This document shows positions 1-42,555 of a stretch of DNA of 42,555 nt, piece by piece. The notes beneath the pieces are model-generated. The model saw only the letters and a program-made list of their open reading frames with translations, ran no database searches and was not told where the DNA came from. Origin of the DNA: an uncultured Clostridia bacterium (GTDB taxonomy: Bacteria > Aerophobota > Aerophobia > Aerophobales > B3-G15). The stretch spans positions 1-42,555 of the forward strand of contig CAYRAK010000001.1 of NCBI GenBank assembly GCA_964422215.1. Direction: 5' to 3'. Numbering within the stretch: the first letter of the stretch is position 1; each line of letters opens with the position of its first letter. The position numbers and the translations under genes are program-made.

Positions 1-476
1 ACTGCATTTGCTGCTCCTGTTATCCCTATAGGAACAAAAAAAAGAGGATATAAAATACCAAAATCAACCTGTCCAATCCATGGAAGATTCATTACCGTAT
101 GACCTGCTTTGATAGCCACAAGTGGAAAGGAAGCAAAAAGAGGAGTTATAGCTTTAATACTTTGAGGAAGAAAGATAAGATCATCCATTATGCCAATAAG
201 AGCAATCAAAAGTACAGTAGACAGAACTGCAAAGGTAGATATGAGGTCTAAAGCTATAATTTGAGAAAAAAATACCTTAATAGCAATAGCAAGTACAATT
301 CCAGCTGAGAATCCGGCGACTATAACCAGCCCACCCATTTCAGCAACCTCTGGTTGACCTGGTTTATGAAGATCTTTTCCTACTATTCCAGATTTTGTAA
401 GTTGCAAGATAGTCCAAGGAGATATAAAAAAAGTAACAATGAAAGAGACAAAAAAAATAATTAAAGCTATACTCAT
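1..476 (-). CDS. Glycosyltransferase family 4 (MraY/WecA-like polyprenyl-phosphate sugar-1-phosphate transferase), N-terminal part. The CDS runs off the window edge.
   Basis: My own reverse-strand translation from ATG 476..474 gives MSIALIIFFVSFIVTFFISPWTILQLTKSGIVGKDLHKPGQPEVAEMGGLVIVAGFSAG..., hydrophobic with a GKDLHKP motif typical of this family. The frame stays open to position 1. The start lies 1 nt after the LysE-type stop, which suggests translational coupling. Confidence 0.6.
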   Translation of the reverse strand, partial: MSIALIIFFVSFIVTFFISPWTILQLTKSGIVGKDLHKPGQPEVAEMGGLVIVAGFSAGIVLAIAIKVFFSQIIALDLISTFAVLSTVLLIALIGIMDDLIFLPQSIKAITPLFASFPLVAIKAGHTVMNLPWIGQVDFGILYPLFFVPIGITGAANA

Positions 477-477
477 T

Positions 478-1110
478 TTAGCTTATCCACTTAAGGGAAG
501 ATAAAATAAACCAAACTCCAAAACCTATAAGTAAAAGGCTTGATATTGAAAGAAGCGCAATCTGTATCTTTTGACCCCAAACTTTGCTTGATTTATGAGC
601 AAGGCAAGAAAGAAAAGAATACCAACCGAAATCACAAAGCCAATGTACAGGTATAAAAAGAGCAAACCCTAAAAGACCAAAACTGGCAGACCTTACAATT
701 AATGCAGCACCTACTGTCGCCCACCATAGAATAAAATAGGGATTAAACAGACTTGTAACAATTCCAACTACTGTAGAGCCTGTTGGAGGATCATTCACAG
801 AATTTATTCTCATTTTTTTAAGGTTAAATATTCCTCTTCCCATGTAGATGAGAACTGTCCCTCCTACGAAACCCAAAACTACCTTTACCCAAAAATTCTG
901 GAAAAAATTAGAAAATCCAAAATAAATAAGAAACATAAGAGGGATTTCTACTATCCCGTGACCTAACGCAACAAAGGAACCGGTAAACTTAGACCTCCAA
1001 CTTCTTGCAACGGTTGCAGCAAATACAGGACCAGGCATCATAACACCTGACAAGGAAATTCCTGCAACTGTAAGTAAAAATAGAGGTAAAGACAATTCTT
1101 TCCTCCTCAA
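478..1110 (-). CDS. LysE/RhtB family amino-acid exporter
   Basis: 210-aa multi-TM protein. Its size and hydrophobic pattern (N-terminal PGPVF, FNPYFILWW) are typical of LysE-type translocators. Confidence 0.75.
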   Translation of the reverse strand: MRRKELSLPLFLLTVAGISLSGVMMPGPVFAATVARSWRSKFTGSFVALGHGIVEIPLMFLIYFGFSNFFQNFWVKVVLGFVGGTVLIYMGRGIFNLKKMRINSVNDPPTGSTVVGIVTSLFNPYFILWWATVGAALIVRSASFGLLGFALFIPVHWLCDFGWYSFLSCLAHKSSKVWGQKIQIALLSISSLLLIGFGVWFILSSLKWIS

Positions 1111-1276
1111 GATATAAACTTGCTGCCACGATATTTATCTTGAGCATATACCAGCTTTGAAAATTATATTGTGATACCCCTCTTTGTCAAATAAAGTGAT
1201 ATTATAGATAAAAACTCCTTGATTCTACAGGAAAGTATTAAATTTTTCCTTATGTTAAGAGGGAGCAGCGTAAGCG

Positions 1277-1309
1277 TTGAGGGGGAAATGCGAAGCATTG
1301 CCCCCTCAA
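1277..1309. repeat. GC-rich nested inverted repeat (9-bp outer stem plus 5-bp inner stem) in a divergent intergenic region
   Basis: TTGAGGGGG-A-AATGC-GAA-GCATT-G-CCCCCTCAA read directly. There is no T-tract on either side, so it is not a classical terminator. Confidence 0.4.
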
Positions 1310-1370
1310 TTAGCTTGACATAAGATATCTCCAATATAAGATAATTAAAGAACACGATAAGGAGTCTTTG

Positions 1371-2117
1371 ATGAATTTTAAGGATAAAATAGCTCTTGTA
1401 ACCGGAGCTGCTCAAGGTATAGGAGAAGCTACAGCTTTAAGTTTTGCAAAAAGAGGGGCTCATTTGGCCCTCGTTGATATAAAACTCGAAAGACTTTGTA
1501 CTCTCCAGCAAAGGATTGAAAAAATGGGGCAGAAAAGTCTTGCTTTCCAAGTTGATGTTTCTGATGTAAAAGCCGTAGAAAAAATAGTAAAAGAAACTGT
1601 AGATAATTTTGGGAGACTTGATATCTTGGTAAATAATGCTGGTATTATTGCTCGGGGTACAATTGAAGATGTAAACGATGATATGTTAGATAAGGTACTC
1701 GATGTTAATTTTAAAGGAGTTTTTTACTTTTGCCGAGCTGCAGTTCCATATATGAAAAAACAACGTTACGGAAAAATAATAAATGTCTCCTCCATTACTG
1801 CAAAGCGAGGTGATAATACTACCGCTCCTTGCTATGGAGCCTCAAAAGGAGCCATCCTTACCTTAACAAGATCACTTGCAAGACAACTTGGTCCATACGG
1901 AATCAATGTAAATGCTGTTGCTCCCCATGCCATTATGACACCTATGATGGAGTACTGGGATGAGAAAAAAAAGAGAGCAGTAATTGAATCACTCCCTGTC
2001 CGTAGATTAGGAACTGCAGAAGATGTAGCTTTTGCCATTCTCTTTTTAGCCTCAGACGAAGCAAGTTTTATAACAGGTGAGACAATTAATTTAAATGGCG
2101 GCTACCTTATGGATTAA
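1371..2117 (+). CDS. Short-chain dehydrogenase/reductase, FabG-like (3-oxoacyl-ACP reductase family)
   Basis: TGAAQGIG cofactor motif, NNAG, and the YGASK catalytic Y-x3-K. ATG 1371 is preferred over the track's TTG 1368 because AAGGAG lies 6 nt upstream. Confidence 0.85.
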   Translation: MNFKDKIALVTGAAQGIGEATALSFAKRGAHLALVDIKLERLCTLQQRIEKMGQKSLAFQVDVSDVKAVEKIVKETVDNFGRLDILVNNAGIIARGTIEDVNDDMLDKVLDVNFKGVFYFCRAAVPYMKKQRYGKIINVSSITAKRGDNTTAPCYGASKGAILTLTRSLARQLGPYGINVNAVAPHAIMTPMMEYWDEKKKRAVIESLPVRRLGTAEDVAFAILFLASDEASFITGETINLNGGYLMD

Positions 2118-2120
2118 AAC

Positions 2121-2852
2121 TCAACTTTCTCTAAACCCACCTTTACATGCAGATACTTTAAGGTGATTCTGAGAGTTAATAGTAGAATCTTCTGGTTCTT
2201 TCTCCTCTTTTTCCTTCTTTTCCTCTAATAAAGCAGGTTTTTTCTTTATCCTTAATTCGCCTTCTTTTAAAAGTTCGTCAGCAAGCCCAAATTCTATTGC
2301 TTCCTCTGGAGTAAACCACATCTCTTTTTCTAGCATCTTTTTTATCTGCTCTTTAGTTTTCCCGGTATTTTCAGCAAGAAGAAGATAAATTTGATCCTCA
2401 ACTTTATTCAAAGCTTCGGTTAATTGGCGAAGATCCTCAAAACTTGAGCTCCAATTCTCAAAAACAATATTAGGTTGATGCAACATAATTATAGAGTGTT
2501 CACTAATGTATCTTATATCGCCTGAGCTTAAAATAAGAGCCGCTCCTGAAAGAGCCTCACCTAAGGCAACAGTCACAACAGGACGTTGCATACTTCGAAT
2601 AACATCACATATAGCCATAACTGCTGTTAAAGAGCCACCGGAGGAAAATATTCTTATTCCGACAGGAGAGGTCTCAGGCTGAGCTTCTAGATTTAATAAA
2701 GCAGTTATAGTCTCCTCTGCTTTTGTTTCATCAATCTCTCCTGATATACTGACCCAATCCTCCTGGGCAATTTCTGGCATCTTTGCCCAACTAAACCCAA
2801 CACCTAGCAACAGAAAAAAAATGAAAAATACACCTACTACTTTTTTAATCAA
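2121..2852 (-). CDS. ClpP-fold (S14-like) serine peptidase with an N-terminal signal peptide or anchor and a K/E-rich C-terminal tail
   Basis: Aligns by eye to ClpP: SSGGS, LGEALSGAA (Ser position) and MLHQP (His position). The Asp position appears to be Glu. The N-terminus MIKKVVGVFFIFFLLLGVGFSWA-K looks like a Sec signal. Confidence 0.7.
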   Translation of the reverse strand: MIKKVVGVFFIFFLLLGVGFSWAKMPEIAQEDWVSISGEIDETKAEETITALLNLEAQPETSPVGIRIFSSGGSLTAVMAICDVIRSMQRPVVTVALGEALSGAALILSSGDIRYISEHSIIMLHQPNIVFENWSSSFEDLRQLTEALNKVEDQIYLLLAENTGKTKEQIKKMLEKEMWFTPEEAIEFGLADELLKEGELRIKKKPALLEEKKEKEEKEPEDSTINSQNHLKVSACKGGFRES

Positions 2853-2888
2853 TTTTGTCTCTCCTTTCTATAAAAGGCCCAATCTATA

Positions 2889-3278
2889 TTACTCTTCGAT
2901 TATTTCCACCTGGCTGTAAAGCATACATTTGCTTGGCATCCAAATATCAGCATCTCTCAATGCGGCAAGTATGTGAGAGTCAACGTCAACAGAAATTTTA
3001 CTTCTCAAAAGACGAGAGTATCTCCTCCTAGCAAGAGCTTCAGCGTAAGCTATAATTTTCCTTCTTCTCTCTGAAGTAACCTCATCACTACCAGGCAAAA
3101 TCACTATAGTAATCCTCTCAAGCTTATAATTCCTGGGTCCTTCGCTTTGTATTTGAGCTATCCCCACATACCTTGTTTTCTCTGTACACTTTCTGCAAAT
3201 CTTACCGTAAGGCACAGGATTTTCTTCAATCTCTTCTTTCTCAAAGCTTACACTAAAAAGCTCCTCGATATAGCGCAT
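2889..3278 (-). CDS. Hypothetical protein (129 aa), probably co-transcribed with the ClpP-like gene
   Basis: Clean ORF 36 nt upstream of the ClpP-like gene on the same strand. I recognise no family. It contains a single CRKC motif and an Arg-rich helix-like stretch. Confidence 0.5.
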   Translation of the reverse strand: MRYIEELFSVSFEKEEIEENPVPYGKICRKCTEKTRYVGIAQIQSEGPRNYKLERITIVILPGSDEVTSERRRKIIAYAEALARRRYSRLLRSKISVDVDSHILAALRDADIWMPSKCMLYSQVEIIEE

Positions 3279-3361
3279 CCTTACATCCCCTTAGCGCAAA
3301 ACTTTTAACCTATGAAATTATGCTAAATCTATAAAACCTGTCAAATAAAGCTAATTTGATT

Positions 3362-3389
3362 TTGACAATACGGCGATAGCTTTTATAAT
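3362..3389 (+). promoter_or_regulatory. Sigma70-like promoter for lipA (TTGACA-16-TATAAT)
   Basis: TTGACA at 3362..3367 and TATAAT at 3384..3389, about 28 nt upstream of the GTG start. Confidence 0.45.
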
Positions 3390-3416
3390 CTATAACAAAA
3401 ATTAAAGGAAAGTAAA

Positions 3417-4301
3417 GTGAAACTTCCTCCGTGGCTTACCAAAAGGGTACCTTCATCGGATGCAATGGACAAGATGGAAAGACTAATACACGGTTTATCT
3501 TTACATACTGTTTGTCAAGAAGCAAGATGTCCCAATATTGGAGAATGTTTCTCCCGTAAAACTGCTGCTTTCATGATTCTTGGGAGCCGTTGCACGAGAA
3601 ACTGCACTTTCTGTGCCGTGGACAAAAAAACGCCCCTTCCTCCTGATCCAGAGGAACCAGAAAGAGTAGCAAAAGCTGTATCTAAATTAGGATTAGATTA
3701 TGTAGTTGTAACTTCCCCAACTAGAGATGATCTCCCTGATGGTGGAGCAGAGCAGTTTGCAAAAACTATAACTTCCATTAAAAGACTTTGTGGAGAGAAA
3801 ACCTATGTTGAAGTATTAATTCCAGATTTTGGTGGATCTTTTCTATCCTTAAAAAAAGTGCTTGAGGCAGGGCCTTTTGTGTTAAATCATAACATAGAAA
3901 CTATTCCCAGACTCTATCCACTGGTAAGACCTAAGGCAGACTACAAGCGTTCCCTTAAAATTTTAGAGGAATGTAAGAGAATAAATCCCAGCATTTATAC
4001 TAAATCTGGTCTTATGGTAGGACTTGGAGAAACCCGTGACGAAGTCATTCAAGTAATGAAGGATCTAAGAAATACAGGTTGTGACATACTAACTATAGGT
4101 CAATATCTTCAGCCTTCCCCTACCCACATAGAAGTTAAAGAATTCGTACCTCCTTTAACTTTTGATTGGTACAAAGAGGTTGCTTATTCGCTAGGTTTTC
4201 TCTATGTTGCATCCTCTCCCTTTGTAAGAAGTTCTTACATGGCAAAAAAATGGTTAGAACATTTAAAGAAAAAAATTACCAATTTTCCACTTGCTGATTA
4301 A
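3417..4301 (+). CDS. lipA: Lipoyl synthase
   Basis: CEEARCPNIGECF plus the radical SAM motif CTRNCTFC, with the typical length and KLPPWLTKRVP N-terminus. GTG start preceded by AGGAAAG. Confidence 0.95.
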   Translation: MKLPPWLTKRVPSSDAMDKMERLIHGLSLHTVCQEARCPNIGECFSRKTAAFMILGSRCTRNCTFCAVDKKTPLPPDPEEPERVAKAVSKLGLDYVVVTSPTRDDLPDGGAEQFAKTITSIKRLCGEKTYVEVLIPDFGGSFLSLKKVLEAGPFVLNHNIETIPRLYPLVRPKADYKRSLKILEECKRINPSIYTKSGLMVGLGETRDEVIQVMKDLRNTGCDILTIGQYLQPSPTHIEVKEFVPPLTFDWYKEVAYSLGFLYVASSPFVRSSYMAKKWLEHLKKKITNFPLAD

Positions 4302-4338
4302 TTACTCACTGTCAGAAGTGGTAGGTATAAAATACCTC

Positions 4339-6270
4339 TTAGCTTTTCTTGATTAATTCTGTTACTGTGTTTACAAGATTTTCTATATCTAACCCTTCCA
4401 TCTTGAAAAGCTCATCAGGAAGTCCAGAACCTGTGTATTTTCTAATACCCAACTTGCGGAAACGACAGAAAAGACCGTTTTCTACCAAAAAATTGGCTAT
4501 TATACTCCCTAAACCTGTCTTTACATTATGATCCTCGTAAGTTACGATAATTCCTGTTTTTGCTGCTTCTCTAAGTGCCTCTTCATCAAGATCGCTCCAA
4601 CAAGAGATATTTATCACTTTAACTTTATGTCCTCTCTCTCTTAAAATTTCCCAAGCTTTGATAGCTTTATGCAAGAGACTTCCTGTAGATACTATAGCTG
4701 CTTCATCTCCATCCCTTACCAAATCGGCTTTACCATATACAAATTGATATCCTTCCCCAAATATAGGCTTTCCATCCTCGGAAGTTATAATAGGAAGACT
4801 TGAACGTCCAACTCCCACAAAGAAGTTACCAGGATGAGATGCTATGTATCTTATAACCCGATCGGTTTGATTAGCATCAGCTGGAACAATTATCTTAAAA
4901 CCATAAAGATTGTTAATTATTCCTCCATAATCAATACATTGGTGAGTTTTTCCATCCTGCCCCACATCTATCCCGTTATGAGTACACACAAGTTTTAAAT
5001 TTGTGTGGTTAATATCGTTAAGTCTGTGTTGATTATAAGTTTCATCAACTCCAAATACACCAAAATCGGAGAAGAAAACAACAACCCCTTGGGTAGAAAG
5101 AGCACCAGCAATTGTAGCTGTGTTATGTTCTTGGATTCCTCCTTCAAAAAACCACTTTGGACAGATCTTGGCAAATTTATCTGTTTTCACTGAACCAAGA
5201 AGGTCGCAGTCAAAAACAGCAATAGGAGTTTTATCTTTTTTCCCTTTATTAACAGCTCCAATATCAGCAAGAGCTTTTCCAAAGGCATTTCTATTTGCTA
5301 TTTTTTCTCCTTTCTCATAGTTAGTAAAGTTCCCAATATCAAGATTTATTTTTTCCTCGGGTCTTTTTTTGGAAGAGGAAGGAGGAGAATTTAACTTTCT
5401 TAAAGAAAAGTATTTCTCAAGGTCGTCTTCCAAGCCTAACTCTTTAAGTGCTTCTCTACACTGCTCAACAGATAAAGCTTTTCCATGATACTCGTGCGTA
5501 TTCTCCATAAAGGAGACCCCCTTACCTATAACTGTTCGAGCTAAAATAGCCACAGGGCCGTCTCTGTGTATCGCCTCTCGCAATGCTTGGTAAATCTGCT
5601 GATGATCATGACCATCGATTTCCAAAACCTCCCATCCATCAGCAAGATAGTTTTCTTTTATATTCTGAGGCATAATTTCACTAAGAGGTCCTGAGAGTTG
5701 AATAAGGTTATAATCAATTATTACAGTCAAGTTACTCAAATTGTACTTTTTTGCAAACCTCCTTGCCTCTCCAACCTGACCTTTAGTCTGTTCTCCATCG
5801 CTCATTATTACAAAGCAGTGAAAATCCTTCTCAAGAAGTCTGGCAGCTAAAGCAAAACCACAACCTGCAGAAAGCCCCTGCCCTAGGTTTCCTGTACTCC
5901 ATTCGACCCCAGGAACATCTTTTTCTACATGTCCCTCAAACATACTTCCTGCTCTACGAAAATGAGCAATAACATCATCTATATTGAAAAATCCTAAGCG
6001 ACCCAAAGTAGCATAGACCCCCGGAGAGGTATGGCCATGACTTATAACTATTCTGTCTCTGTCTGGATGGTATGGATTATTTGGCCATACCTTGGCACAA
6101 GACCATAAGGTAAGATATATATCTATAGAAGACATAGATCCTCCGGGGTGACCGGAGCCAGCCACTGTAGTCATTTTTAAAATGTCACCCCGTGCCAATT
6201 TGGATAAATTTTTTAAGTGTGCTACTTTCTCCTCATCCAGCCTCTCCTTTTCAAACCCCCATTGCATCAT
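4339..6270 (-). CDS. tkt: Transketolase (single-polypeptide, about 643 aa)
   Basis: GSGHPGGS TPP-binding N-terminal motif, GDG-type MSDGEQ.EG motif, and pyrimidine-binding and C-terminal domains. Confidence 0.9.
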   Translation of the reverse strand: MMQWGFEKERLDEEKVAHLKNLSKLARGDILKMTTVAGSGHPGGSMSSIDIYLTLWSCAKVWPNNPYHPDRDRIVISHGHTSPGVYATLGRLGFFNIDDVIAHFRRAGSMFEGHVEKDVPGVEWSTGNLGQGLSAGCGFALAARLLEKDFHCFVIMSDGEQTKGQVGEARRFAKKYNLSNLTVIIDYNLIQLSGPLSEIMPQNIKENYLADGWEVLEIDGHDHQQIYQALREAIHRDGPVAILARTVIGKGVSFMENTHEYHGKALSVEQCREALKELGLEDDLEKYFSLRKLNSPPSSSKKRPEEKINLDIGNFTNYEKGEKIANRNAFGKALADIGAVNKGKKDKTPIAVFDCDLLGSVKTDKFAKICPKWFFEGGIQEHNTATIAGALSTQGVVVFFSDFGVFGVDETYNQHRLNDINHTNLKLVCTHNGIDVGQDGKTHQCIDYGGIINNLYGFKIIVPADANQTDRVIRYIASHPGNFFVGVGRSSLPIITSEDGKPIFGEGYQFVYGKADLVRDGDEAAIVSTGSLLHKAIKAWEILRERGHKVKVINISCWSDLDEEALREAAKTGIIVTYEDHNVKTGLGSIIANFLVENGLFCRFRKLGIRKYTGSGLPDELFKMEGLDIENLVNTVTELIKKS

Positions 6271-6285
6271 TCAAACCCCCTTCTA

Positions 6286-6483
6286 CTATTCTTCTTCATA
6301 CTGAATCGCCTCAGTAGGACATTCCTCCGCAGCCTGTTTTATTTCCTCCTCAAACTCGTTGAAATCTGCATCTTCTTTGACAGTGGCAACATCATTCACC
6401 TCAAAAACCTCAGGGCAAGTATCCTCACAAAGCCCACAAGCTGTGCAAGCATCCTCATCAATTCTAACTTCTGTTATTGCCAT
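6286..6483 (-). CDS. Small ferredoxin (single-cluster type, 65 aa)
   Basis: CTACGLCEDTCPEVF ... ECPTEAI cysteine pattern in an acidic protein. The transketolase start follows 15 nt downstream, after an AAGGGGG RBS. Confidence 0.9.
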   Translation of the reverse strand: MAITEVRIDEDACTACGLCEDTCPEVFEVNDVATVKEDADFNEFEEEIKQAAEECPTEAIQYEEE

Positions 6484-6604
6484 TCTAATCCTCCTTTATC
6501 AAAATTTTTTTAGATGATACAATAACACATAAATTAAAAAAGTCAATACAGGCAGGCTGATGGAATAGTTTTAATTTCATATAGCTTCAACTTTAGCCTC
6601 AAAT

Positions 6605-6633
6605 TTGACAGAGAAAAAGCATTGTGGTAATAT
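6605..6633 (+). promoter_or_regulatory. Sigma70-like promoter with extended -10 for the hydrogenase operon (TTGACA-17-TGgTAATAT)
   Basis: TTGACA at 6605..6610 and TAATAT at 6628..6633, preceded by TGG. It lies 35 nt upstream of the small-subunit ATG. Confidence 0.45.
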
Positions 6634-6668
6634 TTTTTCTCTAGCATTTCTGTATTTGGGAGGAAACA

Positions 6669-7544
6669 ATGCAAATAAAAGAACAAGCTGTTATCTGGCT
6701 TCAGGGAGCAGGATGTACTGGGTGTTCTATATCTGTCATGAATTGTGTAAGTCCCACTATAAGAAATCTGCTACTTGATGAAATTGTTCCTGGAAAACAC
6801 CTCAGTTTTTTATTTCATCCCACCTTAATGGCAGCAAGCGGAGAACTTGCCATTGAGGTAACATTGGGCGAGAAAAAAGAATCAGGTTATCTTCTTGTAG
6901 TTGAAGGAGCAATTCCTACAGCAAAAGGAGGAATATTTGGAACTATTGGTGAAAAAGATGGTAAGCCTCTTACCATTCTTTCCCTCTTTAAGGAACTTGC
7001 TCGGAATGCAGTTGCTGTAATATCTTTGGGAAATTGCTCTGCTTTTGGAGGAATTCCTGCAGCACATCCTAACCCTACTGGTTCAAAATCTGTCGCAAAG
7101 GTGCTTGAGGAGGAAAATATAAAAACCCCTTACATCAATGTACCTGGTTGTCCACCTCATCCTGATTGGTTTGTGGGAACAGTTGCTGACATTATTCTTC
7201 ACGGTCTTCCTTCTGAGGAAAAACTTGATGAACTTAAGCGACCGAAATTCATCTATGGCAAACTTATCCATGAGAATTGTCCTCGCAGGCCCTACTTTGA
7301 TGAAGGAAAATTTGCCAAAAATTTTGGTGAGGAAGGATGCCTATATGAACTTGGTTGTAAAGGTCCTTTTACCTATGCAGACTGCCCTATCCGGCATTGG
7401 AATGGTGGAGTAAACTGGGTTATAGGAGCAGGGTCTCCCTGCCTTGGATGTACAGAACCCATATTTCCTGATATATCAGGCCCTTTTTATCAAAAAATAT
7501 CTGCTTGGGAAAAGTTTAAATTGCAGATCAAAAAGGAGAGTTAA
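6669..7544 (+). CDS. [NiFe]-hydrogenase small subunit, lacking both a Tat signal and a C-terminal anchor
   Basis: WLQGAGCTGCS, GNCSAFGG and PGCPP (proximal cluster). HENC...CLYELGCKGP...ADCP...CLGCTEP (distal and medial clusters). No RRxF twin-arginine leader. Confidence 0.9.
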   Translation: MQIKEQAVIWLQGAGCTGCSISVMNCVSPTIRNLLLDEIVPGKHLSFLFHPTLMAASGELAIEVTLGEKKESGYLLVVEGAIPTAKGGIFGTIGEKDGKPLTILSLFKELARNAVAVISLGNCSAFGGIPAAHPNPTGSKSVAKVLEEENIKTPYINVPGCPPHPDWFVGTVADIILHGLPSEEKLDELKRPKFIYGKLIHENCPRRPYFDEGKFAKNFGEEGCLYELGCKGPFTYADCPIRHWNGGVNWVIGAGSPCLGCTEPIFPDISGPFYQKISAWEKFKLQIKKES

Positions 7545-7545
7545 T

Positions 7546-9105
7546 ATGGAAAAAATTGTCATAGACCCTGTTACAAGAATTGAAGGACACCTTAAGGTCG
7601 AGGTTACGATAGATAACGGCGAAGTTAAAGATGCTAGGGTAAGTGGAACTCTTTTTAGAGGTTGGGAGATCATCTTAGGAGGAAGAGATCCTAGGGATGC
7701 TTCTCAAATTACTCAACGTGTCTGTGGAGTGTGCCCTGCTGCTCATGCAACAGCATCTTGCTTTGCTTTGGATAATGCCTTCGGGATAGAAAGCCTAATA
7801 ACTGATAATGCAAGGATTATCAGAAATCTTATCTTGGGTGCAAATTTTCTTCAATCTCACATTCTCCACTTTTACCATCTTGCATCACTTGATTTTTTTG
7901 ATGTAACAAAAGTTTCCAGTTACGAAGGAGATGATCCTGATCTTCTCTCCTTGAAAAAATTTCTTGGAAGAGATAAGCTCGCTCCTTTTGCTCCCAGATA
8001 CGAAGGAGATTACAGACTTGATAAAAAAACAAATCAAAACTTTGCTTCTCATTATATTAAAGCTTTGCAAATAAGAAAAAAATGTCATGAAATGCTTGCC
8101 ATATTTGGAGGGAAAATGCCCCATAATGTAGGAATGGTTGCAGGAGGAGTAACCGAAAGACCAACTTCAGATAAGATAGCATCTTTTCTTTGGCGATTAA
8201 ATGAGATAAGGGAATTTATCGATAATGTTTATCTTCCAGATGTTTTAGCTCTGACCAAATTTTATGAGGACCACCTTTATGCAGGGTCATCCTCTAGCAG
8301 TTTCCTCTCTTATGGAGCTTTCATTCTTGATAATTCTGAAATTGACCAAACAAAGCAGAACCGTCTTTTTCTGCAAGGAGTAGTAAATCAAAACCTAACC
8401 TATGAGTCACTTAATACTGACAATATTTCCGAATATGTGAAATACAGTTGGTACGCTCAGGATAAATCAAGCCTCCATCCAACAGAGGGTAAAACAGAGC
8501 CAAATGAAGAAAAGAAAAATGGTTATTCTTGGATTAAAGCTCCTCGATATAAGGAAATGCCCTGTGAGGTAGGTCCTGCAGCGAGAATGATAGTTGGATA
8601 CTGTGGAGGAAAGGAGCCTGTGAAAAAAGCTGTAGAAAATATTTTCTCATACATAAAAGGGGAAGTCAAGCTCTTTTCGTCCATTCTTGGAAGACATATT
8701 GCACGAGCAGTTGATGCAAAGCTTATAGCCGATAGTATGGCAACTTGGGTAACTCAGCTGAAAGTTGATGAGCCGGTATACGTTCCCTGCTCAATTCCTC
8801 CTGAAGCAGAGGGTGTAGGATTAACAGAGGCACCTAGAGGAGCACTTGGACATTGGATAAGAATAAAAGACAAACTAATAGATAATTACCAGCTTGTTGT
8901 TCCAACAACATGGAATGCTTCACCAAGAGATGATAAGGATGAGCCAGGACCTTTAGAGAAAGCTCTTTCTGGGCTAAAGATAAAGGATCCCAAAAATCCT
9001 TTTGAAATTGTACGATGTGTGCGTTCCTTTGATCCTTGTCTTGCCTGTGCTGTCCATCTTATTAATGCAAAAAAGAGGAAAATAGCTGAATTTAGAATAA
9101 ACTAG
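7546..9105 (+). CDS. [NiFe]-hydrogenase large subunit
   Basis: N-terminal PVTRIEGH and RVCGVCPAAH, C-terminal DPCLACAVH followed by a 15-aa extension. ATG 7546 was chosen (TAAtATG coupling, AAAGGAGAG RBS) over the track's 7444, which overlaps the small subunit. Confidence 0.9.
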   Translation: MEKIVIDPVTRIEGHLKVEVTIDNGEVKDARVSGTLFRGWEIILGGRDPRDASQITQRVCGVCPAAHATASCFALDNAFGIESLITDNARIIRNLILGANFLQSHILHFYHLASLDFFDVTKVSSYEGDDPDLLSLKKFLGRDKLAPFAPRYEGDYRLDKKTNQNFASHYIKALQIRKKCHEMLAIFGGKMPHNVGMVAGGVTERPTSDKIASFLWRLNEIREFIDNVYLPDVLALTKFYEDHLYAGSSSSSFLSYGAFILDNSEIDQTKQNRLFLQGVVNQNLTYESLNTDNISEYVKYSWYAQDKSSLHPTEGKTEPNEEKKNGYSWIKAPRYKEMPCEVGPAARMIVGYCGGKEPVKKAVENIFSYIKGEVKLFSSILGRHIARAVDAKLIADSMATWVTQLKVDEPVYVPCSIPPEAEGVGLTEAPRGALGHWIRIKDKLIDNYQLVVPTTWNASPRDDKDEPGPLEKALSGLKIKDPKNPFEIVRCVRSFDPCLACAVHLINAKKRKIAEFRIN

Positions 9106-9185
9106 CTTTTAAGAGGACTAAATTTTTCTTAACTAACGAACAAAGAATCAATCAAATGAAAGAGATAGAGAAGGGAGGATAAATT

Positions 9186-9878
9186 ATGCTTGTCTCTGAA
9201 AGAAAACCTTGGAATGAAATACTAGAGTCTTTAGCTGAAGATAAAAATGTTTTTATTATAGCCTGTGGAGGTTGCTCTGATGCTTGTCAAACTGGAGGAA
9301 AAAAGGGATTGGAGGAGCTTAAAAAGAAACTCTTAGAAGAAGGAAAAAAAATAACAGGGAGTTTTGTAGTTGATTTTGCTTGCAACAAAGTCTTAGTGGC
9401 TCTTAAACTTCAAAGATATACCCAGAGTCTTTATAGCTCAGATTCAATCCTTGTAAGTGCCTGTGGAATTGGAGTACAGGCAGTTGCAAATATGGTAGAT
9501 ATTCCTGTTCATCCTGCTGACAATACAGTTTATATGGGTGGATTTCCTGGAGTTTGGCCAGCAGATGAAAGATGCATCCAATGTGGTGACTGCAGACTAG
9601 ATGTAACAGGAGGTATATGCCCTTTTGCTAACTGTCCCAAGAATCTTTTAAATGGAGCCTGTGGTGGTTCAAATAAAGGGAAATGTGAAGTAGATCCTGA
9701 AAAGGATTGCGCTTGGGCAAAAATTTATGAAAGACTGAAGGAGATAGGAAAAGTTGATAATTTAAAAAAGATACATCCTCCTCGGAACTACAGTTTAATG
9801 CAACCTCCTGTTGAACGAAGAAACACTATATTCTGGTCCCTTGAATTTGAAGAAAAAGAAAAAGAGGGGGTAAAATGA
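9186..9878 (+). CDS. metV: MetV-type subunit (methylene-THF reductase C-terminal domain protein, Cys-rich)
   Basis: CPFANCPKNLLNGACGGSNKGKCEVDPEKDCAWAKIYERL matches the MTHFR_C-type signature. It overlaps the metF start by 4 nt. Confidence 0.85.
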   Translation: MLVSERKPWNEILESLAEDKNVFIIACGGCSDACQTGGKKGLEELKKKLLEEGKKITGSFVVDFACNKVLVALKLQRYTQSLYSSDSILVSACGIGVQAVANMVDIPVHPADNTVYMGGFPGVWPADERCIQCGDCRLDVTGGICPFANCPKNLLNGACGGSNKGKCEVDPEKDCAWAKIYERLKEIGKVDNLKKIHPPRNYSLMQPPVERRNTIFWSLEFEEKEKEGVK

Positions 9879-10750
9879 AACTGAGTGAACTTTTTAAAAA
9901 GGGAAAATTTGTTATCACCTCTGAGATCGGTCCTCCAAAAGGGACAAATGTAGAACCTTTGCTTAAGGAAGCAGAAGAACTTAAAGGAAAAGTAGATGCT
10001 ATAAATGTGACAGATATCCAAAGCTCAGTTATGAGATTAGGCTCTATGGCTGTGTGTAAACTTCTAAAGGATAGAGGGATAGAACCTGTATTTCAGCTCA
10101 CATGCAGAGATAGAAATAGACTTGCTTTACAATCAGATCTTCTTTCAGCCTATGTTTTGGGTATAGAAAATGTTCTTTGTCTCACCGGGGATCACACTGT
10201 CTTAGGAGACCATCCTCAATCAAAACCTGTCTTTGATCTTGACTCAGTAAACTTACTCCGTGCAGCGAAGACTTTATGTGAAGGAAAAGATATGGTAGGG
10301 AATAATCTAGATGGGTCTCCTGACTTTTGCCTGGGAGCAGTTGCGAACCCTGGGGCAGATCCACTTGAGCCTCAGATAATAAAAATGGAGGCAAAAGTTG
10401 AAGCAGGAGCTGAATTTTTTCAAACTCAAACCGTATACGATGTGAAACAATTTGAAAAATTTATCCGAGCAACAGAATATCTTAAAGTTCCTATCATGGT
10501 GGGAATAGTTATGCTCAAATCGGCTGGTATGGCACGATTTATGAATGCAAATGTTGCAGGTGTATATGTTCCAGATAAACTAATTAAAATAATGGCAAAA
10601 GCTTCCAAAGAAGAACGCCCAAAAAAAAGCATTGAAATAACCGCCTCCCTCATAAAAGAGATGAAAGGGATGTGTCAGGGAGTACATATTATGCCTTTGG
10701 GATGGGACAAATATGTCCCAGATGTTTTAGAGAAAGCAGGTTTAATTTAA
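9875..10750 (+). CDS. metF: Methylenetetrahydrofolate reductase, anaerobe/acetogen-type MetF
   Basis: FVITSEIGPPKG, INVTD, FQLTCRDRNR and LCLTGDH motifs, with the expected 291-aa length. Confidence 0.9.
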   Translation: MKLSELFKKGKFVITSEIGPPKGTNVEPLLKEAEELKGKVDAINVTDIQSSVMRLGSMAVCKLLKDRGIEPVFQLTCRDRNRLALQSDLLSAYVLGIENVLCLTGDHTVLGDHPQSKPVFDLDSVNLLRAAKTLCEGKDMVGNNLDGSPDFCLGAVANPGADPLEPQIIKMEAKVEAGAEFFQTQTVYDVKQFEKFIRATEYLKVPIMVGIVMLKSAGMARFMNANVAGVYVPDKLIKIMAKASKEERPKKSIEITASLIKEMKGMCQGVHIMPLGWDKYVPDVLEKAGLI

Positions 10751-10762
10751 TAAATCATAAGG

Positions 10763-10790
10763 GGGGCTAAATTAAGCCTCTCTTTTGTTT
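10763..10790 (+). terminator. Putative intrinsic terminator after metF
   Basis: GGGGCT-AAATTA-AGCCTC stem-loop (6 bp including one G-U) followed by TCTTTTGTTT. Confidence 0.45.
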
Positions 10791-10820
10791 GAGAAAAAAA
10801 TAAAAAGCTTCACCTTAAAG

Positions 10821-12569
10821 TTAACTGTAGGCTATTTGTTTGTATATTTCCCACAGTTTGATAGATACATCCTCTTGAAAGATGCTCTTTAGCCATTCAT
10901 TAGGAGAAAAAAGATCTGCAGGAGTAGAGCTAAGTTTTTCCCCCTCTTTTATAGAAAGAAGCTTTATTCTCTCGGAAGGAATATTTTTTTCTCTAAGTTC
11001 TCCTATGTATTCCTTTGAAGTGACAATAATGGCCTGCATTTGGCTATAGTACCAGCTAAAGTATCGCCATAGTACTCTTTTAAGACTACTACTTCCATCA
11101 AAGTATTGAATGAAACTTGAGAAGTTTCGATTATACACTCCAACAACAGGTAAGTTTAAAATTTTTGAGGTAAGAACTCCAGCAACTCCCATAGGACCTG
11201 GAGTTAAGGTATGAATCATGGTAAATTCCTTCTCCTCGCAATAAAAAAGTATCTCCAAAAGAGAGGGAATGTAAAGACGAATTTCGGGAAAAAGAGGAAA
11301 GGGAAAATTTGTCACCGAGGAAAAAACTTTTATTCCATTTGTGGAAAAATTTTCTTTTTTACTGCAACAGATAATCTCCATTTTTTCTTTTTTGGAAAGG
11401 GGTAAATTATCAGGTAGGGAAAAGGACAAAAAATTATCATTTATATCGACAAAAATAGCAACTTTTAAAGGCTCCTCTTGGTTAAGGTAATGTTTTTTTA
11501 CTCTCCAGAGAAAGTTTCTATCTTTATTTTGATAGGCAAGACCAAAAAGATAAGGAAAAAGTGCAGTATAAAGAGGGAGATTTTTATTAATCTTTCTCAC
11601 ACTTCTTACAGTGTGTAGAAAATGCATTCTTTTTGAAAAATGCCTTATAAAATAAGAAAGAAGAAAACCTTTAAAAAAGAGTGAGACTATTTTTTTTCTT
11701 TTAAAAAAAAGCTTTTCTAAAAACCTACCTTTTATTCTCCCAATAACTATATTATCGAAAATTCCAGAAATTTTTTTCCCTTTCAATCTATATTTGTAGA
11801 ACTTATACCCCGTCGCATAGATACTTCTTCCTATAGTTAGAGAAGTTCCGCTTTTTCCCCCAGGTTTAGATCTTCCCTCTTTTATGGAGATTAAAAAATC
11901 CTCTATTCCTTCTCCTTCTCCAACAGTATATGTTTCTCCAATGTAAAGACCACCATGGTCATCTGAACCACCCACCATAGATTTTTTCCAGGGTGTACTA
12001 GAAACGGGAGAGAGATTGTATCGATTGCTGAGTTCTTCAATTTTCTCTGGAGTAAGATTTTGGAGTATTTTCTCTAGAAGGCAATTATCCTTTTCTTTTT
12101 GAACACCATTTCGAACCTCAAAAACATCAAACAGAAGGAGCATTTTTTCCCAATTCTCAGGTTTAAGTTTTCCATTAACAGAAGAAAAAGGATGAGCTAC
12201 AAAATGAATTATTCTCTCAAGACTAAAATATCTTACAAGTTCGTAAATATTATCCTTTAGCCTCTGGATTTCCTCATGTTGTCTCTCATTTATATTGAGG
12301 GCAACAACATGAATTTGACATCCATCTTCAGGAAAAGTGACAGTAACCTCTTCACTAATAAAAACATCATCTAGATGAGCAATTTCCAATGCACCCAGAA
12401 TTGAGTCATGATCGGTAATGGTAACAAAATCCATTCCTCTTTTTTTGGCAATCCTGTAAACTTGCTTCGGAGGAGTGTAAGATTCTGAATGAATTATTGT
12501 TTTTAGCACACCTTTTTTAATCTCTGAGTACTCAGAGTGTACATGCAAATCTACCTTGCGCAGAGGCAT
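10821..12569 (-). CDS. PHP-domain metal-dependent phosphoesterase fused to the N-terminal half of a GT4-like glycosyltransferase
   Basis: N-terminus VDLHVHSEYSE...VTITDHDS...GGSDDHG (PHP motifs). The C-terminal ~150 aa resemble a Glyco_trans_4 N-domain but stop before the sugar-nucleotide-binding half. ATG 12569 is preferred over TTG 12584. Confidence 0.65.
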   Translation of the reverse strand: MPLRKVDLHVHSEYSEIKKGVLKTIIHSESYTPPKQVYRIAKKRGMDFVTITDHDSILGALEIAHLDDVFISEEVTVTFPEDGCQIHVVALNINERQHEEIQRLKDNIYELVRYFSLERIIHFVAHPFSSVNGKLKPENWEKMLLLFDVFEVRNGVQKEKDNCLLEKILQNLTPEKIEELSNRYNLSPVSSTPWKKSMVGGSDDHGGLYIGETYTVGEGEGIEDFLISIKEGRSKPGGKSGTSLTIGRSIYATGYKFYKYRLKGKKISGIFDNIVIGRIKGRFLEKLFFKRKKIVSLFFKGFLLSYFIRHFSKRMHFLHTVRSVRKINKNLPLYTALFPYLFGLAYQNKDRNFLWRVKKHYLNQEEPLKVAIFVDINDNFLSFSLPDNLPLSKKEKMEIICCSKKENFSTNGIKVFSSVTNFPFPLFPEIRLYIPSLLEILFYCEEKEFTMIHTLTPGPMGVAGVLTSKILNLPVVGVYNRNFSSFIQYFDGSSSLKRVLWRYFSWYYSQMQAIIVTSKEYIGELREKNIPSERIKLLSIKEGEKLSSTPADLFSPNEWLKSIFQEDVSIKLWEIYKQIAYS

Positions 12570-12588
12570 TCTCCTCACTCCCAAATGG

Positions 12589-13986
12589 TCAATTTGTCGA
12601 AGTTAAGCTTATCTTTTCCTGTTTAACACTCCTAAGAGAGGCCATCATTCTTTCCTTCATTCTTGAACAGGTTTTCCTGTGATGCAGATTAAAAATAAGG
12701 AGAGGAAGAGCATATTTCCATCTTCCTCCTGAAAATATTCCTAAAAGTCTCCTAAAAATGGATAATATACTGAGAGTTTTAACATATGCCCAGGCAAATC
12801 CTGCATCTAGTTCGGCGGGACTCATCTTCTTTGGTTTAAATACAACATGTCCACAGTCGTAATTGGACCAGTCCCTGTCAATAATTCTTCCTTGCTTTTC
12901 CAATTCTTCAGCAAGTTTTGTCCCTGGAAGAGGGGTAAGAATAGAATATTGAACTCCATCGAGCCTTGTCTTTACTGCAAAATCAACTGTTTTCTTAAAT
13001 ATGTCTTTATCATGCTCGTCCATCCCAAATATGAATGCTCCATGAATAAATATACCATACCGATGGAATCTATTTATCGCTTCCTTATAGAACTCGACTT
13101 TATTCTGAGATTTTCCTACTTCTTTCAGTGCCTCTTCTGACACGGTCTCCAATCCTACAAATAAGGCTTTGCAACCACTTTCTGCAGCCAGTCTCAAAAG
13201 TTCCTCATCATAGGCAGCATCTATGGAAGATTGACTCATCCATATTATCTTAAGTGGAATTAATGCCTTAAAAAGCTTCTTTGCGTACTTTTTATTACCC
13301 ATAATGTTATCATCCAAAAAAACAAACAAATTCTCTTTCAATCCCTTTCCTCTATTTGCTTTAATAAATTCAACTACTTTATCTATGGGGCGAAATCTTA
13401 TCTTTCTTCCAAAAAGTCGAGTTACAGAACAAAAGGAGCAATTATAAGGACAGCCCCTTGTAAGGTGAAGCACCTTTGTAGCAATGTATTTATCTTTTTT
13501 ATCCTTTTTTTCTAAAATATCCCAACGAGGAAAAGGAATTTTTGAGAGATCAGGAAAAGTTTCATTTTTGTAAATTTTTTTTAAATTATCCTTTCCTCCT
13601 TGTTTAAAATCATTTATTAGTTTCTCCCAGATGCCCTCTGCCTCTCCAATTACAATAGCATCAGCATGCTCCAGTCCCTCTTGGGGTAAAACTGAAACAT
13701 GAGGACCTCCCAACACTACAGGAACTTTTCTTTTTCTAAACTCATCAGCAATTTCATAGGCCCTGGGAGCAGTGGAGGTCATAGTGGTTATTCCCACAAG
13801 ATCAACTTTTTTCTCAAAATTAATAGATTCAATATTTTCATCTGTTAAACTTACTTCAATATCGTGCGGTGTCACTGCAGCTACATTGAGAAGCCCAAGG
13901 GGAGGCACTTTAAAAACCTTTCTTCTTTTGGCTCTTTTTGCCTGCACCTTATCAGTCCAAGTAGGGGCGATAAGCTCTATTTTCAT
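12589..13986 (-). CDS. B12-binding-domain radical SAM protein (class B)
   Basis: N-terminal Rossmann-like cobalamin-binding region (VDLVGITTMTS..VVLGGPH), then the CPYNCSFCS radical SAM cluster motif. Confidence 0.85.
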   Translation of the reverse strand: MKIELIAPTWTDKVQAKRAKRRKVFKVPPLGLLNVAAVTPHDIEVSLTDENIESINFEKKVDLVGITTMTSTAPRAYEIADEFRKRKVPVVLGGPHVSVLPQEGLEHADAIVIGEAEGIWEKLINDFKQGGKDNLKKIYKNETFPDLSKIPFPRWDILEKKDKKDKYIATKVLHLTRGCPYNCSFCSVTRLFGRKIRFRPIDKVVEFIKANRGKGLKENLFVFLDDNIMGNKKYAKKLFKALIPLKIIWMSQSSIDAAYDEELLRLAAESGCKALFVGLETVSEEALKEVGKSQNKVEFYKEAINRFHRYGIFIHGAFIFGMDEHDKDIFKKTVDFAVKTRLDGVQYSILTPLPGTKLAEELEKQGRIIDRDWSNYDCGHVVFKPKKMSPAELDAGFAWAYVKTLSILSIFRRLLGIFSGGRWKYALPLLIFNLHHRKTCSRMKERMMASLRSVKQEKISLTSTN

Positions 13987-14098
13987 TTACCTTTACTGCC
14001 TTTAAAATTATCTGCTGAAAAATTATACAGAGAAATTCCACTCCTGTCAATTTGCAATAGCTTTGACATAGAACTTTCTCTTTTTTATCTTTTCACTT

Positions 14099-14126
14099 TT
14101 GACAATCTTATTTTATACCCTAATAT
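14099..14126 (+). promoter_or_regulatory. Putative promoter for the glycerate kinase gene (TTGACA-16-TAATAT)
   Basis: TTGACA at 14099..14104 and TAATAT at 14121..14126. Confidence 0.35.
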
Positions 14127-14199
14127 TTAAAAATGATACTAGGGTTAGGACAATTTGTTTTTTTAATTTTAATATCAAAAAATCTCTCGAGGAGAGGAT

Positions 14200-15546
14200 T
14201 TGAGGAAGGAAGATAAAATTAGTAAATTTGAGAAAGATGCAAAGTTAATATTTTACGCTGGACTTGAGGCAGTTGAACCTTACAAAGCTGTGAAAAGATT
14301 TGTTAAAAGAAAAGATGGTATTTTAAAAATTGCGGATAAAGCCTACAACTTAAAAAAAATAAAGCGTGTTTTTATAATTGGGATTGGAAAAGCTGCATTT
14401 CCTATGACAAAAGCAATTGAGGAAGTTCTGGAAGATAGAGTCTCTGAGGGATACATTGTGGTAAAGTATGGATATGGTGGAAAACTTGACAAAATCAAAG
14501 TTCTTGAGGCATCTCATCCCATTCCGGATGAGGCGGGAATGATGGCGGCAGAAAAAATAATATCTCTTCTAAAAAAGACAAAGGAGAATGATCTTGTTAT
14601 ATGTCTTATTTCAGGTGGAGGATCGGCAATTTTGCCTGCACCAGTTGAAGGAATAACTCTTGAAGAAAAACAAAAGGTAACAAAGCTCCTTTTAGATTGC
14701 GGAGCTTCAATTAAAGAGATTAATACCATAAGAAAGCACCTTTCAAGATTAAAAGGAGGGCAACTTGCAAAACTTGCCTACCCTTCTTACCTTCATACTT
14801 TAATTCTTTCTGATGTTGTGGGAGATAGACTCGATACAATTGCTTCAGGTCCTACCGTTCCAGATTACACCACCTTTAAGGATTGTTGGGATATAGTAAA
14901 AAAATATCATCTTGAACCCCACATTCCCCCATCAGTTGTAAATCATTTTAAAAGAGGCCTTGAAGGGAAGGTGAAAGAGACGCCCAAACCTGGAGATCTT
15001 GCTTTTTGCAAAGTGGAAAATCTAATTGTGGGTAGCAACATTCTAGCCTTAAGGGCTGCCAAACAAAAGGCAGAAAGTCTTGGTTATAATACTTTTATTC
15101 TTTCCTCTTCGATTGAGGGAGAAACAAGAGAAGTAGCAAAGGTTCATATTGCGATAGCAAAGGAAATATTATCCTCTGGAAATCCCGTTTCTCCTCCCGC
15201 CTGTGTTCTTTCAGGTGGAGAGACAACGGTAAAAGTAAAAGGGAAAGGGAAAGGGGGAAGAAATCAAGAATTTTGTCTTGCAGCTTGTACTGAATTGGAA
15301 AACATGGAAGATGTTTTTATTTTAAGTGCAGGAACAGATGGAACAGATGGTCCAACTGATGCTGCAGGAGCATTTTGTTCATTTGAGACTCTCTCAAAAG
15401 CAAAAAAAGAAGGCATTATACCAGAAAAATTTTTGGACAATAATGACTCTTATAATTTCTTTAAAAAAATAGGAGGTCTTTTCATAACAGGTCCTACCAA
15501 TACAAACGTTATGGATCTTAGAATACTCCTTGTAGGAAGAAGATAA
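14200..15546 (+). CDS. Glycerate 2-kinase (DUF4147/MOFRL family)
   Basis: GIGKAA, ISGGGSA and SGGETTV..GKGGRNQE motifs typical of the TM1585-type glycerate kinase. TTG start after GGAGAGG. Confidence 0.85.
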   Translation: MRKEDKISKFEKDAKLIFYAGLEAVEPYKAVKRFVKRKDGILKIADKAYNLKKIKRVFIIGIGKAAFPMTKAIEEVLEDRVSEGYIVVKYGYGGKLDKIKVLEASHPIPDEAGMMAAEKIISLLKKTKENDLVICLISGGGSAILPAPVEGITLEEKQKVTKLLLDCGASIKEINTIRKHLSRLKGGQLAKLAYPSYLHTLILSDVVGDRLDTIASGPTVPDYTTFKDCWDIVKKYHLEPHIPPSVVNHFKRGLEGKVKETPKPGDLAFCKVENLIVGSNILALRAAKQKAESLGYNTFILSSSIEGETREVAKVHIAIAKEILSSGNPVSPPACVLSGGETTVKVKGKGKGGRNQEFCLAACTELENMEDVFILSAGTDGTDGPTDAAGAFCSFETLSKAKKEGIIPEKFLDNNDSYNFFKKIGGLFITGPTNTNVMDLRILLVGRR

Positions 15547-15598
15547 ATCGACATCCTGGTAAAAAACAGCCTTGAATTGATATAGACGGAAATTTTTC

Positions 15599-15630
15599 TT
15601 GACAAATAATCTATCATATGATAAAAAATT
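15599..15630 (+). promoter_or_regulatory. Putative promoter for oppD (TTGACA-17-TGaTAAAAA), containing the 10-bp palindrome ATCATATGAT
   Basis: TTGACA at 15599..15604. An extended -10-like TGATAAAAA follows 17 nt later. The palindrome is at 15614..15623. Confidence 0.3.
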
Positions 15631-15675
15631 TACCAGAAAGATGGTATTTAACACAATTTCAAATGGGAGGCAAGG

Positions 15676-16698
15676 GTGGTTTTTCTCTCTCAAGAAAAAA
15701 ATAGCCCTCTTTTAAAGATCAATAATCTCAAAACATACTTTTTCTTAGATGAGGGAACTTTAAAAGCAGTAGATGGAGTTGATCTTGAGATAAAAAAGGG
15801 GAAGACATTAGGGCTTGTAGGAGAATCTGGTTGTGGAAAAAGTGTTACTGCTTTTTCCATTCTAAGAATTATCTCTCCTCCTGGAAAACTTATAGAGGGT
15901 GATATCCTTCTTTACAGAGAAAACGGTGAGAAAAAATCTCCTTTAAATCTTGCAAAACTTTCCCCCTCAGGAGAGGAAATAAGGTCTATCAGAGGAAAAG
16001 AGATAACCATGATCTTTCAAGAACCTATGACTTCATTCTCTCCTGTCCACACAATAGGTGATCAGATAATGGAAGCAATTCTTTTGCATAGGACAAATGA
16101 TAAAAAGGAAGCAAGAGAGATAACCTTGGAAATGCTTGCCAAAGTTGGCATTCCTAACCCTGTCCAAAGGATAGATGAGTATCCTCATCAACTGTCAGGT
16201 GGAATGAGACAAAGAGCCATGATTGCCATGGCCTTATCCTGTAATCCCTCTCTTTTAATTGCAGATGAGCCAACAACAGCTTTAGACGTTACAGTGCAGG
16301 CTCAGGTCTTAGAACTTATGAAAGACCTGCAGGGTGAGTTTGGTATGTCTATTTTATTTATTACCCATGATCTTGGAGTTATCGCTGAGATGTCAGATGA
16401 AGTTGCAGTAATGTATCTTGGCAGGGTTGTGGAGGAAGCAAGTGTATATGATATATTCCACAACCCTTTACATCCTTATACAAAAGCTTTATTAAGATCT
16501 ATCCCGAAGGTTGGAAAGAAGGCAAGAGTGCGCTTGGAGTCAATCGAAGGAATAGTTCCTTTGCCTTTAGATCCACCTAAAGAGTGTAGTTTCTATAGCC
16601 GATGCAGAGAAAGAAAAGAAGGTATATGCAATAAGGATATACCCCCCCTAGTTGAGATAGAAAAAGGACATAAAGTGAGGTGTTTTCTTTATGAGTGA
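15676..16698 (+). CDS. oppD: Oligopeptide/dipeptide ABC transporter ATP-binding protein, OppD/DppD type
   Basis: Walker A GESGCGKS, signature LSGGMRQR, Walker [13 protein letters not shown], and the C-terminal oligopeptide-type Cys-rich extension. GTG start after GGGAGG. Confidence 0.9.
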
Positions 16699-17725
16699 TA
16701 CTAGAATTGAAAAGGAAAAAAATGTTCTTGTTGAAATAAAGAATCTAAAAAAATATTTTCCAATAGAGAAAGGATTCTGGAGAAGATTAGCAGGTTATGT
16801 AAGAGCAGTAGATGATGTAAATCTTTTTATAAAAGAAGGAGAAACAGTTGGTCTTGTAGGTGAGTCAGGATGCGGAAAGACAACTTTAGGAAGGTGTATC
16901 TTGCGTGCTATTGAACCAACAGAAGGACAAATTTTATTTAGAAAAGATGAGGGTGACATCGTAGATATCGCGAAGCTTGATAAAAAAGAGCTTCGCTCAA
17001 TAAGAAAGGATATGCAGATGATTTTTCAAGATCCCTACTCCTCTCTTGATCCCAGAATGACAGTTTTAGATATAATAGGCGAACCCCTGGTGGTAAATAA
17101 AATTGCCAAGGGGCGTGAGATGGAAGAGAGGGTAAAGGATCTAGCAAAGGTTGTGGGACTTAACATAAAACATCTAAAACGTTATCCTCATGCATTCAGT
17201 GGAGGACAGCGCCAAAGAATTGGTATCGCAAGAGCACTTGCAACAAATCCTCGTTTCATTGTTGCCGACGAGCCTGTTTCAGCTTTGGATGTCTCTATTC
17301 AGGCACAGATATTAAATCTCCTGCAAGATCTTCAAAAGGAATTTCATCTAACTTACCTTTTCATCTCTCATGATCTAAGTGTGGTAGAACATATATCAGA
17401 TAGGGTAGCAGTTATGTATGTAGGGAAGCTTGTTGAAATGGCAGAGACAGAAGAACTTTTCCTAAATCCAAAGCACCCTTACACAGAAGCACTCCTATCA
17501 GCTGTTCCTATACCTGATCCTGAGGTGAAAAAGGAAAGGATTGTTCTCAAAGGAGAGGTGGCAAATCCTGCAAATCCTCCCTCTGGATGCTATTTCCATC
17601 CCCGCTGCAATTACTGTATAGAAAGATGTAGAGAAGAAGAGCCACCCTTACAGGAGGTATCTCCTGGCCACTTTGTTGCCTGCCACCTTGCAAGGGAACT
17701 GAAATTAAAGGGAGTCCCTGCCTAA
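16691..17725 (+). CDS. oppF: Oligopeptide/dipeptide ABC transporter ATP-binding protein, OppF/DppF type
   Basis: [29 protein letters not shown] and the C-terminal [11 protein letters not shown] motif. It overlaps oppD by 8 nt. Confidence 0.9.
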
Positions 17726-17731
17726 TATATC

Positions 17732-18988
17732 ATGTTAAATCTAAAAAACCTCCAGAAAGAAAAAGTAGCAGTAATCGCAGATGATCTTACGGGTGCAAAT
17801 GAAATTGCTGCTATTATAGCAAGAGAGGGAAAGAAAAGCTTTGTTTTGCATGGCTTTGTTGATGAGAAAACTCTTGAGGAGCTCTGGGAAAGATATGAGG
17901 GGATAGTATTTAACCTCAACTCACGCAATCTATCTGAAAAGATTGCTTACAGGAAGGTAAAAAATCTCATATCCTTTTCAAAAAAGATTAGGAAAAGACT
18001 CATCTATAAAAAAATAGATTCAACAATGAGGGGAAATGTAGGAGAAGAAATAGATGCTATATTGGATACAGGATGCGTAGATATTGCAGTTTTAGTTCCC
18101 GCACTCCCGGAGATGAAAAGGATAACTGTAGGGGGGTATCATATTATAGAGGGACTACCTCTTAGCCAAACCTTTTATGCTGAAGGTAAAAAAACCTCTT
18201 TTCTTCCCGAGATTGTAAGAGCTCAAAGTAAATATTTGGTTGGATATATTGATTTAAAAACCATTGAATCAGGACTAGACAGTATTGTTCATAAACTGCT
18301 ACAGGAGTATAAAAAAGAAAAATTGATCTTAGTCTGTGATTGTTATAGCAGGGAGAATCTAAAGTATATAAAGGAGGCAATTATCAAATCAAAGTTAAAG
18401 GTGCTACCCGTTGGTTCAGCTGGTTTGTTCGAGGAGCTTTTTTGTACCGTAAAATTTTCTTTTCTTCCTTCCTTAATTATTTGTGGTTCTCTTAACAGAT
18501 TAACAAGAATGCAACTTAATCTGCTTTTAAAAAAAGAAAAGGCAGGATATCTTGAACTTCACCTTAATTCAATTTTCTCTGGTAAGGAAGAAGATGAGTT
18601 AAAAGACCTCAAAGAAGAGGGCGAGATCTTTCTTGCTCAGAGGAAAGATCTTATAATTGCAACACCTGAGAAATCTTATAAAAGTGTAGAAAAAGCAATT
18701 ACTAAATATCTTGCTGTTCTTGGAGGATACTTCCTTAAAAATTATCCTCTTGCGGGCGTAATAGCAACAGGGGGAGACACCGCTATGGCATTACTTGAAA
18801 ACCTTGAAGCAGAAGGCATTGAAATAATTGATGAGATAGAACCTTTCATTCCTGTGGGTATTATACACGGAGGCAAAGCAGAGGGAAAGGCCATTATCAC
18901 AAAGACAGGTGGATTTGGACAAGATGATGTATTTTTAAAAGCTGTAAAGTATCTTAAGAAGAGAAGTTCTCAAAATTTAAATCTTTAA
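17732..18988 (+). CDS. Four-carbon acid sugar kinase family protein (DUF1537; OtnK/DtnK-like)
   Basis: N-terminal VAVIADDLTGANEIA and C-terminal ATGGDTA...TKTGGFG, characteristic of this family. Starts 6 nt after oppF. Confidence 0.75.
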   Translation: MLNLKNLQKEKVAVIADDLTGANEIAAIIAREGKKSFVLHGFVDEKTLEELWERYEGIVFNLNSRNLSEKIAYRKVKNLISFSKKIRKRLIYKKIDSTMRGNVGEEIDAILDTGCVDIAVLVPALPEMKRITVGGYHIIEGLPLSQTFYAEGKKTSFLPEIVRAQSKYLVGYIDLKTIESGLDSIVHKLLQEYKKEKLILVCDCYSRENLKYIKEAIIKSKLKVLPVGSAGLFEELFCTVKFSFLPSLIICGSLNRLTRMQLNLLLKKEKAGYLELHLNSIFSGKEEDELKDLKEEGEIFLAQRKDLIIATPEKSYKSVEKAITKYLAVLGGYFLKNYPLAGVIATGGDTAMALLENLEAEGIEIIDEIEPFIPVGIIHGGKAEGKAIITKTGGFGQDDVFLKAVKYLKKRSSQNLNL

Positions 18989-19630
18989 CTTTTTAATAAG
19001 ATCCTCTAAAGTAGAAATTTCATAGGATTTGGGAGTAGAAAGAGAGGAGTTTGTTCGATTAAGATAAAAGGCCCTTACCCCAATCTTGGAAGGAGCAAGG
19101 TAGTCTGCTTCATAGTTGTCTCCAATATGAATAAGGGAAGAGGGAGAAATTTCTAATTCCTCGCATATTTTTTGATAAAATTTTTTTTCTTTTTTTATCA
19201 TTTTATAATCGGAAACAGCTGAAAAAATTTTTTTAAAATATTTGTAAATCCCGCTTCCCTTCAACTTAACTTCAATAAAATTTTTGCTCATTGCAGAAGC
19301 AATAATAAGCATATAATCTTTCCCCTTCAGTAAATCTAGGACAGGAATAACCTCAGGGTAAAGCCTAACCTCCTTTGCGTATTTTTCAAGAACCTCTATC
19401 TCACTCACCTCAAAACCAAAGTATTTCAGCCAATAATCAAGCATATACCATTTTATATCATTTTCACCAACCTTCTCATACTCCTCTATTACAAGTTTTT
19501 TTGCCTTTTCAAAATCGACTTTATATTTTTTTGCATAAAGCTCTGGTATCTCTTTAAACCAGACAAGCTCATTGTATTCAGGTTTAACCAGTGTCCCATC
19601 AACATCAAAAGAGACAATAGTCCCCTTCAT
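18977..19630 (-). CDS. HAD-superfamily hydrolase
   Basis: FDVDGTL (motif I), a SA motif II region and GDNYEAD (motif IV). It overlaps the upstream PaaK-like gene by 4 nt. Confidence 0.8.
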   Translation of the reverse strand: MKGTIVSFDVDGTLVKPEYNELVWFKEIPELYAKKYKVDFEKAKKLVIEEYEKVGENDIKWYMLDYWLKYFGFEVSEIEVLEKYAKEVRLYPEVIPVLDLLKGKDYMLIIASAMSKNFIEVKLKGSGIYKYFKKIFSAVSDYKMIKKEKKFYQKICEELEISPSSLIHIGDNYEADYLAPSKIGVRAFYLNRTNSSLSTPKSYEISTLEDLIKKLKI

Positions 19631-20946
19631 TTGAGCCTTTTATCTGTAACTATCTTTTGAGGTCCTTTTTGAGATAAAGACTTTTTCTCCACAAGTTTAA
19701 CTTTTGTTCTTATCCCAAGTTTCTCAAAAATAACTTCTTCTATCTTTGCCTTAAGTCCTTGAAGTTTTTTCATCTCATCAAAAAAAATATCCTCTGATAC
19801 CTCCACCATAACATCCACCACATCCTGTGTTCCTTCTCGATCGATTATAAGGCGAAATTGAGGTTCAGCGCCCTCAATTTGAGTAAGAATATCTCGAATC
19901 TGACTTGGGAAAAAACTCACACCATTAACAATAAGCATATCATCGGTACGCTTTGTCACATTCCGCATTCTGATGAAACTCCTTCCACATGCACACAAAG
20001 AGGTATTAAGAGAAGTTAAATCTCCGGTTCTATATCTTATAAGAGGAAAAGCTTCTTTAGTAATAGTTGTAAGGACAAGTTCTCCTTCCTCACCAGGAGG
20101 AAGAACCTTTCCAGTTTGAGGATCAACTATCTCTGGTATAAACTGATCCTCAAATATGTGAAGACCACATCTTTTCTCACATTCTGCAGAAACCTTTGGA
20201 CCGGGAATCTCGGGTGGACCATAACTTACAACAACTTTAATCTTAAGCTTTTCCTCAACTTCAGCTCTCATATCTTCAGAGAAAGGCTCTCCTGTAAAAA
20301 TTCCAATTTTAAGCTGTAAACTGGCAATATTTATATTTTCTTCTTCCATAGCAGCAATAAGTTTTAAAGCAAAACTCGGAGTGCAAAGAATAACTGTTGT
20401 GCGGTAGTCACGAGCAAGAAGTAACTGTTTTACTGGATCAAGATTGGGAGCCGGAATAACTGATGCACCTATAAGCTCTGCTCCATAGTGAAAACCTAAT
20501 CCTCCTCCAAAAAAGCCATAATCAAGACATATTTGCACAACATCATCTCTTGTTACTCCGCCCCCTGCTAGAACTCGTGCACTTACCTCTGTCCAGTGCT
20601 CTATATCATTTTTAGTATAGCCAATAACAATAGGTTCCCCAGTTTGAGAGGATGTACAATGAAGTCTTACAACCTCTCTTAAAGGTACAGCAAACATACC
20701 ATAAGGATAGTTTTTAATGAGAGTTTGCCTATTGGTAAAAGGAAGTAATGACAATTTAGAAAGAGAATCGATATCTTCGGGAATAATTCCTATCTTGTCA
20801 AAACTTTTCCTGTAAAAAGGCACACTTCGGTAAACCCTATTAACTGTAGCCTGCAGACCCTCAAGCTGGATCTGTTCTATTTTTTCCCTATTCAAACTCT
20901 TAAAATTTGGATTCCACAATTTACACTCCTTTTCTTCTACTCCCAT
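19627..20946 (-). CDS. Phenylacetate-CoA ligase family adenylating enzyme (PaaK / F390-synthetase-like)
   Basis: SSQTGEP AMP-binding P-loop-like motif, YRTGD, and the length and domain order typical of PaaK. Confidence 0.85.
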   Translation of the reverse strand: MGVEEKECKLWNPNFKSLNREKIEQIQLEGLQATVNRVYRSVPFYRKSFDKIGIIPEDIDSLSKLSLLPFTNRQTLIKNYPYGMFAVPLREVVRLHCTSSQTGEPIVIGYTKNDIEHWTEVSARVLAGGGVTRDDVVQICLDYGFFGGGLGFHYGAELIGASVIPAPNLDPVKQLLLARDYRTTVILCTPSFALKLIAAMEEENINIASLQLKIGIFTGEPFSEDMRAEVEEKLKIKVVVSYGPPEIPGPKVSAECEKRCGLHIFEDQFIPEIVDPQTGKVLPPGEEGELVLTTITKEAFPLIRYRTGDLTSLNTSLCACGRSFIRMRNVTKRTDDMLIVNGVSFFPSQIRDILTQIEGAEPQFRLIIDREGTQDVVDVMVEVSEDIFFDEMKKLQGLKAKIEEVIFEKLGIRTKVKLVEKKSLSQKGPQKIVTDKRLK

Positions 20947-21671
20947 ACCTCTTGATATCCTCTACCAAGATAAGCCCTTTTTATCTCTTGATTTCCCAAA
21001 AGTTCCTCAGAGTTTCCCTGCATAACTACCTTGCCAGTTTCGATTACATACCCTCTATCTGCAATTTTTAATGCTGCGTGGGCATTTTGTTCCACGAGGA
21101 AGATAGTTGTTCCCTTCTTCTTTAATTCTAAAATAATTTGAAAAATCTCTTTTACTACCTTGGGAGCAAGTCCCATAGAAGGCTCATCCAGGAGAAGAAG
21201 TTTCGGCTTTGCCATAAGAGCTCTTGCAATTGCCAACATTTGTTGCTCTCCGCCAGATAAACTTCCTGCGATTTGTGTTCTCCTCTCTTTTATAATAGGA
21301 AAAAACTCAAAGATTCTCTCAAGATCGCCAAAAATTTGAAATCTCTTCTCTCTCTTAAAGCGTTGGTAAGCTCCAAGAAGAAGGTTATCCATAACAGAAA
21401 GAGAAGTAAAAAGCTGTCTTCCTTCAGGAACCAAACTTATTCCCTCTTTTACTATCCTTTGAGGTGACATATGAGTGATATCTTTTCCACAAAATGAAAT
21501 CTTACCTTTTTTCGAGGATATAACCCCTGCAATGGAATTAAGAAGAGTGGTTTTACCTGCTCCATTCGCTCCAATTAAAACCACGATTTCACCTTCTTCT
21601 ATATGCAAAGAAACCCCTTTCAAAGCCTCCAGGTGCCCATAAAAACTTTTAAGATTTCTTATCCTGAGCAA
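20937..21671 (-). CDS. livF: Branched-chain amino-acid-type ABC transporter ATP-binding protein (LivF type)
   Basis: GANGAGKTT, LSGGEQQM, LLLLDEPSMGLAP. Confidence 0.9.
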   Translation of the reverse strand: MLRIRNLKSFYGHLEALKGVSLHIEEGEIVVLIGANGAGKTTLLNSIAGVISSKKGKISFCGKDITHMSPQRIVKEGISLVPEGRQLFTSLSVMDNLLLGAYQRFKREKRFQIFGDLERIFEFFPIIKERRTQIAGSLSGGEQQMLAIARALMAKPKLLLLDEPSMGLAPKVVKEIFQIILELKKKGTTIFLVEQNAHAALKIADRGYVIETGKVVMQGNSEELLGNQEIKRAYLGRGYQEVWE

Positions 21672-21672
21672 C

Positions 21673-22434
21673 TTACTCTCTCCCTAAATAAGTAGCAATA
21701 ACCTTTTCATTGTTTTGAATTTCCCTAGGTGTTCCCTCTGCTATTACTTTACCTGAGTTGAGAACCACAACCTCTTCAGATATATCCATCACTAAATCCA
21801 TATCGTGTTCAACTAGAAGAATAGATATACCCATCTCTTTTATCTTGTATATAAGCTTAGCCATTTGCTGAGTTTCTTTTATATTAAGGCCAGCAGCAGG
21901 CTCATCGAGGAGCAAAAGGACCGGCTCTGTAGCAAGTGCCCTTGCTATCTCCACAAGACGTTGTTGATGAAAGGTGAGTGTATCAACAGGTCTGTTTGCT
22001 TTTTCTTGAAGTCCTACAAACTCAAGAAGTTCCATAGCTCGAGAATAAATTTTTCTTTCCTCTCTTCTTGCACTTCTTAATTTAAAAATACAAGCCAAAA
22101 ACTCGGACTTTGTTCGAGAATGAAGACCAACCATTACATTTTCAACTGTGGTCATATTAGGAAAAACCTGCACATTTTGAAAAGTGCGAGAAATTCCCTT
22201 TTTCACAATAAGATGAGCCCTCAATCTATCTATTCGCTCCCCCTTAAATAAGATTTTCCCACTACTGGGAGAATAAACACCAGAGATAATATTAAAAATA
22301 GTGGTTTTCCCAGCTCCATTAGGACCTATTATGGCTTTAATACAGTTATTAGATAAAGAAAAACTAACTCCATCTAAAGCTACAACTCCTCCAAACTTTT
22401 TCCGAAGTTCGACAACTTTTAAAAGGCTATTCAT
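21673..22434 (-). CDS. livG: Branched-chain amino-acid-type ABC transporter ATP-binding protein (LivG type)
   Basis: GPNGAGKTT, a Q-loop and LLLLDEPAAGLN, with the LivG-type C-terminus. Confidence 0.9.
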   Translation of the reverse strand: MNSLLKVVELRKKFGGVVALDGVSFSLSNNCIKAIIGPNGAGKTTIFNIISGVYSPSSGKILFKGERIDRLRAHLIVKKGISRTFQNVQVFPNMTTVENVMVGLHSRTKSEFLACIFKLRSARREERKIYSRAMELLEFVGLQEKANRPVDTLTFHQQRLVEIARALATEPVLLLLDEPAAGLNIKETQQMAKLIYKIKEMGISILLVEHDMDLVMDISEEVVVLNSGKVIAEGTPREIQNNEKVIATYLGRE

Positions 22435-23368
22435 TTTTTTCTTTTTTTATTATACTAAACACTCCCATAAGAAGGCCTTCAGGAAGAAAAATCATTATTA
22501 AGAGAAGCACTGCTCCATAAATTAGTATATCGTAATCCTTAAAAATCCTCAAATACTCAGGTAAAATAGCTAAAAGAGCGGTTCCCATTACTGCTCCCCA
22601 AATGTTTGCCATCCCCCCTACAGCTACCATGGTCACCAAAACTACAGAAAACATAACAGTAAAGCTACTAGGAGAGACAAACGTAACAAAATGGGCATAC
22701 AGACTGCCTGCAATTCCTGCAAAAATTGCGCTTAAAATAAAAATCTGAAGTTTGTATTTTCCAATGTTAATACCCATTGCCTGTGCTGCCACTTCACTCC
22801 CATGAATAGCACGAAGAGCTCTTCCTACCCTTGAGTGGATTAAGTTAAGACAGATAAGAAGGATCAAAAGAACGACTGTCCAAACAAAGTAATAATATGC
22901 AACATCTGAGTCAAGGGAAAAATTTCCCAAGGAAAATCTTGGAATCTGCCCAAAACCAGATGGTCCTCCAGTGTATTCTATCCATTCATTAAAAACAATA
23001 TAAATAATTTCCCCAAAAGCTAATGTTGCCATTGCAAGATAGTGGCCCTTAAGTTTTAACGCTGGAGCTCCAATTAGATATGCTACCCCAGCTGTAAGGA
23101 AAACGGCTGTAAACATACCAAACCAAGGAGAAAACCCAAACCTAGTTGAAAGAATGCCTGAGGTATAGGCACCAAGACCAAAAAAAGCTGCATGTCCAAG
23201 TGAAATTTGCCCTGCATACCCCATAAGGAGACTAAGACCTATAGTTATTAAGCTATATATGCCAACAAATACCAAAATTCCTACATAGTAAGGATTACGA
23301 ACTATAAGGGGAAGCGCAAAAATAATACCAACTAAAACTAGCAGAGAATAAAGATTTTTCTTTCCCAC
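22427..23368 (-). CDS. livM: Branched-chain amino-acid-type ABC transporter permease (LivM type)
   Basis: 313-aa polytopic protein with GYAGQISLGHAAFFGLGAY, characteristic of LivM. Confidence 0.85.
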   Translation of the reverse strand: MGKKNLYSLLVLVGIIFALPLIVRNPYYVGILVFVGIYSLITIGLSLLMGYAGQISLGHAAFFGLGAYTSGILSTRFGFSPWFGMFTAVFLTAGVAYLIGAPALKLKGHYLAMATLAFGEIIYIVFNEWIEYTGGPSGFGQIPRFSLGNFSLDSDVAYYYFVWTVVLLILLICLNLIHSRVGRALRAIHGSEVAAQAMGINIGKYKLQIFILSAIFAGIAGSLYAHFVTFVSPSSFTVMFSVVLVTMVAVGGMANIWGAVMGTALLAILPEYLRIFKDYDILIYGAVLLLIMIFLPEGLLMGVFSIIKKEKNE

Positions 23369-23391
23369 AAAAAGCCCCCAACAAATTTTCT

Positions 23392-24264
23392 TTATTCCTT
23401 TGTTCCCATAATTCCACTAGGTCTTAAAAATAAGACAACTAAAAGAACAAAAAGGGCAATTGCATCCTTGTATCCAGAAGATATGAAACCTGCTCCAAGA
23501 GACTCCATAAGTCCTATGATAAAACCGGCAATAACCGCTCCCACATTACTTCCAAGTCCACCCAGCACTGCCGCAGCAAATCCCTTTATGGCTAGCATTG
23601 TCCCTCGATCGTAGTTCATTAAAGTAACAGGCGTTATAATAATTCCTGCAATTGCTCCAATAGCTGCACTAAGAGCAAAGGAAAATAAAATCATTAATTT
23701 AACATTTATCCCCATTAAACTTGCAGCAACTTTATTCACTGAACAAGCCCGCATAGCTTTTCCAGTTAAAGTAAAGGTGAAGAAAAGAACCAAAAAAAGC
23801 ACTAATGCCACCATTATACCCAGTATCCATAGGATTTGAGGTGAAAGATATGCTCCAAAGACTGATATTGGTTTATCTGAAGAAAAAGGAGGAAGAGTGT
23901 AAGTTTGTTTTCCCCAGATAAACATTGCTCCACCCTTAAAGAGAATAGAGCCTGCAACGGTAATTATAATTAAGGTTATGATAGAGGGGTTTTTTAAGGG
24001 ATGAATAGCTCCTCTCTCAAAGGCAGCTCCTATAAGAGTAACTATTGCTACAGAAATAAAAAAACCTAAAGGCATAGGAAGATGAGCAAGCTTGGTGAGA
24101 GAAATCATTATCATCCCACCAAGCATAACAAACTCACCCTGGGCAAGATTTATAATTCCAGTCGCATTGTAAATTATATTAAAGCCCAGAGCTATCATTC
24201 CGTAAATAACACCAATAGCTACTCCAGTAAATATATACTGGAGTAGCTGGCTTGTAAAAGTCAT
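23392..24264 (-). CDS. livH: Branched-chain amino-acid-type ABC transporter permease (LivH type)
   Basis: 290-aa polytopic protein with INLAQGEFVMLG, characteristic of LivH. Confidence 0.85.
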   Translation of the reverse strand: MTFTSQLLQYIFTGVAIGVIYGMIALGFNIIYNATGIINLAQGEFVMLGGMIMISLTKLAHLPMPLGFFISVAIVTLIGAAFERGAIHPLKNPSIITLIIITVAGSILFKGGAMFIWGKQTYTLPPFSSDKPISVFGAYLSPQILWILGIMVALVLFLVLFFTFTLTGKAMRACSVNKVAASLMGINVKLMILFSFALSAAIGAIAGIIITPVTLMNYDRGTMLAIKGFAAAVLGGLGSNVGAVIAGFIIGLMESLGAGFISSGYKDAIALFVLLVVLFLRPSGIMGTKE

Positions 24265-24288
24265 GGAGTGCTACCTGCTTATCTTAAA

Positions 24289-25470
24289 CTAATCTTCGCC
24301 TAAAACAACAAACTTTCCTCCTTTCACAACAAGAAGCTCAAAAGCATCCTTTGTTAAACCGTTGTGATCCTCGGGAGAGAAGTTAAATATACCTCCTGTT
24401 CCTACAAACTCTTTTGTATATTCTATGTTTTTTCTCATAGCCTCAGGCCTCGGACCCGCCTCTTCCAGTGCATTAATAACAAGCCATAAAGCATCCCAGG
24501 CATGTCCTCCAAAAGTACTCACATCCTCTTTATATCTATCCTCATACATCTTCTTATACCAGGCAAGTATGTCTTTTTGTGGATGGTCATCAGGAAGCGT
24601 ATCAACAGCAAGAAGCCTTCCTGCAGGGAAGATAATACCTTCTGCAGCATCACCTGCTGCCTCTACGTATTTTATATTTCCAAACCCATGGCTCTGGAAA
24701 AGAGGTATATTCATATTTAGCTGACGCATATTCTTAGCAACAATAGATTGTGCTGGTACTATAGACCAATTGACAATAGCTTCCGCATCTGTAGCTTTTA
24801 TTCTTGTAAGCTGGGCTGTCATATCAGTATCTTTTGGACCATAGGTTTCATCTGCCACTATCTTCATTCCATACTCAGGAGCAAGTTTTTTTAGCCATTT
24901 TCTTCCCTGAGCTCCAAATGCAGTTGTTCCTGTAATTATCGCTACCTTGGACATTCCTTTTTTTCTCATATATTCATAAATTTTATGGGCAGCATCACTA
25001 TCCTTTTGGGGGGTTTTAAACACCCATTTTTTCACAGGTGATACAATTGCCTCAGCTGCAGCACAGGAGACAAGTAAAACTTTTTCTTTTTCAACAATAG
25101 GGATTACCGCCATAGTTGTTCCACTTCTTGAAGGTCCAATTATAGCAAGAACCTTATCTCGATAAATTAGTTTTTTTACAGCATTTACAGCCTTTGCCTC
25201 GTCACCTGCAGTATCCTCAATAATAAGCTTGAGAGGATGTCCATTTATTCCCCCTCTGGCATTAATCATCTCCTCAATCATAAGAGCGGTGTTTTTCTCC
25301 GGTTCGCCTAGAAAGGATGCTGACCCTGTTATAGCAAATATTGCTCCTATCTTGTAGGGTTCTTTCTCCTTTGCCCAGATAAAGCCTGCCCATCCTAATG
25401 TGAGGATAAATACCCCCACAGCAAGGATAATTTCAATTCCTTTTAGCTTTTTTATACACCTTTTTCTCAT
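24289..25470 (-). CDS. LivJ/LivK-type periplasmic substrate-binding protein
   Basis: N-terminal signal or anchor, then YKIGAIFAITGSASFLG and VLAIIGPSRSG, typical of type-I ligand-binding proteins. Confidence 0.85.
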   Translation of the reverse strand: MRKRCIKKLKGIEIILAVGVFILTLGWAGFIWAKEKEPYKIGAIFAITGSASFLGEPEKNTALMIEEMINARGGINGHPLKLIIEDTAGDEAKAVNAVKKLIYRDKVLAIIGPSRSGTTMAVIPIVEKEKVLLVSCAAAEAIVSPVKKWVFKTPQKDSDAAHKIYEYMRKKGMSKVAIITGTTAFGAQGRKWLKKLAPEYGMKIVADETYGPKDTDMTAQLTRIKATDAEAIVNWSIVPAQSIVAKNMRQLNMNIPLFQSHGFGNIKYVEAAGDAAEGIIFPAGRLLAVDTLPDDHPQKDILAWYKKMYEDRYKEDVSTFGGHAWDALWLVINALEEAGPRPEAMRKNIEYTKEFVGTGGIFNFSPEDHNGLTKDAFELLVVKGGKFVVLGED

Positions 25471-25541
25471 CTTTCTCCTCCTCTTCTTTCATGAATATAC
25501 TATTTTTCTCAACTAAGCCCTCTCTAAATAAAAGTGAGAAT

Positions 25542-25569
25542 ATTCTAACAAATTCACTTTAGCTGTCAA
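25542..25569 (-). promoter_or_regulatory. Putative promoter of the liv-type operon (TTGACA-16-TAGAAT on the minus strand)
   Basis: The reverse complement reads TTGACAgctaaagtgaatttgtTAGAAT. It is overlapped by the inverted repeat AAAGTGA-N16-TCACTTT (25531..25560) and the palindrome GAATATTC (25538..25545). Confidence 0.4.
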
Positions 25570-25589
25570 ATTAAGGCGGCAGTCTGGAA

Positions 25590-25617
25590 TTGACGCCAAT
25601 ACACTTTTCTTTAATAT
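25590..25617 (+). promoter_or_regulatory. Putative promoter for the EamA-family gene (TTGACG-16-TAATAT)
   Basis: TTGACG at 25590..25595 and TAATAT at 25612..25617. Confidence 0.35.
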
Positions 25618-25662
25618 GTTTATTTATAAGCTTGATTGCAACTTGATGAAAGTGAGGTTAGA

Positions 25663-26544
25663 ATGTCTTCTTTAAAGAAAAAAACACTTGGAGCGCTTAT
25701 TATCCTGCTTCTTATTTGGAGTTTCCCCCCAGTAGTTATCAAATACCTTGATCTTTTTTTCTCACCCATGACCCAAAATTTTTACAGATACCTTACGGCA
25801 TCAACATTTCTTCTACTTCTCAGTCTTTTTCTTTTCCCTAAAAAACTTAAATTATGCATAAAAAATGTTAAACACTTTATTGTTCCAAGTTTATTTTTAC
25901 TTTTATGGCAGACTTTTCTTGTTTACGGGGTGAGCTTAAGCAAGGCAAATACAGCTGGATTTTTGTCAAAAATGACAGGTATTTTTGTTGTGCTTATGGG
26001 GTGGACAGCACTACCTGAGGAAAGAGAAACCGTCAAAAGAAAAAGCTTTATAGTAGGTTTTGTTCTAGCGTTTAGTGGAGCAGCTATTATAATTTTAAGT
26101 AAAGAAAAACTGACCTTTTCTCTTGGTTCACTTCTTCTTCTTATCGCTACCTTTTGTTGGGCAATGTATACTATACAGACAAAAAAGATTTTGCAGAAAC
26201 TGCAGATAAACTCTCTTACCGCTATGAGTTTTGTAAGTGGATGCACCTGCTTTTTTCTCTTTTTCTTAGCCATGTTAGAACTTGGGAAGATAATGGAGGC
26301 TCCTCTACATGCCAACCTTATCCTTTCTCTTTCTGGATTTTTACTCGTAGGGGTGGCAGGTGTTTTGTATTATTTTCTTTTGCAAAGAATCGGAGCCACC
26401 ATCACTAATACAGCTATGCTTTCAACCTCTTTTCTTACTGTAATTTTTGCCTTTGTTTTTTTAGGAGAAAAAATGACGATGCAACAAATTGTTGGGGGAT
26501 GCATTGTAGTAGTTGGATGTTATTTTGTTTTAAAACAAACATAA
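25663..26544 (+). CDS. EamA/DMT-superfamily transporter
   Basis: About 10-TM protein with duplicated EamA-like halves. ATG 25663 (after GAGG) is preferred over the track's TTG 25636. Confidence 0.8.
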   Translation: MSSLKKKTLGALIILLLIWSFPPVVIKYLDLFFSPMTQNFYRYLTASTFLLLLSLFLFPKKLKLCIKNVKHFIVPSLFLLLWQTFLVYGVSLSKANTAGFLSKMTGIFVVLMGWTALPEERETVKRKSFIVGFVLAFSGAAIIILSKEKLTFSLGSLLLLIATFCWAMYTIQTKKILQKLQINSLTAMSFVSGCTCFFLFFLAMLELGKIMEAPLHANLILSLSGFLLVGVAGVLYYFLLQRIGATITNTAMLSTSFLTVIFAFVFLGEKMTMQQIVGGCIVVVGCYFVLKQT

Positions 26545-26592
26545 CCTTACTCTTTATTTTCCCTTGTAATCTTTTAATGCTTTGCAAAATTT

Positions 26593-27465
26593 TTAAAGAT
26601 CTTTTACAATACTTTTAAGATAACTTTTAATCTCAGGTCCAACTTCTTTATCTTTAAGAGCATATTTTATGTTTGCCTTAATCCAACCAGCCTTAGAACC
26701 CACATCGTGGTGTTCTCCTTCTATAAGACATGCGTAGATAGGCCTTTTTTTAGCTAAATTAAAAATACCATCTACAAGCCAAAGTTCATTATCCTTTCCA
26801 AGAGGAGTTTCTTCTAGAGCTTCGAAGATATCCGGAGTTAAAATATAACCCCCTATTGATGCTATTCTAGAGGGGGCTTTCTCTGGACCCGGCTTTTCCA
26901 CTATATTTTTCACTCTTAAAACTCCGGGTTTAACCTCTTCTCCATCTATGATTCCATATTTTTTTGTCTCCTCATCACTTACAAGATAGGCAGTAAGCAC
27001 AGGATTTTTATATTCCTCATAAACCTCCATAAGCTGCTTAAGACGAGGTTTTTTGCTTTCCACAAGGTCATCTCCCCAGACTACGGCAAATGGCTCATCT
27101 CCTATAACTGATTTTGCATTTAAAACAGGTGTGCCATTGCCGTAGGGTCCTTTTTGTCTAATAAAAATAAAATCAGCCATTTCTGAAATTTTACGTAACT
27201 TAGATAGAACTTCCAATTTTCCACTTTTTTCTAAATGTCGCTCAAGTTCAAGATTTCTGTCAAAGTGGTCCTCTATTGAAGTTTTATTTTGACTTATAAC
27301 AAATATAACTGTTTTTATCCCTGAAGCTACTGCTTCCTCTACAATGTATTGAATAGCTGGTTTATCAACAATAGGTAACATCTCTTTTGGTTGCGCTTTG
27401 GTAGCGGGAAGAAAGCGAGTACCAAAACCAGCAGAAGGAATAACAATTTTAGTGATCTGCCCCAT
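26593..27465 (-). CDS. galU: UTP-glucose-1-phosphate uridylyltransferase
   Basis: IPSAGFGTRFLPATKAQPKEMLPIVDKPAIQYIVEEA is a near-textbook GalU N-terminus. Confidence 0.9.
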   Translation of the reverse strand: MGQITKIVIPSAGFGTRFLPATKAQPKEMLPIVDKPAIQYIVEEAVASGIKTVIFVISQNKTSIEDHFDRNLELERHLEKSGKLEVLSKLRKISEMADFIFIRQKGPYGNGTPVLNAKSVIGDEPFAVVWGDDLVESKKPRLKQLMEVYEEYKNPVLTAYLVSDEETKKYGIIDGEEVKPGVLRVKNIVEKPGPEKAPSRIASIGGYILTPDIFEALEETPLGKDNELWLVDGIFNLAKKRPIYACLIEGEHHDVGSKAGWIKANIKYALKDKEVGPEIKSYLKSIVKDL

Positions 27466-27589
27466 ATAGTACCTCCTTTTAACCTTATTTATACATTTGC
27501 AAACAATATCTTCTGATACTTTATTTTCCCGTCCTGTTTTCCTATTCTAGCATAATAAGGTTATATATCAACCTCTACAGGTTCTACTC

Positions 27590-27617
27590 TTGTCATTACG
27601 TAAAATGACGTTATAAT
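27590..27617 (+). promoter_or_regulatory. Putative promoter for the Cof-type HAD gene (TTGTCA-16-TATAAT), with an embedded inverted repeat
   Basis: TTGTCA at 27590..27595 and TATAAT at 27612..27617. GTCATT-ACGTAA-AATGAC (27592..27609) fills the spacer. Confidence 0.4.
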
Positions 27618-27658
27618 ATGTGCCTATCTTAAGATGGGAGAAAAAGAGGTAGGACAAG

Positions 27659-28432
27659 ATGAATATAAAACTTGTAGCTTGTGATCTTGATAGGACTTTA
27701 ATAGAAGGAACTTCCTTGCTTCCAGAAGTTAAGGAACTTCTTGTTAAATTACCAAAAAAAGGGATTAAATTTGTTATTAATTCAGGTCGTCACCTGGAAG
27801 ATATTCTTAATATCCTATCCCAAAGCAAACTCAACTATCCCCAAGGATACCCTGAAGCTATAATTTCTAACCACGGAATATCAATTCACTATCTTGCAGG
27901 AAAAGGTTACACCGCCGATAAAGAATGGAATGAAAAAAGAGAAGAGGAACTTGCCATCCTCCGTCAGGAAATTGGTTGGAGAGGTAAACTTTGGGAAAAA
28001 ATAATTGAAGAAAAACTTGGCATTATCCCTGAAGATAAATTTATTGATTACGGGGTATTTACAATTTCTTTCAAGAGTGATCAAGAAGCAGAGAAGGTAA
28101 GACAGGTCCTTTTAAAAGAGAATAATTTCAAATATACAACCTTTATTCGTAACAAGCATTTTTTAAGTGTTGGCCTAACTACCGCTTTAAAAGGAAAATC
28201 TCTTGTCAGAGTAGCAAAACATTTTAAGATTAAACCTTCCCAAGTTCTTGCTATAGGAGACTCCCAAAACGATGAAGAGATGCTTAACGGAAACTTTGGT
28301 TTTATCCCTGCAGCTCCCTCCAATGCTGAGGAAAGAATAAAAACTCTTGTAAAGGCCAACTGTGGGTATGTTGCATCACAACCCAACGGCATAGGAGTAG
28401 TAGAAATAGTAACCCTGCTTTTAACTGATTGA
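27659..28432 (+). CDS. HAD-IIB (Cof-type) sugar-phosphate phosphatase family protein
   Basis: ACDLDRTL motif I, NSGR, and GDSQNDEEML motif IV. Confidence 0.8.
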   Translation: MNIKLVACDLDRTLIEGTSLLPEVKELLVKLPKKGIKFVINSGRHLEDILNILSQSKLNYPQGYPEAIISNHGISIHYLAGKGYTADKEWNEKREEELAILRQEIGWRGKLWEKIIEEKLGIIPEDKFIDYGVFTISFKSDQEAEKVRQVLLKENNFKYTTFIRNKHFLSVGLTTALKGKSLVRVAKHFKIKPSQVLAIGDSQNDEEMLNGNFGFIPAAPSNAEERIKTLVKANCGYVASQPNGIGVVEIVTLLLTD

Positions 28433-28471
28433 AAGTTCAACTTAAAATTATGATATGATATACTCCGGGTT

Positions 28472-29200
28472 TTATTTTTCAAATATAGGGGGGAGAGATC
28501 TTTTGTGGTATGTTCTTTTTATTGCACTCATTACTTTGTTAAGACTTGCAGGAGAGACTTCAAGGTTCTTTTCTCCCTCGATTTTACGAATGGCTTTATC
28601 TATCTCATGGTAAGTTATTCCCATCTCCTCCTCGTCTGTCTGTCCAGACCATAACCCTGCACTTGGTACCCGATTGACTATACTGTCAGGTATCCCAAGA
28701 TATTTTGCTATCTCTTTCACTTCTGTTTTTAAAAGCCCTCCAATGGGAAGTATATCAACGCCTCCATCCCCGTATTTAGTGAAGTACCCCATCATTATCT
28801 CGCTTTTATTGCCGGTTCCTATAACAAGATAATTTAATGTATTTGCAAAATAATAAAGAGTGATCATTCTTATTCTTGGTTTAATATTGGCCTCAGCTAT
28901 TTTATTTCCTGGAGGAAGAATTTCTTTGAATTTATCATAAACAGGCTCTAAAAAAACTTCTCGAGTAGGGATACTAAACCTTTCTGCAACTTCTCTTGCA
29001 CACCTAACATCCTCGGGATCAGAATAACAGGGCATAATAACACCAAGAACCTTATCACCAAGAGCTTTTTTCGATAAAACAGCAACAACAGCAGAGTCAA
29101 TTCCTCCACTTAATCCTAAAACACCACCTTTTGAATTTGCCTCCTCAACTTTTTCTTTTATCCACAAAGATATTCTTTCACATAACTGAGCAGGATCCAT
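28472..29200 (-). CDS. nadE: NH3-dependent NAD+ synthetase
   Basis: GLSGGIDSAVVA PP-loop motif, about 240 aa, with conserved GYFTKYGDGG. Confidence 0.9.
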   Translation of the reverse strand: MDPAQLCERISLWIKEKVEEANSKGGVLGLSGGIDSAVVAVLSKKALGDKVLGVIMPCYSDPEDVRCAREVAERFSIPTREVFLEPVYDKFKEILPPGNKIAEANIKPRIRMITLYYFANTLNYLVIGTGNKSEIMMGYFTKYGDGGVDILPIGGLLKTEVKEIAKYLGIPDSIVNRVPSAGLWSGQTDEEEMGITYHEIDKAIRKIEGEKNLEVSPASLNKVMSAIKRTYHKRSLPPIFEK

Positions 29201-29225
29201 ATCCCCATACCTCCTATTTTGTCTT

Positions 29226-29699
29226 TTATAATTTTTCCTTTAATTTTCTGTAGGTTTCCTCCAAGGCCTCTGGGATTACTTTAGTTTCCGAAAAAAGAGG
29301 CATAAAATTATAATCTCCAGTCCAACGGGGAACAACATGAAAATGAACGTGGTCTACAATTCCCGCCCCTGCAGCTTTTCCCAAGTTAGCACCTATATTA
29401 AATCCCTCAGGTCTCATTGCTTCTTTCAGAGTTTTTATCATCCTCTTTATAAGATGTATCAACTCTTTCATTTCCTCAAAGGTCATTTGTTCCACGGATG
29501 GTATATGCCTGTAAGGAGCAATCATCAAATGTCCATTATTATAAGGAAAGATATTCAACATAACAAAACAAGTTTTGCCTCTTAGAAGAATGTAATTTTC
29601 CTCATCTTTTTTCTCTTTCGACTTCTCACAAAAAATACACTTTCCCTTTTTCTCTCCAGTAACATACTTGGACCGCCAAGGCGCCCAGAGTCTATGCAT
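29226..29699 (-). CDS. HIT-family nucleotide hydrolase/transferase
   Basis: HVHFHVVPR histidine-triad motif, plus an N-terminal CIFC zinc-like motif. Confidence 0.9.
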   Translation of the reverse strand: MHRLWAPWRSKYVTGEKKGKCIFCEKSKEKKDEENYILLRGKTCFVMLNIFPYNNGHLMIAPYRHIPSVEQMTFEEMKELIHLIKRMIKTLKEAMRPEGFNIGANLGKAAGAGIVDHVHFHVVPRWTGDYNFMPLFSETKVIPEALEETYRKLKEKL

Positions 29700-29743
29700 G
29701 GCTTTTCTCTTTTTTGCCTTTACAATAGCAAATCTAGAGACTT

Positions 29744-29781
29744 TGTCAATTTCTTGACAGGGGGAGGAGAGGTTGTAAAAT
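29744..29781. promoter_or_regulatory. Back-to-back divergent promoters: plus strand TTGACA-16-TAAAAT toward dnaA, and a minus-strand TTGACA toward the HIT gene
   Basis: tgtcaa at 29744..29749 and TTGACA at 29754..29759 form an inverted pair. TAAAAT is at 29776..29781. Confidence 0.35.
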
Positions 29782-29812
29782 TAAATGTGCTCTCATTCTC
29801 ATCGTATTATTC

Positions 29813-29927
29813 TGTGTATAACTTATAAAAGACTTTTTCATTCTTAATGTGAGTGAGGGCAAAAAATTATGTTTTTCTTCTTTCTTACTTTTTTACTAGG
29901 TTTCAAGTTATCCACAGCTGTGGATAA
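29813..29927. promoter_or_regulatory. Upstream DnaA-box cluster (dnaA autoregulation and/or the left part of oriC)
   Basis: TGTGTATAA at 29813..29821 (1 mismatch). A perfect 20-bp palindrome TTATCCACAGCTGTGGATAA at 29908..29927 holds two consensus boxes head to head. The AT-rich run 29864..29900 lies between. Confidence 0.7.
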
Positions 29928-29968
29928 TTCTGTGATTAACTACCAATAAAGGTAAAGAAAGATAAGCT

Positions 29969-31318
29969 ATGGAAAGGAATGGAAAAAACTTATGGGAAGA
30001 GCTTTTAAGGAAAATAAAAGATAAAATAGATAAGAGGAATTTTGACTTGTGGATAAAACCTCTTCAGTTTCATTCTTTCTCCTCTAATAAGCTTGTAATA
30101 AGGGTTCCAAATCAATTCTTTAAAGAAAGAGTGGAAGAAAAGTATCTCCCTATGCTTCAACTAAAGCTAAATGAACTGGAAAAAGAAAAAATAGAACTCC
30201 AATTTTACGTTTCTCCTAAGGAAGAAGAACATCACTTAAGGCAGGGATTAACTCGAGAAAAGACATCGCTTCTCACAAGTAGGAACATCTACTATTCTCG
30301 GTTAAATCCCCGCTACAACTTTGATACTTTTGTGGTGGGAAACAACAATAGACTTGCCCATGCTGCTGCACTTGCAGTAGCTCAATCTCCCTCTGCTACT
30401 TACAATCCCCTTTTTATATACGGTGATGTAGGACTTGGAAAAACTCACCTTTTACAAGCTATTGCTCATTTTATCCTTGAAAATAAACCTGAACTTACTT
30501 TCTCATATCTCTCGTCTGAACAATTCACCAATGAGCTGATTGATGCAATAAGGGATGATAAAACGGTAGAATTTAGAAAAAAGTATAGAAACACAGATGT
30601 GCTACTTGTAGATGATATACACTTTTTAGCAGGAAAAGAAAGAACTCAAGAAGAATTTTTTCACACCTTTAACGCTTTATATGAGGCTCATCGCCAAATA
30701 GTTTTATCAAGTGATAGACCACCAACAGAAATTCCAACACTGGAAAAGAGACTTCGTTCTAGATTTGAGTGGGGACTGATTACTGACATTCAACCTCCAG
30801 ATCTCGAAACAAGAATTGCTATTTTAAAGAAAAAGGCTTCTTTGGAAAATATAAATTTGGATGATTCAATAGCAGTTTTTATTGCAGAAAGAGTAAAAAC
30901 CAACATCCGCAAACTTGAAGGATGTCTTATGAGACTTGTTGCATACTCTTCTCTTTACAATGAGGAGATCACTGTTGATTTAGCAAAAGAAATTCTCAAA
31001 GATATAATTCCTCCTAAGGAGACAAAATCAATTACAATTGAGGCAATTCAAAAACATGTAGCCCAGTACTATAAAATTAAAGAATCTCAATTGGTAGGAA
31101 AAAAGAGAGTAAAATCTGTTGCTTTCCCGAGACAGATAGCTATGTATCTTTGTAGAGAGCTTACAGAGTATTCTTTTCCTGAAATTGCAAAAAAGTTTGG
31201 AGGCAAAGACCATACAACAGTTATCTATGCTTGGAGAAAAATAAAAGAGGAAAGAATGAAAAATAAAAACCTTAATAGAGAAATAGAGGAACTCATTCAT
31301 AAGATAAGAACCTATTAA
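29969..31318 (+). CDS. dnaA: Chromosomal replication initiator protein DnaA
   Basis: NPLFIYGDVGLGKTHLL Walker A, LLVDDIHF, sensor motifs, and the C-terminal DNA-binding HTH (FGGKDHTTVIYAWRKI). Confidence 0.97.
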   Translation: MERNGKNLWEELLRKIKDKIDKRNFDLWIKPLQFHSFSSNKLVIRVPNQFFKERVEEKYLPMLQLKLNELEKEKIELQFYVSPKEEEHHLRQGLTREKTSLLTSRNIYYSRLNPRYNFDTFVVGNNNRLAHAAALAVAQSPSATYNPLFIYGDVGLGKTHLLQAIAHFILENKPELTFSYLSSEQFTNELIDAIRDDKTVEFRKKYRNTDVLLVDDIHFLAGKERTQEEFFHTFNALYEAHRQIVLSSDRPPTEIPTLEKRLRSRFEWGLITDIQPPDLETRIAILKKKASLENINLDDSIAVFIAERVKTNIRKLEGCLMRLVAYSSLYNEEITVDLAKEILKDIIPPKETKSITIEAIQKHVAQYYKIKESQLVGKKRVKSVAFPRQIAMYLCRELTEYSFPEIAKKFGGKDHTTVIYAWRKIKEERMKNKNLNREIEELIHKIRTY

Positions 31319-31344
31319 TAACATGTTCAAAAGAGAGTAAAATA

Positions 31345-31484
31345 TGTGTATAGATGTGGATAAGTTAAACAAAAAAATAAAAATTTTTTCCTTCCAAGAA
31401 AAACTGTGGAAAAATTATCAAGTTATCCACCATGAATTTATCCTGTTAAATATAAGCTAGGTAATGTTTTAAAATGTTATCCAA
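31345..31484. other. oriC candidate: DnaA-box cluster plus an AT-rich unwinding element downstream of dnaA
   Basis: TGTGGATAA at 31355..31363 (perfect). One-mismatch boxes at 31404..31412, 31422..31430 and 31476..31484. Two-mismatch boxes at 31345..31353 and 31437..31445. The A/T run is at 31364..31392. Confidence 0.6.
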
Positions 31485-31522
31485 ATAATTCACATCCTCT
31501 ACTACTTTTACTAAGGTTATAT

Positions 31523-32329
31523 ATGTATAAAAAAAGAGAAGAAGTAATAGGTCTTTTAGCAGGTGGAGGAGACTTACCAGTTGTTTTTGCGTCTAATGCG
31601 AAAAAAAATGTAATTGTTGTAGGTGTTAAAGGTATAACTTCAGAAAAATTGAAAGAAAACGCTAAAAAAGTTTACTTTTTAAATCTCAATGAGTTTGATA
31701 AATGTCTTGATTTTTTTCAGAGAGAAAAAGTCCACAAGATAGTTTTATTAGGTAAATTTAACAAAGATCTTCTTTTTCGCCACTTAAATGTTTTTAATTC
31801 TTTTAAAAAAATACTTTCAAAACTGGAAAATGGACAAGATCTTTCTTTTTTTAAGCTTATAGATAAAGAAGCTAAAAATAGAGGAATACAAATTACAGAG
31901 CCTTTATCTTATCTTTCCCACCTTCTTGTAAAGGAGAAGAGATTAACTAAAACTTTCCCTACTAAAAAGGAACTCGAGGACATAAAGTTTGGGTGGAAAA
32001 TTGCTAAAGAGCTTGCTAATTTAGACATAGGTCAAACGGTGGTTGTAAAAAATTCAACCGTAATTGCAGTAGAGGCGATAGAAGGTACAGATGAAACTAT
32101 TCTTAGAGCTGGACGTTTAGGGGGAGAGGGAAATGTAGTAGTTAAAGTTGCAAGACCTTTTCAGGATATGAGGTTTGATATTCCAGTAGTAGGACCTACC
32201 ACTCTTATGAATATGGCTAAGGTGAAATGTAGAGTTTTAGCTATAGAAAAAGAAAAGGTAATATTACTGCACAAACCAGAGGTTGTAAGAATTGCCAATG
32301 AGAGTAAAATTAGTATAGTAGGAATATAA
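31523..32329 (+). CDS. lpxI: LpxI-family UDP-2,3-diacylglucosamine hydrolase (DUF1009)
   Basis: GLLAGGGDLP N-terminus, DIGQTVVV, AVEAIEGTDETI and PFQDMRFDIPVVGPTT, typical of LpxI. Confidence 0.8.
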   Translation: MYKKREEVIGLLAGGGDLPVVFASNAKKNVIVVGVKGITSEKLKENAKKVYFLNLNEFDKCLDFFQREKVHKIVLLGKFNKDLLFRHLNVFNSFKKILSKLENGQDLSFFKLIDKEAKNRGIQITEPLSYLSHLLVKEKRLTKTFPTKKELEDIKFGWKIAKELANLDIGQTVVVKNSTVIAVEAIEGTDETILRAGRLGGEGNVVVKVARPFQDMRFDIPVVGPTTLMNMAKVKCRVLAIEKEKVILLHKPEVVRIANESKISIVGI

Positions 32330-32362
32330 TAGGATGATGTAATCAAAAGAGAGGAGGTTAAG

Positions 32363-32686
32363 ATGAGCGCCGTAAAAGAGATAAAAGAAGACGATTTCAA
32401 AAAAGAAGTTTTAGAATCTAATAAACCAGTTTTGGTAGATTTTTGGGCAGAATGGTGTGGACCCTGTAAAAGAATGGAACCTGTAATTGAAGCATTAAGC
32501 AAGGAATTTAAAGATAATATTAAGTTTTTTAAGCTTAATGTAGATGAAAATCCTTCTATTACTTACGAATATGGTGTAAGGAGTATTCCTACTTTTTTCT
32601 TGTTTAAAAATGGTGAAGTAGTGGATAGGGTAATAGGAGTCACGAGTAGAAAAGAGCTTTCTAAAAGATTAAAAAGACTTATCTAA
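32363..32686 (+). CDS. trxA: Thioredoxin
   Basis: WAEWCGPCK active site, 107 aa. Confidence 0.95.
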   Translation: MSAVKEIKEDDFKKEVLESNKPVLVDFWAEWCGPCKRMEPVIEALSKEFKDNIKFFKLNVDENPSITYEYGVRSIPTFFLFKNGEVVDRVIGVTSRKELSKRLKRLI

Positions 32687-32693
32687 TAAAAAA

Positions 32694-34550
32694 ATGAGAT
32701 ATAAAGAAGAAAAAAAAGAGAAAATTAAGGTCACCTTTTTACCTGAAGGCAAAAAGGTGACCTTAATTTCTCCTATAAGCTTAAAAGAAGCTATAAATAA
32801 AGCTAATATTGATTTCCGTTTTCCTTGTGGAGGAAAAGGATTATGCGGCAAATGTAAAGTCAAAGTTGAAGGCAATGTAAATTCTCCCACATCTAAGGAA
32901 AAGGAAGTTATTTCAGATTTTTTGAACAAAGGATATCGACTTGCCTGTCAGGTTATCCTGAAAGGTGATGCCCAGGTTGAAATACCTGCCTCTTCTTTAA
33001 TATCAGATCTTCAAATTTTAACAGAATACTCAAAAGAAAAATTAAAAATAGATCCTTCAGTTAAAAAGCTCTATATACATCTTCCCAAACCTACACTTGA
33101 GGATCAAATCTCAGATGTAACCCGCATAAAAAGAGAATTTGAAAAGAAAGGTTTTGGTAGATTAAAAGTAGAACTGGATATTGCAAAAAAAATCCCTTAC
33201 TTACTACGCAAAAGTGATTTTAAGGTTACTTTAGTTGTGGATGATGGAGAACTTATAGCTTTGGAGAAGAACGATACGAGAGGAAAAAATTTTGGTGTTG
33301 CTTTTGATATTGGTACTACTACTCTTGTTGGAACTTTAGTGGACTTAGATACAGGGGAAAAAGTTGCCACAAAAGCTCTTTTGAATCCACAGATAAGTTA
33401 TGGAGACGATGTTATATCTAGAATAAGCTATATTCAGGAAAATCCAAATAGGTTAGCCGAACTTCAAAGGGAGGTACTTGAGGGAATTAATAAAATAATC
33501 AGTGATTTACAAAAAACTACGGGAGTTAAAAAAGAGAATATATATCAGGCAACTTTTGTAGGAAATACAGTAATGCAACATCTACTTTTGGGTATAAATC
33601 CTCTAAATTTGGCTTTATATCCTTATGTTCCAGTGATCCAGGATCCTGTAGTTGTACAAAGTTTTAAAATTGGAGTGGATATCAATCCTTTTGGTAAAGT
33701 TTACATATTCCCCAACATTGCAGCTTTTATTGGAGGAGATACGGTAGGAGTAATTTTAGCTACCGGACTTCACCAAAAAAATAAAAAAATAAGATTAGCC
33801 GTTGATATTGGAACCAATGGAGAGATAGTTTTGTCTTATAAAGGAAAATTAATAGCTGCATCTACTGCTGCTGGACCTGCTTTTGAAGGAGCCCGTATAA
33901 CTCAAGGAATGTGGGCTCAAAAAGGAGCAATAGAAAAAGTAAAACTTGAAGAAGGGAAAGTTATTGTTCAAACTATAGGAGGTGGGGAACCACAAGGTAT
34001 TTGTGGAAGTGGTCTTATAGATATTGTAAGTGAGCTTTATAGAGAAGGAATAATTGATATATCAGGTAGAATAAAGAGTCCTGAAGAACAACCTGATGTA
34101 TGGAAAAAGAGGGTTGTGAGAGATGAAAATGGAAGTAAATTTATTTTAGTAGAAAGAGAAAAAAAACCTCATCTTTTTATTTCTCAAAAGGATATACGAG
34201 AATTTCAGCTTGCTAAGGCTGCAATTTGTACAGGCATAAAGATGCTTCTTATGTTCTCAAATATAGAAAGGGAACATATAGAGGAAGTTCTTATAGCAGG
34301 AGCATTTGGAAATTATATAAACATACAAAATGCCTTTCAAATAGGACTTTTTCCTACCTTTCCTAATGCAGAGATAAAAAATGTTGGTAATGCTGCAAGT
34401 ATGGGTGCTATTAAAGCTCTTCTATCTAAAACTTACCGCAAAGAAGCAGAAAAAATTCCCTCCCAAGTCCAGTATGTGGAGCTTGCGGCTAATCCTCATT
34501 TTCAAGATATTCTTACAGAATCTATCCTCTTAGGCGAACAAGGTAACTAA
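32694..34550 (+). CDS. Corrinoid activation/regeneration protein (RACo-type): N-terminal [2Fe-2S] ferredoxin plus an ASKHA ATPase domain
   Basis: CGGKGLCGKCKV...C plant-type ferredoxin motif, then FDIGTTT and DIGTNGE ASKHA phosphate motifs. About 620 aa. Confidence 0.8.
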   Translation: MRYKEEKKEKIKVTFLPEGKKVTLISPISLKEAINKANIDFRFPCGGKGLCGKCKVKVEGNVNSPTSKEKEVISDFLNKGYRLACQVILKGDAQVEIPASSLISDLQILTEYSKEKLKIDPSVKKLYIHLPKPTLEDQISDVTRIKREFEKKGFGRLKVELDIAKKIPYLLRKSDFKVTLVVDDGELIALEKNDTRGKNFGVAFDIGTTTLVGTLVDLDTGEKVATKALLNPQISYGDDVISRISYIQENPNRLAELQREVLEGINKIISDLQKTTGVKKENIYQATFVGNTVMQHLLLGINPLNLALYPYVPVIQDPVVVQSFKIGVDINPFGKVYIFPNIAAFIGGDTVGVILATGLHQKNKKIRLAVDIGTNGEIVLSYKGKLIAASTAAGPAFEGARITQGMWAQKGAIEKVKLEEGKVIVQTIGGGEPQGICGSGLIDIVSELYREGIIDISGRIKSPEEQPDVWKKRVVRDENGSKFILVEREKKPHLFISQKDIREFQLAKAAICTGIKMLLMFSNIEREHIEEVLIAGAFGNYINIQNAFQIGLFPTFPNAEIKNVGNAASMGAIKALLSKTYRKEAEKIPSQVQYVELAANPHFQDILTESILLGEQGN

Positions 34551-34756
34551 TAAGCTTTTGTTGAAGTTTTTGTGTTCTCTTGTACAAGCTTTTGTGGTAT
34601 TACTTTTCCTTCTTTAAATTCCTGTAGTGCAATAGAGGTTAATTTTTTTGTAATATTAAGAAGTATTCTTTTGTCCTTTTCTTTCACAAGCTCCCTTACT
34701 CGCTGGATAAGAGTATAAGTAAGAGCAAACTTATCATCTATCCTTGTTTTATGCAT
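34547..34756 (-). CDS. rpoZ: DNA-directed RNA polymerase omega subunit. The true start is possibly upstream at CTG 34783.
   Basis: Conserved position directly after gmk, small size, and KFALTYTLIQRVREL resembling the omega core helix. The upstream in-frame extension adds an IDEL-type N-terminus (see findings). Confidence 0.6.
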   Translation of the reverse strand: MHKTRIDDKFALTYTLIQRVRELVKEKDKRILLNITKKLTSIALQEFKEGKVIPQKLVQENTKTSTKAY

Positions 34757-34804
34757 AAGCTCATCAATAAAATATCTACTCAGTGGTCCCCTCCTTTTTA
34801 ATTT

Positions 34805-35419
34805 TTATTTAATTATAGATGATAGTGTTTTATCATCTACTCTACTAATTCTACTACGTTCTGCCTCAATTATTGTAATAAGTTGCTTTAAGGCTTTGTT
34901 AATATCATCGTTAACCACAAAGTAATCATAAAAAGGTAGATGTTTTATCTCTTCTTTCGCTCTTTCAAGTCTTCTTTTTATGCTTTTCTCATCATCTAAG
35001 GCTCTGCTTTTCAAACGCTTCTCTAACTCCTTCCAGGAAGGGGGTAGGATAAATATTAAAATAGCTTGTGGATATTTTTCCTTTATTTTCCTTCCACCAT
35101 TTACATCAACCTCCAAGACAACATCTTTACCTGCTTCTAAGTTTTTTTTCAAAAAATCTGCAGAAGTCCCGTAAAGATGTCCGTGCACCTCTGCCCATTC
35201 GATAAAGGTGTTTTTCTCGATAAGTTTTTCAAATTCCTCACGAGAGACAAAATAATAATCCACACCTTCTATTTCGTTTTTTCTAGGAGGACGAGTAGTA
35301 AAGGAAACCGAACTTATAAAAGAAGGACAGCTTTGTAAAAGCCTTTTACAGAGAGTAGTTTTACCTGCCCCTGCTGGAGCTGAAATAACAACAATTAAGC
35401 CCTTTACTTTTTGTAACAC
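34805..35419 (-). CDS. gmk: Guanylate kinase
   Basis: SAPAGAGKTT P-loop, TTRPPR, and GVDYYFVS. Confidence 0.95.
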   Translation of the reverse strand: MLQKVKGLIVVISAPAGAGKTTLCKRLLQSCPSFISSVSFTTRPPRKNEIEGVDYYFVSREEFEKLIEKNTFIEWAEVHGHLYGTSADFLKKNLEAGKDVVLEVDVNGGRKIKEKYPQAILIFILPPSWKELEKRLKSRALDDEKSIKRRLERAKEEIKHLPFYDYFVVNDDINKALKQLITIIEAERSRISRVDDKTLSSIIK

Positions 35420-35431
35420 ATCCTACTCCAT

Positions 35432-36298
35432 TTATTCAATATTGTAAATTTGCTCTCGAATTTTTTCTATATTATCCTTTATATCTACGACTTTCTCTGA
35501 AATTTCCGCAGAAAGGGATTTTGCTCCAATAGTGTTTATTTCCCTTTGCATTTCTTGAAGAATAAACTTTAGTTTCTTGCCTATGGATTCTTTCTGTTGT
35601 AATACTTGATTAAATTGAGCAAGATGATAGTTAAAACGAACTATCTCCTCCTCTATGTTACCTTTATCTACTATAGAGGCAATTTGACCGGAAATTAAAG
35701 GGAATTTTTCCTGAGGTAAAATTTTTTCTAGTTCTTTTTTTATTTTTTCCCTGTACTGTTTTTGTGCTAATGGTGCTTTCTCTTGGATAAAATCAATGTA
35801 ACTTCTAATTTTTTTAATGAGTGTGAGTATACTTTCAAGATGCTTTTTTCCTTCCTTCTCTCTTGCCTCAATTACCTGTTTAAGTACTTCCTCAACCCCC
35901 TGTTCAACAACATTCTTTATTATTTGCTGTTCCTTTTTCTCAACTTGAAGTACATCGGGCATATTTAGAAAATAGGAAAGCTGAATTTTATGCTCCAGAT
36001 TTAGCTCTTCTACGAGCTTCTTAAATGCCTTAAGATACGATTTTGCAAGCTCCAAATTTGGTTTTATGCAGATAGAGTCAGCGTTTTTTCTTTTTATATC
36101 GAGGTTAACCAGAACTTTACCTCGAGAAATCTTCTCCTTTATTTTGTCTTCTATTTTTCTCTCTAGTTCCCAGGGAATATCTTCGGAAGAAGAGATATCT
36201 ATCTCAAAAAAACGGTGGTTAAAAGTTTTTATCTGGATAAAAACTTCAAGTCCATCCTGTATAATTAATTTATCTCCATAACCGGTCATACTTCTCAT
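35432..36298 (-). CDS. yicC: YicC/YloC-family protein (stress-induced endoribonuclease family)
   Basis: MRSMTGYG N-terminus, C-terminal LQEMQREINTIGAK motif, 288 aa, upstream of gmk as in many bacteria. Confidence 0.9.
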   Translation of the reverse strand: MRSMTGYGDKLIIQDGLEVFIQIKTFNHRFFEIDISSSEDIPWELERKIEDKIKEKISRGKVLVNLDIKRKNADSICIKPNLELAKSYLKAFKKLVEELNLEHKIQLSYFLNMPDVLQVEKKEQQIIKNVVEQGVEEVLKQVIEAREKEGKKHLESILTLIKKIRSYIDFIQEKAPLAQKQYREKIKKELEKILPQEKFPLISGQIASIVDKGNIEEEIVRFNYHLAQFNQVLQQKESIGKKLKFILQEMQREINTIGAKSLSAEISEKVVDIKDNIEKIREQIYNIE

Positions 36299-36683
36299 TG
36301 TTAGTTTTCCTTACAGTCCTTATCCTCTTAAATAAAAAGCAGGAAAGCACTCTCTGGTTGCGAAATCTTGACTTGATTTAAAGAGGTGTGGATAAAAACT
36401 CATAATTTATCTTATGCATATGGATGATGTTTATTATAATTCCAGAGGAACTTACTGTCAACCAATTACCACTTGAGCTTGGGACAGTTCTACGTTTGTA
36501 CAGCTTTTGGGGGCTTTGAGTATCCCTAAACATCTCTTTGGTGCAAAGAAAACTTAAGCCTAGTAGAAGTTATAGCATAGCCAAAAAGCTGGAGGCTGAT
36601 GCGGATAGATGATAGAAGCCGTCTTTCGTGGGATATCCGAAGCCCTAATAAAAAGGTAGAAAAAGCATCCCAACAACCTTAGA

Positions 36684-37193
36684 TTACCACGTATTATAAT
36701 GGATACGTGATTCGTCGTATCTATTAGAGGGAGGTTTTTGTTCAGCTGGGTAGCCAATAGAAATTAAAGAAAAAGGTATAACCTGTTCCGGAATATTAAG
36801 AAGCTTCCGCATTCCTTTAACGCGTTCCTCTCGAGGATAAATACCTAACCAAACTGCTCCCAATCCTTTTGCATGAGCCGCAAGTAAAATATTTTGTGTA
36901 GCTGCTGAGCAGTCTTGAATCCAGTAGCCTCTGTGCGTCTCTCGCTTTAAATCTCCACAAACAAGAATTGCCACAGGAGCTTGTGTTAACATTTGAGCAT
37001 AAGGATGAAATTTAGGAATTTCATCTAAAATTGTACGGTCATTTATTACTACAAACTGCCAGGGTTGCTGATTACCTGCAGAAGGTGCACTCATGGCAGC
37101 CTTTAATAGATCCTTTATAAGCTCTTCAGGAATCTCCTTTGAAGTATACCTACGAATACTCCTTCTTGAAAGAATAGCCTTCATAGCTTCCAC
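36684..37193 (-). CDS. Nitroreductase-family flavoprotein
   Basis: RRSIRRY, SAPSAGNQQPW and GAVWLG motifs, about 170 aa. Confidence 0.85.
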   Translation of the reverse strand: MEAMKAILSRRSIRRYTSKEIPEELIKDLLKAAMSAPSAGNQQPWQFVVINDRTILDEIPKFHPYAQMLTQAPVAILVCGDLKRETHRGYWIQDCSAATQNILLAAHAKGLGAVWLGIYPREERVKGMRKLLNIPEQVIPFSLISIGYPAEQKPPSNRYDESRIHYNTW

Positions 37194-37215
37194 TTGTTCT
37201 CTCCTTTTGTAATTT

Positions 37216-37265
37216 ATACTTTAAAGTATGTTGTTTGATTTTATCTATTTTGCCAGTTTTGTCAA
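37216..37265 (-). promoter_or_regulatory. Putative nitroreductase promoter (TTGACA-16-TAAAAT on the minus strand) with a 14-bp perfect palindrome at the predicted transcript start
   Basis: tgtcaa at 37260..37265, atttta at 37238..37243, and ATACTTTAAAGTAT at 37216..37229. Confidence 0.35.
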
Positions 37266-37382
37266 AGTTTATAAAAAAGTTTAGGGGAAGAAGCTTTTAA
37301 CAACTTTTTGGGAATTTTTTAGCCATTTTCTGTTGATACTCACTTCAAATCCCTTATATATAGTATCTAATCTATAAATAAG

Positions 37383-39017
37383 TTAACCAAAAATCCAGAG
37401 AAAAAGAGTGAAAAATAAAAATCCTGCTATAAAAAGTAAAAGAGCATTATTGAGGCCGCATCTTATATTTCTTATAAATTTAAGAACTTTTTCCCCTTTT
37501 GAACTTGTAATTAGAAAGTAAAGGAAGAGGCCTAAACTAAAGATAAATATGCTTTGTCCTAATCCAGAAAGGGAATAAATCTGCAAGTTAAAGCTTATCC
37601 TCTCTTTTAAAAGGAGTCTTGAGAGTACTTCTGTTCCAGTGACGGGAAATATTCCTGTAAAAAGGCAAAGCAGGGAGAGAATAATAAGGGGCGCTAACAT
37701 TTTTTTCGGTATTATTTTTTTATTAACTTTCTTTTCTCCTCTTCGGAAAATTTGCGAAAGCTTTATAAAGGAGGCTACTGTACCCACATTAGCTGCAAAA
37801 ATGAGATAGTATAAGATAGGATATCTTTTAAAAGAAAAAAAGATAAGTCTTTTGCTAACATAACCATTAAAAGGAGCTATACCACAGATAGAAAGGGCAC
37901 CTACTAAAAAACTTATTTTCACAAGAAACATTTTTTCTCCATGGATACTGATTTTATTAATTTCTCTTTTCCCTGTAGTGTAAATTGCTGTACCTATTGT
38001 TAAGAATAAAAGACTTTTAAAAAGAGAATGATTTAATATATGGTATAAAGAAGCGACAAGGGATACAGACGTTGCGACTCCAAAGCTTGCTATTATAAAT
38101 CCCATCTGAGAGATTGAGGAATAGGCAAGAAGCTTCTTTGTATCGTCTTGAGCTATAGCCCAGATAATTCCTAAAAAAGCAGTAAATACTCCAATCCACA
38201 TAAAAAGTATTTGAAGGGTTAAAAATGGTATAAAATCTAATATGCGCCATACTGCAAGGAAGGATACTTTAATCATTACTCCAGAGAGAGTTGCAGAAAC
38301 AGGATGAGGTGCAAAGGCATGAGCATCAGGTAGCCAGGTATGAAAGGGAATAAACGCTGCTTTAACTCCTATTCCTGCTATAAGAGATATAAGGGAAAGG
38401 GAAAAAAGAGGAGAGTTTTTCTCAATTTGGGTTTTAAGATGAGATATCTCTCTTAAAGAAAGGATACCCGTTTGCTGGTATAAAAGGGCAATTCCCAAAA
38501 GATAAAATCCAATTCCTAGGCTACTTATAAGAAGATAGTTAAAGCTTGCTATTATGGATTTTTCCTTCTGAGGATAGGCTATTAAAATATAAGATGCGAT
38601 GGAGAGTATTTCAAAAAAGACAAACATATTAAATAGGTCTCCGGTAAGTATAACTCCCTGCATTCCCCCAAGAAGGATCAAAAAGAAAAAATAAAATTTG
38701 TATTCATATTTTTCCTCCCCCATAGCAAAAAGGAAAGCTAAAAGGGTGATAAGCAGTCCTATAAGAGAGCTGATCCAGGCAAGACCATCTATATAAAGGC
38801 AAATTCCTATAGGCTCACGCCAACCTCCCACTGAATAACTAATGGTGCTTCCTTTAAAAACAGGAGGAAAAATAAACGCTAGTAAAATTAGACAGGTGCA
38901 AAGTGCTCCTACAACAATTACCTGAACCTGTTGCTTTGAGAGAAAATATTTTCCTAAAAGGGATATAAAAGAGGCTAGGAAGGGTATGAGGATAAGGAGA
39001 ATAATCAAATTTTCCAT
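37383..39017 (-). CDS. mrpD: Mrp/Mnh antiporter subunit D-like (NuoN/NuoL-type proton-conducting subunit; MbhH-like)
   Basis: 544-aa polytopic protein with antiporter-like motifs (WLPDAHAFAPHPVSA, LLAYSSISQMG). Confidence 0.85.
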   Translation of the reverse strand: MENLIILLILIPFLASFISLLGKYFLSKQQVQVIVVGALCTCLILLAFIFPPVFKGSTISYSVGGWREPIGICLYIDGLAWISSLIGLLITLLAFLFAMGEEKYEYKFYFFFLILLGGMQGVILTGDLFNMFVFFEILSIASYILIAYPQKEKSIIASFNYLLISSLGIGFYLLGIALLYQQTGILSLREISHLKTQIEKNSPLFSLSLISLIAGIGVKAAFIPFHTWLPDAHAFAPHPVSATLSGVMIKVSFLAVWRILDFIPFLTLQILFMWIGVFTAFLGIIWAIAQDDTKKLLAYSSISQMGFIIASFGVATSVSLVASLYHILNHSLFKSLLFLTIGTAIYTTGKREINKISIHGEKMFLVKISFLVGALSICGIAPFNGYVSKRLIFFSFKRYPILYYLIFAANVGTVASFIKLSQIFRRGEKKVNKKIIPKKMLAPLIILSLLCLFTGIFPVTGTEVLSRLLLKERISFNLQIYSLSGLGQSIFIFSLGLFLYFLITSSKGEKVLKFIRNIRCGLNNALLLFIAGFLFFTLFLWIFG

Positions 39018-39355
39018 TCTTCTTTTTTTATTAAATTTTCTATTTGAGAGATACTCAAAGTTTTATATTGACGGTAAATTCTTAAAATTAAGGAAAGAGC
39101 AAGAGCTGTTAGACACACTCCAATAACTATTGCTGTTAAAACTAGCGCTTGGGGTAGGGGATCCACAGGGACACCTTTTATCTCCTTTTCCATAATAGGA
39201 GCAGTTGATCCAGTTAGAGAACCGAGGTAGACAAATAAAATTACAATAGAGCTATTAAATATATTAAGAGCGATAACTTTTTTAATGAGGTTGTCTTTTT
39301 TTATCATTCCCCATATTCCCAGAATAAAAAGAATCACAATCAGGTAAAAAATCAT
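39005..39355 (-). CDS. mrpC: Mrp/Mnh antiporter subunit C (NuoK-like; MbhG-like)
   Basis: VDPLPQALVLTAIVIG motif, 116 aa, 3 TM. Confidence 0.8.
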   Translation of the reverse strand: MIFYLIVILFILGIWGMIKKDNLIKKVIALNIFNSSIVILFVYLGSLTGSTAPIMEKEIKGVPVDPLPQALVLTAIVIGVCLTALALSLILRIYRQYKTLSISQIENLIKKEEWKI

Positions 39356-39416
39356 GATAACTCTTTATAGTTAAATTTTTTCTAAAATAATTATGTTGGA
39401 AGATTCATTTAAAATC

Positions 39417-39830
39417 TTATTCACCAAAGAGATAAAAGCATATAAGAGTTATGCCTATTCCTACTTTAAGGCCTATAATGATATTAAGAAAGAAGATAAA
39501 CTGAGCACTAGGAACCTCTCCTGCTTTTCCAAGAGGAAGAAAATTTTCTAGAAAATGCTCACCTGCTACGATTCCTCCAATTCCTATTAAAAGAAAAAGA
39601 AAAAACATCCAGATTTCAGCAAAACCTAAGTTTTTCTCCGGAAAAATTGTTTGAGTTAACCTGACTCCTCTTGTAAGACAAAGAAGGATAACCCCTGAGG
39701 CCAGTACAACTCCTCCTTGAAAACCCCCTCCGGGAGATAGGTGTCCGTAAGATATAAGATAAAGACCAAAAAGAAGGATATAGGGAGTAAGTTTTCTTGA
39801 AACCATATGGACTATTTCTGATTCTTTCAT
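39417..39830 (-). CDS. mrpB: Mrp/Mnh antiporter subunit B domain protein (MbhF-like)
   Basis: GHLSPGGGFQGG motif, 137 aa, 4 TM. Confidence 0.8.
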   Translation of the reverse strand: MKESEIVHMVSRKLTPYILLFGLYLISYGHLSPGGGFQGGVVLASGVILLCLTRGVRLTQTIFPEKNLGFAEIWMFFLFLLIGIGGIVAGEHFLENFLPLGKAGEVPSAQFIFFLNIIIGLKVGIGITLICFYLFGE

Positions 39831-40078
39831 TTTCTTTTCTTCAAAATTACAATAATTCCTGAGACGGATAAAAGTAATACTATTGTCTCACCTAAAGTGT
39901 CAAACACCCTGTAACCTAAGTATATTGAAGATACAAGATTTATAGCTCCTGTCTGTTCCACTCCGCTACTTATAAAGTAATCTCTTAAAAGCTTAGGAGG
40001 AACTAGGGTAGGATCAATTGCTTGAAAAAGAACAATCCCTAAGATTATAAAGATGAGTATCTCACCGATTTGTCTCAT
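39827..40078 (-). CDS. Small Mrp membrane subunit, MbhE-like (N-terminal MnhB-type segment)
   Basis: INLVSSIYLGYRVFDTLGETIVLL resembles the YRG.DTLGE motif. It overlaps both neighbours by 4 nt. Confidence 0.6.
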   Translation of the reverse strand: MRQIGEILIFIILGIVLFQAIDPTLVPPKLLRDYFISSGVEQTGAINLVSSIYLGYRVFDTLGETIVLLLSVSGIIVILKKRK

Positions 40079-40305
40079 TTTTCCATCCTTTCTGTTTTCC
40101 CTATAACTAACACAAAGAGTACTGTTGCTACACCTGCTCCTACTGCAGCCTCAGCAATGGCAACGTCAGGGGCATGTAAATAGTAAAAAAGCAAAGAAGA
40201 AAGAAGGGAAAAAACTGCAAGACAGATGACTGCAGTTAGAAGATCTTTGAATTGAAGAGAGAAAATGCTAAAGATTACAAGTAGTATAAGAATTATTTGA
40301 GCCAT
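40075..40305 (-). CDS. DUF4040-type small Mrp membrane subunit (MbhD-like / MrpA C-terminal-like)
   Basis: LHAPDVAIAEAAVGAGVATVLF motif, 76 aa. Confidence 0.65.
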   Translation of the reverse strand: MAQIILILLVIFSIFSLQFKDLLTAVICLAVFSLLSSLLFYYLHAPDVAIAEAAVGAGVATVLFVLVIGKTERMEK

Positions 40306-40317
40306 AATAAAACCTTT

Positions 40318-40614
40318 TTATCTTTTTTTTCTCCAGGGAGTAATTCCTTCCTCCCAAGCTCTTCTTCCTATAATATGGGAAGCAACAGGACTACTTATAA
40401 GGAAAAATAAGGTAATAACTAAGATTCTACCAGTCATTGGAGTAAAGCCTTTAAGAATCATGAAAGCTATAAGGATAGAAAGAAGAGAAGTAATGCCACA
40501 TTTAGAAGATGCTTGAAGACGTGTATAAACATCTGGAAATCGGAGCACACCTATATTACCTAAAACGCCAAAGAATATCCCTAACCCAAGGAAAAAGTAA
40601 ACAGCTACAATCAT
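40318..40614 (-). CDS. mrpG: Mrp/Mnh antiporter subunit G
   Basis: GVLRFPDVYTRLQASSK and PVASHIIGRRA motifs. Confidence 0.75.
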   Translation of the reverse strand: MIVAVYFFLGLGIFFGVLGNIGVLRFPDVYTRLQASSKCGITSLLSILIAFMILKGFTPMTGRILVITLFFLISSPVASHIIGRRAWEEGITPWRKKR

Positions 40615-40658
40615 TCCTCCCTCACATTTCCTGATAAATAAACTTAAAAGGTTTGTTG

Positions 40659-40937
40659 CTAGCTTTTACCTCCCAGATATCTGGCAATGGCAAGGATACT
40701 TATAAATCCAAGTATAGCATAAACGAGAGCTACATCTAAATATATGGAACGATCAAATTTTATTGCTACTGCTACAAGAATTCCTACCACTTGGGCTACA
40801 ACAAGATTTAATCCAATTAATCTATCCTCTGTTGTTGGTCCCACAATTATTCTGATCATACTTATAGTGGATATTCCTACGAGAGCGAAAATAACAAAGC
40901 TAACAACAAAATCTACATCCATATTCTCTTTAACCAT
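40659..40937 (-). CDS. mrpF: Mrp/Mnh antiporter subunit F (the start may be the internal ATG at 40922)
   Basis: IVGPTTEDRLIGLN and YLDVALVYAILGFISILAIARYL motifs. Confidence 0.75.
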   Translation of the reverse strand: MVKENMDVDFVVSFVIFALVGISTISMIRIIVGPTTEDRLIGLNLVVAQVVGILVAVAIKFDRSIYLDVALVYAILGFISILAIARYLGGKS

Positions 40938-41425
40938 GTCTCAAAATGCCCCTTAATTAACCTTCCTGCATAGTGGGAGTGAGTAGTTGAAGCGTTTAAC
41001 CAATGAACAACAAGATGGTCTTCATCTAAATCAAGAGTTAAAGTGCCTGGAGTAAGTGTAATGGAGTTAGCTAAGACAACCCTTGCCAATTCTGATTTTA
41101 GTCGGGTACGAAAGTGGACTATACGAGGGTTTATATCTCCGGAAATTATGGTAAAAGCCATCTTAAAGCTAGCAAGGTAAATTTTAAATATTAAAACTCC
41201 AAAGTATATAAAAAGAAAATATACTTGAGGAAGAAGAGCTCGGCGAGCCACCTCTTTTTCTTCTATGAAAATACTGTAAGTAAAAAGAGCAACAGAGAAA
41301 GAGAATATGGTGCCAAGAAAAAGAGAAAAAAGAGCAAAGGTACCGGTAAACAAAATCCAACCTATTATAAGATAACAGGTGGTTAAAATTATTCTTACAA
41401 TTTTCCACTTTAAAAAAACATCCAT
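40913..41425 (-). CDS. mrpE: Mrp/Mnh antiporter subunit E
   Basis: LANSITLTPGTLTLD...LVVHWL motif. Confidence 0.75.
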   Translation of the reverse strand: MDVFLKWKIVRIILTTCYLIIGWILFTGTFALFSLFLGTIFSFSVALFTYSIFIEEKEVARRALLPQVYFLFIYFGVLIFKIYLASFKMAFTIISGDINPRIVHFRTRLKSELARVVLANSITLTPGTLTLDLDEDHLVVHWLNASTTHSHYAGRLIKGHFETWLKRIWM

Positions 41426-41428
41426 AAT

Positions 41429-41896
41429 TTAGCCTTCTCTTTTTTCTTGTTGTTGAAAAACTTTAAGTATTAACTCTTCTTTTTCAGCCTCAAGAAGGAC
41501 TTTTTTAAATCGAGTGTTGTGAAGAAAGCGAGATAATTTGCAAAGTATTTTCAAATGAAGACTTGCATCTTGTTTCGGCCCAACCAGCAAGAAGATAAGA
41601 TGTACGGGTTGTTCATCAATTGCATCAAATTTAACCCCTTGTTTTTTTCTCCCAAAAGCCATTACAGTTTTATTTACCTTATCTGTCATAACATGAGGTA
41701 TAGCGATTCCTCCTCCTATTCCTGTTGTTCCTATTTTCTCTCTTTCAATGAGGCTTTGTTGCAATTCTTCAGGGTCTTTTATCTTACCTGCTTGAAAAAG
41801 AAGCTCTACCATCTCATAAATAACCTCTTTTTTTCTTTTGGCATTAAGCTCCAATTTAATACATTTGGGATCAAGTATCTCAGATAACTTTATCAT
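41429..41896 (-). CDS. PTS EIIA type-2 domain protein (PtsN/EIIA-Ntr-like regulator)
   Basis: GTTGIGGGIAIPH phosphorylatable-His motif and LIFLLVGP, 155 aa, with no other PTS components nearby. Confidence 0.85.
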   Translation of the reverse strand: MIKLSEILDPKCIKLELNAKRKKEVIYEMVELLFQAGKIKDPEELQQSLIEREKIGTTGIGGGIAIPHVMTDKVNKTVMAFGRKKQGVKFDAIDEQPVHLIFLLVGPKQDASLHLKILCKLSRFLHNTRFKKVLLEAEKEELILKVFQQQEKREG

Positions 41897-41898
41897 AT

Positions 41899-42240
41899 TT
41901 ATTTTTCCTCCTTTATAATGCCCTTAACATAATCTACAGGAATGGTAAAAAGAATTCCAGTTCCAGGTTCTGACAGATTTCCACATATTTTTTCTATAAG
42001 CTTTTCTACCTTTTTTATTTTCTCTTCTTTATCTACCACAGAAAATATTGTCTTATTGTAAGGTTTGTTGCCTTTCATAAATTCTCTAAAATCGGCAAAA
42101 AGGGGAACTTCGTAGGTTAAAAACCTTCCCATTCCTTCAGAATCCAGGATTGTTGCTCCAGGAATTCCTGCCTCTATAAAAGCTTCTAAAATTTCCTCCA
42201 AAAGTTCCTCTTTGTTTAGCACAAAAACAAGCAGTTTCAT
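41899..42240 (-). CDS. PII-like signal-transduction protein (GlnB-fold)
   Basis: 113 aa. MKLLVFVLNKEELLEEILEAFIEAGIPGATILDSEGMG parallels the GlnB MKKIEAII...VEAGIGGMTVTEVKGFG, with a T-loop-sized insert after it. Confidence 0.55.
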   Translation of the reverse strand: MKLLVFVLNKEELLEEILEAFIEAGIPGATILDSEGMGRFLTYEVPLFADFREFMKGNKPYNKTIFSVVDKEEKIKKVEKLIEKICGNLSEPGTGILFTIPVDYVKGIIKEEK

Positions 42241-42248
42241 CGCTTTTT

Positions 42249-42286
42249 AATATACCTTGCATTCAGACTAAAGTCAAACTTTGACT
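42249..42286 (-). promoter_or_regulatory. Putative promoter of the PII-EIIA-mrp operon (TTGACT-17-TATATT on the minus strand), overlapped by a 15-bp palindrome
   Basis: agtcaa at 42272..42277, aatata at 42249..42254, and the palindrome AGTCAAACTTTGACT at 42272..42286. The -10 ends 8 nt before the ATG. Confidence 0.35.
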
Positions 42287-42352
42287 TGCCGAAATCGGGA
42301 AGTTTTAAGAAAGAAATGAAAAAATATTGTAATGTTTTAGACTCTGTTTTTC

Positions 42353-42380
42353 TTGACAAAGAGGCTAAAATATTTATTAT
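42353..42380 (+). promoter_or_regulatory. Putative promoter for the rightmost partial gene (TTGACA-16-TATTAT)
   Basis: TTGACA at 42353..42358 and TATTAT at 42375..42380. Confidence 0.4.
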
Positions 42381-42428
42381 ACCTTCCTACAAAGGCAGGA
42401 TAAGATAAACTTGATGAGGAGATTAAAA

Positions 42429-42555
42429 ATGGTAAGAGAACTTCTTGTAATACCCGAGTTTACCCCGGGATTTATTGAGCTAAAGAGCAAAATTCCTAAA
42501 TTCCAGTATCAAAAATCATTAAAAGAGGAACTTGAGGAAAAAAATCTAACAGAAA
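42429..42555 (+). CDS. Hypothetical protein, N-terminal fragment running off the window
   Basis: ATG preceded by GAGGAG at 7 nt. Translation MVRELLVIPEFTPGFIELKSKIPKFQYQKSLKEELEEKNLTE stays open to the window end. Family not recognisable from 42 aa. Confidence 0.4.
   Translation, partial: MVRELLVIPEFTPGFIELKSKIPKFQYQKSLKEELEEKNLTE

Follow-up and report, generated by a model that had tools for sequence, protein, structure and literature searches.

Four genes on the forward strand make up the locus studied here, which lies within a 42.5-kb stretch of DNA (42,555 nucleotides, hereafter the window). Two of them, hydS (6669-7544; 291 residues, PF01058 and PF14720) and hydL (7546-9105; 519 residues, PF00374, 519 bits), encode the small and large subunits of a hydrogenase. 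The other two encode a MetVF-type methylene-THF reductase: metV (9186-9878; PF12225) its iron-sulfur subunit, and metF (9875-10750; PF02219, 135.7 bits, full profile covered) its flavin-binding catalytic subunit. The close coupling described in the original prediction was confirmed, with hydS and hydL meeting at TAAtATG, and metF, which starts at 9875, overlapping the end of metV at 9878 by 4 nt (ATGA), through which it is translationally coupled to metV. The gap between hydL and metV (9106-9185, 80 nt compared to 19-22 nt in relatives L005 and L001) had been thought free of transcription signals. Scanning it for promoter-like and terminator-like signals indeed revealed none; its RNA fold energy was ordinary (z = 0.83), and it carries a ribosome-binding site, GGGAGGA.

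Both of the flanking signals expected for an operon were found in place on the forward strand. A sigma-70-type promoter-like element (6605..6633; TTGACA-17-TAATAT with TG before the -10, a 10/12 match) lies approximately 35 nt 5' of hydS. Downstream of metF is an intrinsic-terminator-like hairpin (10759..10794), with a 10-bp stem containing 5 GC pairs (hairpin at 10759-10784) followed by a T-rich tail, TTGTTTGAGA. This is essentially the same site as the terminator previously placed at 10763-10790, and marks the operon end; the next open reading frame (10821-12584, reverse strand) is convergent with metF. A single promoter-like match is not significant alone, as the window contained 11 compared to 16 expected from shuffles. 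Five of six Aerophobetes lineages (including the window with its own 10/12 site) have TTGACA-16/17-TGGTATAAT about 35 nt 5' of hydS while their upstream genes differ, and the element scored 11-12 out of 12 at an equal distance from hydS in L001, L005, L014 and L015. The genes hydS-hydL-metV-metF are one unit, running from the promoter-like site to the terminator-like hairpin.

HydL matched NF033181 with 711 bits (cut-off 600 bits), and its best PDB match was the [NiFeSe] hydrogenase of D. vulgaris (5jsu_B, 476 bits), compared to 212 bits for the cytosolic Group 2 enzyme Huc. It has the invariant motifs R58-C60-G-V-C63 and D496-P-C498-L-A-C501-x-x-H504, in which position 498 is Cys and not Sec, and a C-terminal extension of 15 residues. 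A HycI-type endopeptidase gene adjoins hydL in 39 of 68 modules, although the window itself contains no hycI or hyp gene. The HydS match to the NiFeSe small-subunit model covers positions 38-313, with the leader part missing, and in the alignment to the mature small subunit of Dm. baculatum (1cc1_S, 275 bits), which starts at HydS residue 4, that residue pairs with residue 6. There is no in-frame extension 5' of the hydS ATG at 6669, and so no Tat leader, and no C-terminal membrane anchor was found in HydS, both as originally predicted. The hydrogenase, lacking both, is cytoplasmic. The ligands of the three HydS clusters (C16/C19/C123/C161, H201/C204/C224/C230 and C239/C258/C261) are kept in 73-74 of 74 relatives; the medial cluster has three Cys, with Val replacing the fourth.

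The Hys enzyme of D. vulgaris Hildenborough and the Desulfomicrobium baculatum enzyme are thus the closest solved structures, with equal subunit sizes, the same Ni ligands and a three-cluster small subunit. In contrast to the window enzyme, with its missing leader, Cys498, three medial Cys and cytoplasmic partner, they are Tat-exported, contain Sec and a four-Cys medial cluster, and donate to periplasmic cytochromes.

Could such a hydrogenase be an H2 sensor that controls expression of metVF or of the Wood-Ljungdahl pathway, and not an electron donor? A membrane histidine kinase gene does occur near the module in 27 of the 86 non-redundant related loci of our hydrogenase-side survey, and directly 3' of hydL in L010 and Anaerolineae-type loci, but the window and most loci have none. 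The bit scores favour catalytic Group 1a over Group 2, HydL keeps its C-terminal extension, a gene for a maturation endopeptidase is often adjacent, and the gas-channel residue of HydL is Val62, inside the CGVC motif, where sensors have Ile. A sensor role is therefore scarcely credible. Judged by its sequence, the hydrogenase is a complete, catalytic enzyme of Group 1a type ([NiFeSe]-like, with Cys). This supplies the large-subunit classification that the original prediction had called for, and assignment as a regulatory sensor, which would have refuted it, was not obtained. A HydDB call of group 1a has been given for a like locus (PMC11287216).

The original prediction had also proposed checking whether hydSL-metVF is conserved in related genomes, and would have failed had the adjacency been unique to this one. 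Linkage was counted on those of the 86 related loci, 65 in number, in which HydS lacks a Tat leader and downstream DNA extends for 1.5 kb or more. MetV lay within 6 kb in 61 of these by an automatic rule, rising to 64 after inspection of L024, L028 and L032. Reciprocally, a scan starting from the MetV subfamily of the window type found HydL upstream in 67 of 69 metagenome loci. In the Aerophobetes lineages the flanking genes vary while the four genes stay together, and the module also occurs in Dehalococcoidia, Anaerolineae, Elusimicrobia, Spirochaetota, Bipolaricaulia, Fraserbacteria, Poribacteria, Deltaproteobacteria, Actinomycetota, Nitrospira and Planctomycetota. The adjacency is far beyond chance: the linkage is near-exclusive, reciprocal and spread over about a dozen bacterial phyla. 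The pairing recurs in many species. Of the refuting outcomes foreseen by the original prediction, none of those open to testing in silico occurred.

The Tat-positive relatives provide a contrast. None of the five has metVF, and all five have a C-terminal hydrophobic anchor. The two inspected (L065 and L092) are NF033181-like, with large subunits 55-57% identical to HydL, but differ in gene order (hydL-hycI-hydS) and carry genes for a HybA-like ferredoxin and an NrfD membrane subunit 3' of the small subunit. HydS showed no surface feature that could be tied to a particular partner; its VPG insertion, specific to the family, is common to HydS and these Tat-positive relatives.

We propose that MetV is the acceptor of electrons from HydS. 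MetV has eight invariant Cys (C130, 133, 136, 145, 150, 159, 167 and 175) plus C27/C30/C66, although a structure search with a MetV model gave no informative match. Even in loci that carry an additional MetV/MetF pair of a different type (L049, L060, L062 and L083), it is the hydrogenase-type MetV that lies directly 3' of the hydrogenase. Distance matrices of HydS and MetV correlated (r = 0.89) as tightly as those of HydS and HydL (0.88), compared to 0.74 for HydL and HycI; such mirror-tree correlations are confounded by shared phylogeny. In the reading that we consider likely, HydSL-MetVF is a soluble cytoplasmic H2:methylene-THF oxidoreductase. H2 would be oxidised at the standard Ni-Fe site of HydL, and the proximal, medial and distal clusters of HydS would pass the electrons onward; the distal one, exposed at the surface, would hand them to the Cys-rich clusters of MetV. 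The flavin of MetF would then receive them and reduce 5,10-methylene-THF to 5-methyl-THF. MetV would thereby occupy the place held by the HybA/NrfD partners in the periplasmic, membrane-anchored relatives. Complex formation, direct cluster-to-cluster transfer, the H2-uptake direction and the absence of energy coupling are all inferred.

Alternatively, the operon may serve only joint expression, with the hydrogenase reducing a soluble carrier (ferredoxin, flavodoxin, thioredoxin or similar) that MetVF oxidises. A HybA-type iron-sulfur protein is the usual direct acceptor in Hyb-type hydrogenases, and its gene lies just 3' of hydS in L065 and L092, the position that MetV takes in the module; this, and the co-divergence of MetV with HydS, argue against a carrier. 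A carrier is nonetheless conceivable, as MetVF enzymes in purified form can take electrons from reduced ferredoxin in vitro (PMC8760232), and three Aerophobetes lineages (the window, L005 and L016) have a small ferredoxin gene close to the module. The original prediction had counted the window copy (6286-6483, divergent from hydS; 65 residues, single cluster) among the redox partners. The gene is there, but it is not a conserved partner: this type of ferredoxin was absent from the other loci surveyed and outside Aerophobetes. Its companion is the transketolase gene (tkt) rather than the module, since the L005 copy sits beside tkt, approximately 4.7 kb past metF. No further carrier gene was repeatedly associated with the module across loci, and H2 reduction of ferredoxin (approximately -450 mV) is unfavourable at low H2. 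We conclude that a soluble carrier is improbable.

The gene content of the window also bears on electron bifurcation, in which two H2 would reduce methylene-THF (downhill) and ferredoxin (uphill), conserving energy. As had been predicted, the whole 42.5-kb window contains no cytochrome b, diaphorase, Hdr, MvhD or RnfC gene; HdrA, MvhD and other known bifurcating flavoproteins are missing from the window and from most loci. Only in Anaerolineae are HdrA/MvhD genes combined with the hydrogenase, in the cluster hdrA-mvhD-metV-[hydS-hydL]-HK-metF followed by a second metV-metF pair, which recalls Mvh-Hdr and the MetFV-HdrABC-MvhD complex of Moorella (PMC5736913). Although in principle the step releases sufficient energy, bifurcation by MetVF on its own has not been demonstrated, and the energy available at in-situ H2 levels, which we estimate at about 15-20 kJ/mol, is too small for ferredoxin reduction. 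The bifurcating variant that the original prediction had entertained thus has no support for the four-gene form, and we regard it as very unlikely.

The module is embedded in Wood-Ljungdahl operons in several phyla, as in Dehalococcoidia (RACo-cooC-acsD-acsE-fhs-folD-hydS-hydL-hycI-metV-metF) and Planctomycetota (acsE-fhs-folD-hydS-hydL-metV-metF), and FolD, Fhs, AcsE, AcsD or CooC lie within 8 kb of it in many other loci. The window module is not adjacent to other Wood-Ljungdahl genes, the sole RACo gene being 22 kb off. In which direction would the enzyme run? [NiFe] hydrogenases of the HydSL type are reversible, and the same complex might mainly oxidise methyl-THF to methylene-THF with release of H2, serving methyl or acetate oxidation via a reversed pathway beside H2 scavengers. 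Against this, Group 1a hydrogenases, the relatives of this enzyme, are physiologically uptake enzymes, the operon order fhs-folD-hydSL-metVF is as in the reductive methyl branch, and the reaction is strongly endergonic at standard conditions (+41 kJ/mol). We calculated, however, that it becomes feasible below approximately 0.6 Pa H2 at a methyl-/methylene-THF ratio of about 100, and the carriers of the module include many sediment Dehalococcoidia, Anaerolineae and Deltaproteobacteria, groups for which oxidative operation of the pathway has often been suggested (PMC6472368). Overall, reverse operation as the main role seems doubtful, to much the same degree as a soluble carrier.

MetVF contains FMN and approximately 7.5 Fe per heterodimer; NAD(P)H is not a substrate for it, and which donor serves it in the cell has yet to be resolved (PMC8760232). 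The MetV/MetF pair of the window is shared with type II (plain MetVF, Clostridium ljungdahlii), type III (MetVF-RnfC2, A. woodii) and type IV (MetFV-HdrABC-MvhD, Moorella thermoacetica) enzymes. In type III the MetV-like domain is the docking point for the NADH-oxidising RnfC2, and in type IV the cluster adds HdrABC-MvhD, which works with NADH and lacks hydrogenase catalytic subunits. The type II input is unknown; in the window, which has none of the type IV input genes, the hydrogenase is the only co-encoded input. The hydrogen-dependent CO2 reductase of Acetobacterium woodii and Thermoanaerobacter kivui is alike in logic, in that a soluble hydrogenase is wired via small iron-sulfur subunits directly to a Wood-Ljungdahl reductase, so that neither NADH nor ferredoxin is needed for the use of H2 (PMC7005907). 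The proteins are not homologous, and act at another pathway step: an [FeFe] hydrogenase, formate dehydrogenase and HycB-type subunits compared to a Group 1a-type [NiFe] heterodimer with MetV and MetF.

An H2-MetVF pairing, put forward in the original prediction as a new solution, is not wholly unpublished. One sentence from 2024 places HysAB beside MetVF in Ca. Bipolaricaulia MAGs from Great Salt Lake (PMC11287216), a locus of the same kind as ours in one lineage only. The passages of that paper considered here do not mention the missing Tat leader or anchor, cross-phylum conservation, the specificity that the MetV subfamily shows in return for the hydrogenase, or how relatives with a Tat leader differ, and they hold no biochemistry. 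The literature searched contained no biochemical characterisation of the pairing.

Conservation and the Group 1a class support the predicted H2-linked methylene-THF reductase, and H2 probably feeds the MetVF step directly in carrier organisms; without biochemical, proteomic or transcript data, this function remains inferred. If true, it would answer the electron-donor question of MetVF for these organisms, as H2, external or made by fermentation inside the cell, would drive the step without NADH or ferredoxin. From E0' values of -414 mV (H+/H2) and -200 mV (methylene-/methyl-THF; as cited in PMC9586279) we calculated a dG0' of approximately -41 kJ/mol for H2 plus methylene-THF. Carrier-free use of H2 is sensible at the low H2 of sediments because reduction of those two carriers by H2 is unfavourable there. 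As a counterpoint, an H2-dependent step that conserves no energy provides neither Rnf nor Ech with an excess of reduced ferredoxin. By our own electron balance, pure H2 + CO2 acetogenesis with such a step yields approximately zero net ATP. A role as electron sink, in assimilation or at low H2 is therefore a better fit for the module than classical acetogenesis.

The module lies on the forward strand as hydS (6669-7544, 291 aa, PF01058 and PF14720), hydL (7546-9105, 519 aa, PF00374 over its full length), metV (9186-9878, 230 aa, PF12225 at 115.8 bits) and metF (9875-10750, 291 aa, PF02219 at 135.7 bits, profile positions 2-287 of 287). As the original prediction described, hydS and hydL meet at TAAtATG, metV and metF overlap by 4 nt (ATGA), and an 80-nt gap between hydL and metV (9106-9185) is free of signals: a consensus scan found no promoter-like or terminator-like match in it, and its RNA fold was no stronger than that of shuffled controls (z = 0.83). 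The predicted promoter before hydS (6605-6633, forward strand, 10/12 consensus match, with TG) and terminator after metF (forward strand, hairpin at 10759-10784 with a T tail, from the consensus scan) were also recovered, and the first gene past metF is convergent. Taken alone, the promoter match is not significant, as 11 such matches were found and 16 were expected by chance. It was accepted because a TTGACA-16/17-TGGTATAAT element is found ~35 nt 5' of hydS in 5/6 Aerophobetes lineages, in which the upstream genes differ. As this element is conserved and the hydL-metV gap is only 19-22 nt in relatives, co-transcription of the four genes is well supported by sequence comparison, but not demonstrated.

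HydL has the expected Ni-Fe motifs, R58-C60-G-V-C63 and D496-P-C498-L-A-C501-x-x-H504, which are invariant in 17 family members. Its best matches in the PDB, which contains no closer hydrogenase, were the periplasmic [NiFeSe] enzymes of D. vulgaris Hildenborough (476 bits) and Dm. baculatum (444 bits), followed by E. coli Hyd-1/Hyd-2 (~320 bits), Huc (212) and Mvh (117). The [NiFeSe] criterion itself was not met: the HysA model scored 578.6, under its cut-off of 780, selenocysteine is absent, and the Ni ligand is Cys498 (DPCLAC). HydL did pass NCBIfam NF033181 (711 bits, cut-off 600), as did 17/17 aligned relatives. The HydS cluster ligands (C16/C19/C123/C161, C239/C258/C261 and H201/C204/C224/C230) are kept in 73-74 of 74 relatives. 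The medial site (window 7389-7451, residues 241-261) has three Cys, with NWV in place of the NWC of [NiFeSe] enzymes. Since their fourth medial Cys is Val in HydS, we infer that this cluster is probably [3Fe-4S], like that of standard [NiFe] enzymes, even though the sequence as a whole is [NiFeSe]-like.

The original prediction had left the class of the large subunit to be settled. By PDB match it is Group 1a-like and catalytic, an assignment that rests on PDB and profile comparison and not on HydDB itself; HydDB also gave group 1a for a published HysAB-MetVF locus (PMC11287216). The possibility that the hydrogenase is instead an H2 sensor (Group 2b) fails on the defining features of that group. 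HydL keeps its C-terminal extension (15 residues after H504), the channel residue is an invariant Val62 (CGVC) and not Ile (CGIC), no kinase gene is found in the window, and a HycI endopeptidase gene adjoins hydL in 39/68 related modules.

HydS lacks an RRxF motif and leaves no space for it, as its cluster motif begins at residue 12. HydS residue 4 aligns with residue 6 of the mature Dm. baculatum small subunit (1cc1_S), and there is no in-frame sequence upstream of the hydS start, so the whole Tat leader is absent. HydS also lacks a hydrophobic C-terminal anchor, and there are no cytochrome c3, cytochrome b or HybA/NrfD partner genes in the window. Judged by its features, HydSL is thus a full catalytic heterodimer of Group 1a type, confined to the cytoplasm; it belongs to Group 1a by sequence, yet fails both the localisation (Tat) and the respiratory-partner criteria of Group 1a.

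The arrangement is not unique to this genome, but conserved across phyla. The nearest relatives bear the name Ca. Aerophobetes, and seven homologues (58-76% identity) all have the order hydS-hydL-(hycI)-metV-metF within unrelated flanks (DUF3108/PhoU-Pst, a CbiMNQO transporter and others). When species-representative genomes were scanned with the hydrogenase, at least 579 relatives were confirmed; the best 80, MAGs without exception, came from Aerophobetes, Anaerolineae, Dehalococcoidia, Elusimicrobia, Spirochaetota, Bipolaricaulia, Fraserbacteria, Poribacteria, Deltaproteobacteria, Actinomycetota, Nitrospira and others. Complete MAGs with the module include CP070842.1 and CP070642.1. Linkage was counted in 86 non-redundant loci, where at least 1.5 kb of downstream DNA was required and MetV had to lie within 6 kb. 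The Tat motif was absent from 76 small subunits, 65 of which had sufficient downstream DNA. MetV was present in 61/65 of these Tat-less loci by the automatic rule and in 64/65 after inspection, three of the four automatic misses (L024, L028 and L032) being overlap or contig-end artefacts. In one Aerophobetes lineage (L005, 2722-6362; also L006 and L007), a Ni/Co ECF transporter of the CbiM-DUF4198-CbiQ-CbiO type lies directly 5' of hydS, and may supply nickel to the hydrogenase.

The five Tat-positive relatives have the gene order hydL-hycI-hydS, a C-terminal membrane anchor, and metVF in 0/5 cases. In the two that were inspected (L065, 3479-8864, and L092, 8001-13220), genes for a HybA-like ferredoxin and an NrfD membrane subunit follow hydS. 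As HybA-like/NrfD genes follow in the two Tat-bearing relatives inspected and metV follows in Tat-less ones, the gene after the hydrogenase in this NF033181-like family would then encode its electron acceptor, and in the cytoplasmic members this gene is metV. A neighbour-joining tree placed the Tat-positive sequences within the Tat-less ones, but carries no support values, so whether the Tat leader is ancestral or derived remains unresolved. A VPG insertion after HydS residue 38 was considered as a docking site for the partner and rejected: it is present in Tat-bearing relatives too, and from the alignment is family-specific, not partner-specific.

A reciprocal metagenome scan, seeded with the MetV alignment and not with the hydrogenase, returned 80 loci (46-100% identity). 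HydL was found upstream on the same strand in 67 of the 69 loci with at least 700 nt of upstream DNA, and hence the MetV subfamily of the module is almost exclusively hydrogenase-linked. The other two retained HydS and had lost HydL. At L167 and L170 (~1400-2800), hydS (57-59% identity) lies between metV(B) and a kinase gene with hydL missing, which could reflect either decay of the module or a new role for the small subunit. Two MetV/MetF types were seen, and the Hdr-linked type is exemplified by the MetV at L018 (6401-7015). Even at four loci (L049, L060, L062 and L083) that also carry an Hdr/MvhD-type MetV-MetF pair, the hydrogenase-type MetV still comes directly after the hydrogenase. Pairwise distances across 45 loci correlated as strongly for HydS-MetV (r = 0.89) and HydL-MetV (r = 0.89) as for HydS-HydL (r = 0.88), with lower values for MetV-MetF (r = 0.81) and HydL-HycI (r = 0.74). 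These correlations, all inflated by shared phylogeny, fit inheritance and evolution as one unit.

Wood-Ljungdahl genes accompany the module in other genomes. A Dehalococcoidia MAG has the order RACo-cooC-acsD-acsE-fhs-folD-hydS-hydL-hycI-metV-metF-nuoE-nuoF-fdhA-like, a Planctomycetota MAG has acsE-fhs-folD-hydS-hydL-metV-metF, and many other loci have FolD, Fhs, AcsE, AcsD or CooC homologues within 8 kb. The only Wood-Ljungdahl-related gene in the window is a RACo homologue (32694-34550, Fer2 and RACo domains), which stands alone between thioredoxin and guanylate kinase genes and is consistent with corrinoid-dependent methyl transfer or Wood-Ljungdahl capacity in this genome. Aerophobetes have been inferred to run the tetrahydrofolate Wood-Ljungdahl pathway (PMC6472368).

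What could the hydrogenase contribute to MetVF? Characterised MetVF enzymes contain FMN and ~7.5 Fe per heterodimer. Their physiological donor is an open problem, because NAD(P)H is not used and the ferredoxin route, although MetVF oxidises ferredoxin in vitro, gives negative ATP yields in models (PMC8760232). The window proteins meet both criteria for a type II core, a PF02219 MetF and an adjacent Cys-rich PF12225 MetV; their FMN and FeS content and their activity are inferred. MetV has eight invariant C-terminal Cys, on paper enough for two [4Fe-4S] clusters, in addition to C27/C30/C66. Structural comparison added little: the PDB contains no MetV structure and no match to the MetV sequence, and a Foldseek search of the PDB with the AF2 model (pLDDT 75.6, Cys-rich part of low confidence) gave only generic alpha/beta folds, the best at E = 9e-3. 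The idea that the MetV N-terminal domain is an MvhD/FlpD homologue that docks the hydrogenase was rejected (hhalign probability 1.3%).

Read most economically, the four genes encode a soluble H2:methylene-THF oxidoreductase, of which the complex, the electron path and the activity are all inferred. H2 would be oxidised at HydL, and electrons would pass through the three HydS clusters to those of MetV, and from there to the MetF FMN and methylene-THF. Coupling could instead be indirect, with a soluble carrier between hydrogenase and MetVF, but this alternative is weakened by the lack of any carrier gene conserved with the module. The divergent ferredoxin (6286-6483), originally proposed as a redox partner, was rejected in that role. 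Most loci do not have it, and at the Aerophobetes locus L005 it sits with transketolase ~4.7 kb past metF. Between the window and L005, the hydS-hydL-metV-metF-GT4-rSAM block (window 6669-13986) is inverted relative to the ferredoxin-transketolase pair (4339-6483); the ferredoxin is accordingly a companion of tkt and not of the hydrogenase.

For H2-dependent methylene-THF reduction we calculate a dG0' of ~ -41 kJ/mol (from -414 and -200 mV), and estimate ~ -15 to -20 kJ/mol at nanomolar H2. Thermodynamics allows reverse operation, in which methyl-THF is oxidised with release of H2, only when H2 is very low, and for some lineages this cannot be excluded. By our own electron balance, an H2-dependent step that conserves no energy would leave pure H2 + CO2 acetogenesis without surplus ferredoxin for Rnf/Ech. 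The module thus better fits an electron sink or H2 recycling, carbon assimilation, or low-H2 life.

Bifurcation with ferredoxin had also been suggested, but found no support in the four-gene form, which has no known bifurcating subunit. It is worth testing in Anaerolineae, where clusters run hdrA-mvhD-metV-hydS-hydL-HK-metF-metV-metF-folD and the hydrogenase sits inside an Hdr/MvhD-type reductase cluster, which makes them candidates for an H2-driven bifurcating variant. At L018 (500-17000; similarly L010, L020-L022, L028, L030, L037 and L041), the composite cluster reads acsE ... hdrA-like-mvhD-metV(type B)-hydS-hydL-histidine kinase-metF(type B)-metV(type A)-metF(type A)-folD. It agrees with the DscP3 report of 'two metVF sets flanked by phoBR', in which no hydrogenase link is made (PMC5736913). 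A membrane histidine kinase (6TM_PilS + HisKA + HATPase_c; L010 9573-10976 and homologues) lies beside the module or metF in 27/86 loci, mostly in Chloroflexota.

How does the module compare with known reductases? HydSL-MetVF can be described as the MetVF core of type II plus a new input module, in parallel to RnfC2 in type III and HdrABC-MvhD in type IV. The original prediction was correct that the latter partners are absent: the whole window contains no hdrA, hdrBC or mvhD (mvhD and hdrA occur only in Anaerolineae-type relatives), and no RnfC or Complex1_51K domain protein. Hydrogen-dependent CO2 reductase (HDCR) has a hydrogenase wired directly to a Wood-Ljungdahl reductase, as is proposed here, but the likeness is one of logic only. 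The two have no common subunits, and HDCR domains ([FeFe] hydrogenase HydA2, FdhF, HycB2/3) are missing from the operon. The forms in Sewell 2017, Merino 2020 and Colman 2022 are all Hdr/Mvh- or Rnf-linked. In our literature searches, a hydrogenase-MetVF enzyme received one passing mention, for Ca. Bipolaricaulia (PMC11287216), and we found no biochemistry, structure or survey. The hypothesis had thus been hinted at before in the published literature.

The HydSL-MetVF hypothesis has strong comparative evidence behind it and is experimentally untested. Our fullest version of it, offered tentatively and with slightly more doubt than belief, is that the four proteins assemble physically into an H2:methylene-THF oxidoreductase that needs no carrier. 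It would constitute a fifth methylene-THF reductase type and a cytoplasmic offshoot of the Group 1 [NiFe] hydrogenases, filling the role of Wood-Ljungdahl reductase in a dozen phyla and many uncultured species, with an Anaerolineae HdrA/MvhD version that is H2-driven and bifurcating and also reduces ferredoxin. The module offers many organisms an answer to the MetVF donor problem, namely H2 via a dedicated cytoplasmic hydrogenase. Enzymes of this kind classify as Group 1a and are routinely taken for periplasmic, respiratory uptake hydrogenases. For the Tat-less, MetVF-linked majority of the NF033181-like family this is probably wrong, and correcting it alters the H2 and carbon flow inferred for sediment Chloroflexota, Aerophobetes, Bipolaricaulota and others. 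Beside HDCR, a second carrier-free H2-to-C1 enzyme would have biotechnological interest.

Other features of the window were recorded alongside. Downstream of the module, on the reverse strand, are genes for a 587-aa protein (10821-12584), with a GT4 glycosyltransferase domain and weak N-terminal similarity to PHP/CehA-like metallohydrolases, and for a B12-binding radical SAM enzyme (12589-13986); homologues of both, as gene calls of similar size, also lie downstream of the module in L005-L007. A Mrp/Mnh-type cation/proton antiporter set (37383-41425, reverse strand; Proton_antipo_M, Oxidored_q2, MnhB and MNHE) has no hydrogenase catalytic subunits nearby. The dnaA gene (29969-31318) adjoins the part of the window richest in AT (GC 0.289, 31001-32000) and lies at the cumulative GC skew minimum (-1.81), and the region 29969-32000 is probably the chromosomal replication origin.

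Follow-up and report, generated by a model that had tools for sequence, protein, structure and literature searches.

Organization of the operon

The window analysed here is the whole 42,555-nucleotide stretch of contig CAYRAK010000001.1 (assembly GCA_964422215.1, an uncultured Clostridia bacterium placed by GTDB in the Aerophobota). On its minus strand, the ORF calls and Pfam matches delineated one compact 10-gene operon, which consists of a gene for a PII-like protein, a gene for a PTS EIIA protein and eight Mrp antiporter genes (Table 1). The genes share one orientation, overlap or are spaced by 2-3 nt, and lie behind a single promoter-like site. The tight spacing of the first three genes, remarked upon in the preliminary description, was confirmed by the ORF coordinates: 2 nt lie between the stop codon of the PII-like gene and the ATG of the EIIA gene, and 3 nt between the EIIA stop codon and the ATG of mrpE. 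The promoter-like site is a pattern match; with 8 nt between the end of its -10 box and the ATG of the PII-like gene, the leader would be short or absent. A -10-like box, again as a pattern match, was found 7-15 nt ahead of the start codon in many related loci too. Downstream of the MrpD gene, at a distance of 190 nt, there is a nitroreductase gene with a promoter-like site of its own (37265-37238), and the neighbours of the operon in the window comprise nitroreductase, YicC, Gmk, RACo and LpxI. It had also been stated that no other PTS genes are nearby; in whole-genome searches, enzyme I, a second EIIA and the sole HPr-like match were all located on other contigs.

Table 1. Features of the PII-like/EIIA/Mrp operon, in the order of transcription
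Feature	Position	Strand	Evidence
Promoter-like site TTGACT-17-TATATT	42249-42277	-	Consensus scan, 10/12 matches; pattern match only
PII-like signalling protein, 113 aa, operon gene 1	41899-42240	-	PF00543, 31.5 bits
Stand-alone PTS EIIA type-2 (PtsN-like), 155 aa	41429-41896	-	PF00359 (PTS_EIIA_2), 141.1 bits
MrpE/MbhA-like subunit (mrpE)	40913-41425	-	PF01899 (MNHE), 117.6 bits
MrpF/MbhB-like subunit	40659-40937	-	PF04066 (MrpF_PhaF), 60.6 bits
MrpG/MbhC-like subunit	40318-40614	-	PF03334 (PhaG_MnhG_YufB), 80.7 bits; TIGR01300, 80.1 bits, above the 63.1 cut-off
MbhD-like subunit (equivalent to the C-terminal helices of MrpA)	40075-40305	-	PF13244, 73.2 bits
MbhE-like subunit	39827-40078	-	PF20501, 26.3 bits, slightly below the 27-bit cut-off; size and position conserved in relatives
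MrpB/MbhF-like subunit	39417-39830	-	PF04039 (MnhB), 86.2 bits
MrpC/MbhG-like (NuoK-like) subunit	39005-39355	-	PF00420 (Oxidored_q2), 86.6 bits
MrpD/MbhH-like subunit, 544 aa, final operon gene	37383-39017	-	PF00361 (Proton_antipo_M), 203.2 bits

The Mrp module has no MrpA and follows the Mbh order, E-F-G-MbhD-MbhE-B-C-D; the MrpD/MbhH-like protein is its sole large antiporter-like subunit and the only PF00361 protein of the operon. Group 3 was taken to comprise E, F, G, MbhD, MbhE, MnhB, C and one D, with neither the MrpA N-terminal part nor a redox module, and by its gene content the operon appears to fit this Mbh-ordered, stand-alone type of Mrp (CPA3) antiporters, with the subunit order as in PMC8415708. 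The stand-alone group 3 Mrp of Pyrococcus furiosus, encoded by mrpEFGBB'CD, uses Na+ and serves pH homeostasis (PMC8415708). The operon resembles it, as well as the Mrp-like arm of Mbh, in the order E-F-G-(MbhD/E)-B-C-D, in the single MrpD-type subunit and in the absence of MrpA N-terminal and redox modules; it differs from the P. furiosus Mrp in that the B region is made of three genes (MbhD, MbhE and MnhB). The genome contains a second Mrp-like cluster (contig C120), which is hydrogenase-linked and has no PII-like or EIIA genes, and we therefore rejected the idea that the pair belongs to a hydrogenase-type Mbh complex.

The PII-like protein

The PF00543 (P-II) match of the first protein extends over residues 1-109 and exceeds the cut-off of 25 bits by a small margin (E 2.4e-7), and no NCBIfam family is assigned to the protein. 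For many members of this PII-like family, precomputed PF00543 matches are absent. The single-chain AlphaFold2 model (pLDDT 87.6) had the layout E2-8 H11-23 E30-34 [H37-44 H46-55] E62-69 H72-86 E95-101, i.e. beta-alpha-beta, two helices, beta-alpha-beta. When the model was compared with the PDB by Foldseek, each of the top 50 matches (probability 1.00, TM 0.56-0.64) was a PII or PII-like protein, the nearest being canonical GlnB/GlnK and PotN. The GlnB fold with a T-loop-sized insert that had been proposed from the sequence is thus indicated by the Pfam match and the model alike, and the PII fold of the 113-aa protein, set beforehand as a refutation test, was predicted with confidence. Strands 2 and 3 are joined by a segment (residues about 35-61) that exceeds the canonical T-loop by some 5 residues in alignments to PDB PII chains; in the model this segment forms two short helices, being structured and not floppy.

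The residues looked for as marks of canonical GlnB/GlnK were G87-D-G-K90, R101, R103, Q39 and K58 (E. coli GlnB numbering). According to the alignment to PDB PII chains, the PII-like protein has kept G-x-T, G-x-G-R and the equivalent of Lys58. At the canonical ATP/ADP contacts, the alignment reads Ile96 in place of K90 and no basic residue at the positions of R101 and R103, and the canonical 2-oxoglutarate contact Q39 corresponds to Phe40. As the protein lacks these canonical residues for ATP and 2-oxoglutarate, nucleotide status, named in the preliminary description among the possible signals, is a guess. No other PF00543 match was found in the genome, and in each of 80 related loci (described below) the neighbours of the PII-like gene are Mrp genes, not amtB or glnA. 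With the ligand residues missing and no nitrogen context among these neighbours, we rejected a canonical nitrogen PII (GlnB/GlnK). Adjacent sbtA or dabA/dabB genes were likewise found neither in the window nor in the 80 loci; Mrp subunits adjoin instead.

The lack of the canonical ATP-phosphate contacts, as read from the alignment, would also be in line with a receptor that mainly binds a cyclic nucleotide, e.g. c-di-AMP, as PstA/DarA and SbtB do, and that couples K+ or osmotic signalling to antiport, with the EIIA having a secondary role. In other bacteria, K+ and cation/proton transporters are under the control of c-di-AMP, a molecule that PII-like proteins are able to bind (PMC4316997, PMC8654305, PMC10636490), and a DAC-domain protein is encoded in the same genome. 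However, no PstA or SbtB chain was among the top 50 Foldseek matches, and in the sample of 30 family members described below an EIIA was always adjacent or fused, which argues for it as a core partner. We consider a receptor of this kind unlikely.

CPII is a PII-like protein encoded next to DAB in the carbon-concentrating loci of chemoautotrophs, and DabB is MrpD/NuoL-like. The operon shares with these loci a PII-like gene beside a PF00361-type membrane subunit, but the window has neither DabA (PF10070-type) nor a carboxysome context, and it has a full Mrp set and an EIIA.

In a representative library clustered at 50% identity, the PII-like protein matched 843 clusters with E<=1e-3, and 326 of them reached E<=1e-10. 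In the wider family, conservation of >=90% is confined to G28, T30, S34, G36, P46 and F48. The protein belongs to an antiporter-associated PII-like subfamily that is newly defined here.

The EIIA protein and the PTS components of the genome

The second gene had been described as coding for a stand-alone EIIA with an intact IAIPH site. This proved correct: in addition to the PF00359 match (Table 1), His68 of the GIAIPH motif aligns with its counterpart in E. coli PtsN (PDB 1A6J), which is the nearest solved structure. His68 is the putative phospho-acceptor, and together with His114 and Arg123 it was invariant in all 75 orthologues compared. A paralogue with 40% identity is encoded directly after hpf on another contig (C97, 4053-4508). 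In the TIGR01419 PtsN equivalog model, the operon EIIA scored 88.2 bits and the hpf-linked one 90.4 bits, both under the cut-off of 138.7 bits, which may simply mean that the model does not extend to this phylum. The operon EIIA is located among the Mrp genes and not in an rpoN-hpf-ptsN context; it is PtsN-like, but distinct from the hpf-linked ptsN of the genome.

Enzyme I is present in the genome (684.6 bits), as it is in all 20 further genomes tested that carry the operon (21 of 21 in all), versus 7 of 14 control genomes. A strong HPr match was obtained in 17 of these 20 genomes; in the window's own genome, the assembly of which is 92.8% complete, we found only a weak HPr-like C-terminal domain (20.9-23.7 bits) in a 410-aa protein. 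No EIIC permease of the PF02378 type was detected in the genome, hence its PTS looks purely regulatory, and on the same ground, for the PF02378 type searched, a sugar-PTS EIIA that serves a permease was rejected.

Recurrence of the gene arrangement

The linkage of the PII-like gene, the EIIA gene and mrpE, whose absence from other genomes had been named as a refutation, does recur. In a scan of GTDB genomes that was seeded with a 7-sequence alignment, recovers mainly the Mrp-linked clade and hence does not speak for the wider family, the PII-like gene was directly ahead of mrpE in 80 of 80 loci, the order mrpE-F-G and onwards followed each time, and in 76 loci the EIIA gene was in between. The loci belong to at least five phyla (Aerophobetes, Spirochaetota, Moduliflexota, Fermentibacterota and Fibrobacterota), and the genes that flank them are unrelated. 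The identical 10-gene array with other flanks occurs in Spirochaetales, in an unclassified bacterium and in a Spirochaetaceae MAG. At two of the Fermentibacterota loci no EIIA ORF was called, yet an EIIA was found by tblastn. Among 31 genomes of the window's phylum, the PII-like protein was matched in 18, and in 16 of these 18 its gene was beside mrpE on the same contig. The mrpE copies at these places are the lower-scoring PF01899 matches (105-121 bits), and the higher-scoring type, represented in the window's own genome by the copy of the hydrogenase-linked cluster, never adjoins a PII-like gene in the 31 genomes.

Outside Aerophobetes, the PII-like gene is the most conserved of the operon, with a median identity of 71% (Mrp subunits, 41-59%; EIIA, 45%), and its residues 28-67 are nearly invariant. 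Such conservation would be expected of a tightly packed subunit and, along with the fixed gene order, a spacing consistent with translational coupling and a T-loop equivalent that AlphaFold2 predicted to be structured, it is compatible with a constitutive role of the pair as structural or assembly parts of the MrpA-less Mrp, e.g. as a stabilizing cytoplasmic cap that does not respond to signals. We regard this as very unlikely. The invariant phospho-His and active site of the EIIA and the constant presence of enzyme I point to phospho-signalling instead, 4 of the 80 loci lack the EIIA or have it in another place, and the same pair also serves single-polypeptide PF00999 antiporters (see below). 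Moreover, the operon of the homologous stand-alone Mrp of P. furiosus works without PII-like or EIIA genes (PMC8415708), so the regulators are not needed for Mrp function as such.

Fusions and association with other antiporters

The wider family was sampled separately, in 301 evenly sampled Spirochaetota genomes, 42 of which have a family member, and the best 30 loci were examined. In these best 30 loci, the PII-like member was in every case adjacent to an EIIA or fused to it (14 fusions), and an antiporter abutted in 22, namely Mrp in 4 and a PF00999 antiporter in 18. Among the PF00999 neighbours, those at loci L125 and L129 were identified by Pfam and that at L126 was counted by its near-identity to L125; all three are CPA2-type. 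The EIIA His is retained in the natural EIIA-PII-like fusions P0199 and P0223, and the fusions P0274 and P0271 are encoded directly upstream of PF00999 genes of 405-410 aa. The PF00999 antiporters next to a pair or a fusion are bare, with no cytoplasmic regulatory domain. PII-like paralogues that adjoin PF00999 antiporters are found within the window's phylum as well, and in a tree the Mrp-linked PII-like proteins grouped in a single supported clade, nested within those linked to PF00999. In general, the PII-like family is antiporter-associated. The AlphaFold2 model of a natural fusion, built with 5 sequences (pLDDT 73, pTM 0.62), was of low confidence at the linker and T-loop and gave no confident inter-domain arrangement.

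Not every pair has an antiporter beside it. Eight of the 30 Spirochaetota pairs have none within 1.5 kb, six of them being located beside rpsF-ssb, and within 6 kb of one PII-like gene of the Mrp clade there is no Mrp, which means that the pair can act in trans or on other targets. These cases, and the several targets known for PtsN (PMC13104625), suit the view that the pair is merely co-expressed with the antiporter: its proteins would be general signalling proteins with targets elsewhere (K+ uptake systems, kinases or metabolic enzymes), needed under the same stress and making no contact with the antiporter. Against it, mrpE abuts the PII-like gene or the pair in all 80 loci across phyla despite unrelated flanks, at locus L123 the pair is embedded within the Mrp operon itself, two unrelated antiporter families have recruited the pair, often with overlapping start and stop codons where it joins the antiporter genes, and in the window's own genome a separate hpf-linked, PtsN-like EIIA is kept for general duties. 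Co-expression without contact thus seems to us improbable.

Comparison with known regulators and a model of antiport control

In E. coli, unphosphorylated PtsN binds and inhibits the CPA1 K+/H+ antiporter YcgO/CvrA (PMC11808508; bioRxiv 10.64898/2026.08.14.744764). The binding is decided by the phosphorylation state of PtsN, which works through a small cytoplasmic CorC adaptor domain. The operon is alike in that a PtsN-like EIIA with the same GIAIPH motif is tied, at the level of the genes, to a cation/proton antiporter. It is unlike in that the target would be Mrp (CPA3), which has several subunits and lacks a cytoplasmic domain, in that the EIIA gene is in the antiporter operon and not at rpoN-hpf, and in that a separate PII-fold protein always accompanies the EIIA or is fused to it.

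PII-family proteins, for their part, are known to plug transporters, as GlnK does with AmtB and SbtB with SbtA (PMC10710835). As in these systems, the gene of a PII-fold protein is located directly beside the transporter that is putatively controlled, and contact is likely to be made by the conserved stretch that links strands 2 and 3. The putative targets are, however, cation/proton antiporters and not ammonium or bicarbonate carriers; the PII-like protein is without canonical ATP and 2-oxoglutarate residues, and its T-loop equivalent is longer and predicted to be helical. Nor do GlnK and SbtB have anything equivalent to the obligatory pairing with an EIIA.

We favour, with some reserve, the reading in which antiport is gated post-translationally by the PII-like protein and the EIIA, in a manner comparable to PtsN-YcgO and SbtB-SbtA. 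The support for contact among the PII-like protein, the EIIA and the Mrp rests on gene order, fusions and analogy, and the idea of antiport control is strengthened by the EIIA-PII-like fusions and by the paralogous pairs at PF00999 antiporters. This two-component module would act on the stand-alone Mrp, an Na+(K+)/H+ antiporter, for which the following eight genes code. Phosphate would pass from enzyme I via HPr or NPr to His68 of the EIIA, the phosphorylation state of which could report the PEP/pyruvate state, i.e. that of carbon and energy. The PII-like protein, which presumably forms trimers and binds some small ligand, would be the partner closest to the transporter; it is encoded by the most conserved gene of the operon and stays with the Mrp where the EIIA gene is absent from the operon or located elsewhere. 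The EIIA might bind to the PII-like protein, or compete with it, depending on its phosphorylation, and both together may lock or release the cytoplasmic face of the Mrp. In such a scheme, the PII-like protein could do in trans what the CorC domain of YcgO does in cis for unphosphorylated PtsN; alternatively, it could plug the antiporter as SbtB does SbtA and GlnK does AmtB. The physiological point would be to halt an antiporter that dissipates PMF or SMF when energy is short.

A broader form of the gate is more tentative, and we put it at somewhat below an even chance. Here the pair, as two genes or as one fusion, would be a portable and physically interacting gate on unrelated antiporters (Mrp and PF00999) in many phyla, in which the PII-like protein acts as a trans adaptor, the counterpart of CorC, that integrates a small-molecule signal, and His-phosphorylation of the EIIA by a regulatory PTS with no permease sets the on or off state. 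As a counter-point to either form of the gate, the unrelated architectures of Mrp and PF00999 antiporters make a single common docking mode unlikely.

Significance

Mrp antiporters hold a central place in Na+ and pH homeostasis and constitute, in evolutionary terms, the core of complex I-type pumps. The arrangement of the PII-like and EIIA genes with antiporters was not described in the literature searched, and in the Mrp review consulted no regulator of PII-like or PTS type is named for Mrp. As relatives of the pair are located beside unrelated antiporters, also as fusions, the pair is probably an undescribed switch that ties the energy or carbon state of the cell to its ion and pH balance. 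The proposal is amenable to experiment: the proteins are small and soluble, there are culturable carriers, e.g. Sphaerochaeta halotolerans, and vesicle assays in antiporter-deficient E. coli are standard. If true, it would extend the PII and PTS-Ntr signalling families to a new target class, would explain how antiporters with neither RCK nor CorC domains are switched, and, in its broader form, would reveal a general, so far undescribed way in which the carbon and energy status of the cell is coupled to the homeostasis of ions and pH.

Structure of the operon

ORF calling with Pfam and NCBIfam annotation revealed ten co-oriented open reading frames, headed by the genes for a PII-like protein and a PTS EIIA (the pair) and continuing with an MrpA-less, Mbh-ordered Mrp antiporter. 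No NCBIfam model matched the PII-like protein in the NCBIfam search. The spacers are 2 nt between the PII-like and EIIA genes and 3 nt between EIIA and mrpE, and at the later junctions the genes either overlap (by 25, 4, 4 and 13 nt) or lie 12-61 nt apart. The gene descriptions and the 2-3 nt spacing reported in the preliminary description were thus right in every detail that could be checked against ORF coordinates, Pfam and NCBIfam. In the window, the neighbours of the operon are genes for nitroreductase, YicC, Gmk, RACo and LpxI. The PF00361 match of the MrpD-type subunit stops at residue 402; the remaining hydrophobic C-terminal extension of ~140 residues might take the place of the MrpA or MbhI helices that this operon lacks.

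Coordinates and annotation of the features, with median identity to the proteins of the window (outside Aerophobetes only)
Feature	Position	Strand	Annotation	Median identity
Ten-gene operon	37383-42240	-		
Region upstream of the PII-like gene	42241-42290	-		
PII-like protein, 113 aa	41899-42240	-	PF00543 P-II family, 31.5 bits (cut-off 25 bits)	71%
PTS EIIA type-2, 155 aa	41429-41896	-	PF00359, 141 bits	45%
MrpE		-	Pfam/NCBIfam	56%
MrpF		-	Pfam/NCBIfam	49%
MrpG		-	Pfam/NCBIfam	59%
MbhD-like		-	Pfam/NCBIfam	55%
MbhE-like		-	Pfam/NCBIfam	54%
MnhB		-	Pfam/NCBIfam	51%
MnhC (NuoK-like)		-	Pfam/NCBIfam	51%
Single MrpD-type subunit, 544 aa	37383-39017	-	PF00361, 203 bits	41%
Mrp-like cluster, contig C120 of the same assembly	189-3883			
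410-aa protein, contig C11 of the same assembly	140-1372	-	PF00381, 20.9-23.7 bits	

A promoter-like TTGACT-17-TATATT ends 8 nt upstream of the first ATG, that of the PII-like gene, and the next non-coding promoter-like site on the same strand lies downstream of mrpD, before the nitroreductase gene. The upstream region contains no Shine-Dalgarno sequence ahead of the PII-like ATG; GGAGG-type sites occur at internal genes, and the palindrome AGTCAAACTTTGACT overlaps the -35 box. Since many related loci of other phyla also have a TATAAT-like box 7-15 nt upstream of the start codon (upstream regions of the PII-like start from L016, L017, L025, L031, L037, L044, L047, L049, L053, L074, L085 and L091), the operon may be leaderless or short-leadered in general.

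Recurrence of the linkage

When three diverse PII-like homologues were traced to their contigs, each stood at the head of the same 10-gene array, with unrelated flanks. One genome per GTDB species was scanned with peptide motifs taken from the Mrp-linked clade itself, which biases the result to that clade; of the 262 relatives obtained, the 80 best loci were analysed. They came from Aerophobetes, Spirochaetota (with the cultured Sphaerochaeta halotolerans and Sphaerochaeta sp. S2), Moduliflexota (KSB3), Fermentibacterota and Fibrobacterota (Chitinispirillum). Among these 80 of 262, mrpE started ~340-1070 nt past the PII-like start in all 80, and EIIA lay between the two in 76; it was missing in two Aerophobetes loci and displaced in two from Moduliflexota. 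The three-part linkage is therefore recurrent in other genomes. Close homologues carry the name Candidatus Aerophobetes. Three loci (L022, L024 and L025) are labelled 'uncultured Clostridia bacterium', yet their PII-like proteins are 83-90% identical to Aerophobetes ones and L025 groups with the Aerophobetes copies in the PII-like tree; the taxonomy assigned to these MAGs looks doubtful.

Among 31 representative genomes of the phylum, the PII-like gene was present in 18 and MrpE in 22, the MrpE matches falling into two score classes. MrpE of the 105-121-bit class lay on the same contig as, and beside, the PII-like gene in 16 genomes, with one further case split by contig ends, versus none for the 134-148-bit class. 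The higher-scoring MrpE of the window's own genome belongs to a cluster of MrpD-like (493 aa), MrpE, MrpF and MrpG genes on contig C120, after which come genes for a 4Fe-4S protein and a hydrogenase maturation protease, both named by eye from sequence. No PII-like or EIIA genes were found in this cluster, which is probably the Mrp-like arm of an Mbh-type membrane-bound hydrogenase, encoded at the end of its operon. One genome thus carries the pair on its stand-alone antiporter but not on the relative that is probably hydrogenase-linked.

The wider family includes natural fusions and single-chain antiporters. Two clusters of the 50%-identity representative library (P0199 and P0223) are EIIA-PII-like fusions retaining the AIPH histidine. 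Fusion genes of a KSB1 bacterium and of a metagenome contig are each followed directly by a PF00999 Na_H_Exchanger gene encoding 405-410 aa. Within the phylum, one of two PII-like paralogues (43% identity) follows a PF00999 gene and the other (39% identity) stands in the order EIIA, PII-like, PF00999. Each PF00999 partner consists of a bare membrane domain of ~400-430 aa, matched by Pfam across nearly its full length. In Spirochaetota, sampled evenly rather than exhaustively (301 genomes, 42 with a family member), all of the best 30 loci contained an EIIA with the PII-like domain (16 adjacent, 14 fused), and an antiporter abutted the pair in 22 (4 Mrp, 18 PF00999). The other eight had no antiporter within 1.5 kb, and six of them were beside rpsF-ssb. 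These six (L112, L114 and L116-L119) belong to a single low-GC lineage of spirochaetes; here rpsF and ssb, in place of a transporter, come after the EIIA and PII-like genes, and the pair may act in trans. Loci without an antiporter speak for mere co-expression of the regulators with the Mrp genes; against it stand the mrpE neighbour in all 80 loci and the recruitment of the pair to two unrelated antiporter families, and we regard it as unlikely.

In a maximum-likelihood tree built from 54 PII-like domains, those linked to Mrp formed a single supported clade (95/88) with short branches, nested among PF00999-linked ones. Branching inside the Mrp clade did not follow taxonomy, Fermentibacterota copies being nested in Spirochaetaceae copies with full support (L057, L059 versus L078), which suggests that the whole PII-like/EIIA/Mrp operon moved horizontally between phyla. 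A divergent pair inside an Mrp operon of genome G169 (locus L123, mrpE-F-G-mbhD-EIIA-PII-mnhB-mbhE-mnhC-mrpD) looks like an independent recruitment to Mrp; its PII-like domain fell outside the Mrp clade on a long branch, so that its placement is uncertain.

The PII-like protein

AlphaFold2 (36-sequence alignment) gave a model with pLDDT 87.6, in which beta-alpha-beta is followed by two short helices (residues 37-55) and a second beta-alpha-beta. The top 50 Foldseek matches in the PDB were all PII or PII-like with probability 1.00, nearly all of them GlnB or GlnK, and PotN had the highest TM-score; the PII fold proposed earlier was thus recovered by structure prediction. In our reading of its alignments with PII chains from the PDB, the protein keeps the G-x-T and G-x-G-R motifs and an equivalent of Lys58, but has Ile96 in place of K90, Phe40 in place of Q39, and no basic residue at the R101/R103 positions. 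This rules out a canonical nitrogen PII and leaves a member of the PII superfamily. The family is large: 843 clusters of the 50%-identity representative library match with E<=1e-3, 326 of them with E<=1e-10. PDB entries 23eo and 23eq contain a 120-aa chain, named there simply 'Signaling protein', that matches the PII-like protein weakly over its full length (E 0.039) and may be a recently solved PII-like protein.

Residues 28-67, which extend from strand 2 through the T-loop equivalent to strand 3, are almost invariant in the Mrp clade (consensus G.TILDSEGMG.FL.YE.PLFA.F..FMKGNKPYNKTI.SV); outside it few of these positions, P46 and F48 among them, stay conserved. Such a pattern is consistent with a contact surface that, in the Mrp clade, is adapted to a conserved partner.

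The EIIA and the phosphotransferase system

Among solved structures, PtsN proteins come nearest to the EIIA (68.9 bits for E. coli 1A6J), with the GIAIPH motif aligning exactly. His68, His114 and Arg123 are invariant in all 75 Mrp-linked EIIAs (74 orthologues and the window's own). Beside this invariance, the possibility that the pair are constitutive accessory subunits appears remote. The same genome encodes a second EIIA, 40% identical to the Mrp-linked one, directly after hpf on contig C97, the classical ptsN position. Both score ~90 bits against the PtsN equivalog model, under its 138.7-bit cut-off, and so we use the name PtsN-like instead of PtsN.

The assembly (1.59 Mb, 206 contigs, 92.8% complete) also encodes enzyme I (684.6 bits), and its sole HPr-like match is a weak C-terminal domain of a 410-aa protein. 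Enzyme I, the other EIIA and this match are all on other contigs, in line with the earlier remark that no other PTS genes are nearby. The 410-aa protein, of unknown family, contains the motif ILHLRPAS with a His and might be an unusual phosphocarrier; comparable weak HPr matches occur in 410-595-aa open frames of the operon-bearing genomes G012, G018, G004, G005, G009, G014 and G017. No PF02378 EIIC was found in the genome, and its PTS looks regulatory, not sugar-transporting. Enzyme I was present in 20/20 other operon-bearing genomes versus 7/14 control genomes, and a strong HPr in 17 of the 20. No further PF00543 match was found in the genome, and hence no canonical GlnB/GlnK was detected. 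A DAC-domain protein is encoded there; we nevertheless think it doubtful that the PII-like protein acts mainly as a second-messenger receptor.

A possible gate on the antiporter

The best-supported reading, which we consider probable, is that the pair forms a post-translational gate on the antiporter. Enzyme I, acting through HPr or NPr, would phosphorylate His68 of the EIIA, which would thereby report the PEP/pyruvate state. The PII-like protein would be the core partner, closest to the transporter, since it is the most conserved gene and is kept where EIIA is absent from the operon or displaced. The fusions suggest that the two work as one unit, although an AlphaFold2 model of one natural fusion was uninformative on the domain arrangement.

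Each half of the pair has published precedents. PtsN, when unphosphorylated, binds YcgO, a CPA1 antiporter, at its CorC domain and inhibits K+/H+ exchange (PMC11808508; bioRxiv 10.64898/2026.08.14.744764), and SbtA and AmtB are locked by PII-family proteins (PMC10710835). Pyrococcus furiosus has a homologous stand-alone Mrp, which uses Na+ and functions in pH homeostasis (PMC8415708). The arrangement would combine known kinds of regulation, a PII-type plug and PtsN-type phospho-control. It had been put forward as not known to be described, and we found no account of a PII-like protein or EIIA linked to Mrp or CPA antiporters in the full-text literature searched, including reviews of Mrp, PTS-Ntr, transporter regulation and the cyanobacterial CCM, a body of text largely outside subscription journals. 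The wider family of pairs and fusions points to antiporters in general, not to Mrp alone.
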